From assembly GCA_035546615.1 (NCBI GenBank), contig DASZWM010000002.1, positions 32,001 through 96,000 of the forward strand: DNA of 64,000 nucleotides, given 5' to 3'. The position numbers and the translations under genes were made by a program. Position 1 is the first letter of the stretch. Each line of letters opens with the position of its first letter. The DNA is from Minisyncoccota bacterium (GTDB lineage: Bacteria; Patescibacteriota; Minisyncoccia; Phycocordibacterales; SBAW01). Shown in pieces: positions 1 through 64,000 of the stretch. The notes beneath the pieces were generated by a model. It did not search any database, was not told where the DNA came from, and saw only the letters and a program-made list of their open reading frames with translations.

Positions 1-492
1 GCCCTCCACGTACGTCAGCGCGTTCATCTGGTAGTCGGTGAGAACGATTCCGTATTCGCGCAGCTTCTGCTCGCGGAAGCGCCGGAACGCCTCCTTGGTC
101 TGCAAGCCTTCCGCGTTGCTGGCTTCTCCGTTCTTAACTTGGATTCGCCACGGCTTCTCCAGGTCGTGAAGGAAGAATATCAGCGTGAAATCGTCGAGCT
201 CAAAGCGCATTGGCCTTCCGAAGGCCTTCTCGAACTCGTACAGGTGTCGCCCGTAGTTGAGGCCGTCGGTGATGTGGTCGATGTAGCCGCCTGCCCACGT
301 TTGATGGTTGTGGGTTGAACCCTGAGCCTTCTCGAAGAGCTTGCGATTATCCTGCAGGATGCGTTCGCAAGCGCCCCTCAGGCTGGTATCGCGGATATGA
401 GTCAGGCATTCATCGATAGTTTCGTAGTCGAAACCGAGGTTTATGGTCCGCACGGCTGTCTCCCTGGGTTTTGAAAGGACTGTTTTTACCAT
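1..492 (-). CDS. HD-domain-like phosphohydrolase, C-terminal part beyond window edge
   Basis: Minus-strand ORF: ATG at 492 with no stop before the window edge at position 1. Translation MVKTVLSKPRETAVRTINLGFDYE...HNHQTWAGGYIDHITDG...FFLHDLEKPW has H...HD spacing like HD-domain hydrolases. Confidence 0.35.
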   Translation of the reverse strand, partial: MVKTVLSKPRETAVRTINLGFDYETIDECLTHIRDTSLRGACERILQDNRKLFEKAQGSTHNHQTWAGGYIDHITDGLNYGRHLYEFEKAFGRPMRFELDDFTLIFFLHDLEKPWRIQVKNGEASNAEGLQTKEAFRRFREQKLREYGIVLTDYQMNALTYVEG

Positions 493-534
493 ACCACCTT
501 GTAAGGTTTTAATGAACGGCGCGTCAAAAGGGGT

Positions 535-954
535 ATGAAATTACAATTTTTTGCGGGATTTTTAGTAGCTATCTTGGCACTTGTGGGCGTTTGGGCGTAT
601 GCCTCTTGGGACCGCAACAAGATGCTGGACGGACAGGCGAACCAAAATATAGTTTCTAATGACGCCTCATCTTCTCCCGCGACCGGCGGCAAAAAGTCGC
701 CTACTTCGGAAACTTTGACCGGCACCATTGAGTGCCTCCCGCATAAGGGCGACGGCCCCCACACTATGGAATGCGCCGTCGGCATCAAGACCGACCAGGG
801 CCAGCACTACGCCCTCACCATGTTCGACTATCCGTCCGCTGCCGACGTTGGCGACCATGTGAAGCTCGTCGGAGTTACCGTAACTACAGACGAACTTCAT
901 GCGAGCTATGACATAGTCGGTACATTCCAGGTCGCAAGCGTTGAAAAGATATGA
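535..954 (+). CDS. hypothetical membrane-anchored/secreted protein
   Basis: 139-aa ORF with N-terminal hydrophobic segment (FFAGFLVAILALVGVWAYA); no recognizable family. Confidence 0.4.
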   Translation: MKLQFFAGFLVAILALVGVWAYASWDRNKMLDGQANQNIVSNDASSSPATGGKKSPTSETLTGTIECLPHKGDGPHTMECAVGIKTDQGQHYALTMFDYPSAADVGDHVKLVGVTVTTDELHASYDIVGTFQVASVEKI

Positions 955-1067
955 AAGCGCGCATCGTAAAAATGAAAAACGAATACGGAGGGGAGCTGAC
1001 GGTCATCCTGATAGCGCTTGCGGCGGTATTGGCCTACGCGTTCTGGGGCTCGCTGCTCATCAAGTAA
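951..1067 (+). CDS. possible 38-aa single-TM micro-protein
   Basis: ATG at 951; MKARIVKMKNEYGGELTVILIALAAVLAYAFWGSLLIK; stop followed directly by the GC-rich hairpin at 1072-1096. Confidence 0.2.
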   Translation: MKARIVKMKNEYGGELTVILIALAAVLAYAFWGSLLIK

Positions 1068-1071
1068 TAAC

Positions 1072-1096
1072 AGTACAAGCCCCCGCGGGGGCTTGT
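1072..1096. terminator. putative bidirectional intrinsic terminator
   Basis: Hairpin caagcccccgcgggggcttg between convergent ORFs. Confidence 0.4.
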
Positions 1097-1363
1097 TTAG
1101 AATTCGCGACCGAACCATTTCCCCTGATGCGGAGGCGCATCGTCCTCCATATCGCCCGGGGATGTGCTGACCGCCGCCTTTCGCATAAGAGCCGTCTGGA
1201 TGATGGTGTTGAGGTGCTCCGCTCTCGCGCGGTAGACAAGCACCGCGCCTCTCTTCACGTCATATCGCCGGTAGGCCTTGATCCCTGCCGCCGTCAATTC
1301 GCGGCGTATCGCCAGAACCGTTCTCTTGGCGGCTCTGACTTTTAGAACAGTCTCCTTCATTGC
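1097..1363 (-). CDS. hypothetical protein (88 aa)
   Basis: MKETVLKVRAAKRTVLAIRRELTAAG...; the track ORF 1097..1708 is its upstream extension and overlaps the plus-strand methyltransferase. Confidence 0.35.
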   Translation of the reverse strand, partial: AMKETVLKVRAAKRTVLAIRRELTAAGIKAYRRYDVKRGAVLVYRARAEHLNTIIQTALMRKAAVSTSPGDMEDDAPPHQGKWFGREF

Positions 1364-1432
1364 CGCTCCTGCCGCAGTATGCGCCTGAACCGACACGACT
1401 ATACCATGCGTTCGTGGGGTATACTTATACGC

Positions 1433-1990
1433 ATGGCAGAGAGTACTTTTTTGCACCCGGGTGCGGCGGTGCGAGCGGCCGGCATACATGAGGGGCTGCT
1501 CGTAGCCGACTTCGGGGCGGGGTCCGGCTTTTTTACCCGGGCGGCGGCGCGCGAGGTAGGCGATGCGGGCGCAGTGTGGGCGGTAGACCAGAATCGCGAC
1601 CTGTTGCCGCGCATCAAGAACCTTTCGGCAGGCGAAGGACTCAACAATGTAGAGGTTATGCACGGCGATATCGAGGTGGTGGGCGGCACCAACCTGCCGG
1701 AGAACCATTTCGACTTCGTTATTCTCGCCAACGTGCTTTTCATGCTCTCCGAGCGCGGCGAATGCATGGCGGAGATGCGCCGTGTGCTCAAAAAGACCGG
1801 CCGCGTTCTTGTTATCGACTGGAAGGATTCATTCGGGGGCCTTGGGCCGCATCCGGACCATGTGATCACTCAGGAAGCGGCACAGGCGCTGTTTGAAAAG
1901 CACGGCTTCACCATGGGCCCCGCGGTGCCGGCGGGCGAGTATCATTGGGGATTTGTCGTTCGCAAAAAAGCCGCGCAGGGCGCATTATAG
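1433..1990 (+). CDS. class I SAM-dependent methyltransferase
   Basis: Motif I VADFGAGSGFFT and a downstream acidic motif typical of Rossmann-fold MTases; an alternative start lies at 1379. Confidence 0.7.
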   Translation: MAESTFLHPGAAVRAAGIHEGLLVADFGAGSGFFTRAAAREVGDAGAVWAVDQNRDLLPRIKNLSAGEGLNNVEVMHGDIEVVGGTNLPENHFDFVILANVLFMLSERGECMAEMRRVLKKTGRVLVIDWKDSFGGLGPHPDHVITQEAAQALFEKHGFTMGPAVPAGEYHWGFVVRKKAAQGAL

Positions 1991-1999
1991 ATACAGGAT

Positions 2000-3301
2000 A
2001 TGTCCACGTTCCAAATCGTCGTCCTCGGCATCTTTTCTTCGCTTATCCTTATAGGCGTCGGCGTGTTCGCCGCCTTTGGCGGCGTGCTGGGCGGCGCGGC
2101 CATCGGCCCGGTTACTATTTGGGGCACGCTTGATAGGAACACGATGGACGGTCTTATAGAGGCCCTGCGCGCGGAGGACAAGGGCTTTGAAACCGTTACC
2201 TATGTGCAGAAAAGCGAAGCCGCGTACGAGGGCGACCTGGTAAACGCCATGGCATCCGGCTCCGGCCCCGATCTGTTCCTCCTTTCGGGCGACGAGGTGC
2301 TCCCGTTTTCCGACAAGATACTCACCATTCCGTACGGCTCCATTTCGCAGGGAAGCTACTTAGCTTCGTACGTGGACGAGGCGCAGCTATTTTTGACGCC
2401 GCAGGGCGTGCAGGCGCTGCCCTTCACGCTCGACCCCCTCGTGATGTACTGGAATCGCGACCTTTTCGCCTCCGCCGGCATCGCGTCGCCGCCGAGCGTC
2501 TGGAGCGAGTTTTTGACGCTGGCGCCCAAGATAACCTCGCTCGATACCCGGTCCACCGTGCAGAAAAGCGCGGTGGCACTCGGCGAATGGCGCAACATTC
2601 CGCACGCCAAGGATATTCTTGCCGCCCTGTTCATGCAGGTGGGGGACACTATCGTCGCCCGCGACGGTGCCGGAGCGCCTACGGTTACGTTCGGCTCGGA
2701 GCCCGAAGGCTCGGCCGGCAATCCGGCGGAGTCGGCCCTGCGCTTCTATACCGAGTTCGCAAATCCTTCAAAGACCAGCTACTCGTGGAACCGGGCGCTG
2801 CCTCCGGCGGCTGACGCGTTCGTGTCGGGCGACGTGGGCGTCTACTTTGGCTTCGCAAGCGAGTATACGGAAATTAGCCAGCGCAACCCTAACTTGCGGT
2901 TCGGCGTCGCGCTTCTGCCGCAGATAGACCAGGGCGGAAGCCGGGTCACCTACGGCGACATCACCGGCATCGCTATAGCGCGCACGGCAGCGAACGTTAA
3001 AGGCGCGCTTACGGTAGCGCAGATACTCTCGGGCAAAACATCGGTCGGCATTATCTCCGGAGCGCTCTCCTTGCCGCCCGTTCGGCGCGATGTCGCGGTG
3101 GATACCGCATCCAGCGCCACAGCGGGCGTCTTCGTGCAGTCGGGGCTTATCGCGCGCGGCTGGCTTGATCCGTCCCCGAAAGGAAGCGATACCGTGTTCC
3201 AGACCATGATAGAATCCGTGGTGAGCGGCAAGGAGGCGCCCGCCACTGCGGTAAGCGAAGGCAAGGGGGCGCTCAGCGAGCTGCTGCCGTCGACCAGATA
3301 A
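2000..3301 (+). CDS. extracellular solute-binding protein (ABC transporter family 1-like), membrane anchored
   Basis: N-terminal TM followed by an SBP-like region (LVMYWNRDLFASAGI..PPSVWSEF). Confidence 0.5.
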   Translation: MSTFQIVVLGIFSSLILIGVGVFAAFGGVLGGAAIGPVTIWGTLDRNTMDGLIEALRAEDKGFETVTYVQKSEAAYEGDLVNAMASGSGPDLFLLSGDEVLPFSDKILTIPYGSISQGSYLASYVDEAQLFLTPQGVQALPFTLDPLVMYWNRDLFASAGIASPPSVWSEFLTLAPKITSLDTRSTVQKSAVALGEWRNIPHAKDILAALFMQVGDTIVARDGAGAPTVTFGSEPEGSAGNPAESALRFYTEFANPSKTSYSWNRALPPAADAFVSGDVGVYFGFASEYTEISQRNPNLRFGVALLPQIDQGGSRVTYGDITGIAIARTAANVKGALTVAQILSGKTSVGIISGALSLPPVRRDVAVDTASSATAGVFVQSGLIARGWLDPSPKGSDTVFQTMIESVVSGKEAPATAVSEGKGALSELLPSTR

Positions 3302-3304
3302 GCG

Positions 3305-3787
3305 ATGAAACTATTTTTCTTCAAGCATAAGGAAGTCATGCGCGTGCTATTTACGGTGACAATATTCTTATTGCCAATCATAGCTCTTGGGGCAACTTCT
3401 TCGGGCGGCAATACGTTGCCCACGTCCTCCGGCGGCAACACCTTGCCGACCTCCTATGGCGGCAATACGGCAAATTCAGGCGACAACTGCGACCCCAGGG
3501 TCCAGGTATGCAACCCGCTCCAGTTCCATAGCATCTGCGGCCTGGTGACCGGCGTGTTGGATGCCATCATGGTAATCGGCATTCCGATAGCTATAATGTT
3601 CGTCGTATGGGCCGGATTTAAATTCGTCGTAGCGCAAGGCAATCCGGAATCCATTTCACAGGCTAAAACCAATTTTCTGCATGTCATCATCGGCATCGCC
3701 ATATTCGTGGGTGCTTCGCTAATCGCGCATGTCATCATGCAAACGATCGAAAATCTCGGAGTGACCGGCATTAGTTCCTGCCAATAA
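3305..3787 (+). CDS. TrbC/VirB2-like pilin family small membrane protein
   Basis: Signal peptide, SSGGNTLPTS repeats, Cys pair, then two hydrophobic helices (IPIAIMFVVWAG ... IGIAIFVGASLIAHV), the VirB2-type topology. Confidence 0.5.
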   Translation: MKLFFFKHKEVMRVLFTVTIFLLPIIALGATSSGGNTLPTSSGGNTLPTSYGGNTANSGDNCDPRVQVCNPLQFHSICGLVTGVLDAIMVIGIPIAIMFVVWAGFKFVVAQGNPESISQAKTNFLHVIIGIAIFVGASLIAHVIMQTIENLGVTGISSCQ

Positions 3788-3788
3788 T

Positions 3789-4145
3789 ATGCCGCTCACC
3801 GCCGCCGCTACGCTTTCAAACCAATCGTCGCTCAAAGATGTCGCATTATTCGCGGTGGAGATTCTCAACTCCCTGGTTCCGGTCCTCCTGGTGCTTATCC
3901 TCGTGCTCTTTCTCTGGATAGGGGTGCAGTATATCTACCGGGCCGACGGTGAGAACAAGGCCTCTACCCGGGAAGCGATTCTCTGGGGGCTTATAGCGCT
4001 ATTTGTCGCCTTCTCAGTGTGGGGAATAGTGCGCCTGGCTTGCAGCACGCTTCTTGGCACCAGCGAATGCAGTTCAGGCAGCAGCGGTGGAGGGGGAAAT
4101 GCAAACCAGGCGCCGCTCAATATCATTCCCGAATCGGCCCGCTAA
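3789..4145 (+). CDS. pilin-like small membrane protein (paralog)
   Basis: Two TM helices with the REAILWGLIALFVAFSVWGIVRL motif shared with the neighbours. Confidence 0.4.
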   Translation: MPLTAAATLSNQSSLKDVALFAVEILNSLVPVLLVLILVLFLWIGVQYIYRADGENKASTREAILWGLIALFVAFSVWGIVRLACSTLLGTSECSSGSSGGGGNANQAPLNIIPESAR

Positions 4146-4224
4146 GCTAAAAACTATCCACACGGCCGCCTTGTGCCGGAGCGCCCCGCGGCATACAGTT
4201 AAGCCATACCCATTTAATACTCGT

Positions 4225-4572
4225 ATGAAAAAAACAGCACTTATCTCATCTCTTTTGTTCGCCTTGCCGGCGTTCGCCTTCGCTCAGGTGCAGGGTAACA
4301 ACCTCCAGGGGCTTATCGCATGGCTGGGCGATACGCTCAATATGCTCATTCCGGTCCTTATCGCGCTCGCGCTCGTGGCATTCTTCTGGGGATTGGTCCG
4401 CTACGTTTGGGGTGCAGGCGGCGAAGGCGCAGCTGACGGCAAGAGCATCATGATAGCAGGGCTCCTTGGCCTTTTCATCATGGTGTCCGTCTGGGGCATC
4501 ATCAAGCTCGCGCAGAATACCCTTGGCGTTAACAACAGCAACGCTCCTCAATATCCGCAGGTTCCGCGCTAA
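4225..4572 (+). CDS. TrbC/VirB2-like pilin family protein (paralog)
   Basis: MKKTALISSLLFALPAFAFA signal peptide, two TM helices, GLLGLFIMVSVWGIIKLAQNTLGV motif. Confidence 0.5.
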   Translation: MKKTALISSLLFALPAFAFAQVQGNNLQGLIAWLGDTLNMLIPVLIALALVAFFWGLVRYVWGAGGEGAADGKSIMIAGLLGLFIMVSVWGIIKLAQNTLGVNNSNAPQYPQVPR

Positions 4573-4578
4573 CCGGGT

Positions 4579-4878
4579 ATGAACAACGCGGCGGCGGTTA
4601 CCGTGTCGGGCCAGTGCATAGACAGCGCGCGGCTCTTTGCGGGCTGCCTGGCTGACCTCATCATCAATCCAATACTGCTGCTCATATTCGTAGCGGGGCT
4701 CGTCGTATTCATTTACGGCATTGTCGAGTTCGTCTGGGGCCTTTCCGCGAACGGCGAGGAAAAGGAGAAAGGGAAGCAGCACATGCTCTACGGCCTTATC
4801 GGCATGTTCATCATGGCGGCGGCCTTCAGCATCATAAAAATAATTGCCAACACGATCGGCGTCTCGGTGCCGCACTAG
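4579..4878 (+). CDS. pilin-like small membrane protein (paralog)
   Basis: MLYGLIGMFIMAAAFSIIKIIANTIGV is paralogous to the C-terminus of 4225..4572. Confidence 0.45.
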   Translation: MNNAAAVTVSGQCIDSARLFAGCLADLIINPILLLIFVAGLVVFIYGIVEFVWGLSANGEEKEKGKQHMLYGLIGMFIMAAAFSIIKIIANTIGVSVPH

Positions 4879-4895
4879 CTTTTAGAAATAGAAAA

Positions 4896-4922
4896 GGCGC
4901 GGGAAAGAAATTTCCCGCGCCC
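4896..4922. terminator. putative bidirectional terminator
   Basis: Hairpin ggcgcgggaaagaaatttcccgcgcc between convergent genes. Confidence 0.4.
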
Positions 4923-4939
4923 TCAGTGTTGTTGACCTC

Positions 4940-5761
4940 CTAGTTGTACCGGGGAGGCGAGAGTGCGACCCCCAGTATGAAGGGAGTGTCGGCGCTCCAT
5001 GCCCACTCGGCGTCGTTTGGGAGACTTCCTCCACACACCTCGTAAGGGGTGGTATCTCCCGTCCATGCGGCACGCTGGACGATAATGCAGTGCCCGTCGT
5101 GCCACAGGTCCGGCGCGCACATGCCGCCGGGATTGAAGTTAGTGGGCGTTTCAGTATCCAGCGCGTAGCTTGTCTTCGAGGAACATGAATCCTGCGGACC
5201 CACGCTTCCGACAGCTACCTGCTCCGGCGCGCCACTGCCGCTCATGAGCGAAGCCAGCATCGGAATTGCGAAGAACCCGAGCAGGATGGTGAGGAAGACA
5301 GCGAATACCCGCCGCCCTCCTTTGCTGGTAAGTACCAGCACCGCCGTAGCCAACATGCCTGCAACGAGCAGACCTGTGAGCAATTGCGTTGTGAAGAACT
5401 TCGCTGCTGCCGTGCCTGTATTTCCTACGCTCGCCCAGATCGAAGCCTGGAATGAAGCAAGGAAGGCAAGCGGAGCGAGCAGCGCGGTGGCAAGCACAAT
5501 CAGAGTGATCGCCACTGCCACCCAAAGCCACCGAGGCAAGGCATACCACCGGGGACCGGTATGGGTCGCGGGTTCTTCGTGCCCGTGGCCACCACCCGCC
5601 GCAGGAGCGGCGGGTGCAGCTGCAGGCGTATGTACTGCCGGGGGAAGAGTCGCTCTCCCGGCAGGTGTTCTTGTTCTGCGCCCCCTGCTGAGCATGGCTG
5701 CGGAAAATATGATCGCAACGATACCAGCAGAGGCGACAGCGATAATCCAACCCTGAAGCAT
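4940..5761 (-). CDS. hypothetical polytopic membrane protein with Cys-containing C-terminal domain
   Basis: Several TM segments and a Pro/Ala-rich linker; start overlaps the upstream gene's stop (ATGA). Confidence 0.45.
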   Translation of the reverse strand: MLQGWIIAVASAGIVAIIFSAAMLSRGRRTRTPAGRATLPPAVHTPAAAPAAPAAGGGHGHEEPATHTGPRWYALPRWLWVAVAITLIVLATALLAPLAFLASFQASIWASVGNTGTAAAKFFTTQLLTGLLVAGMLATAVLVLTSKGGRRVFAVFLTILLGFFAIPMLASLMSGSGAPEQVAVGSVGPQDSCSSKTSYALDTETPTNFNPGGMCAPDLWHDGHCIIVQRAAWTGDTTPYEVCGGSLPNDAEWAWSADTPFILGVALSPPRYN

Positions 5762-7035
5762 TACGTTTCAGCTCCTTCTCTAAGTCTACGGACCTCGCGT
5801 ATGAGAGCAGCCTGTCCTGGGTCGATTTGAGCTCCACCCAGGATTACGATGCCGCCGTTCCTTCCGGCCGCTTCGGCCGCGCGAACCGTACCTTCGATCT
5901 GGGGAATGACAGTGGCGTCGGGGTATTCCTTGAGCGCTGCGCCGGTTTCCCGTATCAGTGCCGCCTGCCCCTTCGCCCGTTCGATTTGGGCATCCTTGTC
6001 CACCCGGGCTATCGCGAGGTCGCCAAGGCGAGCTCCGATAGCCGGATTTGTCGGAGTAATGTCCCGGATTTGCACCCGGACGTTCATTACGCCGAAGTCC
6101 AGCGTCGTACCGTCGGTGGTTTTTGCATCCACCGCCGGAGCCGGCTTTCCCGTGCGGGCGATGGCGTCTGCCAATTCCCGCGCCTCGTCTTCGTCCTGTG
6201 CTGATAGTACCGCGTTTAGGGAGTGCGACCTCGTGAACGCGGTTACAGCATCGGAAGTAGTAGTTAGCAGGCGGCGAGTCCAGTCATCATCCGTGTTATA
6301 GGCCGTATCGTACGGGTTGGTAACCCGCTCGATAAGGTCGACATGGATACTCACGGGAATCTTGTCCTGCGTGTCCGCCTTGGGGATGATGATGGGATAG
6401 AGGAAGTCAGCGACACGATAGTGGTCGCTATAGTCCTCGACCCGTACGAAGTCAACTTCCCCGTCCGGTCGGGTAATTTCCTTGAAGCGTTCGACCGGAT
6501 ACACGCGGATGTTCTGGAAGGGCGGGATGCCGGTGAATATGGCACCCGTGATCCAGTAGGTCCAACGCTTCCATGCCCACCAGAGAACGCTGATAGGCGA
6601 GTAGAGCAGCCAGACGAAAAAGAACCACCCGCGTTTTCTTCCCGGAAAGGGTATAGGATGAGAGTCGGTATAGCCGCCCTCGCCCGGCAGATTCGTTTCC
6701 TCCACCTTCCAATAGGCGTTATCACGCCGATGGAGGGGGTTATCTTTCTCGCCTTTGAACTTATGCCCTTCGAATGCCATGATGGCATCGACGAACCGCT
6801 GCCCGCGCTCCTTGATCTTCACCCGGCCTGGTTGCAGGTAGGTGAAAAAGCCGGCACGCGACGGCGGGTAATTCAGCTCATTGTTCCAGTCGTCCGGACG
6901 ATATTCGTTCGGGTCGTTGGTGAGCCGATCGACGGCATGCGGTATAAGCGGCAGAAGAAAGAGCACGGCAAAGATACCTGCTCCCGCCCATGCCACCCAA
7001 CCAAGTACCGTTACGAGCGTGAACAGAATTTCCAT
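5761..7035 (-). CDS. SPFH/band-7-like membrane protein (tentative)
   Basis: N-terminal TM; C-terminal region ERAKGQAALIRETGAALKE...GGIVILGG resembles stomatin/flotillin C-termini. Confidence 0.35.
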   Translation of the reverse strand: MEILFTLVTVLGWVAWAGAGIFAVLFLLPLIPHAVDRLTNDPNEYRPDDWNNELNYPPSRAGFFTYLQPGRVKIKERGQRFVDAIMAFEGHKFKGEKDNPLHRRDNAYWKVEETNLPGEGGYTDSHPIPFPGRKRGWFFFVWLLYSPISVLWWAWKRWTYWITGAIFTGIPPFQNIRVYPVERFKEITRPDGEVDFVRVEDYSDHYRVADFLYPIIIPKADTQDKIPVSIHVDLIERVTNPYDTAYNTDDDWTRRLLTTTSDAVTAFTRSHSLNAVLSAQDEDEARELADAIARTGKPAPAVDAKTTDGTTLDFGVMNVRVQIRDITPTNPAIGARLGDLAIARVDKDAQIERAKGQAALIRETGAALKEYPDATVIPQIEGTVRAAEAAGRNGGIVILGGAQIDPGQAALIREVRRLREGAET

Positions 7036-7195
7036 CTAGGTTACTCCTATTGAATTTTCAAGCATCTATTGCGAATAGCAGCCCAAAGGCAGCTACACGC
7101 TTCACCTACTATTATATCATACTTAGTACCACTTTGTCAAGCTACAAAAGCCTTGGAATATAAGGCCAAATCGAACGTTTTCCTACTGCTTTTTG

Positions 7196-7279
7196 TGCCG
7201 GGGGTGGGAATCGAACCCACACGAACTCGCGTTCTCAGGATTTTAAGTCCTGTATGTCTACCAATTCCATCACCCCGGC
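7196..7279 (-). tRNA. tRNA-Leu(TAA)
   Basis: Reverse complement GCCGGGGTGATGGAATTGGTAGACATACAGGACTTAAAATCCTG...GGGTTCGATTCCCACCCCCGGCA: cloverleaf with long variable arm, anticodon UAA. Confidence 0.85.
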
Positions 7280-7284
7280 GTTTC

Positions 7285-7332
7285 ATATTTTTACCACGAA
7301 TTTATGCTCTGTATATGATACAGTGTCAGCAC
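7285..7332. promoter_or_regulatory. putative divergent promoter region between two tRNA-Leu genes
   Basis: ttacca-17nt-tatgat on the plus strand; tgacac-17nt-ataaat on the minus strand; near-palindrome ctgtatatgatacag. Confidence 0.25.
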
Positions 7333-7414
7333 GCTGGGGTGGCGGAATTGGTATACGCACCTGCCTTAGGAGCAGACGGGGTAACCCATGGAGGTTCAAG
7401 TCCTCTCCCCAGCA
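7333..7414 (+). tRNA. tRNA-Leu(TAG)
   Basis: GCTGGGGTGGCGGAATTGGTATACGCACCTGCCTTAGGAGCAG...GAGGTTCAAGTCCTCTCCCCAGCA; type II variable arm, anticodon UAG. Confidence 0.85.
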
Positions 7415-7534
7415 CATTGTAAGAGATAAGTTTTTGTTGTATTTTGATTCATACGCGCCTATATCTTCCCCAGGTCGATATAGCCGTTCGTTCGGGGCGA
7501 ATGCAAAACAGGATTTTGCGCTCTTCCTCACTTC

Positions 7535-7607
7535 GCGCCTATAGCTCAGCTGGTAGAGCTGCTCCCTCTTAAGGAGAAGGTCCCAGGTTCGAATCCTGGT
7601 GGGCGCA
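7535..7607 (+). tRNA. tRNA-Lys(CTT)
   Basis: GCGCCTATAGCTCAGCTGGTAGAGCTGCTCCCTCTTAAGGAGAAGGTCCCAGGTTCGAATCCTGGTGGGCGCA. Confidence 0.85.
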
Positions 7608-7618
7608 CAGACGACAGT

Positions 7619-7642
7619 AAAATCCCGCTTGAGCGGGATTTT
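7619..7642 (+). terminator. hairpin immediately 3' of tRNA-Lys
   Basis: aaaatcccgcttgagcgggatttt. Confidence 0.4.
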
Positions 7643-7650
7643 CTGCGCTG

Positions 7651-7759
7651 TGCGGGGCGCAGCCATGTCCCGCACTGGCGGGACGGCGAGCCGGGGTCGC
7701 GAAACTATTTCGCGACGGCGAAATAGTATTTGTGACCACAAAGTGCGAGACGCTTTTTT
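7651..7759 (+). repeat. structured repeat family F1, copy 1 (3' of tRNA-Lys)
   Basis: Hairpin gtcccgc-actg-gcgggac, conserved GAGCCGGGGTCGCGAAA, hairpin actatttcgc-GACG-gcgaaatagt, conserved TATTTGTGACC, then gcgagacgc plus T-run. The second copy at 17829..17945 has different stem sequences that still pair. Confidence 0.6.
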
Positions 7760-7765
7760 GAGGCC

Positions 7766-7897
7766 AGGAGAAATCGATCAGGCGTTCAAAAATTGTCGTC
7801 ACAATTTTTGCCGCACGACCCTGCCTCGCTCCCAAGTCTGCTGACTTGGGGCCCGCTCCGGCTTGCGATTCCCGACGAGAAGCACCCCGTGCTTCTC
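7766..7897 (-). repeat. structured repeat family F2, copy A (sense on minus strand, 3' of infB-rbfA)
   Basis: Reading the minus strand: 9-bp hairpin with GGG loop; GGAATCGCAAGCCGGAGCGGGCCCC; 8-bp hairpin; GGGAGCGAGGCAGGGTCGTGCGG; AU-rich hairpin with GACG loop; tail CTGATCGATTTC complementary to the 5' GGAATCG. Confidence 0.65.
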
Positions 7898-8052
7898 TCC
7901 ATGGCCGCTTGCGTCGAAGACTCCTTAGAGGCCACGGCGGGAATCGCACCCGCGTATAAAGGATTTGCAGTCCCTTGCCTTACTACTTGGCTACGTGGCC
8001 ATTGCCTAGCGGCAGGCACGTGCCCGCACGCGTAGGTGTAATTACAATACCG

Positions 8053-8370
8053 TTACTGCGAGAGTTCGTCGAGGCGCTGCCGGTTCTTTTCGCCCATATC
8101 TATTTCGAATACGATGTCCGGCGGAAGCGCACCCTTGATGCGCGTCTTGAAGAAATCCTTCATCTCGGTGCGATTGCGATTGGCGAATGACAACGCGTTC
8201 TCCTCCGCAGTCTCAGGCAGTACGGTCATATAAATAGTCGCGTGCTTGTTGTCTTCGGTTAACATGGCGCGGGTAATGGTGATGAGCGAGCCGCGGCCCG
8301 CTTCGCGCACCATGAATTCCGCCGCGACATCGCGCAGTCCTGCCTCAAGCCGTTCGTGTCGGTTGTCCAT
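8053..8370 (-). CDS. rbfA: ribosome-binding factor A
   Basis: About 105 aa, downstream of infB in the conserved infB-rbfA order; RbfA-like sequence (SLITITRAMLTEDNKHATIYMTV). Confidence 0.7.
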   Translation of the reverse strand: MDNRHERLEAGLRDVAAEFMVREAGRGSLITITRAMLTEDNKHATIYMTVLPETAEENALSFANRNRTEMKDFFKTRIKGALPPDIVFEIDMGEKNRQRLDELSQ

Positions 8371-8381
8371 ACGTTTCTATA

Positions 8382-9902
8382 CTATTTGTATACGATCGTA
8401 AACGCCTGGAGAATATCACCGGCAGCCGGTTCGGCCTGCGTTTTTATCTGCGCGCCGAATTCGTTTCCGGCCTCTACCTTTTTAGTAGGCGCCTTCTGCG
8501 TCTGGAGGCTTACGACCGTGCCGCGCCCGAGCTCCATGTCGCGGCGCATGATCTTCACTTCCTCGCCCTGTATCAATTCGCCCTCCTCGACGCGGCCGCC
8601 GAGTATCACTTTGCCTTTGGCCGTGCTGAATACCTTGAGCACTTTGGCGGTGCCGGTGGCTTCCTCAGCACGCTCCTGCGGCACACGCTTCCGGATTTCC
8701 TCCCCAAGCCATTCGGATAATTTGTAGATGATGTCAAAGAGGCCTATCGAGACGCCAAGGCGGTCGGCCAAATCGCGCGCGACGCCTTCGGCCTTCACGT
8801 TGAAGCCGACCACAAGGCCCGGCGGCGTGCCGGAGCCCGCGAGCTTCACGTCCGATTCCGATATGGGGCCCACCGCCTTCGAGACGATGCGCACTTCGAG
8901 GCGCTCGTCTTGCGGCAATTTCTCAAGCTCGTGCATGACCGCGTCGGCGGTGCCGGCTACGTCGGTTTTGATGACGAGCGGGAGTATGATGTGCGTCTTT
9001 TCCTCCTCGCCCTCGACGGTCTGCTGCTGGGCGGCGCGCGCAGGAGGCGCTTTGACCGGCGTCACGGCCGCCTCTTCCGCCTCTTTCTTCGATTTCACCG
9101 CGCGCCACTTGGCGCCCACTGCCGGAAGTATTGAAAAGCCCACGATGCCGATGGCGCTCCCGGCCGAAGCTTCCTTGATAGGCTTGCCGAGGAAATTTTC
9201 CATGATGCGCACGGGCGCGGTCGCGGCTCCGGAGACGATATGCTCGCCGCTGTGGATAGTGCCGTTTTGCACAATAAGTGTAGCGGTATTGCCGCGGCGG
9301 TTGTCGACATGCGCTTCTATGACAAGCCCTTCGGCTGCGGCGTTCGGATCAGCAGTGATTCCTTCAAGCTCGCCGGCAAGCAAAATAAGGTCGAGCAGTT
9401 CAGGAATGCCTTCGCCGGTTTTGCCGGACACGGGGATGTAGGGGACGCTGCCGCCCAGGCCCTCGAGATATATATTGTGTTCAAGCAGAGACATCTTCGC
9501 TTTCTCGACATTGGCGCCTGGCTTGTCGACTTTCGTGAGCGCTACAACGTACGGGATCTTCGTCTCCTCGATAAGTTTCAGCGCTTCGACCGTCTGCGGT
9601 TTGACGCCTTCTTCGGCGGATACAACGAGTATCGCGACGTCGGCGACTTCGAGACCGCGCGAGCGCATCGCCTTGAACGCCTCGTGGCCCGGCGTGTCGA
9701 GGAAGGTAATGCGGTGTTCGCCGGTCGCATTTTTGTGGACGGCTTCGTAGGCCGAAAGATGCTGGGTGATGCCGCCCGCTTCGCCGGCCACGACGTTGGT
9801 TTTGCGGATATAGTCAAGAAGCGTCGACTTGCCGTGGTCGATGTGTCCTACAATAGCAACGATAGGGGGCCGCGCCCCCGCTGTGGGCTTCTGTTCAGGC
9901 AT
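8382..9902 (-). CDS. infB: translation initiation factor IF-2 (short form)
   Basis: G-domain motifs GHIDHGKST, DTPGH, NKVD; C-terminal IF-2 beta-barrel domains. Confidence 0.9.
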   Translation of the reverse strand: MPEQKPTAGARPPIVAIVGHIDHGKSTLLDYIRKTNVVAGEAGGITQHLSAYEAVHKNATGEHRITFLDTPGHEAFKAMRSRGLEVADVAILVVSAEEGVKPQTVEALKLIEETKIPYVVALTKVDKPGANVEKAKMSLLEHNIYLEGLGGSVPYIPVSGKTGEGIPELLDLILLAGELEGITADPNAAAEGLVIEAHVDNRRGNTATLIVQNGTIHSGEHIVSGAATAPVRIMENFLGKPIKEASAGSAIGIVGFSILPAVGAKWRAVKSKKEAEEAAVTPVKAPPARAAQQQTVEGEEEKTHIILPLVIKTDVAGTADAVMHELEKLPQDERLEVRIVSKAVGPISESDVKLAGSGTPPGLVVGFNVKAEGVARDLADRLGVSIGLFDIIYKLSEWLGEEIRKRVPQERAEEATGTAKVLKVFSTAKGKVILGGRVEEGELIQGEEVKIMRRDMELGRGTVVSLQTQKAPTKKVEAGNEFGAQIKTQAEPAAGDILQAFTIVYK

Positions 9903-9936
9903 ACTCAGAGGCAGTATATAGTAGATTAGACAAAGT

Positions 9937-11127
9937 ATGAAGTTATGGCAAAAAAATATCTATGCCGACGCGGCGGCGGCAACGCCGGTGTCCGGCGAGG
10001 TGCGGCGCGAGCTTGTACGCCTGCTGGGGCTTTTTGGCAACCCCGGCGGGCTCCATGCGGAAGCTAACGAGGCCAAACGCGAGCTGGATGCCGCGCGAGA
10101 GCGGACCGCGGCGGCAATCGGCGCGCATGCGGACGAAATAGTCTTCACCTCGGGCGGAACGGAAGCGAACAATCTCGCGGTTTTCGGGGCCCTGCGGCGG
10201 ATGCTGCGCGTGGGGGAGGACGTGCATGCGATAACAAGCGCGATAGAGCACTCGTCGGTGCTGGAGCCCCTGCGCGCGCTTGAAAAAGAGGGTCTGCGGC
10301 TTACGGAGCTTCCGGTCGATATGAGCGGATTCGTGTCGCACAAGGATCTGCGCGAAGCGCTGGAGGCGCGCACGGTCTTTGTTTCCATACAAATGGTCAA
10401 CAGCGAAGTGGGTACCGTGCAGGACATCCGCGAGCTTGCCAAAGAGATCCGGCACCAGCGCAAGGCGCGCGAAGGCGTAGGCGCGCCGCTGTATTTCCAT
10501 ACCGACGCCGCGCAGGCGCCGCTGTGGCTCCCTCTTAATGTCGAAAAGCTCGGCGTCGATCTGCTGACGCTGGACGCGCAAAAAATGCTTGGCCCCAAGG
10601 GCGCGGGGCTTTTGTACGTCCGCCGGGGCACCCGGCTGGAGCCGCATATATGTGGAGGGGGACAGGAGCGCGGATTGCGCAGCGGCACCGAGAACGTCGC
10701 AATGGCCGGGGCATGCGCGCTCGCGCTTTTGCGGGCGCAGGAAGCCGCCGAAGCCCGGGCAGAAAAGATATCACGCGTACAGGACTATCTATTGGAATCG
10801 ATACAGAAACTCCTTCCGGGAGTAATGCTCAACGGCCCAAAGGGGGAAGGCCGGATAGCGAACAACATCAATATTTCCCTGCCGAACCTGAACGGCGACA
10901 TGGCGGTTGTTGCCATGAGCGCGCAAGGCGTGGCCATTTCCACACGCTCGGCGTGCGATACCGACGACGAGGCCCCTTCGCATGTGCTTCAGGGGATCGG
11001 AGTCTTGCCGGAGAGGGCAAAAAATACCGTCCGCATCGCGCTTTTGCCCGACGCGACGCGACGCGACGCCCGATGCATTGCCCGGACGCTTTTTAAAGTC
11101 GCAGCGCGATACGCTAAGACGCCGTAG
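9937..11127 (+). CDS. cysteine desulfurase (class V aminotransferase, IscS/NifS family)
   Basis: HTDAAQA and LDAQKMLGPKGAGLLYV (PLP-lysine region) and the SACD C-terminal segment. Confidence 0.85.
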   Translation: MKLWQKNIYADAAAATPVSGEVRRELVRLLGLFGNPGGLHAEANEAKRELDAARERTAAAIGAHADEIVFTSGGTEANNLAVFGALRRMLRVGEDVHAITSAIEHSSVLEPLRALEKEGLRLTELPVDMSGFVSHKDLREALEARTVFVSIQMVNSEVGTVQDIRELAKEIRHQRKAREGVGAPLYFHTDAAQAPLWLPLNVEKLGVDLLTLDAQKMLGPKGAGLLYVRRGTRLEPHICGGGQERGLRSGTENVAMAGACALALLRAQEAAEARAEKISRVQDYLLESIQKLLPGVMLNGPKGEGRIANNINISLPNLNGDMAVVAMSAQGVAISTRSACDTDDEAPSHVLQGIGVLPERAKNTVRIALLPDATRRDARCIARTLFKVAARYAKTP

Positions 11128-11169
11128 CACTGGCAAATCCGCGCTTAAGTGCTATAATATCCAGTAAGT

Positions 11170-11934
11170 ATGGATCTCGAAAAGCTGACAAAACACCAAA
11201 TCGTCCTCCTAACCCTCCTGGTGTCCTTCGTCACGTCCATCGCTACCGGCATCGTTACCGTTTCCCTTATGGACCAGGCGCCGGCGGGCGTGACTCGGGT
11301 GGTGAATCAGATAGTCGAGCATACGGTAGAGAAGGTCGTGCCGGCCACGCAAAGCGCCGCCGCGATAACGACCACGGAAAAGACGGTTGTGGTGAAGGAC
11401 GACGACCTGGCCGCGCAGTCGATAGCGAAAGTGCAGAAGTCGATAGCGCGCGTGGTGCTTCCGGGCGGAAACGTTCTGGTCTCCCGCGGGATTATTATCG
11501 ATGCCAAGGGGACCGTGCTCGCCGACAAGGCGGCGCTTGCCGCGGCGAACGTTCGGAACTTCGAAGTCCTGCTGCCGGACGGGACCCGCGCTTCGGCCAA
11601 GTGGCGCGACCCGAAGGCAACCTCGACGCTCGCGACGCTGGATGTGAACGTCGGCACCTCGACCGGCTTCGCGCCGGCAACGATAGCCGACTCGAGTAAG
11701 CTTGCCCTGGGCCAATCCGTCATTCGCATAGGCGGAACGGGCGGCGACCAGGTAGGCACCGGTGTTGTTGCCTCGCTTCCCGGGGGCGCGGCGCATTCGG
11801 TGGACGCGAGCATTTCCTCGGCTACTCCCGGCTCGCTGCTTATGACTTTATTCGGCGAAGTCGTCGGCCTCTCGACCACGGCCGCGATACAAGCCGGCGG
11901 CAGCCTTTACACGACACTCTCGCTACCAAGCTAA
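11170..11934 (+). CDS. hypothetical membrane-anchored protein, possibly degenerate trypsin-like fold
   Basis: N-terminal TM; weak resemblance to HtrA-type protease cores but no GDSGG motif. Confidence 0.3.
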   Translation: MDLEKLTKHQIVLLTLLVSFVTSIATGIVTVSLMDQAPAGVTRVVNQIVEHTVEKVVPATQSAAAITTTEKTVVVKDDDLAAQSIAKVQKSIARVVLPGGNVLVSRGIIIDAKGTVLADKAALAAANVRNFEVLLPDGTRASAKWRDPKATSTLATLDVNVGTSTGFAPATIADSSKLALGQSVIRIGGTGGDQVGTGVVASLPGGAAHSVDASISSATPGSLLMTLFGEVVGLSTTAAIQAGGSLYTTLSLPS

Positions 11935-11947
11935 CTACTAAAAAACC

Positions 11948-14647
<2,700 letters not shown>

Positions 14648-14664
14648 AAAGAAAAAGCGGAGCC

Positions 14665-14695
14665 CGTCGCGCATCGAAAAATGCGCGACGGGCTT
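14665..14695. terminator. putative bidirectional terminator
   Basis: Hairpin cccgtcgcgcatcgaaaaatgcgcgacggg between clpB and the convergent GNAT gene. Confidence 0.45.
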
Positions 14696-15053
14696 ATGCG
14701 TGGTGGTATAGGAAATCATTCGTGACGTTCCCGACCCTGGAGAACCTGTTCTTTTCCCAGAATCGCTCGCTTTGGCGCTGGACTTGCACGGCGCGAATGT
14801 CCCGCAATCCGGCCTCCCAGGCTTGTTCGAGCAGTACAGCCAGCGCTTGGCTCCCGAAGCCGCGTCCATATGCCGTATGGGGTATGACGGTCATATTGGT
14901 AATGACCAGGTCGGCCCCGGTCTGCCGGTCGTTGAACACGATGCGGATGTGCGCCCGCACGGCGTTAGGGAAGGGAAAATGCAGGATGTATGCTTCTTCC
15001 GCGCGGTCGTCGGGTTCGATCTCGCAATACTCAGCCAGCTTCTTGATCAGCAT
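14694..15053 (-). CDS. GNAT family N-acetyltransferase
   Basis: Acetyl-CoA binding motif GRGFGSQAL; 119 aa. Confidence 0.7.
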   Translation of the reverse strand: MLIKKLAEYCEIEPDDRAEEAYILHFPFPNAVRAHIRIVFNDRQTGADLVITNMTVIPHTAYGRGFGSQALAVLLEQAWEAGLRDIRAVQVQRQSERFWEKNRFSRVGNVTNDFLYHHA

Positions 15054-15061
15054 GGTCCCTC

Positions 15062-15301
15062 CTAGTGTTTCGGTTGGGTTTTGGCGTAGAGCATGACCGC
15101 AACGGCATATACGGCCGTTAGGGTCGGCGCGCCCGTGGGGTACGTCTTCACCGCATGCTTGCCCTGATTGATCTCCTCAAGCGCCCGCTCGATGTATTCT
15201 CGCGGAACAGGAGTATCTCCCCGGCCTTGCGCCGTATCCTCGACTAGTTTTACCATGTCCGACATCCGCAGATTCTCCTTACTAACGCGTTCTGCCTCCA
15301 A
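15062..15301 (-). CDS. hypothetical protein (79 aa)
   Basis: ORF lying just upstream of the GNAT gene on the same strand. Confidence 0.3.
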   Translation of the reverse strand: MEAERVSKENLRMSDMVKLVEDTAQGRGDTPVPREYIERALEEINQGKHAVKTYPTGAPTLTAVYAVAVMLYAKTQPKH

Positions 15302-15416
15302 AATGCACTATACGGCACCGGAGCGGAATGGGAAAGGCGAGACAGTTTTATAGTGGATAGAATAGTGGACCAAGATAGAAAAAGCTGGCAATAAGCCAGC
15401 AGTTTCTTTTTTAGTG

Positions 15417-15553
15417 CGCCGGGGAGGAATCGGTCAGGAATAAAGTGTTCGCCGTCGCGAATACTTTTTCACGACCCTGCCTCGCTCCCGCATCTGGTGA
15501 TGCGGGGCCCGCTCCGGCTTGCGAATCCTCACGCAAGGTATCCCATACCTTGC
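15417..15553 (-). repeat. structured repeat family F2, copy B (immediately 3' of tRNA-Tyr)
   Basis: Same architecture as copies A and C: hairpin gcaaggtat-CCC-ataccttgc (plus-strand text), core GGATTCGCAAGCCGGAGCGGGCCCC...GGGAGCGAGGCAGGGTCGTG, hairpin with GACG loop, tail CCTGACCGATTCC. Confidence 0.65.
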
Positions 15554-15611
15554 TCCCGCGCAGCACATAACGCAAAAAGTCCTAGCAAGAGCTAAGACTT
15601 TTTGACGTTTG

Positions 15612-15694
15612 TGCGCCGGGGAGGATTCGAACCTCCGTAGCCCGAAGGCGACAGGTTTACAGCCTGTTGTAATTGACCACTCTACCACCGACGC
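15612..15694 (-). tRNA. tRNA-Tyr(GTA)
   Basis: Reverse complement GCGTCGGTGGTAGAGTGGTCAATTACAACAGGCTGTAAACCTGTCGCCTTCGGGCTACGGAGGTTCGAATCCTCCCCGGCGCA; long variable arm. Confidence 0.85.
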
Positions 15695-15735
15695 GTTTCA
15701 ATAGAACGTTCTTACTTTACACTGTTTGCTTTTCC

Positions 15736-15766
15736 TTGTCAGCAGGCGAAAATTGGGTGCTACAAT
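15736..15766 (+). promoter_or_regulatory. putative sigma70-like promoter (TTGTCA...TACAAT); the transcript may be leaderless
   Basis: ttgtca-19nt-tacaat ending 6 nt before the ATG at 15773. Confidence 0.3.
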
Positions 15767-15772
15767 ATTGGC

Positions 15773-16873
15773 ATGCGCAATAGGGGTGCCGTACTCATAT
15801 TTGCGGGAGGGCTGCTCTTTACCCTCTTGCCGTTTATCGCCTCGGCCGCCGGGATTGTTCCATGTGGCGATACCACGGGCCTTGCGCCAGGTACTCCTCA
15901 GTATTACGCGGCCGCAACAAGTTGTCAGGCATGCAGCGTAATTCAACTGATTCAGACCCTTATTAACTTCATGATAGGACTCTCCATTCCTATCGCGATG
16001 GCGCTCTTCGCCTGGGCCGGCGTCCTGTATTTTACAGCCGCTACCAAGGAGGAGAATATATCAAAGGCAAAGAGCATTTTCCGCAGCGTATTTGTCGGAT
16101 TCATCATAGTTCTCGGCGCATACCTTATGGTAGAGACGCTCCTGCACGCCATTCTTAATCAGGATTACTTTACCGGCTGGAACAAGATCGAATGCGTTGA
16201 TAATACCAAGCGCCCAACCCAGGGCACGCTCGGTCAACTGATAAATGAAGTAATAGGCCATCCGGAAGATTCTTTAGTTGTTGGGAAGGCTCCTGTCGCG
16301 GTAAGCGATCCGTCTACATGTACCGGCAAACTGAGCTACGACAGCTCTATCAATCAGTATTACTGCTTGAATACAGTCAGCGGCATGGTCAGTCAAACAG
16401 GCTCTGGACAGTGTGCGCCCGGCAGCATACAAGCTGCTGCTGCGGCGGGAGGATATCCCATTACACCAGCACAAGCTCAGACCTTTTCCTGCCTTGCGGC
16501 TCCGGAAAGCGGTTGCCAAGGGAATCCTGGCCAAGCCAGGACGCCGACCGGCGACCCGACAAGCGCTTCCGGCCATTTTCAGATCGTCCTTGGCCTCAAT
16601 GATCAGTGTCATAATCTGAATATTCCTGCATGCACCCAGGCTGCGCAAGCAGCCGGCTATTCGGTAAGCGGGAATCTCAATTGCTCCAGCCACTTCAGGG
16701 GAGGCGTTCCTATAGACGCAGTAGGACAGGCATGCAAGGCGGCGGCAAGCAACTTTACCTGCAATGCTTCGGCTGCGGCTTGTCTGGTAACGCAGAATCC
16801 AAGCTTTAGCGACTGGACGGCGGACCCTCGCAGCAGTTCACAGAAATCATGCGTCAATACGTATAATCATTAG
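15773..16873 (+). CDS. TrbC/VirB2-like pilin domain fused to a large Cys-rich C-terminal extracellular domain
   Basis: N-terminal 130 aa paralogous to 3305..3787 (C..C, IPIAMALFAWAG, ISKAKS, two TM helices), followed by about 230 aa with many Cys/Gly/Ala/Ser. Confidence 0.5.
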   Translation: MRNRGAVLIFAGGLLFTLLPFIASAAGIVPCGDTTGLAPGTPQYYAAATSCQACSVIQLIQTLINFMIGLSIPIAMALFAWAGVLYFTAATKEENISKAKSIFRSVFVGFIIVLGAYLMVETLLHAILNQDYFTGWNKIECVDNTKRPTQGTLGQLINEVIGHPEDSLVVGKAPVAVSDPSTCTGKLSYDSSINQYYCLNTVSGMVSQTGSGQCAPGSIQAAAAAGGYPITPAQAQTFSCLAAPESGCQGNPGQARTPTGDPTSASGHFQIVLGLNDQCHNLNIPACTQAAQAAGYSVSGNLNCSSHFRGGVPIDAVGQACKAAASNFTCNASAAACLVTQNPSFSDWTADPRSSSQKSCVNTYNH

Positions 16874-16876
16874 GAT

Positions 16877-17485
16877 ATGAAAAGCACTACTCTATATGGA
16901 CTTATAGGATTGGGGGTCATCGCAGTGCTTTTTGCGGGCATATGGATCTGGCGCACGACGTCCGCTGCGCCTGCGGAACAAATTCCCTCCAATGACGGAA
17001 CCCCGGTATCCATCGGCGGAAATTCCTCTTCTGTAAATGTTCCGGTAAACCCGTCAAATCCATCTTCCGGCAGGGATACGGAGCCGACTATCTCAATTAG
17101 CGGTCAAAACGGAAGTTCTTTCGTAACGAAAGACTTCATCCATAACGGGGAGACCGCTTCTGACGTGGTAAATCCGGGCAATTACTATCTGGCAGGCTCT
17201 ATCGGATACTGCCTTGCTGACGGCAGATGTCCGGCAGGAGCCACCACTACGGATTTTAACGTGAGCTATGACAGCAACCACAGCTCATTCAGTATATTGT
17301 TGCTGGAAGAACCGCTGGGCCAATCCCGACTCCATGCCGAAACATTCCTTGAGGAAAAGCTCGGCCTTACGGAGGCTCAATTGTGCGGCCTCAATTATTG
17401 GCTGGGCACGACCTATTGGGTAAACGAGATCTACGCCGGCAAGAACCTCGGATTCAGCTTCTGCCCGGGCGCGACCCAGCTCTAG
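16877..17485 (+). CDS. hypothetical membrane-anchored extracellular protein
   Basis: N-terminal TM and a Ser/Asn/Pro-rich linker; translationally coupled to the upstream gene. Confidence 0.4.
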   Translation: MKSTTLYGLIGLGVIAVLFAGIWIWRTTSAAPAEQIPSNDGTPVSIGGNSSSVNVPVNPSNPSSGRDTEPTISISGQNGSSFVTKDFIHNGETASDVVNPGNYYLAGSIGYCLADGRCPAGATTTDFNVSYDSNHSSFSILLLEEPLGQSRLHAETFLEEKLGLTEAQLCGLNYWLGTTYWVNEIYAGKNLGFSFCPGATQL

Positions 17486-17544
17486 GATGGTCCTGGCGCG
17501 CCTGGGTTGCGCAAAAGGCCCTTATACGGTATAGTCTTCTGGTC

Positions 17545-17703
17545 ATGTCACAAGATAGGCTTATACGGCTCGCCTGCACCAAGTGCAAGCGCATAAACTA
17601 CTGGTCTTCCAAGAATAAGAAGCTGGTGACCCGCAAGATAGAGCTCAAGAAGTGGTGCAAATGGTGCCGGGCTCAAACCGTGCACAAAGAGGCAAAAAAG
17701 TAG
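17545..17703 (+). CDS. rpmG: 50S ribosomal protein L33
   Basis: 52 aa: MSQDRLIRLACTKCKRINYWSSKNKK...LKKWCKWCRAQTVHKEAKK, the CxxC...CxxC zinc-ribbon form of L33. The track's longer ORF 17383..17703 is an upstream extension. Confidence 0.8.
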   Translation: MSQDRLIRLACTKCKRINYWSSKNKKLVTRKIELKKWCKWCRAQTVHKEAKK

Positions 17704-17718
17704 TATCCTAAGCCGTAC

Positions 17719-17789
17719 GGGCCTATAGTTTAACGGTAGAACGTCGGTCTCCAAAACCGTCGGTCGAGGTTCAATTCCTCGTGGGCCCG
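17719..17789 (+). tRNA. tRNA-Trp(CCA)
   Basis: GGGCCTATAGTTTAACGGTAGAACGTCGGTCTCCAAAACCGTCGGTCGAGGTTCAATTCCTCGTGGGCCCG; anticodon CCA, discriminator G. Confidence 0.8.
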
Positions 17790-17828
17790 CAAAAGACGCA
17801 AAATGCAACCTTCGTTGCTTTTTGTGCG

Positions 17829-17945
17829 TTGCGGGAGACGGAGCGATGCCGCGCAATGGCGCGGCCGCGAGTCGGGGTCGCGAAAATTTTTTGCGACGGC
17901 AAAAAGTTATTTGTGACCGCTCAAAAATTTTTTTGCGAGCCGCAT
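17829..17945 (+). repeat. structured repeat family F1, copy 2 (3' of tRNA-Trp; its 3' part overlaps the miaA stop region)
   Basis: Hairpin gccgcgc-aatg-gcgcggc, GAGTCGGGGTCGCGAAA, hairpin aattttttgc-GACG-gcaaaaagtt, TATTTGTGACC, gcgagccgc after a T-run. Confidence 0.6.
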
Positions 17946-18800
17946 AGCCTTCGCTTTGTTCCCGATCCAGATAATGTCCTTGTTCCGCTTGAACCAGCGC
18001 ATCTGGCGCTTGGCATAATCCCAGTTTCCCCGTTCTATTTCCGCTACAAGCGCCTCTTTGTTCAGCAAGCCTTGCAGATACTGCGCAAGAGAACGGTATT
18101 CAAGCCCCAGCTCATGCATGCGCTTGTATGACACTCCTGCCTTGTGCAAACGTTTTGCTTCCATCACCATGCCTGCTTTCATGCGCCGGATGGTGCGAAG
18201 ATGGATATTTTTCTTGAGCTTTTTCTCATCTGGCGCCAGCCCCAGCCACAGGACGTCATATTTCTGTTCAGGCTTGGGTAGAGGGCTTTTGCCGATAGCC
18301 TTGGCTATCTCTATCGCGCGTATGATACGCCGCTTGTGTCCGGGTTCAATAGTGCCAGCGCGGCGCAGGTCGAGCTTTTTAAGAATTGACAGCAGCTCTT
18401 CGGCGCTCTTTTTCTCGAGCCGCGCACGAAGTGCGGGGTTAGGCGCCACATTGGGCATAGTCATGCGGCCCAGGAGCATATCGATATACAGCCCCGTTCC
18501 ACCAACTACTATGGGGAAAGTATGATATATCATACTTTTTTCGATCACGTTTTGCGCCTTCTTTACGAAGTCGTCGACGGAGAACTGCCTTTTAGGCGAC
18601 GCGACGTTGAGCAGGTGGTGGGGGATGCCGGCCATCTCTTTTTTTGTAACTTTGCCGGTCGCAATATCGAGGCCGCGGTAGACTTGCCGCGAGTCGGCGG
18701 AGATTATCTCGCCGCCCAACTTTTGCGCAAGAAAAATACCAAGGGCGCTCTTGCCCGAAGCGGTCGGTCCGACTATAGCGATAACTTTAGGCTTTGACAT
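17907..18800 (-). CDS. miaA: tRNA dimethylallyltransferase
   Basis: P-loop GPTASGKS and the IISADSRQVYRGLDIATGK motif. Confidence 0.9.
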   Translation of the reverse strand: MSKPKVIAIVGPTASGKSALGIFLAQKLGGEIISADSRQVYRGLDIATGKVTKKEMAGIPHHLLNVASPKRQFSVDDFVKKAQNVIEKSMIYHTFPIVVGGTGLYIDMLLGRMTMPNVAPNPALRARLEKKSAEELLSILKKLDLRRAGTIEPGHKRRIIRAIEIAKAIGKSPLPKPEQKYDVLWLGLAPDEKKLKKNIHLRTIRRMKAGMVMEAKRLHKAGVSYKRMHELGLEYRSLAQYLQGLLNKEALVAEIERGNWDYAKRQMRWFKRNKDIIWIGNKAKAMRLAKKFLSGHK

Positions 18801-18898
18801 CTCGACACTTTTACACTGTTTGTATAAAAAGGGAAGAGAAGCTAGAATGCCCTCGGCTCGTACAAAGTACTGTACGGCAGCAATACGGAGGTGTATCA

Positions 18899-19630
18899 GT
18901 GAAAGACATAGGAAGGAAAGCGATAATCCTTGCTCTAGACGAGCTTACGCTCGACCAGGCCTTGGAACTCTGCTCCAAAGTGGGCGACCGGATATTTGCC
19001 GTTAAGGGCCACAGTATTGTGGACCACTACGGCCCCGGTGTCGTTTCGCAGCTTCTCCAAGCGGGCGCTCCGCAATTTTGGGAAGATGCCAAACTTCTCG
19101 ATATCCCGAACACGGTGCGGCTGCGCGCTCAAGCAATCGCTTCGTCGGGCGTCAACATACTTACCCTGCAAGCAGAGGGAGAAATCGAAATGATGCTGGC
19201 CGGCCGCAAGGGCGGGTCTGGCATGAAGCTCTACGCCATTACCGTGCTAACCTCGCTCTCCGAAGAAGAAGTGCAGCTCCAGTCCGGACACTCGGTGAAA
19301 GCGACGGTGCTCTACCGCGCGCGTCTTGCCAAGCTGGCGGGAATGGACGGCATCGTTTGTTCGCCTCAGGAAGTTGAGCTCATTGCGAAACGCCCCGAGC
19401 TAAATGGGCTTGAGATCGTCGTTCCCGGCAGCAGATCTGCCGGCAAGGACCATGGCGACCAAAAGCGGGTCGGCACGCCAACGGCAGTGATCAAAGCGGC
19501 AGGCGATCGGCTTGCACGTCTGGTTATTGGGCGGCAAGTTACGCAGGCTTCCGACCCGATTGCTGCCCTTGAAGAACTCGAAGCCGAGATTGCAGCGGCG
19601 ATCAAAGAGAAGGAAGCAGGAGTACCATGA
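18899..19630 (+). CDS. pyrF: orotidine 5'-phosphate decarboxylase
   Basis: ALD..T...A, KLLDIPNTV motif; GTG start at 18899 preceded by a ggagg RBS. The track ORF starts further upstream. Confidence 0.75.
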   Translation: MKDIGRKAIILALDELTLDQALELCSKVGDRIFAVKGHSIVDHYGPGVVSQLLQAGAPQFWEDAKLLDIPNTVRLRAQAIASSGVNILTLQAEGEIEMMLAGRKGGSGMKLYAITVLTSLSEEEVQLQSGHSVKATVLYRARLAKLAGMDGIVCSPQEVELIAKRPELNGLEIVVPGSRSAGKDHGDQKRVGTPTAVIKAAGDRLARLVIGRQVTQASDPIAALEELEAEIAAAIKEKEAGVP

Positions 19631-20343
19631 TACACGCTACGGACGTTCTCAAAATGGGTCTCCCGGAACTTCGTAAGCTGCAGGTGGACGACTTTGGTGT
19701 CCTCATGTCGCGAGCGGAGTTCGACCACATCCTCGAGACATGCCAGGCCCTCTGGCTCCACTCCGGGAAGCCACAGGACCCGCACGCACTTCTCACCAGT
19801 CTTCGGCACAGTGACGGGTTCGTCGACACGCTCCGAATGCTCCGGTATGCCAACCTGTGCATGATCATGGCCCAGCAGGTCGTGCTCAGGTTGCAGGAGT
19901 GCTACGACGACCGGGTCGATTGGGTCATCGGCTCCGACCACGCAGGCGCGACGCTCTCGTTTGCGGTTGCGTACCTGCTGGGTGCCAAGCACGACTTCAG
20001 CGAAAAAGACCCGAAGAACGACAAGAAACAGATCTGGAAGCGCTTCGAGATCGAACCGGGCGAAGTCGTCCTCCAGGTGGAGGAACTTGTAACCACTACG
20101 CAGACCCTGCACGCGGTGCGGGACGCTATCCGCGCCGGCAACTCGACACCGGTCCAGTTTGCGCCGATTGTCATGACGCTGGTCCACCGCTCCGATACCC
20201 TAGAGTTTGAGGGCGGACCGATCGGCCACGTCGTGCATTACGACATCAAGAGCTGGACAGCGGAAGAATGTCCTCTGTGCGCAGGGGGCTCGAAGGTACT
20301 TCCGCCGAAGAAGAATTGGTTGGAACTCACCCGGAAGGAATGA
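19627..20343 (+). CDS. phosphoribosyltransferase-like protein (possible orotate PRTase)
   Basis: PRPP-binding-like VVLQVEELVTTTQTL; start overlaps the pyrF stop by 4 bp. Confidence 0.4.
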   Translation: MIHATDVLKMGLPELRKLQVDDFGVLMSRAEFDHILETCQALWLHSGKPQDPHALLTSLRHSDGFVDTLRMLRYANLCMIMAQQVVLRLQECYDDRVDWVIGSDHAGATLSFAVAYLLGAKHDFSEKDPKNDKKQIWKRFEIEPGEVVLQVEELVTTTQTLHAVRDAIRAGNSTPVQFAPIVMTLVHRSDTLEFEGGPIGHVVHYDIKSWTAEECPLCAGGSKVLPPKKNWLELTRKE

Positions 20344-20352
20344 TATGCAAGA

Positions 20353-20390
20353 TCGAGGGTGTACGCGAATTGTCTCGCGCACACCCTTTT
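20353..20390 (+). terminator. putative intrinsic terminator
   Basis: gggtgtacgcgaattgtctcgcgcacaccc followed by tttt. Confidence 0.4.
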
Positions 20391-20557
20391 GCTTTTTATG
20401 GCGGGGGGAATCGGCTACCACGTAGCCAGGTACTTTTCGATCTCGATGACTCGATAACGAAAAGTCTTTCGATTCTCCCATGGAAGCAAATCAATTTGCT
20501 TCCTCCCCGGACTCCAGACAGAAAAAGAGCCGGGCGGTAAGCCTGGCCTGTTTTCTG

Positions 20558-20644
20558 TGGTGCCGGGGGGGAGAATCGAACTCCCATGCCATTGCTGGCG
20601 CGGGATTTTGAGTCCCGTGCGTCTACCAATTCCGCCACCCCGGC
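20558..20644 (-). tRNA. tRNA-Leu(CAA) with encoded CCA
   Basis: Reverse complement GCCGGGGTGGCGGAATTGGTAGACGCACGGGACTCAAAATCCCG...GGGAGTTCGATTCTCCCCCCGGCACCA. Confidence 0.85.
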
Positions 20645-20673
20645 TTGTGTTGGCTCGTGTTAGAATATCGTTT

Positions 20674-21672
20674 ATGGCAGGGTTTTACAATAACGCTATT
20701 TTCTGGGTCGAAGTAGAGAAGATACGGCCGAATCCCTTTCAGCCGCGCAAGGAATTCGACGAGGCGAAATTGCGCGATTTGGCAAACTCCGTGCGCCAGT
20801 ACGGCGTAATCCAGCCGCTTACCGTCACGCGACACGAGGTGCAGAAGGAGGACGGCGGGCTGGCTTCCGAATACGAGCTTATCGCCGGCGAGCGCCGGCT
20901 GCGCGCGGCGAAGATGGCGGGCATCACCTCGGTGCCCGTGCTTATCCGCGACTCGTTCGACGACGACAAGACCAAGCTGGAGCTCGCGATAATCGAGAAC
21001 CTTCAGCGCGAGGACCTCAATCCCATAGACCGTGCGCTGGCCTTCGACCGGCTGGTGAAGGAATTCAGCTTCAAGCACGCCGAAGTTGCCGAAAAGATAG
21101 GCAAGAGCCGCGTGTACGTCTCCAACACCATCCGCCTGCTGGGAATGCCTCCGGAAATGCAGCAGGCGCTTTCGGAAGGCAAGATAAGCGAAGGCCACAC
21201 ACGGCCGCTCCTCATGCTTGCCGACCGGCCGCAGGAGCAGAGCGTGCTCTTCCGCGAAATAATGCTGAAGCGGCTCACCGTGCGCGACACAGAAAGCATT
21301 GCGCGGCGCATCGCCTTCGACCGCGTGCGCAAGAAGGAATATCTCTATTCGCCGCAGATACTCGAAATGGAGCGCGAGCTGACCGAGGCGCTCGGCACCC
21401 GCGTTGCCATAGAGCCCAAGGAGAACGGCGGCAAAGTGTCCATAGATTTTATGAGCGAGGAGGACTTGCAGATACTTTTCGCGCACCTGGCGGCCAAGAT
21501 CAATGCTTCAAAAGAGGTGTCGACACAGCTGATACCCGCAGCCGCCACAGCTCTTGCTGAGGAACAGCCGGCGGCTTCCGACGTGCCGCTGGCGCAAAGC
21601 CTCGACGATCGTTCGCGCGACGAAATCACGAAGGACGAAAACACCTTCGACCCGACGAATTTCTCTATCTAG
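20674..21672 (+). CDS. parB: chromosome partitioning protein ParB/Spo0J
   Basis: ParB box motifs (YELIAGERRLRAAK, LELAIIENLQREDLNP). The track ORF start at 20557 overlaps the tRNA; ATG at 20674 chosen. Confidence 0.85.
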   Translation: MAGFYNNAIFWVEVEKIRPNPFQPRKEFDEAKLRDLANSVRQYGVIQPLTVTRHEVQKEDGGLASEYELIAGERRLRAAKMAGITSVPVLIRDSFDDDKTKLELAIIENLQREDLNPIDRALAFDRLVKEFSFKHAEVAEKIGKSRVYVSNTIRLLGMPPEMQQALSEGKISEGHTRPLLMLADRPQEQSVLFREIMLKRLTVRDTESIARRIAFDRVRKKEYLYSPQILEMERELTEALGTRVAIEPKENGGKVSIDFMSEEDLQILFAHLAAKINASKEVSTQLIPAAATALAEEQPAASDVPLAQSLDDRSRDEITKDENTFDPTNFSI

Positions 21673-23219
21673 CCGCTCTTCTCCGCTTCAAGCGCATTCC
21701 GGATGTGCCTTCGGGCAAGAGTGGTTTTGGCGAAGTCGAGCCATTTCTGCTTGGGCCGCGCGTTCTTCTTAGTCTGTATCTCAACGATGTCGCCGTTGTG
21801 AAGCTCGGTATCAAGCGGAACCATCTTGCCGCCCACTTTTGCGCCGAACAGGCGGTCGCCCAGGTCGGAGTGTATGGCGTATGCGAAATCCACGGGGGTT
21901 GCGGCAACCGGCAGGTCTACCACGTCGCCGTGCGGCGTAAAGACGAACACGCGGTGGGAAAATATGTCGCCGCGCACCGCGGTGTCGAAGTCAGGGTCCT
22001 CAAGCTCGTTTTCCTCAAGGCCCGAAAGCCATTCAGGCACCGGCGCGGAGCCGTAGCGCGTGCGCTCGGGGCCTTTTGGCGCGGCATCGGCCTCCGGCTT
22101 TTTCTCGGGCGCGCGGCGGAAACCCGGCAGGAGCGAGCGTATCCAATCGAAGCTGGAACCGCGGCCGCGCGCCGGATCGCCGGCCCCGCCGCGTTCTTTA
22201 TAGATAACGTGGGCGGCGATGCCGAAGAGCGCGTCGCGATGCATCTCTTTGGTGCGTATCTGGACCTCGACGATGCCGCCGTCGCCCGCGAACACCGTGG
22301 TATGGAGCGACTGGTAGCCGTTGGGCTTCGGGAAGGCGATATAGTCCTTGATTTTGTAGGGAAGCGGCTGCCAGAGATTGTTCACGAGCCCCAGCACGCG
22401 GTAGCAGTCCGCGACGTTCTCCACCACGACGCGCAGCGCGGCAATGTCGTAGACCTTGTCGAGCTCGCCGCCTTTGCGCTTGAGCTTCTGCCACAGGCTC
22501 CAGAGGCCCTTCACGCGGAAGTCGGTCTCGAAGTTGCGGATATCGTTCTTGCCGAGCTCTTTCTTGAGCGTGCGGCTCATCTCCTCGAGCCTGTTCTGCG
22601 TTTCTTTGGACTTCTCGGTCAGGAGCTTGCGCGCCTCGGCATATTCTTCCGGGTACGCGTACTCGAACGCGAGGTCTTCCAATTCCTTGCGCACCACTCC
22701 CATGCCTAAACGGTGGGCGATAGCGGCGTATATCTCGAGCGTTTCGAGCGCGATACGCTTTCGTTTCTCGGGCGGGACATGCTTGAGCGTGCGCATGTTG
22801 TGGAGCCTGTCCATCAGCTTGATGATAAGCACGCGCACGTCCTTGCCGGTCGCCACCAGCAGCTTGCGCAAGGACTCGCGATGGCGCTCCGCGCCGCGGT
22901 ACTTGAGGTGTCCGAGCTTGGTAACGCCTTCCACCAAAAACAGCACATCCTTGCCGAACTCTTTCTCAATAGTGGCGGCTTCGACGCCCATATCCTCGAT
23001 GGTGTCGTGGAGCAGTCCGGCGGCGATAGTGCGCGCGCTCATGCCTATTTCGGCGAGCGACTCGGCCGTGGCGGCCAGGTGGGTGATGTACGGCGCGCCG
23101 GAGAAGCGCTTGTGGTCGCGGTGCGCGTGCGCCGCGAACGCGTACGCTTTTTCAACCAGCGCCCTATCCTCCGCGGTGGGGGAGCTCATCTTGCCCAGTA
23201 TGTCTTTCACTTCGGGCAT
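21669..23219 (-). CDS. (p)ppGpp synthetase/hydrolase, RelA/SpoT family (short form)
   Basis: HD domain (HLAATAESLAEIG...LLHDTIED), synthetase domain (YQSLHTTV), TGS domain. Confidence 0.9.
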   Translation of the reverse strand: MPEVKDILGKMSSPTAEDRALVEKAYAFAAHAHRDHKRFSGAPYITHLAATAESLAEIGMSARTIAAGLLHDTIEDMGVEAATIEKEFGKDVLFLVEGVTKLGHLKYRGAERHRESLRKLLVATGKDVRVLIIKLMDRLHNMRTLKHVPPEKRKRIALETLEIYAAIAHRLGMGVVRKELEDLAFEYAYPEEYAEARKLLTEKSKETQNRLEEMSRTLKKELGKNDIRNFETDFRVKGLWSLWQKLKRKGGELDKVYDIAALRVVVENVADCYRVLGLVNNLWQPLPYKIKDYIAFPKPNGYQSLHTTVFAGDGGIVEVQIRTKEMHRDALFGIAAHVIYKERGGAGDPARGRGSSFDWIRSLLPGFRRAPEKKPEADAAPKGPERTRYGSAPVPEWLSGLEENELEDPDFDTAVRGDIFSHRVFVFTPHGDVVDLPVAATPVDFAYAIHSDLGDRLFGAKVGGKMVPLDTELHNGDIVEIQTKKNARPKQKWLDFAKTTLARRHIRNALEAEKSG

Positions 23220-23248
23220 ATCCTCTAATACTACTCCTTTTGCAGTAA

Positions 23249-25468
23249 TTATTCCGCTTTTTTCTTTGCAAAGCCTCTGCGCTTCTTTTCTTCGCTCAGT
23301 ATCTCAAGCGCGCGATCGAGCGTAATCGCATATACGTCATCGGTTTTGAGTGAGCGGAAGTCGGGTTTGGGCTTCGTATTGTGGGCGATATAGGGACCAA
23401 AACGGCCGATGTTTGCAGTAATGGTCTCCTCGGTATCGGGGTGTACACCGAGCACGCGTGGGAGGCTCAAATACTTAAGAGCATCTTCAAGCGTAACTTC
23501 TTCGGGCACTTTTTCTTTGGGGATGGAGCCGCGCTTGGGCTTGTTCTTGGACTTCGAGCCCTTGCCGGTCGGCGTTTCGCCCACCTGCACGTACGGGCCG
23601 AATCGTCCGGTCAGCACGTAAATGGGCTCGCCGGTCTCCGGATAATTGCCGATGGGCTTGGGCGGCTCGTTTGAAATAACTTCGCCGGTCTCCGTGCGCG
23701 CGCCGAGGCAGTCGGGGAAGCGCGAGCAGGACATGAACTTGCCCTGGCGCGAGAGCTTGAACACCATGGGGCTGCCGCAGAGGGGGCATTTGAACTCTTC
23801 CGGCGCGGGACCGAGATCGGTAATCTTACCGGCCTCCTTATCCTTCAATTTAACGTCCTTAAGGAACGGGGTGTAGAAATCGCCGAGGGTCTTGGCATAT
23901 TCGCGCTTGCCCTGCGCGATGTCGTCGAGCTCGTCTTCCATCTCGGCGGTAAAGGTATCTGAAATATAGTTGGCGAAGTTATCCTCGAGGAAGCTCGATA
24001 CCACGTCGCCGGTGTCGGTGGGCATAAGCGTGCGGCCTTCCTTCAATACGTAGCCGCGGTCCTGGAGCGTCTTCATGATGCTCGCGTACGTGGACGGGCG
24101 GCCGATGCCGCGCTTCTCAAGCTCCTTTATGAGGCCGGCCTCGGTATAGCGGTTGGGCGGAGTGGTAGCCTTTTCCTCGGCCGACACGTCCTTAACGTCG
24201 AGCACTTCCTTGGCCGATACTTTCGGCAGTTCCACATCCTCGCCGCGGGCCGCAGGGTCGGCCTTGAGCCAGCCGTCGAATACGACGCGCGAGCCGTTGG
24301 CCGCAAATTGGGGGATCTTGGCGTTCTTGGTCTCGGCTACGACTTTCGTCTTGAGGAGCTTTGCATCCGCCATCTGGGAGGCGATTGTGCGCGCCCAGAT
24401 AAGCTCGTAGAGCTTTTTCTGGTCCGGGGTCGTGCCGACCGACTCCTTTTCTATGTGGGTGGGACGCACCGCCTCGTGGGCTTCCTGCGCGTTCTTGGAC
24501 TTGGCGGCGAAGGTATGCGCCTCGACATAGTTCTTGCCGTACTTCTTTTCGGCGTGGGCAAGTATGGAGGCGCGCGCCGGAGCGCCGAGGTTGGTCGAGT
24601 CGGTGCGCATGTAGGTGATATGCCCGGCTTCATACAGCTTCTGCGCGATGCGCATAGTATTGGAAGGGGAATACCCGAGGCGCGTCGAAGCCGCCTGCTG
24701 GAGGGTGGAAGTGGTGAACGGCGCCCGGGGTGCGCGCTTCATTTCGCTTTCGGTCACGTCCAAGACGGTAAGCCCGTCCTTTTTGACGGCCTCTAGTATC
24801 TTGTCAGCCTCGTCCTTCTTGCGCGGCTCCTCGACGCAGGTAAGCATCAGGTCATCCTTTGCCTCGGTCTTCGTCGCCGCAGTTATTACATAAAACGTTT
24901 CGGGTACGAAGGCGCGTATCTCGCGCTCGCGCTCCATGATGATGCGCAAGGCGGGGCTCTGCACGCGTCCGGCCGAAAGCCCGTAGCGCACTTTCTTCCA
25001 AATGAGGCCGGAGAGGTCGTAGCCCACGAGGCGGTCGAGCACGCGGCGGGCCTCCTGGGCGAAGCGGAGGTTCTGGTCTATCTGGCGCGGATTCGCGAGC
25101 GCCTCGGCAATGGCTTCCTTGGTAATTTCGTGGAATACGATGCGCTCGGGCTTTTTGAGCTTAAGCTCCTGGCCGATGTGCCAGGCGATAGCCTCGCCCT
25201 CGCGGTCGGGGTCGGTCGCGAGTATGACCTCGTCGGCCTTCTTGGCGAGATGCGCCAGCTCGTCGATGACCTTGGCCTTGCCGGGCACGACCTCGTAGTG
25301 GGGGACGAAGCCCGCCGGAATGTCGATGGCTTTCTTATTGGACTTCGGCAGGTCGCGCACGTGGCCCACGGATGCCCGCACGACGAAATCGCCTTTCTTG
25401 TCTATTTCGGAAAGGTACTTCTCAATAGTTTTCGCCTTGGCGGGCGACTCGACGATGACCAGTTTCAT
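23249..25468 (-). CDS. topA: DNA topoisomerase I
   Basis: TOPRIM start MKLVIVESPAKAKTIEKYL; C-terminal Zn-ribbon CPLCGSPM. Confidence 0.9.
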   Translation of the reverse strand: MKLVIVESPAKAKTIEKYLSEIDKKGDFVVRASVGHVRDLPKSNKKAIDIPAGFVPHYEVVPGKAKVIDELAHLAKKADEVILATDPDREGEAIAWHIGQELKLKKPERIVFHEITKEAIAEALANPRQIDQNLRFAQEARRVLDRLVGYDLSGLIWKKVRYGLSAGRVQSPALRIIMEREREIRAFVPETFYVITAATKTEAKDDLMLTCVEEPRKKDEADKILEAVKKDGLTVLDVTESEMKRAPRAPFTTSTLQQAASTRLGYSPSNTMRIAQKLYEAGHITYMRTDSTNLGAPARASILAHAEKKYGKNYVEAHTFAAKSKNAQEAHEAVRPTHIEKESVGTTPDQKKLYELIWARTIASQMADAKLLKTKVVAETKNAKIPQFAANGSRVVFDGWLKADPAARGEDVELPKVSAKEVLDVKDVSAEEKATTPPNRYTEAGLIKELEKRGIGRPSTYASIMKTLQDRGYVLKEGRTLMPTDTGDVVSSFLEDNFANYISDTFTAEMEDELDDIAQGKREYAKTLGDFYTPFLKDVKLKDKEAGKITDLGPAPEEFKCPLCGSPMVFKLSRQGKFMSCSRFPDCLGARTETGEVISNEPPKPIGNYPETGEPIYVLTGRFGPYVQVGETPTGKGSKSKNKPKRGSIPKEKVPEEVTLEDALKYLSLPRVLGVHPDTEETITANIGRFGPYIAHNTKPKPDFRSLKTDDVYAITLDRALEILSEEKKRRGFAKKKAE

Positions 25469-25506
25469 TGGATGCCTTGGATACTACAGTAGCACAGTGC
25501 GGAACA

Positions 25507-28500
25507 TTACCCTTTTTCCACTTCGCTTGGCAAGCGCCCCGGCCAGCGGTACACGAGCGTCGGAATGAGAATGAGCGTCAGTATCATCGCGAAGGAAAGC
25601 CCGAAAAGAATGGCGAACGCCAGCGGCCCCCACAGGGCGGACGCGAAGGTGAGCGGTATCATGCCGATCACCGTGGTGATGGTCGTGAGGACGATGGGGC
25701 GCAGGCGCGAGGTCGCCGCCTCGACCACGATGTCGGAGAATGTGCGGCCCGCTCCCGCGTGGAGGCGCTGGAGTATGGAGTCCATGAGGATGATGGCGTG
25801 GTTGATAATGACGCCCGCGAGCGCAATGACGCCCAGAAGCGAGGAGAACGAGAGCGTCTGGCCGGTCAGCACCAGGCCGCCGAACACGCCGATGAGAGAA
25901 AGCGGGATAATGGCGAGCAGATACGTGGTGTAGCGGAATGAGTTGAAGGCAAGCACGAGAATGACGAACATAAGCGCCATGCCCGCCAACAGCGCGATAC
26001 CCATCTCGGCGAAGGACTGATTGGTCTCTTCGTTCTCGCCGCCGATAGATACCGTGACGCCCACGGGAAGCTCGACGCTCTTCATCTTCTCGTTGTACGC
26101 GGCAAGCACCGCTCCGGCGGTGTAGCCCGGCAGCGTATTGGCCGACAAGGTTACTATGCGCTCCCGGTCCTCGTGGTTGATTGTCGAGTCGTTGCGCGCC
26201 ACGCTTTCCTCAAGGAGCGAGCCGAGCAGTATCGTAGTCCCGCTCTGGGTGGTGATAGGCACCTGATGAAGCGCGTCTATGGTGGCGTTTGAGGCGTCAT
26301 GCGGGTCAATGTAGGACGGGTTTAGATTGAGAAGCACGTTTATGTCCACGTCGCGCTCGGCGCCCGAAATGGACGTTGCCTTCATGCCCGACACCGCGGT
26401 GCGCAGGGTAGAGGCCACTTGCGCGGCCGTCACGCCCGCCTGCGCGAGCCGCGAGCGGTCGATGCGAAGCTCGAACTGAACGGTCTCGTTCTTGTTTGAA
26501 GCGTCGACGCTGGTGGCGCCGGGTGTCGACTCGAGCACGCCGCGCGCGGCCGCCACCGCCGCATCCAGCGCGTCGCGGTCGGAGCCGAGGAACTTAATAA
26601 GTACGGGCGCGCCCACGGGCGGGCCGCCGGTCGGCTGGTCGGACGTTACCTTGGCGCTCCGGATGCCGGAAAGCTCTTTCCGGACTTGGCTCAGCACTTC
26701 GGTGCTGGTCTTCGAGCGGCCTTTCGGCAAATTGATGGTGAGGCTCGCAAATCGCGGATCGGACTGGGGATTGCCGCTGAATTCGCTGGTGCGGCCGACG
26801 GTCGTCACGAAGGACGCGATGTCGTGGTCGTTGTACAGCACTTCCTCCACCTGGCGCGCGACCAGATCGCTCTGATTGAGCGACGAGCCCGGCGGAAGCT
26901 CAATATCGGTATATAAAAAGTCTATGTCATCCTGCGGGAAAAAGCTCACGGGAAGCAGTCCCGCGATGGGCAGGGCGAGGGCCAGAACGAACGCGAGCGC
27001 CATGCCCCACAGGAAGCGGTTCTGGTTCTTCTTGTGATGCAGGAAGCTTTTCAGCTTCGCGGAGTACCAGGTACGCGCCGCCTCGGCGTACTCTTCCTGC
27101 TTGTCCAAGAGCCAGCCGCGCGCGCCTATCTTCTGCGAGAACATCATGGTGAGCGTCGGCACCAGCCCCAGCGCCACGAAAATGGAGGCGATGAGCACGA
27201 ATATGAGCGTGTACGGGATGCCGGCGATGAATTTGCCCACGATGCCCGAAATAAAGAAGAGCGGGAAGAACACCGCGACGGTCGTCATCGTGCCGCCGAT
27301 GAGCGGCCAAGCGTACTCGCGGAGGGCCTCGAAGGCAGCCACTTTTTTGTCGCCGAACGTGCGTATGCGGGTGTGTATGGCTTCGACGACGACGATGCCG
27401 GAGTCCACGAGGATGCCGATGGCGAGAATGAGCGAGAAGAGGGAAATAAAGTTGAGCGTGTTGCCGGTGTAGAGGAGCCCGACGAACGCGATAAGGAACG
27501 AAAGGGGAATGGAAAGGCCCGCGACTATCGCCTCGCGCCAGCCGATGGTCGCAAAGAGCACGAGCATCACGAGCACGACGGTCTCAAGCCCCGTGCGGGT
27601 AAGCTCGGTCAGGTCCTGCTGCACCTCGTCGCCGGCGTCCAGCGACACCACGACCTGGCTGCCGTCCAGAAGCCCTGCCTTGAGCGTATCAAGCCTTGCC
27701 TTCACCGCGCGGGTCACAGCGGTCACGTCCTGTCCGCGCACTTTGTATACCAAAAGGGTCATGGCCTGCTCGGAGGGCGCGCCCGCAACCGAGATGCGCG
27801 AGTAGGAGGTCGCCTTCTCGACGCCGTCGGACACGTCGGCGATATCGCGCACGTAGATGACCTGCCCGCCGACGTTCAGTATCGCCACCGAGCCGATGTC
27901 CTCGGTCGTATCGAAGCTGCCGTCGAAGGCGATATTGTAGTTGATGTCATTGACCTCGATGGAGCCCACCGGAAGCGACGAGTTCGCAGCGCCTATGGCC
28001 GCCACGACCTGGGGGAGCGAAATGCCGTAGCGCGCGAGGTCCTCCTTGCGCACGACGACGTCTATCTCGCGGTTGCGCACACCGGAGATGTCTACGCGCT
28101 GGACTCCCTTCACGGCCTGGAGCTCGTTCTGTACCTGATCGGCCAGTTCCGCCAGCTGGGCGAAGGGCTCGTTGGCGGAAATGGAGATTATCTGTATAGG
28201 CTGGTCGACGAAGTTCACGTCAGATACCGTCGGGTCCTTCGCTTCCGCCGGGAGGTCCACTTTCGCCTTATCGACCTCGTCCTTGAGCTTCTGGATGGAC
28301 TTGTCGAGGTCGGCCGACGCGAGGAACTGCACGGTCACGACCGAGATGCCGTCGCGCGATGTCGAGGTGAGCGTGTCGAGGTTCTCGATGTTGGCCAGAT
28401 GCTCTTCAAGCTTGTTAGTGACCAGGCGCTCGACGTCCTCGGCCGATGCGCCCGGAAGCACGGTCGATACGATGCCCACCGGGATGGATACTTCCGGCGC

Positions 28501-28611
28501 CGACTCCTTGGTGATGCGTACGGCCGCGAAGACGCCCGATATCGTGACCGCCGCGATGACGAGCAGGGTGAACTGGCGCTTTTCTATGAAGAATTTCCAG
28601 AATGACAGCAT
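25507..28611 (-). CDS. RND family efflux transporter permease (AcrB-like)
   Basis: 1034 aa, 12-TM RND architecture with two large periplasmic loops. Confidence 0.9.
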   Translation of the reverse strand: MLSFWKFFIEKRQFTLLVIAAVTISGVFAAVRITKESAPEVSIPVGIVSTVLPGASAEDVERLVTNKLEEHLANIENLDTLTSTSRDGISVVTVQFLASADLDKSIQKLKDEVDKAKVDLPAEAKDPTVSDVNFVDQPIQIISISANEPFAQLAELADQVQNELQAVKGVQRVDISGVRNREIDVVVRKEDLARYGISLPQVVAAIGAANSSLPVGSIEVNDINYNIAFDGSFDTTEDIGSVAILNVGGQVIYVRDIADVSDGVEKATSYSRISVAGAPSEQAMTLLVYKVRGQDVTAVTRAVKARLDTLKAGLLDGSQVVVSLDAGDEVQQDLTELTRTGLETVVLVMLVLFATIGWREAIVAGLSIPLSFLIAFVGLLYTGNTLNFISLFSLILAIGILVDSGIVVVEAIHTRIRTFGDKKVAAFEALREYAWPLIGGTMTTVAVFFPLFFISGIVGKFIAGIPYTLIFVLIASIFVALGLVPTLTMMFSQKIGARGWLLDKQEEYAEAARTWYSAKLKSFLHHKKNQNRFLWGMALAFVLALALPIAGLLPVSFFPQDDIDFLYTDIELPPGSSLNQSDLVARQVEEVLYNDHDIASFVTTVGRTSEFSGNPQSDPRFASLTINLPKGRSKTSTEVLSQVRKELSGIRSAKVTSDQPTGGPPVGAPVLIKFLGSDRDALDAAVAAARGVLESTPGATSVDASNKNETVQFELRIDRSRLAQAGVTAAQVASTLRTAVSGMKATSISGAERDVDINVLLNLNPSYIDPHDASNATIDALHQVPITTQSGTTILLGSLLEESVARNDSTINHEDRERIVTLSANTLPGYTAGAVLAAYNEKMKSVELPVGVTVSIGGENEETNQSFAEMGIALLAGMALMFVILVLAFNSFRYTTYLLAIIPLSLIGVFGGLVLTGQTLSFSSLLGVIALAGVIINHAIILMDSILQRLHAGAGRTFSDIVVEAATSRLRPIVLTTITTVIGMIPLTFASALWGPLAFAILFGLSFAMILTLILIPTLVYRWPGRLPSEVEKG

Positions 28612-28628
28612 GGGATGATGCGGCGGGA

Positions 28629-30158
28629 TTACTGCGCTACTTCTACCGTTTCCCTCGCGCGCAGGCCCCGGGCGTCCGTGACTATCAGCATGTCGGGAGT
28701 GGCGCCGTCGAGTATGACCACGCGGTCGCCGAGCAGCTCGCCTATCGTTACTGTATGCGCCACGAGCATATTGTTCGCGTCCACCGTAAAGACGCTCATG
28801 CCGCCCTGGCCAATCTTAAGCGCCGCAAGGGGAATGACGAGGCGCGCGGGAGCGGCGGCCGTGGCGGCGTTTTGCGCGCGGGCAAGCTCGACCGTGACCG
28901 ACTGGCCGTTGATGAGAGCGGTCGCGGAGCCGCTGATGCCGACGCGCACCTCTATTTTCTTGGTGACGGGGTCAATGGCGGGCGCGATGCGGGTTATGAC
29001 GCCGTCTGCCGAGCCGCCGAGCTTCGCCTTGCCGCCTACCGCAAGCTGGCGGGCGTCGGATTCGGTGACATAGGCTACCACTTCAAGCGCGCCGTTGTTG
29101 GCTACCGTAAGGACCGCGGAGCCGAGCTGGACGTAGTCGCCGCGCTTCAGCGACAGGGAATTGATAGTGCCGGAAATGGGGGCGCGGATGAGCGTATGCT
29201 CAAGGTTGGCGCGCGCGGAGGCGAGGCCCGCCTGGGCCTGCTTTACCGCCGCGGCGCTGACCGAGGCGTTTGCGCCGGTGCCCGCGATGCTCTGGCGGGC
29301 GCTGCCGAGCGCGGTTATGGAGGCGGTCACGGCCGTGCGCGCCGCGATAGTGGCAGCCTTATAGCCGTCCAGCACCGATGCGGTCACGACCTCGTCGGGC
29401 TCGCCGGCGTTAAGCGCGCGCAGGAGGGCATCGAGGAAGTTGCGCACCTGCTGGAGCTCGGCTTCGGTTTGAGCAAGCTCGCCGCTTTGGTCTGAGGCGG
29501 AAGAGATCTGCGCCGATGCGGCCTTCTGCCTGTCGAGCGCGGCATCGAGCGCGCTGCGCAGGCTTTCGGCCTCGCGTTTGGAGGCGGAATCTTCCGTCTT
29601 TACGCGCAGGTAATACGTGTGCGGCGTGGTATCCGGATTGATGAACATAGGGTCCGCCGCGTTGTGCACCGCGTTGTCTGCCGCCGCGTAGGCGGAGAGG
29701 AGCGCGCTTGCGGCGCTGGTGCCTGAAATGCCGGCGGAGGCCTGCGCCGCCTCGACGCCGGCCTGCGCCTGGAGCACCGCCGCGCGCTCGGACGCGTTCT
29801 CGACTTCCGCTACCACCGCGCCCGCGCCGACGTAGTCGCCGAGCTGGTAGTTGAGCGAGGTAATCTCGCCGGATTTCTCCGCGCGCACGGTAGCCTCGGA
29901 CTTGGAGCTCACGGTGCCCGCTACCGAAAGCCCGGAGGTCTGGTTGGAAAGGTCGGCGATGGAGCGCAGCTCAACGCTGCGGGTATTGTTCGGCGCCGCC
30001 GCTTCGGAAGCGCCGCCTGAGAACGCCGCGTGGAGGACGATAAGCAGGACGACCAGAACGCCCGCCCCCGCGGCGAGTTTTTTCCAGCCCAGACGCTTGG
30101 CTGTACGGGTCAGATACGAAACGAAGTCCTGGAGGCGCGCGAAAATAGATTGCAACAT
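28629..30158 (-). CDS. efflux RND periplasmic adaptor (membrane fusion protein, HlyD family)
   Basis: N-terminal TM, biotinyl/lipoyl-like hairpin (SGEITSLNYQLGDYV), long coiled coils, beta-barrel C-terminus. Confidence 0.8.
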   Translation of the reverse strand: MLQSIFARLQDFVSYLTRTAKRLGWKKLAAGAGVLVVLLIVLHAAFSGGASEAAAPNNTRSVELRSIADLSNQTSGLSVAGTVSSKSEATVRAEKSGEITSLNYQLGDYVGAGAVVAEVENASERAAVLQAQAGVEAAQASAGISGTSAASALLSAYAAADNAVHNAADPMFINPDTTPHTYYLRVKTEDSASKREAESLRSALDAALDRQKAASAQISSASDQSGELAQTEAELQQVRNFLDALLRALNAGEPDEVVTASVLDGYKAATIAARTAVTASITALGSARQSIAGTGANASVSAAAVKQAQAGLASARANLEHTLIRAPISGTINSLSLKRGDYVQLGSAVLTVANNGALEVVAYVTESDARQLAVGGKAKLGGSADGVITRIAPAIDPVTKKIEVRVGISGSATALINGQSVTVELARAQNAATAAAPARLVIPLAALKIGQGGMSVFTVDANNMLVAHTVTIGELLGDRVVILDGATPDMLIVTDARGLRARETVEVAQ

Positions 30159-30167
30159 ATGAAAATA

Positions 30168-30419
30168 TTATCTGTTCTTCTTAATAATACCCTGAATGAC
30201 GTTGAGCCGCTTGGACAGGTGGGTGGCGAACTTCTCGACGCCCGATAGCTTCGCGAAGGTCACCATCTCGCCGCCCATGCCGAACACAAGCAGTTTCTGG
30301 CCCTTCTTGAGGCCCATCGCCTCGCGGGCGTCCGCGGGAATGACTATCTGGCCCTTTTCGCCCAAGGTCGTGATGCCGTATATCTTCTCCGCGGGGTGGT
30401 GAGCATGGTTCTTAAGCAT
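30168..30419 (-). CDS. AbrB/MazE/SpoVT family DNA-binding protein
   Basis: Swapped-hairpin motif GEKGQIVIPADAREAMGLKKGQKL; first gene of the efflux operon. Confidence 0.65.
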   Translation of the reverse strand: MLKNHAHHPAEKIYGITTLGEKGQIVIPADAREAMGLKKGQKLLVFGMGGEMVTFAKLSGVEKFATHLSKRLNVIQGIIKKNR

Positions 30420-30507
30420 AGTATGAAATGTATTACTTTTCCTACACTGTACCGCAGGAAGGCCGTGCGGTCAATGAAGGCTTACGTGGCGTAAAAAATG
30501 CCCCGCG

Positions 30508-30535
30508 CGACTATGAGTCGCGCGGGGTGATGTTG
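30508..30535 (-). terminator. intrinsic terminator 3' of the gcrA-like gene
   Basis: Minus-strand ccccgcgcgactcatagtcgcgcgggg followed by a T-run. Confidence 0.45.
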
Positions 30536-30542
30536 TCTGGGC

Positions 30543-31070
30543 CTAGTAGGCCCCATACTGCGGATTGACCGGCGTTGCGGCCTGCCGTCCATAATGCGCG
30601 TGATAGAGGCAATACTGATTCCTTTTTCCTCCCGTATCCGCGCCGCAGTACAGCGCGGGGCTCGTTTCCGTCTGGTCGCGCACGATAGTGTGACACATCC
30701 CTTCCTCAACCTGCAGGAGCGTCACGTTGATGCTCTTCGGTTGCGGGATTTCCATGACGGCACGGGGCAGCGCAGCCTGCCGCGCGGCTTCCGGATGCAG
30801 CTTGGGCGGCTCGCGCCTTGCTTTTATCCGTAACCGCATGAGCGCGGCATTGTTTGTTGAGCCTGTTCGCGGTTTGCGCGGCCGGGCCTGGCTGGGTGCG
30901 GGCTTCGGCCGTCCGGAAAGGTTGAGACGGTGGATTTTTCCAATGACGGCATTCGCCGTAACTCCGCCCAGCTGGGCGGCTATCTGGCTTTTGGAAAATC
31001 CCTCGCTCCAGAGCTTTTTGAGCAATTCAATGCGCTCGTCCGTCCAGCCATGATTCTTGGTAGAACCCAT
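30543..31070 (-). CDS. GcrA-family cell-cycle regulator-like protein
   Basis: N-terminus WTDERIELLKKLWSEGFSKSQIAAQLGGVTANAVIGKIHRLNLSGR and C-terminal Cys/His block (MCHTIV...YCGADTGGKRNQYCLYHAHY) match the GcrA (PF07750) pattern; 175 aa. Confidence 0.6.
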   Translation of the reverse strand: MGSTKNHGWTDERIELLKKLWSEGFSKSQIAAQLGGVTANAVIGKIHRLNLSGRPKPAPSQARPRKPRTGSTNNAALMRLRIKARREPPKLHPEAARQAALPRAVMEIPQPKSINVTLLQVEEGMCHTIVRDQTETSPALYCGADTGGKRNQYCLYHAHYGRQAATPVNPQYGAY

Positions 31071-31123
31071 AGGCTTTTACTCCTTGTACTGATAGTGGAA
31101 CAAATGTCCTGTCCTTACTATAA

Positions 31124-31984
31124 CTATGTCCGTACTATCTTGCCAAGACGCTCTTCTACGAGCCCGCGGATCTGCAGCGATGAAAGCGCGATGTTCGCTT
31201 CCTGAGCGGAAAGCCCCGCGCGCTCAATAAGCTCGTCTTTTTCGAGTGCTTCGGCCAATGCCTCGAGTATTTTCGCTTCGGCAGGCGTCAGATCGGACGG
31301 GAAGGAGGCTTCCGCAGCATCTTCGACTTTCAGTCCGAGCGCTTCAAGAATATCTTCGCTGTTGCGAACGAGCGTTGCGCCTTCGCGAATCAGCCGGTTG
31401 ACGCCCGCGCCGCTCTCGCGCCCCAGCTCGTGCGGCACGGCGAGCACTTCGCGGTTGTAGTCAAGCGCGAGCCGCGCGGTAATAAGCGTGCCGGACTTTT
31501 CTCCCGCTTCTATTATGAGCGTGGCAAGCGCCATGCCGGCCCCGATGCGGTTTCGCTTGGCGAAATCGAACAGCTGGGGCCGGTAGGGGCCGGGATTCTC
31601 GCTTACGAGCGCGCCGCCCTTCTCAAGTATCCGCTGCGCCAGCCCGCGGTTGCTTGCGGGATATATAGAAGAGTCATCGCATGAGGAGGGGAGCACCGCT
31701 ACGGTTGCCAGCCCGGCATCGAGCGCCGCCTTGTGCGCTTCGGCGTCTATGCCTAAAGCGAGGCCCGAGACTATCGCGACCGGATACCGCGCTAGCCCCG
31801 CGATAAGCGCTTGGCACATACGCCTTCCATATATAGACGTAGCGCGCGAGCCCACGACGCACAGGAGCTTGTACTCGGGCGGGGGAAGTTCGCCGCGTAG
31901 GTACAGCATTTTCGGCTTGTCCGGAATTTCCCTCAAAAGGTCGGAAAATCCGTCAGGCGGCAGTTGTCGGATAGGGAAAGCCAT
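31124..31984 (-). CDS. dprA: DNA processing protein DprA (SMF family)
   Basis: Rossmann-like GSR...VSGLALGID and C-terminal winged-helix region. Confidence 0.85.
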   Translation of the reverse strand: MAFPIRQLPPDGFSDLLREIPDKPKMLYLRGELPPPEYKLLCVVGSRATSIYGRRMCQALIAGLARYPVAIVSGLALGIDAEAHKAALDAGLATVAVLPSSCDDSSIYPASNRGLAQRILEKGGALVSENPGPYRPQLFDFAKRNRIGAGMALATLIIEAGEKSGTLITARLALDYNREVLAVPHELGRESGAGVNRLIREGATLVRNSEDILEALGLKVEDAAEASFPSDLTPAEAKILEALAEALEKDELIERAGLSAQEANIALSSLQIRGLVEERLGKIVRT

Positions 31985-32009
31985 TGTATTCTATGGATAT
32001 TCTGAACAT

Positions 32010-33281
32010 ATGTTAGATATCACGTTCATCCGCGAGAATCTAGAGCTCGTGAAGGCCGGCGCCAAGAAGAAGCATATCGAGGTCGACCTCGACCGGCTCA
32101 TGTCCGTGGACGAAAAGCGCCGCGCGCTCCTGGTGGAGATAGAGACCATGCGCGCCAAGCAGAACGAGGTGTCCGACATGGTGGTCAAGGCGAGCCCCGA
32201 GGAAAAAGAAAAGGCTATCGGCGAAATGCGGGTGCTCAAGGAGACGCTTCAGGGCAAAGAGAAGGAAATGGAGGAGGTGATGCATGAATGGCAGCTCCTT
32301 ATGGTGGCGGTGCCGAACATTCCGGATTTGTCAGTGCCCGACGGCGACTCCGACGCGGACAATAAAGAGGTGAAGGTGTGGGGCGGAAAGCCGCAGTTCG
32401 CTTTTACCCCGAAGAGCCACGTCGAATTGATGCAGGACCTCGAGATGGCGGACTTCGAGCGCGGCACCAAGGTCGCCGGATTCCGCGGCTACTTCCTCAA
32501 GGGCGACGGGGCGCTCTTATCTTTCGCTATCTGGCGCTACGCGCAGGATTTTTTCCTGAAAAAGGATTTTACGCCGATGATAGTGCCGAGTTTGGTAAAG
32601 CGCGTCGCATTTTTGGGCAGCGGGTACCTGCCCCAGGGCGAGGACGACCTGTATAAGACGCAGGACGGCGATTTTTTGGCCGGCACCGCGGAAGTGGCGA
32701 CGATGGGGTACTACATGAACGAAGTATTGCCGAAAGAAAAACTGCCGATGAAATTCCTTTCCTTCTCGCCGTGCTTCAGGCGCGAGGCGGGCGCGCACGG
32801 CAAGGACGTCAAAGGCCTTATCCGGGTACACGAATTCTTCAAATGGGAGCAGGTCATCGTGTGCGAGGGCACGCATGAGGAGTCGGTCAAATGGCACGAA
32901 TGGGTGAATCGCAACACGGAAGAGTTCATCGAGTCGCTTGAGATCCCGTACCACACGGTGCTCAACTGTGGCGGTGACCTCGGGCTGGGCCAGGTAAAAA
33001 AGTATGACATCGAGCTGTGGGTGCCGGGCGAGAATACGTATCGCGAGATAAGCTCGGCCTCGTACTTCCATGACTTCCAGACCCGCCGTCTTAACATCCG
33101 CTATCGCGACGAGAACGGAAAGATGCAGTACTCGCATTCGCTTAATTCCACCGCCATTCCGACTCCGCGTATCCTCGTGTCTTTGATAGAGAATTACCAG
33201 CAGGAAGACGGCTCCATCCTCATCCCGAAAGCCCTGCAGCAGTACATGGGCAAGGAAAAAATAGAAAAAGCGAAAGCGTAA
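32010..33281 (+). CDS. serS: seryl-tRNA synthetase
   Basis: N-terminal coiled coil and class II core motifs (FRREAGAHGKD, GLGQ); 423 aa from the ATG at 32010. The track ORF from 31650 is an upstream extension overlapping dprA. Confidence 0.9.
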   Translation: MLDITFIRENLELVKAGAKKKHIEVDLDRLMSVDEKRRALLVEIETMRAKQNEVSDMVVKASPEEKEKAIGEMRVLKETLQGKEKEMEEVMHEWQLLMVAVPNIPDLSVPDGDSDADNKEVKVWGGKPQFAFTPKSHVELMQDLEMADFERGTKVAGFRGYFLKGDGALLSFAIWRYAQDFFLKKDFTPMIVPSLVKRVAFLGSGYLPQGEDDLYKTQDGDFLAGTAEVATMGYYMNEVLPKEKLPMKFLSFSPCFRREAGAHGKDVKGLIRVHEFFKWEQVIVCEGTHEESVKWHEWVNRNTEEFIESLEIPYHTVLNCGGDLGLGQVKKYDIELWVPGENTYREISSASYFHDFQTRRLNIRYRDENGKMQYSHSLNSTAIPTPRILVSLIENYQQEDGSILIPKALQQYMGKEKIEKAKA

Positions 33282-33283
33282 GT

Positions 33284-34123
33284 ATGGCACGCGTGCAACT
33301 GCCGGTCTCCAAGCTCAAGGCGCGCAAGCGCCGCAGGCGCGTGCTTGCGCTGGTGTTCGCGCTTGCGGGCGCCCTCGCGCTTGCGGCAGGCGCGATAGCG
33401 CTTACATGGGCGCCGTTCCTGCGCATCCAGAAGCTTGAGGTAGCAGGAGTGTCGTCGGTAAATAAAGAGCTGGTGGAGGAGCAGATCCGCAAAAGCCTCA
33501 GCGGCGCGTATTGGGGCGTATTTCCGCGCGACAATATCTTTTTGTATTCCAAAGCCGAGATGCGCGCGCGGCTGCTTTCGCAGTTTCCGGTGTTCGCAAG
33601 CGCGAGCCTTTCTTCCGAGGGCTTCGACGGCCTGCGCGTAGACCTGGTCGAGCGCAAGCCGGCGGCGCTTTGGTGCGGCGAGGGGCCGGAGCTTTCAGGC
33701 TCATGCCTTACGCTCGACGAAAGCGGCGCGGCGTATACCCTCGCGGCGGATTTCTCCGGCTCGGTATATGCGCGGTACACCGGAGCGCTTCCGCAAGGGC
33801 CTTTGCCGCGGCAGTTCCTGGCGCCCGAGCAGTTCCGCGGCCTTGCAGCCTTCGTGAGCGAGCTGTCGGGCAAGCTTTCAAGCACGTCGATAAGCGTCGT
33901 CGCTGTCGGCGGGGACGGCGACGTGCAGGTGGTGTGCGAGAACGGCTTCAGGCTGGTGTTCTCGCTGGATGATAACGGCGCCGATGTGCTTGAGCGCTTC
34001 GCGCTGGCGCTGACCGCGGGGCCGTTCGCAACCCACAAGCTTTCGGACTTTGAATATCTCGACCTTCGCTTTGGCGACAAGCTGTACTACAAGCTGAAAG
34101 GGGAGGAAAAAGCGGAAGAATAA
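33284..34123 (+). CDS. FtsQ/DivIB-like cell division protein (POTRA domain)
   Basis: Basic N-terminus, one TM, then IQKLEVAGVSSVNKELVEEQI typical of FtsQ POTRA. Confidence 0.45.
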   Translation: MARVQLPVSKLKARKRRRRVLALVFALAGALALAAGAIALTWAPFLRIQKLEVAGVSSVNKELVEEQIRKSLSGAYWGVFPRDNIFLYSKAEMRARLLSQFPVFASASLSSEGFDGLRVDLVERKPAALWCGEGPELSGSCLTLDESGAAYTLAADFSGSVYARYTGALPQGPLPRQFLAPEQFRGLAAFVSELSGKLSSTSISVVAVGGDGDVQVVCENGFRLVFSLDDNGADVLERFALALTAGPFATHKLSDFEYLDLRFGDKLYYKLKGEEKAEE

Positions 34124-34126
34124 AAG

Positions 34127-34148
34127 AGGGCGCGCCGTACGGCGCGCC
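34127..34148. terminator. putative bidirectional terminator
   Basis: gggcgcgccgtacggcgcgccc. Confidence 0.45.
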
Positions 34149-34159
34149 CCGCTTCGTTT

Positions 34160-34405
34160 TCATCGCCCGGTGAGATTTCCCCACCAGTCGTCTATTCGCT
34201 TCAGCAGCCGCCGGAGTTTGCCCGGCTCCTTCTGCTTTTGCTGCATGGGCTCTTCGGGATCCTCGGGTTCAGGCTTCATGACCTCAAGGCAGCTTGCCTC
34301 CCAATCATAGTGAATGCCCTGCTTTCCGGGCGGGATTTGCTTTAAAGCCCGTTCTGCCGGGGAATCACCCGGGTTGATCGGACCCAGTCCTATTCTGGCT
34401 GTCAC
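34160..34405 (-). CDS. hypothetical protein (81 aa)
   Basis: ORF only. Confidence 0.3.
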   Translation of the reverse strand: MTARIGLGPINPGDSPAERALKQIPPGKQGIHYDWEASCLEVMKPEPEDPEEPMQQKQKEPGKLRRLLKRIDDWWGNLTGR

Positions 34406-34466
34406 GTCGATTGCTCCTCGTACTGGTTCAGTTGACTATTACACCGCCGCTCGGTAGCCTTGTCAA

Positions 34467-35444
34467 ATGAAGTCAAAAGAAAGCTTCTGGAACGGCCTTC
34501 CCAAGCCCTTGTTCGTGCTCGCGCCTTTGGCGAACGTCACCGACGCGGCGTTCCGGCGCATAATCGCCAAGTACAGCAAGCCGGCGGGGCCGCACGTGTT
34601 CTGGACTGAATTCGTCTCGGCGGACGGGCTTGTCCTCGCCAATGAGGAAGGGAAGGCAAAGCTCATGCGCGACCTTATATATACGGAAGCGGAGCGGCCC
34701 ATAGTGGCGCAGTTCTTCACCTCGACTCCGGCGCATATGGAGAAAGCCGCCGCGCTTGCGGCCGAGCTTGGCTTCGACGGCATCGATATAAACATGGGAT
34801 GCCCCGACAAAAGCATTGAGAAGCAGGGTGCGGGGGCGAAGCTCATTCAGACCCCTGAAGTTGCGCAAGAACTCATTGCCGCGGCAAAGCGCGGGGCGCC
34901 GAATCTGCCCGTTTCGGTCAAAACGCGGCTCGGCTACAACAAGGATATTCTTGAAGAATGGCTGCCTAAGCTGCTTGCCGCTGAACCGGCTGCCCTGACC
35001 TTGCACGCGCGCACGCGCAAGGAGATGTCGGCCGTGCCCGCGCATTGGGACAGAGTGAAGCGCGCGGTTGAGATCCGCAACGAGCTCGGAAGCAAAACTC
35101 TCATCATCGGCAACGGCGATGCGATGGACCTCGAAGATGCTAAAAAGAAGGCGGAAGAGTCGGGAGCTGACGGTGTTATGCTCGGCCGCGCCATTTTCGG
35201 CAAGCCGTGGCTCTTCAGCGGGGCCGAGGCACCCGCGCTTACGGAGCGGCTGCGCATCGCGGTGGAGCACAGCAAGCTCTTTGAGGAGCTTTTGGGCGAT
35301 ATCAAGAATTTTGCCATCATGAAAAAGCACTTCAAAGCATATGCCGAAGGGTTTCCGGGCGCGAAGGAGCTTCGCATGGAGCTGATGGAGACGAAAAGCG
35401 CCGCGGAGATAGAAAAGGTGGTTGAATACTTTCTCGCATCCTGA
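34467..35444 (+). CDS. dus: tRNA-dihydrouridine synthase
   Basis: APLANVTD...GIDINMGCP...SVKTRLG TIM-barrel Dus motifs. Confidence 0.85.
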   Translation: MKSKESFWNGLPKPLFVLAPLANVTDAAFRRIIAKYSKPAGPHVFWTEFVSADGLVLANEEGKAKLMRDLIYTEAERPIVAQFFTSTPAHMEKAAALAAELGFDGIDINMGCPDKSIEKQGAGAKLIQTPEVAQELIAAAKRGAPNLPVSVKTRLGYNKDILEEWLPKLLAAEPAALTLHARTRKEMSAVPAHWDRVKRAVEIRNELGSKTLIIGNGDAMDLEDAKKKAEESGADGVMLGRAIFGKPWLFSGAEAPALTERLRIAVEHSKLFEELLGDIKNFAIMKKHFKAYAEGFPGAKELRMELMETKSAAEIEKVVEYFLAS

Positions 35445-35479
35445 TATAAAAACTGTAGGCAGTAGGCAGGGAGGCTTCA

Positions 35480-35794
35480 GTGAAGCAGGGACAGAAAAAG
35501 CCAATCACTACGGGTAGTCTGCTCCGGGCTGCCCGGGAGCTAAAGGCGGAGGGCCAAAAGGTCACGTATTCGAGTTTGGGAAAAAAGACTGGCCAACACG
35601 GCCATTCGATCAAACGTTTTTTAGATCGAGTGCCGTGGATAATTGCTGAACTCGAAATAGTACGGGTAGCAAAGGGATATGCTCCCCAAGAACCTGACCG
35701 GCTCAGACGGCTTATCTTGACGTTTCCTGAGGATGGAGCGTTCGGCTGGCTCGCCCAAAGGATCGGGCCTCGTATCTTTCAGGAAAGCTTGTGA
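35480..35794 (+). CDS. hypothetical protein (GTG start)
   Basis: 104-aa basic protein; region slightly lower in GC than surroundings. Confidence 0.3.
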   Translation: MKQGQKKPITTGSLLRAARELKAEGQKVTYSSLGKKTGQHGHSIKRFLDRVPWIIAELEIVRVAKGYAPQEPDRLRRLILTFPEDGAFGWLAQRIGPRIFQESL

Positions 35795-35807
35795 GTCCGC
35801 CCGCAGC

Positions 35808-35836
35808 CACGACCGATGGTAGGAATACTATCGGTC
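35808..35836 (+). terminator. putative terminator hairpin
   Basis: acgaccgat-ggtaggaatact-atcggtcgt. Confidence 0.35.
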
Positions 35837-35874
35837 GTTTTCGTTCCTCTTAATTAGTAGCGTATACTAAGGCC

Positions 35875-36186
35875 ATGAACGAGCTGGTGCATGCCGATAT
35901 CTTCTTTTTTATAACGTCCGTTGCTGTCATAGCACTGTCGGCCGCCATGCTCGTCCTCCTCTTGTATCTTATTCCGGCCGCACGCGATCTGCGGTCGATT
36001 ACGGCCAAAGTGCGGAAGGCCGGCGACGAGATGGAGAAGGATTTCGAGGACCTTCGCGCGAATCTGCGGGCGGAAGGTAGCAAGGGAAAGATGCTGGTAG
36101 ATATCGTGCTCGGCTGGGCGGGCCACGTACTCAAGGCGCCCGCCGCGCGTCGGGCAAAGAAACAGCCGCCTTCATCCGAAGTTTAG
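35875..36186 (+). CDS. small membrane protein (DUF948-like topology)
   Basis: One N-terminal TM then a charged coiled region. Confidence 0.35.
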   Translation: MNELVHADIFFFITSVAVIALSAAMLVLLLYLIPAARDLRSITAKVRKAGDEMEKDFEDLRANLRAEGSKGKMLVDIVLGWAGHVLKAPAARRAKKQPPSSEV

Positions 36187-36243
36187 GTTAGGGCTGTATT
36201 GTGAAGAAGAGCGGAAATATTCATTAACCTAATTACTGTTACT

Positions 36244-36651
36244 ATGGCAAAGAAAAATTCTGGAATGGGCATGTCAGTGGGCGTCGGGGCGGGGCTCGCT
36301 GCGGCTGCTACGGCTGGAGCGGCGGCGTACTGGCTCTACGGCTCCAAGCACTCGGCACAGCACCGCAAATTGGCCAAGAGCTGGATGCTCAAGGCGCGCG
36401 CCGAGGTAATGGAGGCGATAGAGAAGATACAGGACATAGACAAGGAGCAGTACATGGCTGCGGTCAACGGCGTGCTCAAGAACTACGCGGGCGCAAGCTC
36501 AACCGAGATGGCGGCCATGATGCGCGATTTCAAGACCGCATGGACCCACATGCAGGCCGCGCAGAAGAGCGGCAGCAAGGGCGCAAAGAGCGCCAAGCGC
36601 ACCGGCAAGAAGATGGTGAAAAGCGCTCGTAAAATGGTCCGCGGAAAGTAA
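36244..36651 (+). CDS. hypothetical Ala/Lys-rich protein
   Basis: N-terminal Gly/Ala hydrophobic segment, basic C-terminus. Confidence 0.35.
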   Translation: MAKKNSGMGMSVGVGAGLAAAATAGAAAYWLYGSKHSAQHRKLAKSWMLKARAEVMEAIEKIQDIDKEQYMAAVNGVLKNYAGASSTEMAAMMRDFKTAWTHMQAAQKSGSKGAKSAKRTGKKMVKSARKMVRGK

Positions 36652-36701
36652 TACTTTAATCAGCAAGCAAAAGGTCGTCGAGGAAGGTTCCCGGCGGCCT
36701 T

Positions 36702-37778
36702 TTGTTATATACTGGCTTCATGGCAAAGGGCTCCAAGGAAGAAATCGCTGCGCCTATGGCGCTGTATCGCAAATACCGGCCTTCCGGCTTTGCGGAAGTG
36801 CGCGGGCAGGAAGAGGTCGTTTCGGTCCTTGAGGCCGCTATAAAGAAGAACGAAATCGCGCACGCCTACCTTTTCTCCGGCGGGCGCGGCACCGGCAAGA
36901 CCTCGATGGCGCGCATTTTGGCCCGCGCGGTCGGGACCAGCGAGCAGGATATCTACGAGATGGACGCCGCATCCAACCGCGGTATCGACGAGATACGCGA
37001 GCTTCGCGAAGGTGTCTCGACGATGCCGTTCGATTCCAAATACAAGTTCTATATCATCGACGAGGCTCACGCGCTCACCAAAGACGCCTGGGGAGCGTTT
37101 CTCAAGACCCTTGAGGAGCCGCCGGCGCACGCGATATTCGTGCTTGCGACGACCGAGCTCGACCGCGTGCCCGAAACCATCCAGTCGCGCTGCCAGGTGT
37201 TCCGTTTCAAGAAGCCCAGCCACGAAACGCTTAAGAAGCTCGTCCTCGATGTAGCCAAGAAAGAAGGCGTCGCGCTTGCGCCCGCAGGTGCGGAGCTTGT
37301 CGCTTTGGTAGGGGAAGGCTCGTTCCGCGACACACTCGGCACGCTCCAGAAGGCGCTTACGATTTCGGAAGACAAGAAACTGACGGAAGAGGAGATAGCG
37401 AAGGTAATTGGTGCGCCATCGGCCGGGCTGGTAAATAATTTTATCTCGGCGCTTGCCCAGAAAAATATAGACGACGCGCTTGCCGCCTTCTCGGCCGCGG
37501 TAAAAAACGGCTCGGAGCCGCAGATATTCATCTTGCTCGCCGTTGCGAAAGTGCGCGGGATATTGCTCCTGCGCTTTGCCCCCAAAATGCGCGGAGAGCT
37601 TGCCGAGCAGTTCGGCGAGGACGATATGAAGCTGCTTGAGTCGCTCGCAAAGGGCGAGGGCGCAAGCATTAACTCCCAAACCCTGGCAGAATTCCTGACC
37701 GCGCTCATTGAAACTCCGCGCGCTCCGCTTCCGACTATTCCGCTGGAGCTTGCTCTGTACCGCCTCTTCCAACAATAG
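36702..37778 (+). CDS. dnaX: DNA polymerase III subunit gamma/tau (short form)
   Basis: YRKYRPSGF, GGRGTGKTS, IIDEAH, SRCQVF box motifs. True start may be the internal Met at about 36720 or 36756. Confidence 0.85.
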   Translation: MLYTGFMAKGSKEEIAAPMALYRKYRPSGFAEVRGQEEVVSVLEAAIKKNEIAHAYLFSGGRGTGKTSMARILARAVGTSEQDIYEMDAASNRGIDEIRELREGVSTMPFDSKYKFYIIDEAHALTKDAWGAFLKTLEEPPAHAIFVLATTELDRVPETIQSRCQVFRFKKPSHETLKKLVLDVAKKEGVALAPAGAELVALVGEGSFRDTLGTLQKALTISEDKKLTEEEIAKVIGAPSAGLVNNFISALAQKNIDDALAAFSAAVKNGSEPQIFILLAVAKVRGILLLRFAPKMRGELAEQFGEDDMKLLESLAKGEGASINSQTLAEFLTALIETPRAPLPTIPLELALYRLFQQ

Positions 37779-37780
37779 AT

Positions 37781-38446
37781 ATGGAATTTATACAGTCATC
37801 GAATCCGAGCGAGGGCGCCCAGGCTATGGCGCAGAAGATAGTTGAATCTTTGCGGAAGGGAAAAGTGCTGTGGCTGATATGCGGCGGCTCGAACGTGCCG
37901 CTTTCGGCGGAGGCCATGGATGCCGTACGCGCCGCAGTTTCTGCGGATGAATTGCGGAACCTAACGGTCGGCATGACGGATGAGCGGTACGGGCCGCTTG
38001 GGCACGCCGACTCCAACTGGAAGCAGCTTGAGGATGTTGGGTTCAATATAGAAGGAGTCACGGCTATTCCGGTACTTACGGGAAAGCCGCTTGAAGAGAC
38101 TGTTTCGGAATATGCTCAGAAGCTCGAAGATGCGCTGCAAGAAGAACCGCTTGTTATCGCGCAATTCGGCATCGGCGCGGACGGGCATATCGCGGGCATG
38201 CTTCCGCACAGCCCCGCGGTCTCAAGCACGGACACTATATACGCATACGAAGCCGCGCCATTCACGCGCATTACAATAACCCAGCCGGTATTCAAGAAAA
38301 TATCCGTCGCGTATGCGATAGTATTCGGCGAGTCCAAAAAAGCCGCCATCGACCGCCTCAAGAACGAGGACCTTCCGGTTGAGGAAATGCCCTGCCAGTT
38401 GCTTAAGCAAATCCCCGAAGCGTATTTTTATACCGACCAGCTTTAA
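37781..38446 (+). CDS. 6-phosphogluconolactonase-like protein (NagB/Pgl family)
   Basis: LICGGS and GIGADGHIAGMLP motifs of 6PGL/glucosamine-6-P deaminase-fold enzymes. Confidence 0.65.
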   Translation: MEFIQSSNPSEGAQAMAQKIVESLRKGKVLWLICGGSNVPLSAEAMDAVRAAVSADELRNLTVGMTDERYGPLGHADSNWKQLEDVGFNIEGVTAIPVLTGKPLEETVSEYAQKLEDALQEEPLVIAQFGIGADGHIAGMLPHSPAVSSTDTIYAYEAAPFTRITITQPVFKKISVAYAIVFGESKKAAIDRLKNEDLPVEEMPCQLLKQIPEAYFYTDQL

Positions 38447-38485
38447 GAAAAACATCCTTACAAACTTGAGAATGTAAGGATGTTT
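38447..38485. terminator. bidirectional hairpin built from the ACATCCTTACA / TGTAAGGATGT inverted repeat
   Basis: aaaacatccttaca-aacttgagaa-tgtaaggatgtttt between convergent genes. Confidence 0.4.
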
Positions 38486-38791
38486 TTAGAGATTCTGGAA
38501 GGATTTTAGGAAGCGGACGAATATCTTACCGTAGGGCGAAAGCCGGTGCTCCACGAACTTGCCGCGATACTTTTTTGCGATAAGGCCGGCCACATAGAGC
38601 CGCCTGGTGTGCTCGCCGATGGTCTTCTCGTTCGCATTAAGGGTCGCCGCAATAGTATCGAGCGTAACGCCCTCGTGCCGGGCGATAAGAAGCAGTATCT
38701 CGATGCGGTAATGATTTGCCATGCCCTTGAGATGGCGTTCCATCTGCTTTGCCGTCTTCGTATTTTTCATGCGGGAGAGTATACATGACAC
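38486..38791 (-). CDS. ArsR/SmtB family transcriptional regulator
   Basis: HYRIEILLLIARHEGVTLDTIAATL wHTH signature. Confidence 0.7.
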   Translation of the reverse strand: MSCILSRMKNTKTAKQMERHLKGMANHYRIEILLLIARHEGVTLDTIAATLNANEKTIGEHTRRLYVAGLIAKKYRGKFVEHRLSPYGKIFVRFLKSFQNL

Positions 38792-38797
38792 CCCAAC

Positions 38798-38819
38798 ATT
38801 CTCAAGTTTGTAAGGATGT
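38798..38819. promoter_or_regulatory. putative operator half of a 22-bp inverted repeat flanking the ArsR gene
   Basis: attctcaagtttgtaaggatgt is the exact reverse complement of 38452..38473. Confidence 0.35.
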
Positions 38820-38890
38820 GTGGAAAGGGAAGAGGCGGGGCTGGAAGCGTTTTGTGAAGGAGCCTTAAATTTGCTATCCTCAGATTGTAT

Positions 38891-38961
38891 TGCCCGATCG
38901 TCTAATGGTAGGACAGAGGCCTTTGAAGCCTTTAATTGGGGTTCGAATCCCTGTCGGGCAG
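38891..38961 (+). tRNA. tRNA-Gln(TTG)
   Basis: TGCCCGATCGTCTAATGGTAGGACAGAGGCCTTTGAAGCCTTTAATTGGGGTTCGAATCCCTGTCGGGCAG; U1-A72 pair as in bacterial tRNA-Gln. Confidence 0.8.
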
Positions 38962-38992
38962 CAAATGTAGCGAAGCGTAATTTGCGCCCGAA

Positions 38993-39125
38993 GGAAGCAA
39001 TGGGATTGCTTCCGGCAGGGATTCGAAAGCCGGAGCGGGACCCGCATCAGCAGATGCGGGAGCGAGGCAGGGTCGTGCGGCTAAAGTTGCGACGGCAACT
39101 TTAGAACGCCTGACCGAATCCCTAA
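38993..39125 (+). repeat. structured repeat family F2, copy C (3' of tRNA-Gln)
   Basis: ggaagcaat-GGG-attgcttcc; GGATTCGAAAGCCGGAGCGGGACCC; gcatc-AGCA-gatgc hairpin; GGGAGCGAGGCAGGGTCGTGCGGC; aaagttgc-GACG-gcaacttt; tail CCTGACCGAATCC pairs with the 5' GGATTCG. Confidence 0.65.
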
Positions 39126-39185
39126 GAAGTTTCTAGTTTTCTCTGTCTCTAGGCAGAATCACTTTTTGATGGTAAATCTGTCCTG

Positions 39186-40859
39186 ATGCCGTATTCGACT
39201 GATATGTCAGTGTATTTAGATTTGGGCGGCGCTTTAGCTGCTTTTGGCCTTTTATTTACTGTTTACCAACTTCGGCGACCAAGGTGGGAGGTAATTTTGC
39301 GAATTAGAAATAATTGGCAAAGTGATATTTTCTGGATATTAGGTTTTATAGGTTTGTTTTATGCCCTAGTTGGCGTGCTTGTATCTGAACTCCCAATTAA
39401 TTCTTTCAACTTTCCGTTTAATACCCCATTACTTTACGAGGTGGCAGCGTACCTATCGTTTGTAGCTTCACCTCTGTCATTAATATATTTTGCGACCAAT
39501 GACAAAAAGTTATTTAACGCAAAAACTGCAGAAACTTTCTACGAAGTAATCTTGCAAGAAATTTCTAAATCTAGTGATGTAAACCTAGATGCGGCATTGG
39601 AAATAGTCTTGAGAAACTTTAATGAAATTTGTGATGCAACTCTTCAAAATACAGATAAAGATTTGCGCTCATACGCAAGGTCAATTTTAGACGTTGTACT
39701 AAGTGACGAGTCTGTAGTAAAAGTGCTCACTACCAAGAGGCTTGATGCTTTGCAATATATCTTTTATTTAATAAAGGAAAAGAATATCACTCGTGCTCAT
39801 TCGGGGATAGGTATACCGAGAATTGTAAATAATCTTTTCTTTGACGAAAATTCCTTCCTCTATAAACAACTCGATAGAAAAGGGTTGGCACTTTCATCAA
39901 ATATATACACGAGCATTTTTGAATCTCCAGTTATACTCACCAACTTTGATCTGTTTGGGTACCCGACTATCGGTTATGGAATGAGTAGAGATACTGGCAA
40001 TGCTGGTATAAGAGTATTTATCAAAGCCTTATCTCTAAGCATTGAAACTTACTTTAAAACAGGGAGCGTGCCTCCGAGGCACATTAATAATGGGTTGTCT
40101 TACTTAAGCAATATATTTGGAGGGTTGTGTGCAAAAATTGCCATCAAAGAAAATAAAGGTGTTGATACTAAATCTAGTTTAGAAGATGAGTGGTGGGGCT
40201 TACATCAAATAGCCTCCTTTTTAGGACATGATTATATTTTTCTTGCCTATGAAGAAAAACTAAATCAGCAAGTTCTGGAAAACGAAAAAACTGCCCATGA
40301 GGCTCGATTTGGCTCAAATGCAACTATAAATGAGGGTATTGCAGCTGTTATCTATAAAGCTTTTGAGCAGCTTTCACAAATTAAAAAAACCACAGACATA
40401 TATCATACAGTTCTGGAGCTCTTGCATGGAATGATGAATGAGCCTACCTACAAGGAAGGTTATAGACCGCCTTTTGAAAAGAGACTCTGGCAACAAATCG
40501 GTGCAAATGTTGCTAAACGTTATTATCCTGCCGTCGTTAGAACGTATTTAACCTTTGTTGGGTTCTGTCTTGGCGCAGATGCAAACCAACGACAAGGTTG
40601 GATTGGCGAACAAGCGGAACGTATGAGACGACTTTTGTATATTGACCTTAAGCCTTTATTTGATAAGAATGAAAAAATGATAAATAAGGAATTTATGAAA
40701 GACGTTTTGCTCCCAGATTCCATGTCCTATAAAGATGGTAAATTTACTTATACCTCTGGATTCGGAGAAGGTACAACCACTGAAGTAGCACCACCCCCTG
40801 AGGGTGCGACATCAGGTTTGGAAGGAATAGATTTAGAGAGTATGCCTCACTTCGTCTAG
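39186..40859 (+). CDS. hypothetical membrane protein (AT-rich island gene 1; 557 aa)
   Basis: Three N-terminal TM helices and a large soluble domain with no recognizable family. Codon usage and GC clearly differ from the flanks. Confidence 0.5.
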   Translation: MPYSTDMSVYLDLGGALAAFGLLFTVYQLRRPRWEVILRIRNNWQSDIFWILGFIGLFYALVGVLVSELPINSFNFPFNTPLLYEVAAYLSFVASPLSLIYFATNDKKLFNAKTAETFYEVILQEISKSSDVNLDAALEIVLRNFNEICDATLQNTDKDLRSYARSILDVVLSDESVVKVLTTKRLDALQYIFYLIKEKNITRAHSGIGIPRIVNNLFFDENSFLYKQLDRKGLALSSNIYTSIFESPVILTNFDLFGYPTIGYGMSRDTGNAGIRVFIKALSLSIETYFKTGSVPPRHINNGLSYLSNIFGGLCAKIAIKENKGVDTKSSLEDEWWGLHQIASFLGHDYIFLAYEEKLNQQVLENEKTAHEARFGSNATINEGIAAVIYKAFEQLSQIKKTTDIYHTVLELLHGMMNEPTYKEGYRPPFEKRLWQQIGANVAKRYYPAVVRTYLTFVGFCLGADANQRQGWIGEQAERMRRLLYIDLKPLFDKNEKMINKEFMKDVLLPDSMSYKDGKFTYTSGFGEGTTTEVAPPPEGATSGLEGIDLESMPHFV

Positions 40860-40861
40860 AT

Positions 40862-41419
40862 ATGAATCCAAACATTTGGTTTTACACTTTTAGTACAGCA
40901 GCCCAAGTAATGGCGGCTTTGGCCGGTTTATTTGCAGTATTTGTTGTATATAAGATTCAAGATTTTAGTCAGCTTATAAAAGACGCCCGCTCTAGTCTGT
41001 CCCGGTTGATTCCATACAATTCAGCGAATACGGGCGGAGATACAATCTCTAAGCAGGAAGTATTAGATATGACTGATAGAGAATTGGTTACTACGCTTGC
41101 CGAGTTGTTAGTACTTGAGACATCTCAGAATGGAGCGTTCTTTAGCGGACATTCAGAAACTATAGATGGCACAACGATAGCTGTAAACTCGAATACCTAC
41201 GACTATTTCGCAGCCCTTGTTGATAAAAAGGAAAGAATACTAAAACGTCTGATTTTTGTCTTGGGTTTAAGTTTAGGAACTATTTGTGTTTGTCTAGTAT
41301 CATTGGTGCTAATTGACGTGTTATCAAAGTTTGAGTGGTTTATTTGGATGTGTTTGGCTTTATTTATATACACCCTTTGGACAATCGGAATGGATATTTA
41401 CAAGATAACCCTAGAGTAA
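40862..41419 (+). CDS. hypothetical membrane protein (island gene 2)
   Basis: One N-terminal and two C-terminal TM helices; starts 3 nt after gene 1. Confidence 0.45.
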   Translation: MNPNIWFYTFSTAAQVMAALAGLFAVFVVYKIQDFSQLIKDARSSLSRLIPYNSANTGGDTISKQEVLDMTDRELVTTLAELLVLETSQNGAFFSGHSETIDGTTIAVNSNTYDYFAALVDKKERILKRLIFVLGLSLGTICVCLVSLVLIDVLSKFEWFIWMCLALFIYTLWTIGMDIYKITLE

Positions 41420-41428
41420 TCTTTCTCT

Positions 41429-41752
41429 ATGAAAGGAATAATTATCGAAAATAGTCTCAAAGACAAAAGTATTATCACCGAAGCTGAAATTATTCGAACT
41501 TGGGAAGATGGAAGTTGGAAGTTGCGGGAGGTAAAAGTTTCAACAGAATGGGCTGAAAAATTTGGAGGATACTTAAATGATGGACCCTGGTATGTTCACT
41601 TTTGGGAATCCGACAGCGACGATGTACTAGTAGTATTTAAAGACAAAAGCTTCTGGATCAAACATTCGGACAAGAATACTTGGCAAGATGCTATTGCTCA
41701 TGGAAAGTCGTTACATATACCCGTGGAGCAATTAGACTTTCCTATTGATTGA
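41429..41752 (+). CDS. hypothetical soluble protein (island gene 3, 107 aa)
   Basis: ORF only; AT-rich. Confidence 0.4.
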   Translation: MKGIIIENSLKDKSIITEAEIIRTWEDGSWKLREVKVSTEWAEKFGGYLNDGPWYVHFWESDSDDVLVVFKDKSFWIKHSDKNTWQDAIAHGKSLHIPVEQLDFPID

Positions 41753-41790
41753 GATTTCGATTTCTCCCTTTTATATTATATAATCAAGAT

Positions 41791-42174
41791 ATGAAGTATT
41801 TGCTAATCACGGCTTTATTTTTGGTTGTCTTTGTGTTTGCTACTCCAGCAAAGGCCGCACCATTAACCCAATCCCAAGTAAATGCAATAATTACTATTAT
41901 GCAGTCTTTCGGTGTAGATAGTGCTACGATTTTAAATATCAAAACAACACTCTCTAATTCGACTTCCGCTAAGGTAGAATCCGTCGTCAAAACTACTTTT
42001 AAAGGAGTTCCTACCTACGCACAAGTGAAAAGAGAGTTAGCAAAATCACGCAATAAGGAGGTGACTTATATGGAGAATGGATGTGTATACTCAATAAACC
42101 ATTTAGTGAGTGAACATATTTTCAAAACACGCGATATGAGTATTCGCGATCTTGCATCTGGAGCAAGTTGTTAG
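41791..42174 (+). CDS. hypothetical secreted protein (island gene 4)
   Basis: Signal peptide MKYLLITALFLVVFVFATPAKA. The track start at 41749 would overlap gene 3. Confidence 0.4.
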   Translation: MKYLLITALFLVVFVFATPAKAAPLTQSQVNAIITIMQSFGVDSATILNIKTTLSNSTSAKVESVVKTTFKGVPTYAQVKRELAKSRNKEVTYMENGCVYSINHLVSEHIFKTRDMSIRDLASGASC

Positions 42175-42217
42175 TGCTCCTTGGTGTATAAAGTTTAAAA
42201 ATATAGTTAATCTTCTC

Positions 42218-42700
42218 TTACCCCCGTCGCGCCGCATCAATAGCGGCAACGTCGAGCTTTTTCATCGTCATCATCGCGTCAAACGCGCGTTTTGCCTCAT
42301 CGCCGCCCTTGGCAAGTGCTTCGGTCAGCGTGCGCGGCGTTATTTGCCACGATACTCCCCAGCGGTCCTTGCACCAGCCGCACTCGCTCTCCTGGCCGCC
42401 GTTTCCGACGATGGCATTCCAGTAGCGGTCCGTCTCTTCCTGATCGTCCGTCGCTATCTGGAAGGAAAACGCCTCGCTTTGCTTGAAATACGAGCCGCCG
42501 TTAATGCCCATGCAAGGAATCCCGCAGACCGTGAACTCTACCGAGAGCACGTCGCCTTTCTTGCCCGACGGGAAATCGGCAGGCGCATGGAAGACGCCCG
42601 TTACCTTGCTGTCGGGGAACGTAGCGGCATAGAAATTCGCCGCCCCTTCCGCATCCTTATCAAACCAGAGGCAAATAGTGTTTTTTGGTATCATATACAT
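42218..42700 (-). CDS. VOC superfamily protein (PhnB-like, 3-demethylubiquinone-9 3-methyltransferase domain)
   Basis: CLWFDKDAE...NGG...SFQI...DQEETDRYW...CGWCKDRWGVSWQI pattern. Confidence 0.6.
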   Translation of the reverse strand: MYMIPKNTICLWFDKDAEGAANFYAATFPDSKVTGVFHAPADFPSGKKGDVLSVEFTVCGIPCMGINGGSYFKQSEAFSFQIATDDQEETDRYWNAIVGNGGQESECGWCKDRWGVSWQITPRTLTEALAKGGDEAKRAFDAMMTMKKLDVAAIDAARRG

Positions 42701-42800
42701 ATATTTTATAGCACCTCAGGATAATCTACAAAATAAGCGGAGGCTCCGGAAAAGGCCCGACATCGTCCCAGAGGATCCATCCTTTGCTATACTGGCCACT

Positions 42801-43154
42801 ATGAAGGCTTTGATAAGACGCCTCTCACACCCGTTTCGCGGGCTTAAGTACGCCCTTATGCACGATTTCGCCGTACGCTTCGAAGTATTTGTCTTCGGGG
42901 GAATCGGCCTGCCGGCTGCGTACTTCTTTTTCGGGCCGTTTTCAGCGCGCGAAATGCTGCTGCTCATATTCTGCTGGTTTTTTGTGGTAGTGGCGGAACT
43001 GCAGAATTCGGCTATCGAAGTTGCCCTCGACAAGATTCATCCCGAACGCCATGAGGCGATTGGCCGTAGCAAAGACCTGGCTGCAGCGGCCGTGGTGTGG
43101 GCGTCGTTTTTCGGCATTATAAGTTTTATTTTTGTAGTGACCGGATTGATCTAA
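42801..43154 (+). CDS. dgkA: diacylglycerol kinase (prokaryotic DgkA family)
   Basis: ELQNSAIE...DKIHPE...GRSKDLAAAAV motifs; three TM helices. Confidence 0.6.
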   Translation: MKALIRRLSHPFRGLKYALMHDFAVRFEVFVFGGIGLPAAYFFFGPFSAREMLLLIFCWFFVVVAELQNSAIEVALDKIHPERHEAIGRSKDLAAAAVVWASFFGIISFIFVVTGLI

Positions 43155-43160
43155 AGGAGT

Positions 43161-43412
43161 ATGACTACCCAAAAAATCGCCGGAGGCGTGGTTCACACCA
43201 TGCCGGACGACTTGCGAAAGGCGATTGCCTCGGTGCCTGCGGCGCTGGCCGTGTGGGAGGACGTCACGCCGCTGGCGCGCAACGAGTGGATCTGCTGGGT
43301 CATCTCCGGCAAAAAAACGGAGACGAGAAGCATTCGCATCAAGAAGGCGATATCGAAGATGAAGAGCGGCATGCGCAGGCCTTGCTGCTGGGCGGGCTGT
43401 CCGCATCGGTAA
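43161..43412 (+). CDS. YdeI/OmpD-associated family protein
   Basis: DLRKAIASVPAALAVWEDVTPLARNEWICWVISGKKTETRSIRIKKAI matches the family pattern. Confidence 0.5.
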   Translation: MTTQKIAGGVVHTMPDDLRKAIASVPAALAVWEDVTPLARNEWICWVISGKKTETRSIRIKKAISKMKSGMRRPCCWAGCPHR

Positions 43413-43513
43413 AATCTGCGCGAGGATATACACGCTCGGAAGGTATCTATAGACATTTTATAAATTCCATTGTAGAGTACTCCCTGGATTGAAATACAAG
43501 ATGGGAGCGAAGG

Positions 43514-44263
43514 ATGTATCTACCGACACAACCGGTTTTGGCTTCTCGCGTGATTAGGGGAATGGGCGGCGTGGGCAACTACGAGCTCTACCCCAGCAAC
43601 GGCTCATACCTGCGTACGCCGGAGGGGAAGATGCTCCGCAAGGCGCCTCTCAAAAAGTGGCTCGCCTATATGTTCGAGACCGACAGCGGAATATACCGCG
43701 GAGCGATAACGGATACGATCCTTGTCGAGCGCATCATGGAGTACATGGCGCGCTATCATGGCAAGCATTTCACGAACTGCTCCGCGCTCGCGCACTTTCT
43801 GACCACCGGCGAGTTCGTCGAATGCTCGGAAGATCGAGGCCTGCTGGTTGCCGAACAGGGCATGCGCCTCTATACAGGCCAGACGGTCGGCGTAGGAGAC
43901 ATGCTGTGCATCTTCTATGCGAATGAGCGCCGCTTACGGTCCCGCAAGGAGCCGTGGCGCAGGCTCTACTTGAATTCGCAAAAGGGCCGGCATGAAGACG
44001 GGCGGTTCAGTCACGGATGCGTGCCGGCGCAGAAAGTCTTCACTGCGCAGGACCTGCACAAAATCCAAAAGGACTATCGCGTCGACGACTATCACTTTCT
44101 CGTGTGCGTCGCGAAGCATAACGGCGAGCCCGTTTGGATCGCGCAGTGGGGCTATTCTCGCCCTAATGAGGCGCCCGCCTCGCTGGTGCTTACGGTGGGA
44201 GAGCATGACGGCTACCATATCCGTACGCCATTCCTAGTGTTCATCAAGAAACGCAGGAACTGA
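43514..44263 (+). CDS. hypothetical protein (249 aa)
   Basis: ORF only. Confidence 0.35.
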   Translation: MYLPTQPVLASRVIRGMGGVGNYELYPSNGSYLRTPEGKMLRKAPLKKWLAYMFETDSGIYRGAITDTILVERIMEYMARYHGKHFTNCSALAHFLTTGEFVECSEDRGLLVAEQGMRLYTGQTVGVGDMLCIFYANERRLRSRKEPWRRLYLNSQKGRHEDGRFSHGCVPAQKVFTAQDLHKIQKDYRVDDYHFLVCVAKHNGEPVWIAQWGYSRPNEAPASLVLTVGEHDGYHIRTPFLVFIKKRRN

Positions 44264-44317
44264 AGATCTTGAAGCGTTGGCGGCCGCGCAAGCGGCTGCC
44301 ATTTCTTTTTTACGTAC

Positions 44318-44824
44318 TTACTTAGCCAGTTGTTTGTATTCCCGAAAGAGCAGTGTACACGCCGCGGCCACGCCCGCAAAAATAGCCGCCGTGCCGGTTG
44401 CATACAGCGTGCCGGCTACTTGCGGCGTCCAGTACAAAAAGTTAGTCGTGCTCAGCAGGTAGTGCCAGTCGTGCATCACGCCATCGCCGCCCAGAAGCGG
44501 CAGCTGCATGGCAAGGGCATCGCCGGCGTATATGGAGACGTTCACCAAGCTTTGACCCGCCCACATGAGGCACACGGCCGCGGAGAGCTTTTGGCCGGTG
44601 TAGAAAAAATATCCGGCTAGGAACGCGGGGAGGGCAACCTGAAAACCGGAACCCATCAGGACATGGATGAACTGCCCGAAGAATATGAATATAGCGTGGC
44701 CGGCCTCGTGGAAGATAAGGTTGGCGCCGTCGATAAAGTGCCATTGCGCGGGCGTTGCGGCGCAGCGCAGAAAATATATGCTTGCGAGCGCGACTCCGGC
44801 CGCCCGGGCGTACCAGGAATTCAT
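44318..44824 (-). CDS. membrane protein with HEXXH motif (putative intramembrane zinc metalloprotease-like)
   Basis: FHEAGHAIF sits in a TM segment; four predicted TMs. Confidence 0.35.
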   Translation of the reverse strand: MNSWYARAAGVALASIYFLRCAATPAQWHFIDGANLIFHEAGHAIFIFFGQFIHVLMGSGFQVALPAFLAGYFFYTGQKLSAAVCLMWAGQSLVNVSIYAGDALAMQLPLLGGDGVMHDWHYLLSTTNFLYWTPQVAGTLYATGTAAIFAGVAAACTLLFREYKQLAK

Positions 44825-44914
44825 GCTGGTAGTATACTTCCTCTAAAAAACGTACGAAAAAGCGCCGCTTACTGAGAAGGTGAGCGGCGCTTTTTAGCAA
44901 TTCAGAACAAGTGG

Positions 44915-45379
44915 TCAGGCTACTGCGATGGCGAGCGACTGAGGCATGCGGCCTCCTATGCGCACATTCTCACCGCCGGCCGATTGCAGTTTCTCCAGGA
45001 ACGGAAGGTACCAGAGCAGCCACACGACGTCTGCAGGGCTGTCGATGTATCCTTCAAACGCGTCGGCAACCTGTGCAGGTAACGGGGCAGAAGCCGGCAT
45101 CGTACGCAAGCCGTCGGTTCCGGTCCTCACAAACGCGCCGAACTGGCCGATAATAGTCAGTACGAATTCCTCGTCCGGATTCAGGCTGCCACCGGCATAC
45201 CATACGCTTTTCAGCGTTCCGTCGAGGAATAGGCGAGCTATCGCGGCCCGTTTCTGCGAAGGCCAGCCGTGCTTTAGGCCAATCCTTATCAGATGCGCAT
45301 GATACGGCAGCCAAATGGCCAAGAACCAGAAAGCGGCTAAGCCTCCGCAGATCAGCAGGCAAATTTTCCAAAGAGACAT
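44915..45379 (-). CDS. hypothetical membrane-anchored protein
   Basis: N-terminal TM only. Confidence 0.3.
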   Translation of the reverse strand: MSLWKICLLICGGLAAFWFLAIWLPYHAHLIRIGLKHGWPSQKRAAIARLFLDGTLKSVWYAGGSLNPDEEFVLTIIGQFGAFVRTGTDGLRTMPASAPLPAQVADAFEGYIDSPADVVWLLWYLPFLEKLQSAGGENVRIGGRMPQSLAIAVA

Positions 45380-45482
45380 GTCGCGTCCTCCGTGCTATCC
45401 AGGCGCGATTAAACCATACAAATCAGCCTAACAAAAGCAATACCCTCGCTTCTTTCTTTTGCTACAATAGCCCCACTATCCA

Positions 45483-46748
45483 ATGCCCCAAAAAAATTCA
45501 TACGATGTCATAGTGGTGGGCGGCGGGGCCTCGGGCCTTATGGCCGCGGGCCGGGCCGCGGAGCGGGGGTTCAAAGTGCTTTTGTTGGAGAAAAATCGCA
45601 AAGTGGGGGAGAAGCTCAGGATAACCGGCGGGGGGCGGTGCAATATCACGAATGCCGAGGAAGACGCGCAGGCGCTTTTGCGCGCGTACGGCAAGGCGGA
45701 GCAGTTTCTGTACTCGCCGTTCTCGCAATTCGGCGTGAAGGATACGTTCGCGTTTTTCGAATCGCGGGGATTGCCGCTTGTCGTGCAGGCCCGCAAACGC
45801 GCGTTCCCAAAGAGCGAGAAAGCGGCAGATGTCCTCGCGGTGCTCGAGAAATACACGAAAGATGGCGGGGTAATTTTCAAAACTGGTTCTCCGGTGACGG
45901 AAGTGCACGCGGCAGGAGAAGGAATCACGGGTATTTCCTGCGGCAAGGAAACATACGCCGCTTCCAACTATATTTTCGCGACCGGCAGCGTATCGCACCC
46001 GGAGACCGGCTCAAGCGGCGACGGGCTCAAGTGGCTCACTCAGCTTGGGCACACGGTAGAAGAGCCCACTGCGGCAATCGTGCCGCTTGCGGTGAAAGAA
46101 GACTGGAGCAAGGCGCTTGCGGGCACGACTATCTCGGGCATGAAATTGACGTTTTTCGTAGAAGGTAAAAAGGCGTTTTCTGAAACGGGCGGGCTTTTAT
46201 TCACTCACTTCGGCCTTTCAGGGCCGCTTGTCCTCAATAGCGCGCATAAAGTCGCGGACTTGCTTCATGGCGGGGTGGTGACCGCAGCCATAGACCTCTA
46301 CCCGCAGACCGACTTGGGGGCGCTTGAGAAAAAGATACTCGCGGCGTTCGATGCGAACAAGAACAAGGCGCTCAAGAATGTCGTGAAGGAATTCGTACCG
46401 GAAGGAACGCACAAGGGCGTTGCGATGCTCATCGCCGCGCAAACGGATATCGAGAAAAAAGTGCATCTCGTGAGCCGCGCTGAGCGCAAGCAGATGGCGA
46501 GGCTGCTCAAAGCCCTGCCGCTCACTATCGTGGGGCTCATGGGGTTCGATAGGGCGGTCATCGCCGACGGCGGCGTCGTGCTTGAGGAAGTGGACACGCG
46601 CACGATGCGCTCCAAAAAAGTGCCGAACTTGTACGTGACCGGCGATTTGCTGCATATCAACCGGCCTTCAGGCGGCTACAGCCTCCAGCTGTGCTGGTCC
46701 ACCGGCTTCGTGGCAGGGGACCATGTCGGGGAGAAAGAGCCTCTCTGA
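45483..46748 (+). CDS. NAD(P)/FAD-dependent oxidoreductase, HI0933/BaiN family
   Basis: YDVIVVGGGASGLMAAGRAAERG dinucleotide-binding motif; about 420 aa, typical of this family. Confidence 0.8.
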   Translation: MPQKNSYDVIVVGGGASGLMAAGRAAERGFKVLLLEKNRKVGEKLRITGGGRCNITNAEEDAQALLRAYGKAEQFLYSPFSQFGVKDTFAFFESRGLPLVVQARKRAFPKSEKAADVLAVLEKYTKDGGVIFKTGSPVTEVHAAGEGITGISCGKETYAASNYIFATGSVSHPETGSSGDGLKWLTQLGHTVEEPTAAIVPLAVKEDWSKALAGTTISGMKLTFFVEGKKAFSETGGLLFTHFGLSGPLVLNSAHKVADLLHGGVVTAAIDLYPQTDLGALEKKILAAFDANKNKALKNVVKEFVPEGTHKGVAMLIAAQTDIEKKVHLVSRAERKQMARLLKALPLTIVGLMGFDRAVIADGGVVLEEVDTRTMRSKKVPNLYVTGDLLHINRPSGGYSLQLCWSTGFVAGDHVGEKEPL

Positions 46749-46760
46749 TACAATGGATAG

Positions 46761-47636
46761 GTGAAGCATCTTCTTTATATAGGAATATGCGCCGCGGCCT
46801 TCTTCGCCTTTTTTCCTCAGGCCTCTTTTGCCGCCGCAGTTACGGCTCCTTCAATACTCGTTTCTTCAAGCACTCCGCTTCAGGGCGAGCCGGTGCTCGT
46901 GACGTTTGAGGGCGTCACCGCCACATCTTCCATACAAAGCATTTCGTATAACGGCGGCAAGCCGGGCACCTTCTTATACGCGGGCAAGGTCCATGCGCTT
47001 TTGGCTGTCGACCTGCATCAGAAGCCGGGGCCGTATGCTGTCTCGGCGCTTCTGGCCACGGGCAAGAAGCTCGAAAAGATTATTACGGTCATAGAGCGGC
47101 CGCAGGTAAAAGCCCCGCTGGGCATTCCGGAAAAGCTCGGCGGAAATACGGCGGCGAGCCAGGCGACGCTGGTATCCACGCTTGCGAGCGAGAATGCGAG
47201 CCTTGCGAACATTTGGACCGGCACGAAGGCGTTCTGGTCGCAGAACTTCCAGTGGCCGCTTAAAAGTATTACCGTGACCGACCCGTACGGCTACTCGCGG
47301 GAAACCGGCGCGTATTCGATCGCCCATAAGGGCACCGACCTTCGCGCGGCGGAAGGCACGCCCGTTGCGGCGATAAACCGCGGGGTAGTGCGCGTTGTGC
47401 ACGAGTATCGCGACTACGGAAAGACGATAGTGGTCGACCACGGGCTCGGGCTGATGTCCTTTTACATGCATCTCTCAAAAATAAATGTCGTCGCGGGCCA
47501 GCTGGTGCTCCCGGGGCAGATAATGGGCTTGAGCGGCCATACCGGCTATGCCGACCAGCCGCACCTTCATCTCACCATCCGAATTAACGGAATCTCCATA
47601 GACCCGGTGCTGTTCTTCAAGCTCTTTAATTTATAG
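46761..47636 (+). CDS. M23 family metallopeptidase
   Basis: HKGTDL...HTGYADQPHLHLTI signature (HxxxD...HxH). Confidence 0.75.
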   Translation: MKHLLYIGICAAAFFAFFPQASFAAAVTAPSILVSSSTPLQGEPVLVTFEGVTATSSIQSISYNGGKPGTFLYAGKVHALLAVDLHQKPGPYAVSALLATGKKLEKIITVIERPQVKAPLGIPEKLGGNTAASQATLVSTLASENASLANIWTGTKAFWSQNFQWPLKSITVTDPYGYSRETGAYSIAHKGTDLRAAEGTPVAAINRGVVRVVHEYRDYGKTIVVDHGLGLMSFYMHLSKINVVAGQLVLPGQIMGLSGHTGYADQPHLHLTIRINGISIDPVLFFKLFNL

Positions 47637-47651
47637 TGGTACGCTAAGGGT

Positions 47652-48350
47652 ATGAAAAAACTAATAGGCCTGCTGTTCGTCGCTGGGGCCGTGGCGGTGA
47701 ATATTCCGTACGCGCTCCTTATCTCCAATTTCAATTATCCGGATATCCTGCGCGAGCCGGCGGGGACGGTGCTGACGCAGTTCGCGGCGGGAGGCGATAC
47801 TCTTATATACACCTGGCTTTTCTTCGCGCTCTCGGGCCTGCCGCTCTTGTTCGCTACGATCCTGCTCGGCCGGCTGTGGAACGACGCGTCGAAGGCGCTG
47901 GTCGGCCTCGCGACGACCTTCGGGGTTATCGCGCTCACAGCCCAGCTTATCGGCCTGCTTAGGTGGGTGTTCGTCGTTCCGATGCTGGCGCGAGAGTACG
48001 CCGCGGCAGGCTCGTCGGACGCGCTCAAAGAGGCTTCGGTCGTCGCGTTCCAGACGGTGAACCAGTTCGGCGGCGTGCTCCTGGGCGAATACGTCGGCCA
48101 GCTCTTCAGCATCATCTCGATGCTCCTGTTCAGCATCGTTATCTTCCGGGAGAGGCTTCTGAGCCGGGCGGTGGCATGGCTCGGATTCGCGGCGTCGGCG
48201 GTGTACTTGCTGGCCCAGGGTGAGCTCTTCCATACGGTCGTTCCGGCGTTCCCGGTACTTGATATAGCCGGCCTTTTGGGCAGCATGCTGTGGATACTCT
48301 GGCTTATCGCGCTCGGCGCTTTCCTCATTCTCCGCAAGGACCGTTCCTAA
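47652..48350 (+). CDS. DUF4386-like polytopic membrane protein
   Basis: Six predicted TM helices; no catalytic motif. Confidence 0.35.
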   Translation: MKKLIGLLFVAGAVAVNIPYALLISNFNYPDILREPAGTVLTQFAAGGDTLIYTWLFFALSGLPLLFATILLGRLWNDASKALVGLATTFGVIALTAQLIGLLRWVFVVPMLAREYAAAGSSDALKEASVVAFQTVNQFGGVLLGEYVGQLFSIISMLLFSIVIFRERLLSRAVAWLGFAASAVYLLAQGELFHTVVPAFPVLDIAGLLGSMLWILWLIALGAFLILRKDRS

Positions 48351-48453
48351 TAAACGGCTTAGATACAGGCTTATTCGGGCACTATTGCCCGTACCCCGCC
48401 TGTGCTTTAATAGATAGGTTAGAGGGGCACCCGATTAGCCGTAATAATTTTCC

Positions 48454-49359
48454 ATGAAAAAATCACTCATTGCAGTTATTGTCATTATCCTCGTCATTAT
48501 TCTCGGCGCCGGGGTCTACTTTTGGATGCAGCAATCCTCCAACACCGCAAACGTAACTCCGCCTGATACGACCGGCACTACGCCGGACACTACGCAAGCG
48601 ACCACGACCGCGGAGGGAGCGTCGGTGGTCATCGGCAAGTCGGCCGGAGGCAACGACATCACCGCGTACAACTACGGCACCGGCGATACCCGCATCCTCT
48701 TCGTCGGGGGCATACACGGCGGCTACGAGTGGAACACCTCGCTCGTCGCGTACCAGCTCATGGATTATCTCGAAGCGCATCCGGACGCGATTGCAAAGAA
48801 CGAAACCGTTACCGTCATCCCCGTGGTCAATCCGGACGGCCTTAAGAAGGTAGTCGGCACCGCAGGGCCGTTTACCGCGGCGGACGTTACCGTCTCCTCG
48901 GCCGCGACCGTGCCGGGCCGCTTTAACGCCAACACCGTGGATCTTAACCGCAACTTCGACTGCGACTGGCAGGCGGAGGGCACGTGGCAGAATACGAAGG
49001 TCAGCGGCGGCACTTCCGCCTTCTCCGAGCCGGAATCGCAGGCCATCAAGGCATACGTCGAGTCGCATGATCCGGCGGCCGTCATAGTCTGGTACTCTTC
49101 GGCGGGCGGCGTATATGCCTCGAGCTGCCACAACGGCGTTTCCGCCGCCACGGCCGCGCTCACAAAGACATTCGCCGACGCCTCCGGCTATCCGGCGCAC
49201 CAGACCTTCGACTTCTACGAGATAACCGGCGACATGGTCAACTGGCTCGCCAAGAACCAGATCCCGGCCATCAGCGTATTGCTCACCAACCACACCGACA
49301 CCGAGTGGACTAAGAACTGGAAGGGCATCGCGGCGGTCCTCAACGCCTACGCCGAGTAA
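48454..49359 (+). CDS. M14 family zinc carboxypeptidase-like protein
   Basis: GGIHGGYEW...VDLNRNFDC...SEPESQA motifs. Confidence 0.6.
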   Translation: MKKSLIAVIVIILVIILGAGVYFWMQQSSNTANVTPPDTTGTTPDTTQATTTAEGASVVIGKSAGGNDITAYNYGTGDTRILFVGGIHGGYEWNTSLVAYQLMDYLEAHPDAIAKNETVTVIPVVNPDGLKKVVGTAGPFTAADVTVSSAATVPGRFNANTVDLNRNFDCDWQAEGTWQNTKVSGGTSAFSEPESQAIKAYVESHDPAAVIVWYSSAGGVYASSCHNGVSAATAALTKTFADASGYPAHQTFDFYEITGDMVNWLAKNQIPAISVLLTNHTDTEWTKNWKGIAAVLNAYAE

Positions 49360-50243
49360 TGCCGCCTCTCGCTAAGCGCATTCTTATCGCGGTAATCGCC
49401 CTCGCCGTCTTGGGCGGGGGGATCGCCGCATGGATGGCGCTAAATAAAAAAGCTCCCGTTCCGGCCGCTCAGGCGCCGGTTGAGAAGCCCGGTCCTGTAG
49501 CCGAAGTCATCGGTTCTTCGGTGGAAGGCCGCAGCATCACTGCCTACACCTACGGCAAGGGCGCGACAAAGCTCCTATTCGTTGGCGGCATGCACGGCGG
49601 CTACGAGTGGAACAGCGTGCTCCTGGCATACCAGTTCATGGATTACCTTGATGCAAATCCCGCGGCCGTTCCCTCAAATCTCTCTATAACGGTCGTTCCA
49701 TCCATCAATCCCGATGCGGTGTACGAAGCGGTAGGCAAGGAAGGCCGATTCACTGCAGCCGACGCGACGACGAGCGCTTCGGCGCTGGCGGCGGCGCGCT
49801 TCAACGCCCACAACGTGGACCTCAACCGCAACTTCGATTGCCATTGGGCACCGACGAGCATGTGGCAGAACAAGACCGTAAGCGCGGGCACCGCGGCATT
49901 CTCCGAGCCGGAAGCGCAGGCGCTCCGCGGCTTCGTCGCCAGGTATCGCCCTGCGGCGGCGGTGTTCTGGCACAGCGCGGCCGGAAGCGTGTACGCTTCC
50001 GAGTGCGATGCGGGCGTCCTGCCGGGCACAATGGATGCGATGAACGCATACGCGAAGGCCGCCGGCTATCCCGCGGTCGCGTCGTTCGACGCGTATCCGA
50101 TAACCGGCGACTCGGAAGGCTGGCTCGCCTCGCAGAACATCCCGGCTATAACAGTGGAGCTCTCAAGCCACACCGCGGTGGAGTGGGACAAGAACCTCGC
50201 GGGCATCAAGGCGCTCATCGCGCTCTATGCGTCCGCGCGGTAG
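49359..50243 (+). CDS. M14 family carboxypeptidase-like protein (tandem paralog)
   Basis: Same motifs, about 50% identical by eye to 48454..49359; start overlaps the upstream stop (taATG). Confidence 0.6.
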   Translation: MPPLAKRILIAVIALAVLGGGIAAWMALNKKAPVPAAQAPVEKPGPVAEVIGSSVEGRSITAYTYGKGATKLLFVGGMHGGYEWNSVLLAYQFMDYLDANPAAVPSNLSITVVPSINPDAVYEAVGKEGRFTAADATTSASALAAARFNAHNVDLNRNFDCHWAPTSMWQNKTVSAGTAAFSEPEAQALRGFVARYRPAAAVFWHSAAGSVYASECDAGVLPGTMDAMNAYAKAAGYPAVASFDAYPITGDSEGWLASQNIPAITVELSSHTAVEWDKNLAGIKALIALYASAR

Positions 50244-50308
50244 AGTACTTTACTTAGTAAAGTATCGGCTGGTATACTGTACGCATATCACTAACTTTCA
50301 GTCATCCT

Positions 50309-50923
50309 ATGCGACTCTATTATTCTCCCGGTTCGTGCGCGCTGTCCCCGCATATCGTCGCGCGCGAAGCGGGGCTCGACGTCGAGATCGAAAAGGTCGT
50401 CTTCTCCGCCGACGGCCGCCGCACGCAGGAGCACGACGAGAACTTCTACGACGTGAATCCGCGCGGCTACGTGCCGGCCCTCAAGCTTGATTCCGGAGAC
50501 ATTCTGACCGAGGGCGTGGCTATCGTCCAATACTTGGCGGACCAGGCGCCCGGCGCCGGCCTAATGCCCAAGCATCAGAGCGGGGACTATTACAAAGCGC
50601 TCAGCTGGCTCACGTTCATCAGCTCGGAAGTGCATAAGGGCTTCAGCCCGTTCTTCCGCTCCAATCTGCCGGAGGAAGAGAAAAAGATAGCGCTGGACCG
50701 GCTGCTCAAGCGCTTTGACTGGATAAACGGCGCGCTTGAGGGAAACGATTATCTGGTGGGCGGAGCGTTCAGCATTGCGGACGCGTATTGCTACACCATC
50801 CTGCGCTGGCACCCGAAGGCCGGCATTGATCTGGGCAAGTATCCGAATATCAAGGAATACTACGAGCGCATCGGCTCGCGCCCTGCGGTCAAGACGGCGC
50901 TTAAGGAGGAAGGACTCGAATAG
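50309..50923 (+). CDS. glutathione S-transferase
   Basis: MRLYYSPGSCALSPHI thioredoxin-like N-domain plus alpha-helical C-domain. Confidence 0.8.
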   Translation: MRLYYSPGSCALSPHIVAREAGLDVEIEKVVFSADGRRTQEHDENFYDVNPRGYVPALKLDSGDILTEGVAIVQYLADQAPGAGLMPKHQSGDYYKALSWLTFISSEVHKGFSPFFRSNLPEEEKKIALDRLLKRFDWINGALEGNDYLVGGAFSIADAYCYTILRWHPKAGIDLGKYPNIKEYYERIGSRPAVKTALKEEGLE

Positions 50924-51193
50924 CCTCTAGGCCCGATTTAAGAGCCTTCATCCTTTTCAGGACGAACTGTGGTAGACTGCTTATCTGGTCGCTTCTTACC
51001 AGCCGTTCGCTAATCGATATTGACTTTATGACAGACGAAACAACGAAGCCCGCAGCACCGGTCGAGATTCCTCCGATGGAACAGCCGGCGACTACGACCC
51101 CTCCTCAGGCGGACACGACGACCGCCTAAGCGAAAAACACCGGCCACGCGCCGGTGTTTTTCGTGCACCCCTTCAGTATTCCTTCATCGATGC

Positions 51194-52609
51194 GTGCTAC
51201 CCTGTATATACGTGATTACATACCTGTATAAGGGCGCAGTTGGATTTGCGCTATGCTTGGCCATTATCCTGCCGTTCGGTTTTTTGTACACGCCTGCCCA
51301 TGCCGCAACCCGGACATACGGGGGGTTCTATACGGCCGACGGCTCCAGCGAATCCTCCGCCGAGCGCCAGCAGCGCATAAACAGCTACCGCCGGCAATCG
51401 AGCGACCTGCAGAAAAAAATAGACGCGCTTGACGACGATGCCGACGAAGACGTTACGATGCCCGTTCTCTTCGGCGTGACGCTGAATGACATATCGCCGA
51501 ACTTCGGCGACCCGCGCAGCGGGGGCCGCACCCACGAGGGCGAAGACATTCTAGGGGTCAAAGGCACGCCCGTCGTCTCGCCGACCGAGGCGGTCGTGCT
51601 GCGCGCGGTTACGGGAGCGAGCGAAGGCAATGCGGTATACACCGCCAACCCCGGCGGGGAAGTATTCGTGTATATGCACCTGGACCGCTTCGGCGAAGGC
51701 GTATCGGCCGGCGACGTGCTGGAGCGGGGCTCGCTTATCGGCTACTTGGGAGACACCGGCAACGCCGCGGGCGGGCCGGCGCACCTGCATTTCGAGATAC
51801 ACGACAAGTCAAACAAGCCTACCGACCCGTTCCCGCGCCTGACCGAGGAATTTTCGCTCAAGCAGAAGATATCGTATTTGGAAGACATCCTAAAGCAGAC
51901 AGACGACGAGGACGAGCTGGCGGAATTCCTCGTAACCAATTTTCGCGCCACGTTCAATGCCGCCCTGGCCGCGGACATCGAACTCCCGGATTCCATGGTG
52001 AAGGCGCTTGCTACGGTGCCGGTTAACGCTCCTCGCGCCGCAAGCGCCGGCTCGGCGCTGCCGTCCGGCGACCTTGATCTCGGCTCATCCGGCGCGGCGG
52101 TCATAGCGCTGCAGACATATCTGATACAGGCGGCAAGCGGCCCGGCCGCCGCGAGCCTTGCCAAGGCGGGCGCCACAGGCACCTTCGGCCCCCTGACAAA
52201 AGCGGCGCTCATAGAGCTTCAGATCGGTTTGGCTATTAAGCCGGCAAGCGGCTACTACGGGCCGGAGACGCGTTCGTATGTAGAAAAGCATCCTAATAAG
52301 GGTTCCGCGGTTGTTACAACGCCGGTTGCTTCGCCGACACAAATTCCTGCTGCAGGCACGGCTTCCTCCGGTGCCGTACGCGACCTTGAACTGGGAATGA
52401 CCGGCGAGGATGTGCGCGCGCTCCAGATAGTGCTGAATGCGAACGGCTATCCGGTGGCAATAACCGGTTCCGGCTCGCTCGGCAATGAAACAACATATTT
52501 TGGCCCGGCTACGAAAGCGGCGGTTATAAAATTCCAGACAGAAAACGCCATACGGCCTGCGGCAGGATACGTAGGCCCGGTCACGCGCGCGGCGCTGGCG
52601 TTCTTATAA
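51194..52609 (+). CDS. M23 peptidase with two C-terminal peptidoglycan-binding (PG_binding_1) domains
   Basis: HEGEDI...HLHFEIH M23 motifs; two repeats LxxGxxGxxVxxLQxxL...FGPxT. Confidence 0.7.
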   Translation: MLPCIYVITYLYKGAVGFALCLAIILPFGFLYTPAHAATRTYGGFYTADGSSESSAERQQRINSYRRQSSDLQKKIDALDDDADEDVTMPVLFGVTLNDISPNFGDPRSGGRTHEGEDILGVKGTPVVSPTEAVVLRAVTGASEGNAVYTANPGGEVFVYMHLDRFGEGVSAGDVLERGSLIGYLGDTGNAAGGPAHLHFEIHDKSNKPTDPFPRLTEEFSLKQKISYLEDILKQTDDEDELAEFLVTNFRATFNAALAADIELPDSMVKALATVPVNAPRAASAGSALPSGDLDLGSSGAAVIALQTYLIQAASGPAAASLAKAGATGTFGPLTKAALIELQIGLAIKPASGYYGPETRSYVEKHPNKGSAVVTTPVASPTQIPAAGTASSGAVRDLELGMTGEDVRALQIVLNANGYPVAITGSGSLGNETTYFGPATKAAVIKFQTENAIRPAAGYVGPVTRAALAFL

Positions 52610-52621
52610 AAAAGCCGCAGC

Positions 52622-52858
52622 CTACGCCATTTCGCTGTTATGGAGCGGAAGCCAATCCATTATTTTTTTGCGGTGCTCGTCGAGCGACCAGGACTCGCCG
52701 TGCTTGAAAAACGAAGCATGCTCTTCCTTGAATTTCTTCAGGAGCGATTCGGAGGCGTGGGGAAAGCCCTCCGGAATGTTCTTATTGTACGACCGCAGGA
52801 ACTCGCCGATGGATATCTGCACTTCGCTCACCGGGGTAGGCTTAGGAGTCATCTTCAC
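52622..52858 (-). CDS. hypothetical protein (78 aa)
   Basis: ORF only. Confidence 0.3.
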   Translation of the reverse strand: MKMTPKPTPVSEVQISIGEFLRSYNKNIPEGFPHASESLLKKFKEEHASFFKHGESWSLDEHRKKIMDWLPLHNSEMA

Positions 52859-52920
52859 GCCTTAAGAATACCATAAATAGGAGCGATAATCAACACGCTT
52901 TTGCTTGATATACTCATTCC

Positions 52921-53436
52921 ATGACGCTACGGATTCGCACGCTCGACGATTTTTATGAGCAGTCAAAGAAATATGCGGGGATCTTTGACGCATTCGCCGC
53001 TAAGCACGCCCTCGTCGGGGAAGTGAAGGCGGACCATATCTGCTACAAATGCGGCTCTGCGGAATCTTTCGAGCATATTCGCGCGCTTTTCGAGCAGGGG
53101 AGCCGGTACGTCTTCCAATCGATAATTTCCGGGAGGCGGATAGCGTATATCCGTATGAAAAAGGGTATCGAGACCTCGCTGGGCACCATAGAATTCCTCG
53201 AATTGTCCGATCAGAAACCCGACGGGCCTCAAAGGGACGGCTTCGACCATATAGAAGCGTATGCGACGGCTTATTCGTATGACGACATGGTGAAAAAGCT
53301 CGAGGCGGTCGAAAAGGTAGTAAGGGTAGAGCGCCCGCACCATACCACGCATGATATCGAGATCGGCGAAGAATTCCTGTTTCGATGCACACGAGGGCCG
53401 CTCATCGAAAAGATAACCAAAGAAGAGATGCTATAA
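52921..53436 (+). CDS. hypothetical protein, possibly VOC/YecM-like
   Basis: Weak resemblance only. Confidence 0.3.
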   Translation: MTLRIRTLDDFYEQSKKYAGIFDAFAAKHALVGEVKADHICYKCGSAESFEHIRALFEQGSRYVFQSIISGRRIAYIRMKKGIETSLGTIEFLELSDQKPDGPQRDGFDHIEAYATAYSYDDMVKKLEAVEKVVRVERPHHTTHDIEIGEEFLFRCTRGPLIEKITKEEML

Positions 53437-53855
53437 TCGGGTAGTACCAAGTAAGTTTTACATATGGGAAAAGGGAACAACGCGTATCGCAAGGACAAGA
53501 AGAAGCCGAAAAAGGGCGGCAAATAATACGCCCGTCTTAACCGAGCCTACATGCATGCTCGCGTATGCTTGGAGCGAGGTCGAGATTATTGGTCGTAAGA
53601 GCAGGAATTCGTATGGCAAACAATGATAGGAGTTCCAGCACGAGCAGCCGCAGCTCTTCATCGGGCAGCAACTCGCATCAAGGGGGCAGTTCGCGCGGGG
53701 GGCGCTCAAGCGGCAGCGATAGCGACAGATAGCGTACACTAGCGCACAGGGATGCTGGACATCCGCTGTGCGGCAAAAGGCAGCCTTACACAGGCTGCCT
53801 TTTGCAGGGCCCCTATCAAAAGTAAAAGGGCGGCGCGCAAGCGCCGCCCCCAACG

Positions 53856-54680
53856 CTACCTGACCACGGCCCTCTTCTGCCGTATGTTGGCCTCCATGTT
53901 CGCTATTTCCGCGTCGAATGCCGGATCGTTCGACCGGCGCAGCTTCACCACGTTCACGCTATGGAGAATGGTCTTTGAATCCCGGTCCCCGAAGTAGGAG
54001 GACATCTTCGCATAGATCATGCCGGTCATGGACCTCACCAAAAAAATCGCGACGTGACGCGCGAGCCGGTATCTGCCGACCTTGATATCGGATTCAAGAT
54101 CGGAAACCGTTACGTCATAGTGCAGGGCAACAGTTTCCTTTATCAGCGTGATGAGGTCTTCCTCGTCCTCCGTGTTTTTCTGGCTCTCGAGTACCGCCTC
54201 AATCCCGTCGAAGCTCTCGAGAACGACAGGCGCTGCTGAGAGCGGCTGTGCAGCCGGCTTTTCAGAAGATGCGTCTTCAGGAGTATCCTCCCGGGGCGGC
54301 GGCTTAGCCTTCGCCTCGGTCTTGGGGTTTTTTGTCGCAGCGGCCTTTTTGGCGGCTTCTTGCGCAGCCGTGGCCGCTTGATAGATGCGGCCCTTTTGCG
54401 TCGCGATGCTGCGCACCGCAACCAGCACCTCCGTCACGCCGTTGCGCTCTGCCTGCCAGGCGGCAAGCAGGCGCGCGCGATAGATGTCGAGTATCTGTCT
54501 GCGCAGGCCCGCTACGGGGACGCTGACACTGACGGTTGCCTGCGTTATTCCTTCAAGTTCCATTCGCCGGAAGAAGGCACTGAAGGCATCCTCGCCCAGA
54601 TCCTTTTTCAGGCGTTCCTGCACGCGCGACCACTGCTTTGCCGCGTTCGTGCCTTCCCCCACGGGGGTTTGAGCATCCAT
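53856..54680 (-). CDS. DnaA-like protein with DnaA N-terminal domain I and C-terminal DNA-binding domain IV but no AAA+ domain
   Basis: N-terminus WSRVQERLKKDLGEDAFSAFF..MEL (domain I pattern); C-terminus LARHVAIFLVRSMTGMIYAKMSSYFGDRDSKTILHSVNVVK (domain IV FGGRDHTTV-like). ATG at 54680 with a GGAG RBS; only 274 aa. Confidence 0.55.
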   Translation of the reverse strand: MDAQTPVGEGTNAAKQWSRVQERLKKDLGEDAFSAFFRRMELEGITQATVSVSVPVAGLRRQILDIYRARLLAAWQAERNGVTEVLVAVRSIATQKGRIYQAATAAQEAAKKAAATKNPKTEAKAKPPPREDTPEDASSEKPAAQPLSAAPVVLESFDGIEAVLESQKNTEDEEDLITLIKETVALHYDVTVSDLESDIKVGRYRLARHVAIFLVRSMTGMIYAKMSSYFGDRDSKTILHSVNVVKLRRSNDPAFDAEIANMEANIRQKRAVVR

Positions 54681-54842
54681 CCCTATACTCCTTTTGCCTC
54701 TTAGGCGCCCCAAGGCGCGAAAACAAAATCCAAATACACTTAAACACATCCTCCTGGATTTTCAAGTGAATGGGGCAGGGCAGATTGACAATATCCGTTC
54801 TATTATATATAATCATAAGCGACTGAATCTCTTTTAGTCGTT

Positions 54843-56081
54843 ATGTATCAAGGCAATTCTTCATCTCGCCGCCCTACTAACCGCTCCGGCGGCCGGCCTC
54901 AATTCGGTACCAGGAAGCCCTTTCACAGCGGCGGCCCTTCTAGGCGCTTTGCCCGCCCGGCTCCGCGCACGAACCATATCGACGTATCGCGCTATATCAA
55001 CAAGGCGGTCATTACCGAGGAAGTGGAGCGCTTCGTGCCCGAGCACAAGTTCGCCGATTTCGCGCTTGATGAGCGCCTCAAGGCAAATATCGTAAAGAAA
55101 GGCTATGTCGAGCCGACGCCAATACAGGACCGCTCTATTCCGCACATCCTGCGCGGGGAAGACGTCGTCGGCATCGCCAATACCGGAACGGGCAAGACCG
55201 CGGCATTTCTCATACCGCTCATCCATAAAGCTATTACTCAACGCAGTGAGCGCGTGCTTGTTATGGTGCCCACGCGCGAGCTCGCCCAGCAGATAGCAGC
55301 GGAGCTCAAGGAGTTCACGCCGGGACTCCAGATATTCTCGGCAGTAGGCGTAGGCGGCGCGGGCATCGGCCCGCAGATGGCGGATCTCCGTAAGAAGCCG
55401 CAATTCGTTATCGGCACGCCGGGGCGCCTCAAGGACCTGCTCGAGCGCAAAGCGCTTATCCTCTCCAACTTCCAGACGGCGGTCCTCGACGAAGCCGACC
55501 GCATGCTCGACATGGGCTTTATCGCCGATATGCGCCGCATCCTTTCGCTTTTGCCTTCCCCGCGCCATACCCTTTTCTTTTCCGCGACGCTTTCCCCGGA
55601 AATAGAGAAGCTCATCGGCGAGTTCCTCCGCACGCCGGTGCGCGTCTCGGTTAAGACCCGCGACACCTCCTCGACCATCGACCAGGATGTCGTGCGCGTG
55701 GCACCCGGCACCAACAAGCTCGACGTCCTCCACGACATGCTCGTAAAGCCTGAGTTCAACAAGGTGCTTATCTTCGGCCGCACCAAGCACGGCGTCGAGC
55801 GCCTCTCTAAAACGCTTGTGGAGCGCGGCTTCCGCGCGGAGTCCATTCACGGCAACAAGACGCAGGGCAAGCGCCAGAAAGCGCTCGAGCTCTTCAAGCG
55901 CGACCATGTGCAGGTGCTCGTTGCGACCGACGTCGCCGCGCGCGGCCTGGACATCAACGGCGTCTCGCACGTCATCAACTATGACCTTCCTGCGTCGCAT
56001 GAGGATTACATCCACCGCATCGGCCGCACCGGCCGGGCAGGGAAGAAGGGTCAGGCGCTTACCTTTATCGACGGCAAGTAG
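54843..56081 (+). CDS. DEAD-box ATP-dependent RNA helicase
   Basis: Q motif, ANTGTGKT, DEAD (VLDEADRMLDMGF), SAT, HRIGRTGR motifs. Confidence 0.9.
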   Translation: MYQGNSSSRRPTNRSGGRPQFGTRKPFHSGGPSRRFARPAPRTNHIDVSRYINKAVITEEVERFVPEHKFADFALDERLKANIVKKGYVEPTPIQDRSIPHILRGEDVVGIANTGTGKTAAFLIPLIHKAITQRSERVLVMVPTRELAQQIAAELKEFTPGLQIFSAVGVGGAGIGPQMADLRKKPQFVIGTPGRLKDLLERKALILSNFQTAVLDEADRMLDMGFIADMRRILSLLPSPRHTLFFSATLSPEIEKLIGEFLRTPVRVSVKTRDTSSTIDQDVVRVAPGTNKLDVLHDMLVKPEFNKVLIFGRTKHGVERLSKTLVERGFRAESIHGNKTQGKRQKALELFKRDHVQVLVATDVAARGLDINGVSHVINYDLPASHEDYIHRIGRTGRAGKKGQALTFIDGK

Positions 56082-56084
56082 GGG

Positions 56085-56270
56085 ATGGCACGAAATTTTA
56101 TGAAAGAGAAAGAAGTGGAAAAAAAGAAAGCGAACACCTGGGGTCATTGGACCGCAGCTCCCCGCCGCACCACGACCCTGGTGTGCGAATGCGGCGCACG
56201 CTACATCAAGACCCGCCCGGGCCAGACCATGTGCATGGTATGCACCCGCAAGGCGGGGGAAGCAAAATAA
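56085..56270 (+). CDS. small zinc-ribbon protein
   Basis: CEC...C.VC cysteine pairs; starts 4 nt after the helicase stop. Confidence 0.35.
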   Translation: MARNFMKEKEVEKKKANTWGHWTAAPRRTTTLVCECGARYIKTRPGQTMCMVCTRKAGEAK

Positions 56271-56365
56271 GCGCCTCTTAATGTACGCTTCATGTGCCGC
56301 CCCTTACTGTGTGTAATGCAGGCGGTTTTTTAGACCCTTATTCATTAAATATCTATACCTAACTT

Positions 56366-56518
56366 ATGTTGGTAACTGTCGCAGCGCTTCTGGTTATTTT
56401 GTGGCTTCTCGGACTCGTGACGTCCTACACGCTGGGCGGCTTCATCCATATCCTTTTGGTGGTGGCCATCATCGCGGTGCTCATCCGCCTCATTCGCGGC
56501 GAGAACCCCATCGCCTAA
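56366..56518 (+). CDS. Lmo0937-family small membrane protein (50 aa)
   Basis: MLVTVAALLVILWLLGLVTSYTLGGFIHILLVVAIIAVLIRLIRG matches this widespread micro-protein family; absent from the ORF track because it is under 60 aa. Confidence 0.5.
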   Translation: MLVTVAALLVILWLLGLVTSYTLGGFIHILLVVAIIAVLIRLIRGENPIA

Positions 56519-56551
56519 ATTCTGGACTTCGTAAGTCCAGAATGGCACAAG

Positions 56552-56572
56552 CCCGCGTCAGGCGGGTTTTTG
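56552..56572 (+). terminator. intrinsic terminator
   Basis: cccgcgtcaggcggg followed by ttttt. Confidence 0.5.
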
Positions 56573-56585
56573 CTATGATGTATAC

Positions 56586-57113
56586 ATGCAAAAGGAAACT
56601 ATCGTGCTCGGCGGCGGCTGCTTCTGGTGCACAGAAGCGGTGTTTAACATGTTGAAGGGCGTGTCGGGCGTCGAGCCCGGCTACGCGGGCGGGCACGTGG
56701 ATAATCCTACCTATGAGCAAGTCTCGACCGGGGAAACCGGGCATATCGAGGTCATAAAAATAGACTACGACCTCGACCAAATAGCGTTCGAGGAAATTCT
56801 CCAGGTGTTTTTCGAGACGCACGATCCGACCACCGCGAACCGGCAGGGGAACGACGTGGGGCCGCAGTATCATTCGGCCATTTTCTACACCACCGACCGG
56901 CAGAAGGAAAAAGCCGAGCACTATATAAAAATGATAGCGGGGAAATACACGAAGCCCATCGTCACGACCGTGGCGCCGCTGAAGACTTTCTACAAGGCCG
57001 AGGACTATCATCAGAAATACTACGAGAACCACAAGGACGCCGGCTACTGCCAGGTGATAATCGAGCCGAAGGTAGAGAAGGTGCAGGAGAAGTTCAAGAA
57101 TCTGCTCAAGTGA
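56586..57113 (+). CDS. msrA: peptide methionine sulfoxide reductase MsrA
   Basis: GGGCFWC active site and the conserved MsrA core. Confidence 0.9.
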   Translation: MQKETIVLGGGCFWCTEAVFNMLKGVSGVEPGYAGGHVDNPTYEQVSTGETGHIEVIKIDYDLDQIAFEEILQVFFETHDPTTANRQGNDVGPQYHSAIFYTTDRQKEKAEHYIKMIAGKYTKPIVTTVAPLKTFYKAEDYHQKYYENHKDAGYCQVIIEPKVEKVQEKFKNLLK

Positions 57114-57523
57114 CCGCGCAAGAGTTCGAAATACTCGTTGCAGAAGAATTTCCGGGAGCGGTGCCGGAAAAGTTTCGCGCGCAGATAGAGAACGTCGCGT
57201 TTCTTGTGGAGGAACAGCCGTCGGCCGATCTCCGGCGGGAAGAGGGCCTTGGCCCGCACGAGACACTGCTCGGGCATTACCGCGGCATTCCGCATACCAG
57301 CCGCGGCGATTGGTACGGCGTCGGAGGAACCTTGCCGGATACCATCACCCTGTACCGTTTGCCTATCGAAATGGAGGCGCAGGAGCTTGCACAGCGACTG
57401 AACCTCTCCGAAGAGGAGAGCGTGCGCAAGGTCATACGCGAGACCATCTGGCATGAGGTCGCGCATCACTTCGGCATGGACGAGCGCGAAGTGCGGGAGC
57501 GCGAAAGCGAAATGGGGTTTTAG
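57110..57523 (+). CDS. zincin-like metallopeptidase family protein (DUF1025-like)
   Basis: C-terminal IWHEVAHHFGMDE HEXXH motif; acidic N-terminus typical of the family. Confidence 0.55.
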   Translation: MTAQEFEILVAEEFPGAVPEKFRAQIENVAFLVEEQPSADLRREEGLGPHETLLGHYRGIPHTSRGDWYGVGGTLPDTITLYRLPIEMEAQELAQRLNLSEEESVRKVIRETIWHEVAHHFGMDEREVRERESEMGF

Positions 57524-57545
57524 GCGGACGTGATACCATACGGAT

Positions 57546-58106
57546 ATGGAGCGGAAGATACTTATTCTGATAGGAACGCTTGCGGCACTCGTTCTTATCG
57601 CCGCGGCGTATGCTGTCCTGCATGGCCCGCAGGGTGCGAACGGTTCCGCGCCGGGCTCTAAACTCGTTCCATACATTTCGCAGGACCTCGGCATAGCGTT
57701 CGCCTATCCCGCGCGATACGAATTGTCGGAAGACGTCACCGCCGGCGGATATGTGCTGACGCTGGGCGATAAAGAGGCGCTCGCCGCCGCCCGCGCCAGG
57801 GAAGTATCCGAGGGTCCGCCGACCATCGCTATCGCCGCCGTCCAAAATCCCGACAACCTTTCGCTTGACGAATGGGTCAAGCAGGCGATAGAAGCCAATA
57901 GCAGCGCGACGGACCAGGAGCCCGCATCGACAATCCTGGCGGGGGAGCCGGCGCTCAAGTACCGCCTTATCGGCCTGTACGACAGCGATGCGACGGCGCT
58001 GATCCATAACGGGAGGATATATGTCTTCAGCGTCGCATGGCTTACGCCCGCGGATTCCATGGTCAAAGACTTTGAGCAAATCATAAAGAGCGTTACATTT
58101 ATCTGA
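57546..58106 (+). CDS. hypothetical membrane-anchored protein
   Basis: N-terminal TM only. Confidence 0.35.
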   Translation: MERKILILIGTLAALVLIAAAYAVLHGPQGANGSAPGSKLVPYISQDLGIAFAYPARYELSEDVTAGGYVLTLGDKEALAAARAREVSEGPPTIAIAAVQNPDNLSLDEWVKQAIEANSSATDQEPASTILAGEPALKYRLIGLYDSDATALIHNGRIYVFSVAWLTPADSMVKDFEQIIKSVTFI

Positions 58107-58537
58107 TGGAAAAGCCCCTCCTTGCCCCGTTCTATCTTATCGCCGCGACATTCATCGGCTTGGCGGACACCCTCTACCTTTCGTACTTCGCGTTTATGAA
58201 CGCCGTGCCCGGGTGCGCCATCGGCGGCTGCGAGGCCGTGCTCACCAGCGCTTACTCGAAGTTCTTCGGCGTACCCTTGGCGTATATCGGCCTCGTCTTC
58301 TATATATACATGCTGGCGCTTGCCGTTCTTCTTGCAATGGAGCCGCGCTCGCGGACGCTGAGCCTGGCGACGCTCGGCTATACCCTCGTCGGCTTGGGGC
58401 TCTCGCTCGTGTTCGAGTTCTACATTCAGGGCATGCTCATCGGCGAGTACTGCATGTACTGCGCCATCTCAGCGGTAACGACCCTGGCGCTGTTCGGAAC
58501 CGCGGTGTGGCATTTCCGGAGCACTCGCGTACAATAA
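58106..58537 (+). CDS. vitamin K epoxide reductase (VKOR) family protein
   Basis: Loop cysteines PGCAIGGC and active-site CMYC within TM4. Confidence 0.65.
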   Translation: MEKPLLAPFYLIAATFIGLADTLYLSYFAFMNAVPGCAIGGCEAVLTSAYSKFFGVPLAYIGLVFYIYMLALAVLLAMEPRSRTLSLATLGYTLVGLGLSLVFEFYIQGMLIGEYCMYCAISAVTTLALFGTAVWHFRSTRVQ

Positions 58538-58548
58538 AGAAAAGATAT

Positions 58549-59295
58549 ATGACCGACATCCAGGGACAGAAATTTCTCGACAAGCCGTTCGTGCTTCCGG
58601 CGATACTGCTGGGCATCGGGCTTTTCCTGAGCGCCGTTGCGGTTTCCTACACTCTGTATGCGATACGCGGCCTGGATAACACGCTCTCCGTGACCGGCTC
58701 CGCCAAGCAGGACGTGAAGGCCGACAGCGCCAAGTGGACCGTGCAGGTGTTCCGCAGCGTGTCTGAGGAGGGCGTTTCCGCCGCGTACGGGCAGGTTGGC
58801 CGCGATGCCGACGCGGTCAAGGCGTACTTCGCGCAGGCGGGGATTCCGGCGGAAAGCATTACCGTTACGACCGTCGTTGCCGACCAGGACTGGAGCTATA
58901 ACCAGAACGGCGGCCCCAAGCACTACAACGTGCACGAGGACATCACGATACAGTCCGGCGATGTTGAAAAGATACAGGGCCTTTCGCAGAACATAACCGC
59001 GCTCGTTGCCAAGGGCGTTTCCATAATGCCGCAGCAGCCGCAGTATTTCGTAAGCACCCTGCCCGATCTTCGCATACAGCTTCTGGGCCAGGCGATAGCC
59101 GACGCGAAGGCCCGCGCGCAATCGATAGCAGGGACCGCGGGTGCAGGCGTCGGCCGGCTCAAGAGCGCATCAAGCGGCGTGGTTCAGGTATTGGCTCCGA
59201 ACGCGACCAACGTGGAGGATTACGGCTCGTACGACACCTCGACCATCGACAAGGAAGTGATGGTCACCGCCCGCGCGACCTTCTTGGTGAGATAA
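58549..59295 (+). CDS. SIMPL domain-containing protein (DUF541)
   Basis: N-terminal TM and SIMPL-like length and pattern. The track ORF from 58213 is an upstream extension overlapping the VKOR gene. Confidence 0.55.
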   Translation: MTDIQGQKFLDKPFVLPAILLGIGLFLSAVAVSYTLYAIRGLDNTLSVTGSAKQDVKADSAKWTVQVFRSVSEEGVSAAYGQVGRDADAVKAYFAQAGIPAESITVTTVVADQDWSYNQNGGPKHYNVHEDITIQSGDVEKIQGLSQNITALVAKGVSIMPQQPQYFVSTLPDLRIQLLGQAIADAKARAQSIAGTAGAGVGRLKSASSGVVQVLAPNATNVEDYGSYDTSTIDKEVMVTARATFLVR

Positions 59296-59298
59296 TTT

Positions 59299-60084
59299 TT
59301 AGTACGCGTAGCTCGGCCTGCGGAAGCGCTTATACGTGCGCCACAGGACGAAGAAAAACAGTATCGCAAGGAGCGGGTAGAAGATGCCCGCGCTTCCGAC
59401 GAGGAACCGCAAGATAGTGAAGAGATATAGGCTTATCGTCGCCAGAAAGAACCAGAGCGTGCCCATGATGCCGCTTGGGCTCGGGTCGGCGGTAGAGGCG
59501 CCGAGCACTTCGCCGGGCTTCTTGCCGCCTGTCGTATCTTTTGCCCACTCGATGCCGCTGTCCAGCGCATCCGCCGCTTTGGAGCGCGCGGAATCTATTG
59601 CGTTGAAGACCGGCGCGGCGGCATTGGCCGCCGCGGGGGAATATTTTTCTATCCCGTCCTGAATATCCTGGGACGATTCGACAGCCGCGGCGGAAGAGCG
59701 CGTATTCGATGACGCCGGCTTCGGCTTTGCGTCAACCTTGAACGTCGCGGATTCCTTTTCTACGACCGCGCCGGCGGGATCGGTAAGCTCCGCGGTGACC
59801 GGATGAGAGCCGGGACCCGGCTTCCAGGAAATAGAAGTCGCCGCGGCGCCCCCGGGGGAAATGGTCACGGCGACCGAGCCGATAGTGACGCCCTCGTCCG
59901 CGAATTTGACGCTTCCCGTGAATTTGTCGGCGCCCTCGTTCGCCACGACGGCGTGGATAAGCACGGTTTCGCCTTCCGTAACAGGGGTCTTTGACAGGAA
60001 CAGGGATTCCTTTGCAAAACCCGCAGCCGAGGCGGGGAGAGGGAGCATTGCCAACAGGAGAAGCGCCCACGCCGTGATTCGCAT
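59299..60084 (-). CDS. hypothetical secreted protein with C-terminal TM anchor
   Basis: Signal peptide, Ig/CARDB-like beta region, C-terminal TM. Confidence 0.35.
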   Translation of the reverse strand: MRITAWALLLLAMLPLPASAAGFAKESLFLSKTPVTEGETVLIHAVVANEGADKFTGSVKFADEGVTIGSVAVTISPGGAAATSISWKPGPGSHPVTAELTDPAGAVVEKESATFKVDAKPKPASSNTRSSAAAVESSQDIQDGIEKYSPAAANAAAPVFNAIDSARSKAADALDSGIEWAKDTTGGKKPGEVLGASTADPSPSGIMGTLWFFLATISLYLFTILRFLVGSAGIFYPLLAILFFFVLWRTYKRFRRPSYAY

Positions 60085-60107
60085 GATAGTATTGTACTAC
60101 ACAGCCT

Positions 60108-61253
60108 ATGAAGCCCGTGAAGGATTTTTTCAGGAAGGTTAAGGACCACTTCATTCCCTCCGCGCGCAATGTCTACCGTCCGCACGTGCTGCGCCGGCCG
60201 TTCCTCGTCTTTTTCCTGGCCGTCATACTCACCGCGGAAGGCGTGTTCGTATTCGACCTCGTAGCGCGCCAATACGCCTTCAATTTCCTTGCTTCGGTGC
60301 TTCCGGGCGAGGTCATCGCGCTTACCAATACCGAGCGCGTGGACAATAATGTCGGCCGGCTCAGCGAGAACGCGCTTTTGGACGCCGCCGCGCAGGCCAA
60401 GGCCGACGACATGGCGGCGAAGGGATATTTTTCGCACGTGGGGCCGGACGGCAAGGAGCCGTGGGCCTGGATAACGGGCGCAGGCTACGGCTACAACTCC
60501 GCCGGCGAGAACCTTGCCGTGCGCTTCTCCGACTCGACCGACGTGGTGAACGCATGGATGGCGTCGCCCACGCATCGCGCCAACATCGTGAAGCCGGTGT
60601 ATCAGGAAATTGGCGTCGGCGTGGCACAGGGCACCTTCCAGGGTCAGCCGGCGACCTTCGTGGTGCAGTATTTCGGTACGCCGTTATCGACCGGACTTGC
60701 AGCCGCTCCTGAACAGCGTCTGGCAGTAGCTTCCGCGCCTGCGGCTCCGGAAGAAGCAGCTTCGCCCGCTTCGGCTCCGGCGGGCGCGGCCGCCTCCGCC
60801 GACGTGCAGGGCGCGGAAACGCAAGAGGCGGCCGCTGAAGGCACGCCGCCCGTCGAGGAGCAGCCCCAAGCTGCTACCGCTCCCGAGCCCGTCACCGCAT
60901 CCGCGCCTGTTGAAGCGGCGTCTCAGCACAGCCAGACTCCCTGGAGCTCGTTCGCCCGCGAGCTGGTGCGCGGCGACGTGCAGCCGGGCGGCGCTATCTT
61001 GTGGGTGCTCGGGGGCACGGCAACGCTTCTCATAATCGCGCTTGCGCTCGCTTTCTTCGTCCACATACAGGTGCAGGCGACCGACATGCTGGTGGGCGGC
61101 GCGGTAGTGGCCGTGGTCGCCATTTCCTTCCTCGCGCTTAACGTAAAGACGCCCTACTCGGAACACGCGAACTATCAATCGGCGGCGGTGTTCGGGGCGA
61201 TGCCGCACAGCGGCGGTTTCATAGATTCGGTAGCCGCCAGCACCCAGCAGTAA
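60108..61253 (+). CDS. CAP (SCP/PR-1-like) domain protein with Ala/Pro-rich linker and C-terminal TM
   Basis: GYFSHVGPDG...GENLA...WMASPTHRANI motifs of the CAP superfamily. Confidence 0.65.
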   Translation: MKPVKDFFRKVKDHFIPSARNVYRPHVLRRPFLVFFLAVILTAEGVFVFDLVARQYAFNFLASVLPGEVIALTNTERVDNNVGRLSENALLDAAAQAKADDMAAKGYFSHVGPDGKEPWAWITGAGYGYNSAGENLAVRFSDSTDVVNAWMASPTHRANIVKPVYQEIGVGVAQGTFQGQPATFVVQYFGTPLSTGLAAAPEQRLAVASAPAAPEEAASPASAPAGAAASADVQGAETQEAAAEGTPPVEEQPQAATAPEPVTASAPVEAASQHSQTPWSSFARELVRGDVQPGGAILWVLGGTATLLIIALALAFFVHIQVQATDMLVGGAVVAVVAISFLALNVKTPYSEHANYQSAAVFGAMPHSGGFIDSVAASTQQ

Positions 61254-61260
61254 TCAGCGT

Positions 61261-61713
61261 CTACTTGGCCGATACAAAAGCGGCCCAGCGCTCGGACTTC
61301 GTAAAAAGCGGATCTTTCCAGCGTCGCTCAAATTCTTCGAGCACTAAGGAAGTCGTGCCGGTCCGAGAATCGGGATCGATAAGCGTTATTGCCCCCTTCT
61401 CTATCTTTTCAACGATAGCGTAGTGACCCCACTCAAGCACGGGCTCCGTATAGCATACGACGCAGACTTTTTCTTCCGATACCGCAGCCGCTAAGTCGTC
61501 GATAGTCCGTTTTTCAGCCGCGTCCACTGACAGTCCCAGTCCTTTTAATGCGCCGACTAATCCTTCTATAGGCGTTCCGACCTCTTCGTTTGTCTGGGCA
61601 AGGACGGCCGCTTCTTGCTGTGTTATCGTGCGTCCAAACGCGCCGAGCGTCATGGCGATAATGGCCGGACCGCAAAAGTAATCGTTTTCCTGCAATACGT
61701 GAGGAATATTCAT
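61261..61713 (-). CDS. peptidase C39-like (papain-fold) domain protein
   Basis: YFCGPAIIAMTL Cys motif and a downstream His (WGHYAIV); ATG at 61713 preferred over the track start. Confidence 0.45.
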   Translation of the reverse strand: MNIPHVLQENDYFCGPAIIAMTLGAFGRTITQQEAAVLAQTNEEVGTPIEGLVGALKGLGLSVDAAEKRTIDDLAAAVSEEKVCVVCYTEPVLEWGHYAIVEKIEKGAITLIDPDSRTGTTSLVLEEFERRWKDPLFTKSERWAAFVSAK

Positions 61714-61787
61714 GCTTGGATAGTAATACATAATGCGCGGGGATAACAGGAGTTGCTTGGGCCCCTGCGGGGGAGTACCGTATACGT

Positions 61788-62258
61788 ATGACAACACAAA
61801 CACTTATCCGGGGCATCGCGGTCACGGTCGCGCTGGCCGTCGTCCTCGTATTCTTCATCCTGTTCGGCAATCCGCTGGGCGGCGACATCCTATCCGGCTC
61901 GGTAGATCAGATGAGCGGGGGACAGCCGACCCAGCTTATCGCGCAGGACGAGGTTGTCGGCACGGGCGCGGAGGCGCGCGTGGGCGATACGCTTTCGGTC
62001 AATTACACGGGCAAGCTCGAAGACGGTACGGTATTCGACACGTCGGTCGGCCGCGGCCCGTACCCGTTCGTGCTTGGCGCCGGCGAAGTCATTCCGGGCT
62101 GGGACCAGGGGCTTGCCGGCATGAAGGTGGGCGGCAAGCGCCTCCTTATCATTCCGGCTTCGCTCGCCTACGGCTCGCAGGGCAGGGGCCCCATTCCGCC
62201 TAACGCGACGCTCATATTCGAGGTCCAGCTTGTTGGCATAACGCCGCAGGGACAGTAG
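61788..62258 (+). CDS. FKBP-type peptidyl-prolyl cis-trans isomerase
   Basis: [16 protein letters not shown]...[23 protein letters not shown]...LIFEVQL. Confidence 0.85.
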
Positions 62259-62268
62259 ACTGCTTCCC

Positions 62269-63486
62269 GTGCGCCCTATTTCCTTCACTATCGAGAAAGA
62301 ACTTCCCGGCTCCCTTGCGAGGGCCGGGATTTTGAAGACCGCGCACGGGGAATTGAAGACCCCCGCCTTTATTGCCGTGGCGACCAAGGCGACGGTCAAA
62401 GGCATATCCTCGCAGAGCTTCCGGGAACTGGGCGTGCAGGGCGTTATCGCCAACACATACCATCTATACCTAAACCCGGGGGAGAAAACGGTGGAGAAGG
62501 CCGGCGGCGTGAACAAGTTTATGCAGTGGAATGGCCCGAGTATGACCGATTCGGGCGGCTTCCAGGTGTTTTCCCTGGGCGTCGGATTCGGCAAGAAGCT
62601 CTCGAAGTTCCTTCCGGAGCAGGCCTCGCCGGAAGAGGGCGTTGCGGTGTTCGACGAGGAGCTCGCGACCTCCCACGGCAAGCTCGCGGTCATCGATGAG
62701 GACGGCGTGTCCTTTACCTCGCATTTGGACGGCTCTCTCCACCGCTTCACGCCGGAGCGCTCTATCGAGATACAGCACGCGCTCGGCGCCGATATCATCT
62801 ACGCGTTCGACGAATGCACGGCGCCGAGCGCCGATTGGGACTACCAGAAGGAAGCGATGGACCGCACGCACCGCTGGGCCCGCCGGAGTCTCGCCGCGCA
62901 CCGGGGCAATGTCGCCAAGAACGCCGCGCAGGGCATCTACGGCATCGTCCAGGGCGGCCGCTACGCGGACCTGCGCATCGAGAGCGCCCGCGAGATAGCG
63001 TCGATGGATTTCGACGGCATCGGCATCGGCGGCTCCTTCAGCAAGCACGACCTGCTCGGCATCCTCGACAAGGTGAATGCGGAACTCCCCAAGGAAAAGC
63101 CGCGGTACCTATTGGGCATCGGCGAGCCGGAGGATATCTTCATCGGCGTTGCCGCGGGCATCGACACCTTCGACTGTGTGCTCCCGACGCGCACGGGCCG
63201 CACCGGCGGGCTCTATACTAGAGGCGGCAAGATACAGATCCCGAACGCACAGTACAAAGAGGACTTCACGCCGATAGACGACAAGTGCGGCTGCCCGGTC
63301 TGCACAACGTTCACTAAAAGCTATATCCACCACCTGTTCCGCAGCGGCGAAATGCTGGGGCCCATGCTCGCGAGCGAGCACAATCTCTATTTCCTGGCCA
63401 ATCTCACCGCGCGGATACGCGAATCGCTTATTGACGGGAGCTTCGATAAGTTCCGCGATGCGTTTTTAGGGGGTTATCACCGTTGA
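62269..63486 (+). CDS. tgt: queuine tRNA-ribosyltransferase
   Basis: TDSGGFQV, YAFDEC, Zn site CGCPVCTTF...H. Confidence 0.9.
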   Translation: MRPISFTIEKELPGSLARAGILKTAHGELKTPAFIAVATKATVKGISSQSFRELGVQGVIANTYHLYLNPGEKTVEKAGGVNKFMQWNGPSMTDSGGFQVFSLGVGFGKKLSKFLPEQASPEEGVAVFDEELATSHGKLAVIDEDGVSFTSHLDGSLHRFTPERSIEIQHALGADIIYAFDECTAPSADWDYQKEAMDRTHRWARRSLAAHRGNVAKNAAQGIYGIVQGGRYADLRIESAREIASMDFDGIGIGGSFSKHDLLGILDKVNAELPKEKPRYLLGIGEPEDIFIGVAAGIDTFDCVLPTRTGRTGGLYTRGGKIQIPNAQYKEDFTPIDDKCGCPVCTTFTKSYIHHLFRSGEMLGPMLASEHNLYFLANLTARIRESLIDGSFDKFRDAFLGGYHR

Positions 63487-63662
63487 CGCTGAACCGAGTG
63501 AACGTATAGTGAAAAAGTCGACGCTTTGTCCGGCACTTCCTCCCTCCGGACTCCCTGGGCGACGACCACCTTCGGACCGCCTCGCCCTCCGCGAGCGGTC
63601 CTTTTTCTTTTTTCGGCAAAATATATAAAAATACGCTGCAATATGTTAAAATGCTTGTAAAT

Positions 63663-64000
63663 GGCCAATTTCAAGCTCAAATCCGAATACGCTCCGGCCG
63701 GCGACCAACCCAAGGCTATCGAGGCGCTGGTAAAGGGTATCAAGGCGGGGGAGCGGCACCAGACGCTTCTTGGCGTTACAGGCTCCGGCAAGACATTCAC
63801 CGCGGCGAACGTCATCGCGCAAATAGACAAGCCGACGCTCGTTATCGCGCACAACAAGACGCTCGCGGCCCAGCTGGCGCAGGAGTATCGCGAGTTCTTC
63901 CCCGACGCGTCGGTGCAGTACTTCGTGTCCTACTACGACTATTACCAGCCGGAGGCGTACATCCCGCACAGCGACACCTATATAGAAAAGGAGGCGCAGA
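63663..64000 (+). CDS. uvrB: excinuclease ABC subunit B (N-terminal part, continues past window end)
   Basis: [24 protein letters not shown]...[12 protein letters not shown]...[16 protein letters not shown]. Confidence 0.9.

Follow-up and report, generated by a model that had tools for sequence, protein, structure and literature searches.

The gene at positions 53,856 to 54,680 raises the question of what a bacterium could do with a protein that keeps both ends of the replication initiator DnaA and lacks the ATPase domain between them. We analyzed this gene and its product, P0001, within the whole 64,000-nucleotide stretch of DNA, hereafter called the window. A first-pass annotation had described a DnaA-like protein without its AAA+ domain, and had suggested either a competitor of DnaA at its boxes or at the origin, or a transcription factor derived from DnaA.

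Gene boundaries and flanking signals

P0001 is encoded by an intact chromosomal gene with the following features.

53856..54680, minus strand: coding sequence of the 274-aa DnaA-derived protein P0001 (ORF listing and sequence)
53856-53858, minus strand: stop codon, counted within the P0001 coding sequence
54688..54693, minus strand: Shine-Dalgarno sequence AAGGAG, 7 nt upstream of the ATG at 54680 (read from the sequence)
54735..54770, minus strand: conserved upstream block TTGAAA ... GTGTTT, a tentative candidate promoter region (intergenic alignment of the window with L002)
53826..53851, minus strand: intrinsic terminator of the P0001 gene (terminator scan)
53773..53805, no strand assigned: second hairpin, with a perfect 13-bp stem, GCAAAAGGCAGCC-TTACACA-GGCTGCCTTTTGC (read from the sequence)

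A separate assembly of the same sample carries an identical ORF, and the database record identical to P0001 is named [quoted passage not shown]. The ortholog P0002, from a second genome, aligns with P0001 from Met1 through to the end. A longer reading frame of 297 aa from the ATG at 54749 was rejected, and the 274-aa start was preferred because the ortholog starts at the position of 54680 and because AAGGAG lies 7 nt upstream of this codon. The candidate promoter block stands back to back with the promoter of the divergent DEAD-box helicase gene; a consensus scan for sigma-70 promoters on the strand of the P0001 gene gave no match.

The terminator showed an 11-bp GC-rich stem with a GCTT/GCAA loop, followed by the T-rich tail TTTTACTTTT. 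Its stem is kept downstream of the ortholog gene, and the Shine-Dalgarno sequence is likewise retained at that locus. The first-pass annotation had called this element a strong bidirectional GC hairpin. The terminator itself was confirmed, but its bidirectionality was not, since the T-tail of the hairpin at 53826-53851 is found on the minus strand only. The second hairpin, at 53773-53805, is flanked by an A-run and a T-run and has a 39-aa plus-strand ORF on one side and the DnaA-like gene on the other; from its sequence, this predicted hairpin could terminate transcription from either direction.

Domain architecture and fold

The protein consists of two folded domains and the segment that joins them.

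54408..54650, minus strand: DnaA domain I (aa 11-91), K-homology-like alpha/beta fold (Pfam, AF2, Foldseek)
54174..54407, minus strand: Ala-rich helix (aa 92-116) and disordered Ala/Lys/Glu/Pro-rich linker (aa 117-169) (AF2, composition)
53859..54173, minus strand: DnaA domain IV (aa 170-274), helix-turn-helix DNA-binding domain (Pfam, phmmer, Foldseek)

Both ends of P0001 exceeded the Pfam thresholds for DnaA domains, as the first-pass annotation had predicted: DnaA_N (PF11638) matched aa 15-76 (E 3.8e-9, 36.6 bits against a cutoff of 24.6) and Bac_DnaA_C (PF08299) matched aa 178-243 (E 7.9e-13, 48.7 bits against a cutoff of 31.5). The AAA+ family Bac_DnaA (PF00308) gave no match to P0001 at E values up to 10. 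At the level of whole families, P0001 stayed below the cutoff of the DnaA model TIGR00362 (95.5 bits against 343.9) and of NF004688/PRK06030, which we take to be the HdaB family (19.5 bits against 136, E 7.7e-4).

The AlphaFold2 model of P0001 has a mean pLDDT of 84.9, with confident domains at aa 11-90 (block means 94-98) and aa 170-273, and it superposes on the solved structures of domain I and of DNA-bound domain IV of DnaA. In Foldseek searches, the first domain matched domain I structures (4tps_D/B, TM 0.84-0.87; also 2wp0), and the second matched domain IV structures (1j1v_A, TM 0.91, rmsd 1.0 A; also 3pvp). The phmmer matches in the PDB were DnaA domain IV chains only. When domain I was searched by itself as a single sequence against the PDB, no match was obtained, and this domain was confirmed by the fold search.

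Residues 92-169 stand where domains II and III would be. They comprise the helix at 92-116 and the disordered stretch at 117-169 (block-mean pLDDT 46-56 over aa 121-170), and their 78 residues include 18 Ala, 9 Lys, 8 Glu and 8 Pro, in agreement with the linker composition that had been noted before. A linker of this length is far too short for an AAA+ domain, and its motif LESFDGIEA is conserved in the ortholog. We rejected a hidden, frameshifted or split domain III in the 64 kb because tblastn with 40 full-length DnaAs matched only 53874-54707, through domains I and IV; no fragmented dnaA was thus found at the locus. The architecture of domain I, linker and domain IV without AAA+ is therefore upheld by Pfam, AlphaFold and Foldseek together. 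With neither PF00308 nor a domain III segment in the window, the earlier claim that P0001 is no ATP-dependent initiator also stands. Such a protein would not bind or hydrolyze ATP, form a helical AAA+ filament or melt DNA, and for this reason we consider that P0001 is probably a regulator and not an initiator.

Altered residues in domains I and IV

Residues were mapped by aligning P0001 with E. coli DnaA, whose numbering is used for the reference residues. The DnaA signature lies near the C-terminus.

53958..53993, minus strand: altered DnaA signature FGDRDSKTILHS (aa 230-241) (alignment with E. coli DnaA)

In DnaA, the helix formed by residues 434-451 reads TnCACA and Arg399 reads TTA (PMC5742627, PMC5448010), and the E. 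coli substitutions T435M and R399A abolish DnaA-box binding (PMC5742627). The P0001 signature reads RDSKTILHS, against the canonical (G)RDH(T/S)TV(L)HA. The recognition helix, which opens with His434-Thr435 in E. coli, opens with Ser235-Lys236 in P0001 and with Pro-Lys in the ortholog. Among 256 domain IV sequences, Ser-Lys or Pro-Lys at 434-435 was found only in these two proteins, and the other 254 of 254 retrieved all have His followed by Thr, Ser or Ala. On the one hand, Arg407, Asp433, Thr436 and His439 are kept in P0001. On the other hand, Arg399 is replaced by Lys, Leu422 by Tyr223, and the basic residues Arg442 and Lys443, which follow the recognition helix, by Asn and Val. The pI of domain IV is 6.8 in P0001 against 9.3 in E. 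coli. Considering this near-neutral domain together with Asn and Val at Arg442 and Lys443, its affinity for DNA could be weak or lost.

In domain I of DnaA, dimerization proceeds via Trp6, and DnaB and DiaA are bound by Glu21 and Phe46 (PMC5742627, PMC5448010). P0001 has Trp17 as the counterpart of Trp6, and Glu21, Asn44 and Phe46 are changed to Ala32, Val56 and Gly58.

Ortholog, synteny and selection

P0002 showed 48-49% identity to P0001 and occurs in the same gene neighborhood, on 4 contigs from 3 samples. The conserved synteny covers the divergent DEAD-box helicase, two M14 peptidases, YecM, MsrA, Zincin_1, SIMPL, CAP, C39 and dnaX-6PGL. The first-pass annotation had asked whether orthologs in relatives also lack domain III, and P0002 does. 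The divergent arrangement around the 160-bp intergenic region common to the P0001 and helicase genes is kept at the ortholog locus as well.

Between the two proteins, dN is 0.47 and dS is 1.39, giving an omega of about 0.34 (0.30-0.39 in each of three parts), a value that is only approximate because dS is saturated. Of the nine neighboring genes with a computable omega, eight had values of 0.04-0.16 and one (p186/180) had 0.46. The dN of the P0001 gene is 2-9 times that of most neighbors, and its identity between the loci is about 48%, against 62-90% for all but one neighboring gene. This fast evolution suits a lineage-specific regulator and not core machinery. The elevated dN could also reflect a partial relaxation of constraint instead of adaptive retuning.

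The neighbors of P0001 are housekeeping genes. A mobile-element origin of the gene was rejected, as P0001 gave no match to PHROG phage families, none by tblastn against 72,556 plasmids and none in PADLOC.

Proteins with the same architecture

P0001 combines significant matches to both Pfam domains with no Bac_DnaA and falls into the length range of about 200-350 aa. The same combination is shared by other proteins: all 30 of the short relatives that we aligned have DnaA_N and Bac_DnaA_C, and none has Bac_DnaA. These proteins are 196-347 aa long and come from Paceibacterota-like and alphaproteobacterial contigs, the latter including Methylocella MAGs. The architecture is already present in databases under generic annotations, assigned automatically as "helix-turn-helix domain-containing protein" or "chromosomal replication initiation ATPase DnaA".

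P0001 shares only about 21-29% identity with the other members, most of which are similar to DnaAs of Alphaproteobacteria. The other members keep GGRDH(T/S)TVLHA and the PT.F motif of domain I, whereas P0001 does not. By sequence, P0001 and P0002 form a separate, divergent pair among these proteins. The genomic settings of the other members vary. P0044 is labelled Paceibacterota, P0108 and P0032 have what we read as ordinary chromosomal settings (one with gene content that seems to resemble that of Paceibacterota relatives), and two alphaproteobacterial-type genes are surrounded by integrase and transposase genes. In P0056 and P0023, some stretches seem to us to resemble the beginning and the end of domain III.

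The subfamily of P0001 itself has two members among 5.8 billion protein clusters. An exhaustive HMMER search found one close relative, a single-protein word search returned the query alone, a profile search with the P0001/P0002 pair found no new members, and a scan of GTDB representatives with the alignment of the pair gave no match. The degenerate pattern FGxRDxKTILH yielded only chance matches in genome and metagenome contigs (among them an ABC transporter and several non-coding stretches).

Weighing of the alternatives

Considering that its domain IV superposes on the DnaA-box complex 1j1v and that the Trp6 equivalent, Arg407, Asp433, Thr436 and His439 are kept, P0001 might occupy canonical oriC DnaA boxes and block DnaA assembly, with domain I possibly adding cooperativity. 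This anti-initiator role is clearly unlikely. The changes His434Ser and Thr435Lys are unique among the 256 sequences, Arg399 is Lys, and substitutions at two of these positions, T435M and R399A, abolish box binding (PMC5742627). Moreover, searches for TTWTNCACA and for TTATCCACA with at most one mismatch showed neither enrichment nor clustering: the window has 7 sites, compared with 4-13 in shuffled sequences. No site lies within 1 kb of the gene, around which the first-pass annotation had proposed to scan for DnaA boxes. The idea of competition at canonical boxes is accordingly weakened. No iteron-like direct repeats were found near the gene, nor repeated candidate binding sites near it or elsewhere in the window, whose GC skew is too weak to place an origin or terminus. 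A role purely in transcription and independent of replication, in which a domain I dimer would regulate its own promoter, the DEAD-box helicase gene or other genes, is also unlikely. DnaA itself acts as a transcription factor (PMC12112137), and this precedent, the altered recognition residues and the intergenic region of 160 bp shared with the helicase gene in both loci are consistent with such a role. However, this region shows no conspicuous operator, whether repeated or palindromic, and its strongest conservation between the window and L002 corresponds to the core promoter and leader of the helicase gene. In addition, three other proteins with domains I and IV, at Paceibacterota-labelled or non-mobile chromosomal loci, adjoin no DEAD-box helicase. 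A third role would follow the example of HdaB, which binds HdaA, stimulates initiation and has lost Arg399 (PMC7049699): the domain IV-like module of P0001 would bind a protein, either an Hda-type RIDA factor or DnaA, and not DNA, and would thereby alter DnaA-ATP. The replacement of Arg399 by Lys, the non-basic domain IV and the weak match to NF004688/PRK06030 (E 7.7e-4) point in this direction, but that match reached 19.5 bits against a cutoff of 136, Leu422 is Tyr in P0001, HdaB has no domain I, and no Hda-like gene was found among the ORFs scanned in the 64 kb window. We consider this role quite improbable.

P0001 could also have no function at all, as a decaying but still uninterrupted duplicate of dnaA. 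The elevated dN, the identity of only 48% to the ortholog and the restriction of the subfamily to two members among 5.8 billion clusters would fit such a remnant. Nevertheless, two lineages at a dS above 1 from each other both have an uninterrupted ORF, omega is about 0.34 in every part, the Shine-Dalgarno sequence, the terminator and the short linker motif are conserved, and both domains fold confidently in the model. The same architecture has also been maintained independently in many other lineages, and a remnant is highly improbable. An assembly or gene-calling artefact that deleted domain III is conceivable in principle, as the window derives from a metagenome-assembled genome. Its probability is practically negligible: the reading frame is continuous, a separate assembly has the same ORF, the ortholog, likewise without domain III, occurs on 4 contigs recovered from 3 samples, and the architecture is found in 30 further proteins.

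Proposed origin and role

We tentatively propose, with somewhat less than even confidence, that P0001 is a regulator derived from DnaA that acts independently of ATP and binds DNA with a retuned specificity. That it is a DnaA-derived transcription factor or replication regulator, as the first-pass annotation had put it, is plausible. The gene may have arisen when an internal deletion removed the ATPase core from a copy of dnaA. Judging from the fold and the residues alone, domain IV would still bind duplex DNA. The sites that it would recognize are probably unlike the canonical TTATCCACA box, because Ser-Lys or Pro-Lys replaces the otherwise invariant His-Thr. Domain I may dimerize with that of another P0001 copy or with its counterpart in the cellular DnaA, without recruiting the helicase, because the Trp6-type residue is kept and the Glu21/Phe46 patch is lost. 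In this case, P0001 could modulate initiation by capping, tethering or titrating DnaA via domain I at its own sites, and it may regulate transcription in addition or instead.

A broader proposal, which we regard as rather unlikely at present, is that proteins consisting of domains I and IV are recurrent, ATP-independent regulators of initiation that arose by repeated deletion of the AAA+ domain in Paceibacterota-like bacteria and Alphaproteobacteria. Within it, the clade of P0001 would have re-specified its recognition helix for new sites while reaching DnaA via domain I. In the extreme version, the lineage would have no canonical DnaA or an atypical one and would use a split initiator, of which P0001 would be the half that recognizes the origin.

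Fragments of DnaA that regulate initiation are already known, namely Hda, which corresponds to domain III alone, and HdaB, which corresponds to domain IV alone. As far as we found within the searchable literature, the combination of a partner-binding domain I and a DNA-binding domain IV without the ATP switch is an unstudied natural protein; full-text searches found no natural DnaA proteins with domains I and IV only, and HdaB is the closest case. Should proteins of this kind tether, cap or titrate DnaA, replication control would gain a new layer with a scattered phylogenetic distribution, one that would extend to poorly understood episymbionts with small genomes. The Ser-Lys or Pro-Lys at His434-Thr435 also offers a naturally occurring test of the way in which the recognition helix of DnaA determines sequence specificity.

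Comparison with known systems

Phages encode stand-alone "DnaA C-terminal" proteins of about 90-200 aa (BFVD/UniProt, uncultured Caudovirales), which have in common with P0001 a domain IV fold and the lack of an ATPase. For most of them, the alignment covers only about 90-110 residues, corresponding to domain IV; most of the proteins are shorter than 150 aa and they apparently have no domain I. In contrast, P0001 has domain I, gave no PHROG or plasmid match, and is found in a chromosomal context of housekeeping genes.

With the initiator DnaA, P0001 shares domains I and IV, which are homologous by sequence and predicted structure, and the Trp6 counterpart. Unlike DnaA, it has no AAA+ domain III and with it no ATP switch, filament or DNA melting; moreover, His434-Thr435 is replaced, Arg399 is Lys, and the DnaB/DiaA patch of Glu21 and Phe46 is lost.

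HdaB, a stand-alone homolog of DnaA domain IV in Alphaproteobacteria, blocks RIDA by binding HdaA and keeps Leu422, which is needed for Hda binding (PMC7049699). It is the only experimentally characterized precedent that we found for such a fragment regulating initiation. Both HdaB and P0001 are small, ATPase-less and DnaA-derived, with a domain IV-like module. On the other hand, HdaB has about 120 aa, no domain I and Leu422, whereas P0001 has 274 aa, domain I and Tyr at this position.

Hda/HdaA, the clamp-bound RIDA factor, is a regulator derived from DnaA through domain loss, as we propose for P0001. The two are complementary, as Hda/HdaA keeps domain III without domains I and IV, and P0001 keeps domains I and IV without domain III.

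Domain Composition and Predicted Structure

The gene at window positions 53856-54680 (minus strand; ATG at 54680, stop codon at 53856-53858) encodes a 274-aa DnaA-like protein, P0001, which lacks the ATPase and has both terminal domains of DnaA intact. DnaA_N matched aa 15-76 (E 3.8e-9) and Bac_DnaA_C matched aa 178-243 (E 7.9e-13), both above the Pfam gathering scores. No other Pfam family matched, and the AAA+ family Bac_DnaA gave no match even at E up to 10. The protein scored 95.5 bits against the NCBIfam DnaA equivalog, below the 343.9 cutoff, and its PDB sequence matches were DnaA domain IV chains only. An AlphaFold2 model calculated from an alignment of 30 relatives had a mean pLDDT of 84.9.

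Table. Segments of the AlphaFold2 model of the DnaA-like protein
aa 11-90: alpha/beta domain, confident
aa 92-116: helix
aa 117-169: disordered segment
aa 170-273: helical domain, confident

In Foldseek, the C-terminal domain resembled domain IV of E. coli DnaA on a DnaA box (1j1v_A, TM 0.91, rmsd 1.0 A) and the DNA-binding domain of M. tuberculosis DnaA, and the N-terminal domain resembled domain I of B. subtilis and H. pylori DnaA (4tps, TM 0.84-0.87; 2wp0). The first-pass annotation had described domain I, an Ala/Lys/Pro/Glu-rich linker and domain IV without domain III; this is confirmed, because the Pfam domains, the model folds and the linker composition (Ala/Lys/Glu/Pro-rich) all fit.

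Gene Integrity, Synteny and Selection

When 40 full-length DnaAs were compared with the window by tblastn, they matched only at 53874-54707, via domains I and IV, and no domain III fragment was found in any frame of the whole 64 kb. Accordingly, a fragmented or frameshifted full dnaA, which the first-pass annotation had named as the finding that would overturn it, is ruled out at this locus. A second, separate assembly of the same sample carries the identical ORF. AAGGAG lies 7 nt upstream of the ATG at 54680, and the start of the ortholog P0002 matches this position; the alternative ATG at 54749 lies inside a promoter-like block and is missing from the ortholog. The ortholog locus also keeps the GC-rich terminator stem (53826-53851 in the window), and no signatures of mobile elements, phages, plasmids or defence systems were found at the gene. 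It is a conserved gene, placed like a normal chromosomal gene, and the window is ordinary chromosome (IF-2, ClpB, ParB, RelA/SpoT, topoisomerase I, RND pump, SerRS, Dus, dnaX, TGT and others).

An exhaustive HMMER search across 1.84 billion representatives gave P0002 (287 aa, 49% identity, end-to-end alignment) as the sole close relative. Three samples contain P0002, on four contigs in all; on the question of whether relatives also lack domain III, it shows the same architecture. The 209-kb contig that carries it shares synteny with the window, the two having in common the divergent DEAD-box helicase, two M14 carboxypeptidases, YecM, MsrA, Zincin_1, SIMPL, an Ig-like protein, CAP, a C39 peptidase and dnaX-6PGL. 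The subfamily is very rare: searches of 5.8 billion protein clusters, of the GTDB species representatives and of metagenomes added no member.

Of 11 syntenic neighbours whose proteins were compared, ten share 62-90% identity across the genome pair, and the DnaA-like protein, at about 48%, falls below these ten. Nei-Gojobori estimates for the gene were dN 0.47, dS 1.39 and omega ~0.34 (0.30-0.39 in domain I, linker and domain IV taken separately), against 0.04-0.16 in eight of nine computable neighbours and 0.46 in the ninth, omega being only approximate because dS is saturated. With this approximate omega, the gene appears maintained yet fast-evolving, a picture more in keeping with a lineage-specific regulator than with core machinery or a dead remnant.

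DNA-Binding and Partner-Binding Residues

In DnaA, domain I dimerises via Trp6, and the DnaB/DiaA site is made up of Glu21 and Phe46; TnCACA is recognised by helix 434-451 through the major groove and TTA by Arg399 through the minor groove, and box binding is abolished by T435M and by R399A (PMC5742627, PMC5448010). These positions were mapped by alignment with authentic E. coli DnaA.

Table. Residues of E. coli DnaA and their counterparts in the DnaA-like protein
Trp6: Trp17, kept
Glu21: Ala32, changed
Asn44: Val56, changed
Phe46: Gly58, changed
Arg399: Lys200, changed
Arg407: Arg208, kept
Leu422: Tyr223, changed
Pro423: Ala224, changed
Asp433: Asp234, kept
His434: Ser235, changed
Thr435: Lys236, changed
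Thr436: Thr237, kept
His439: His240, kept

Positions 434-435 are His followed by Thr, Ser or Ala in 254 of 256 retrieved domain IV sequences, the only exceptions being P0001 (Ser-Lys) and P0002 (Pro-Lys). The pI of domain IV is 6.8, close to neutral (9.3 in E. coli), and the window held no candidate operator or DnaA-box cluster.

Recurrence of the Architecture

About 30 proteins of ~216-314 aa among the best 150 HMMER matches have the domain I-linker-domain IV layout. DnaA_N and Bac_DnaA_C are present in 30/30 of these short relatives and Bac_DnaA in 0/30; a profile search and cluster listings gave additional examples of 196-347 aa. P0044 carries the NCBI label Candidatus Paceibacterota, P0032 has ordinary chromosomal surroundings, and P0108 lies near ComEC, type IV pilus ATPase/platform, RecJ, PGK and TIM genes, a content that we take to resemble Paceibacterota relatives. 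Other members resemble Beijerinckiaceae-type alphaproteobacterial DnaAs, and one cluster takes in a Methylocella MAG and a 5.2-Mb contig. The alphaproteobacterial-type P0161 (L006 10001-10819) and P0249 (L007 10001-10636) are surrounded by phage integrase, IS transposases, an Abi protein, a ParB-like methyltransferase and a serine recombinase, which suggests that some members travel on mobile elements. Stand-alone 'DnaA C-terminal' proteins are encoded by many phages. By eye, some members (P0056, P0023) contain stretches resembling the start ('SPLDRRLIFSNFL') and end of domain III, which points to a putative origin by internal deletion of the ATPase core.

Other Features of the Window

1399-4145 and 15773-16873: several small proteins matching T4SS_pilin (PF18895)
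20557-21672, plus strand: ParB homolog (ParB_N, HTH_ParB, ParB_C), no ParA alongside; upstream, OMP decarboxylase and a weak phosphoribosyltransferase-like protein
25507-30158, minus strand: full-length AcrB-type RND transporter (1034 aa) and HlyD-like membrane-fusion protein
38452-38483 (ACATCCTTACAAACTTGAGAATGTAAGGATGT) and 38788-38819: two related 32-nt palindromic elements, 72% identical
38891-42724: low-GC island (0.38-0.45 vs ~0.58 elsewhere), directly after the tRNA at 38891-38961
53613-53732, plus strand: 39-aa Ser/Gly/Arg-rich ORF (MANNDRSSSTSSRSSSSGSNSHQGGSSRGGRSSGSDSDR) converging on the DnaA-like gene, no Pfam match
53773-53805: perfect 13-bp hairpin after the 39-aa ORF
54785-54813, plus strand: perfect TTGACA-17-TATAAT promoter of the divergent DEAD-box helicase
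57546-58106, plus strand: 186-aa protein without Pfam match

Since the GTG listed as the start of ParB overlaps an opposite-strand tRNA (20561-20644), translation probably begins downstream of it. RND tripartite pumps are not usual in small-genome lineages like Candidatus Paceibacterota, and the pump is noteworthy if that NCBI label is right. The low-GC region, probably an inserted genomic island, has five co-directional ORFs (557, 185, 107, 141 and 190 aa) with no Pfam or PADLOC matches; a small minus-strand ORF lies between the palindromes, directly upstream of the tRNA and island. Unlike in the window, the dnaX-6PGL pair of L002, the contig locus carrying P0002, is followed by different genes.

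The helicase promoter and short leader (54785-54860) are nearly base-for-base the same as L002 9820-9900, the helicases being 83% identical. A CGACT...AGTCG hairpin lies directly 5' of the ATG and a Shine-Dalgarno is not obvious; this may be a conserved regulatory leader, e.g. a temperature-sensitive one. For the 39-aa ORF, the corresponding neighbourhood at the ortholog locus holds a 41-aa gene that weakly matches KGG, a stress-protein repeat. The 186-aa protein is 39% identical to its 180-aa positional counterpart (L002 3196-3738; omega ~0.46), outpacing even the DnaA-like gene in an otherwise well-conserved block.

Discussion

The DnaA-like protein would be unable to act as an initiator. 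From its fold and residues, domain IV probably still binds duplex DNA, at sites unlike the canonical box, and domain I could self-associate or bind DnaA, with the helicase an unlikely partner. Based on the domain content and these predicted activities, the reading we favour is a DNA-bound modulator, independent of ATP, that acts on initiation and/or transcription, although we give it somewhat less than an even chance. Stronger claims are withheld because domain IV is near-neutral and an operator or box cluster is missing from the window.

Among the alternatives, a plain transcription factor ranks highest; it would draw on the same predicted DNA binding, and with no candidate operator nearby we consider it unlikely. 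Next is competition for canonical DnaA boxes, as the first-pass annotation proposed. On the one hand, its view of a DnaA derivative without domain III is borne out; on the other hand, the changes at His434, Thr435 and Arg399 and the lack of a box cluster leave the competitor reading rather doubtful. An HdaB-like titrator acting by protein binding only is improbable. A decaying remnant, which rapid divergence might suggest and the approximate omega argues against, ranks lower still, and an assembly artefact, countered by the identical ORF in the separate assembly and by the syntenic ortholog, has a negligible chance. The finding as a whole is of moderate interest: it is directly testable, with support so far computational.

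The literature searched yielded no study of natural proteins built from domains I and IV; the closest characterised relative there is HdaB. In Alphaproteobacteria, HdaB, which consists of a DnaA domain IV-like module only, interacts with HdaA and blocks RIDA (PMC7049699). We group the DnaA-like protein, as a variant form, with the accessory proteins derived from DnaA, of which Hda and HdaB are known examples.
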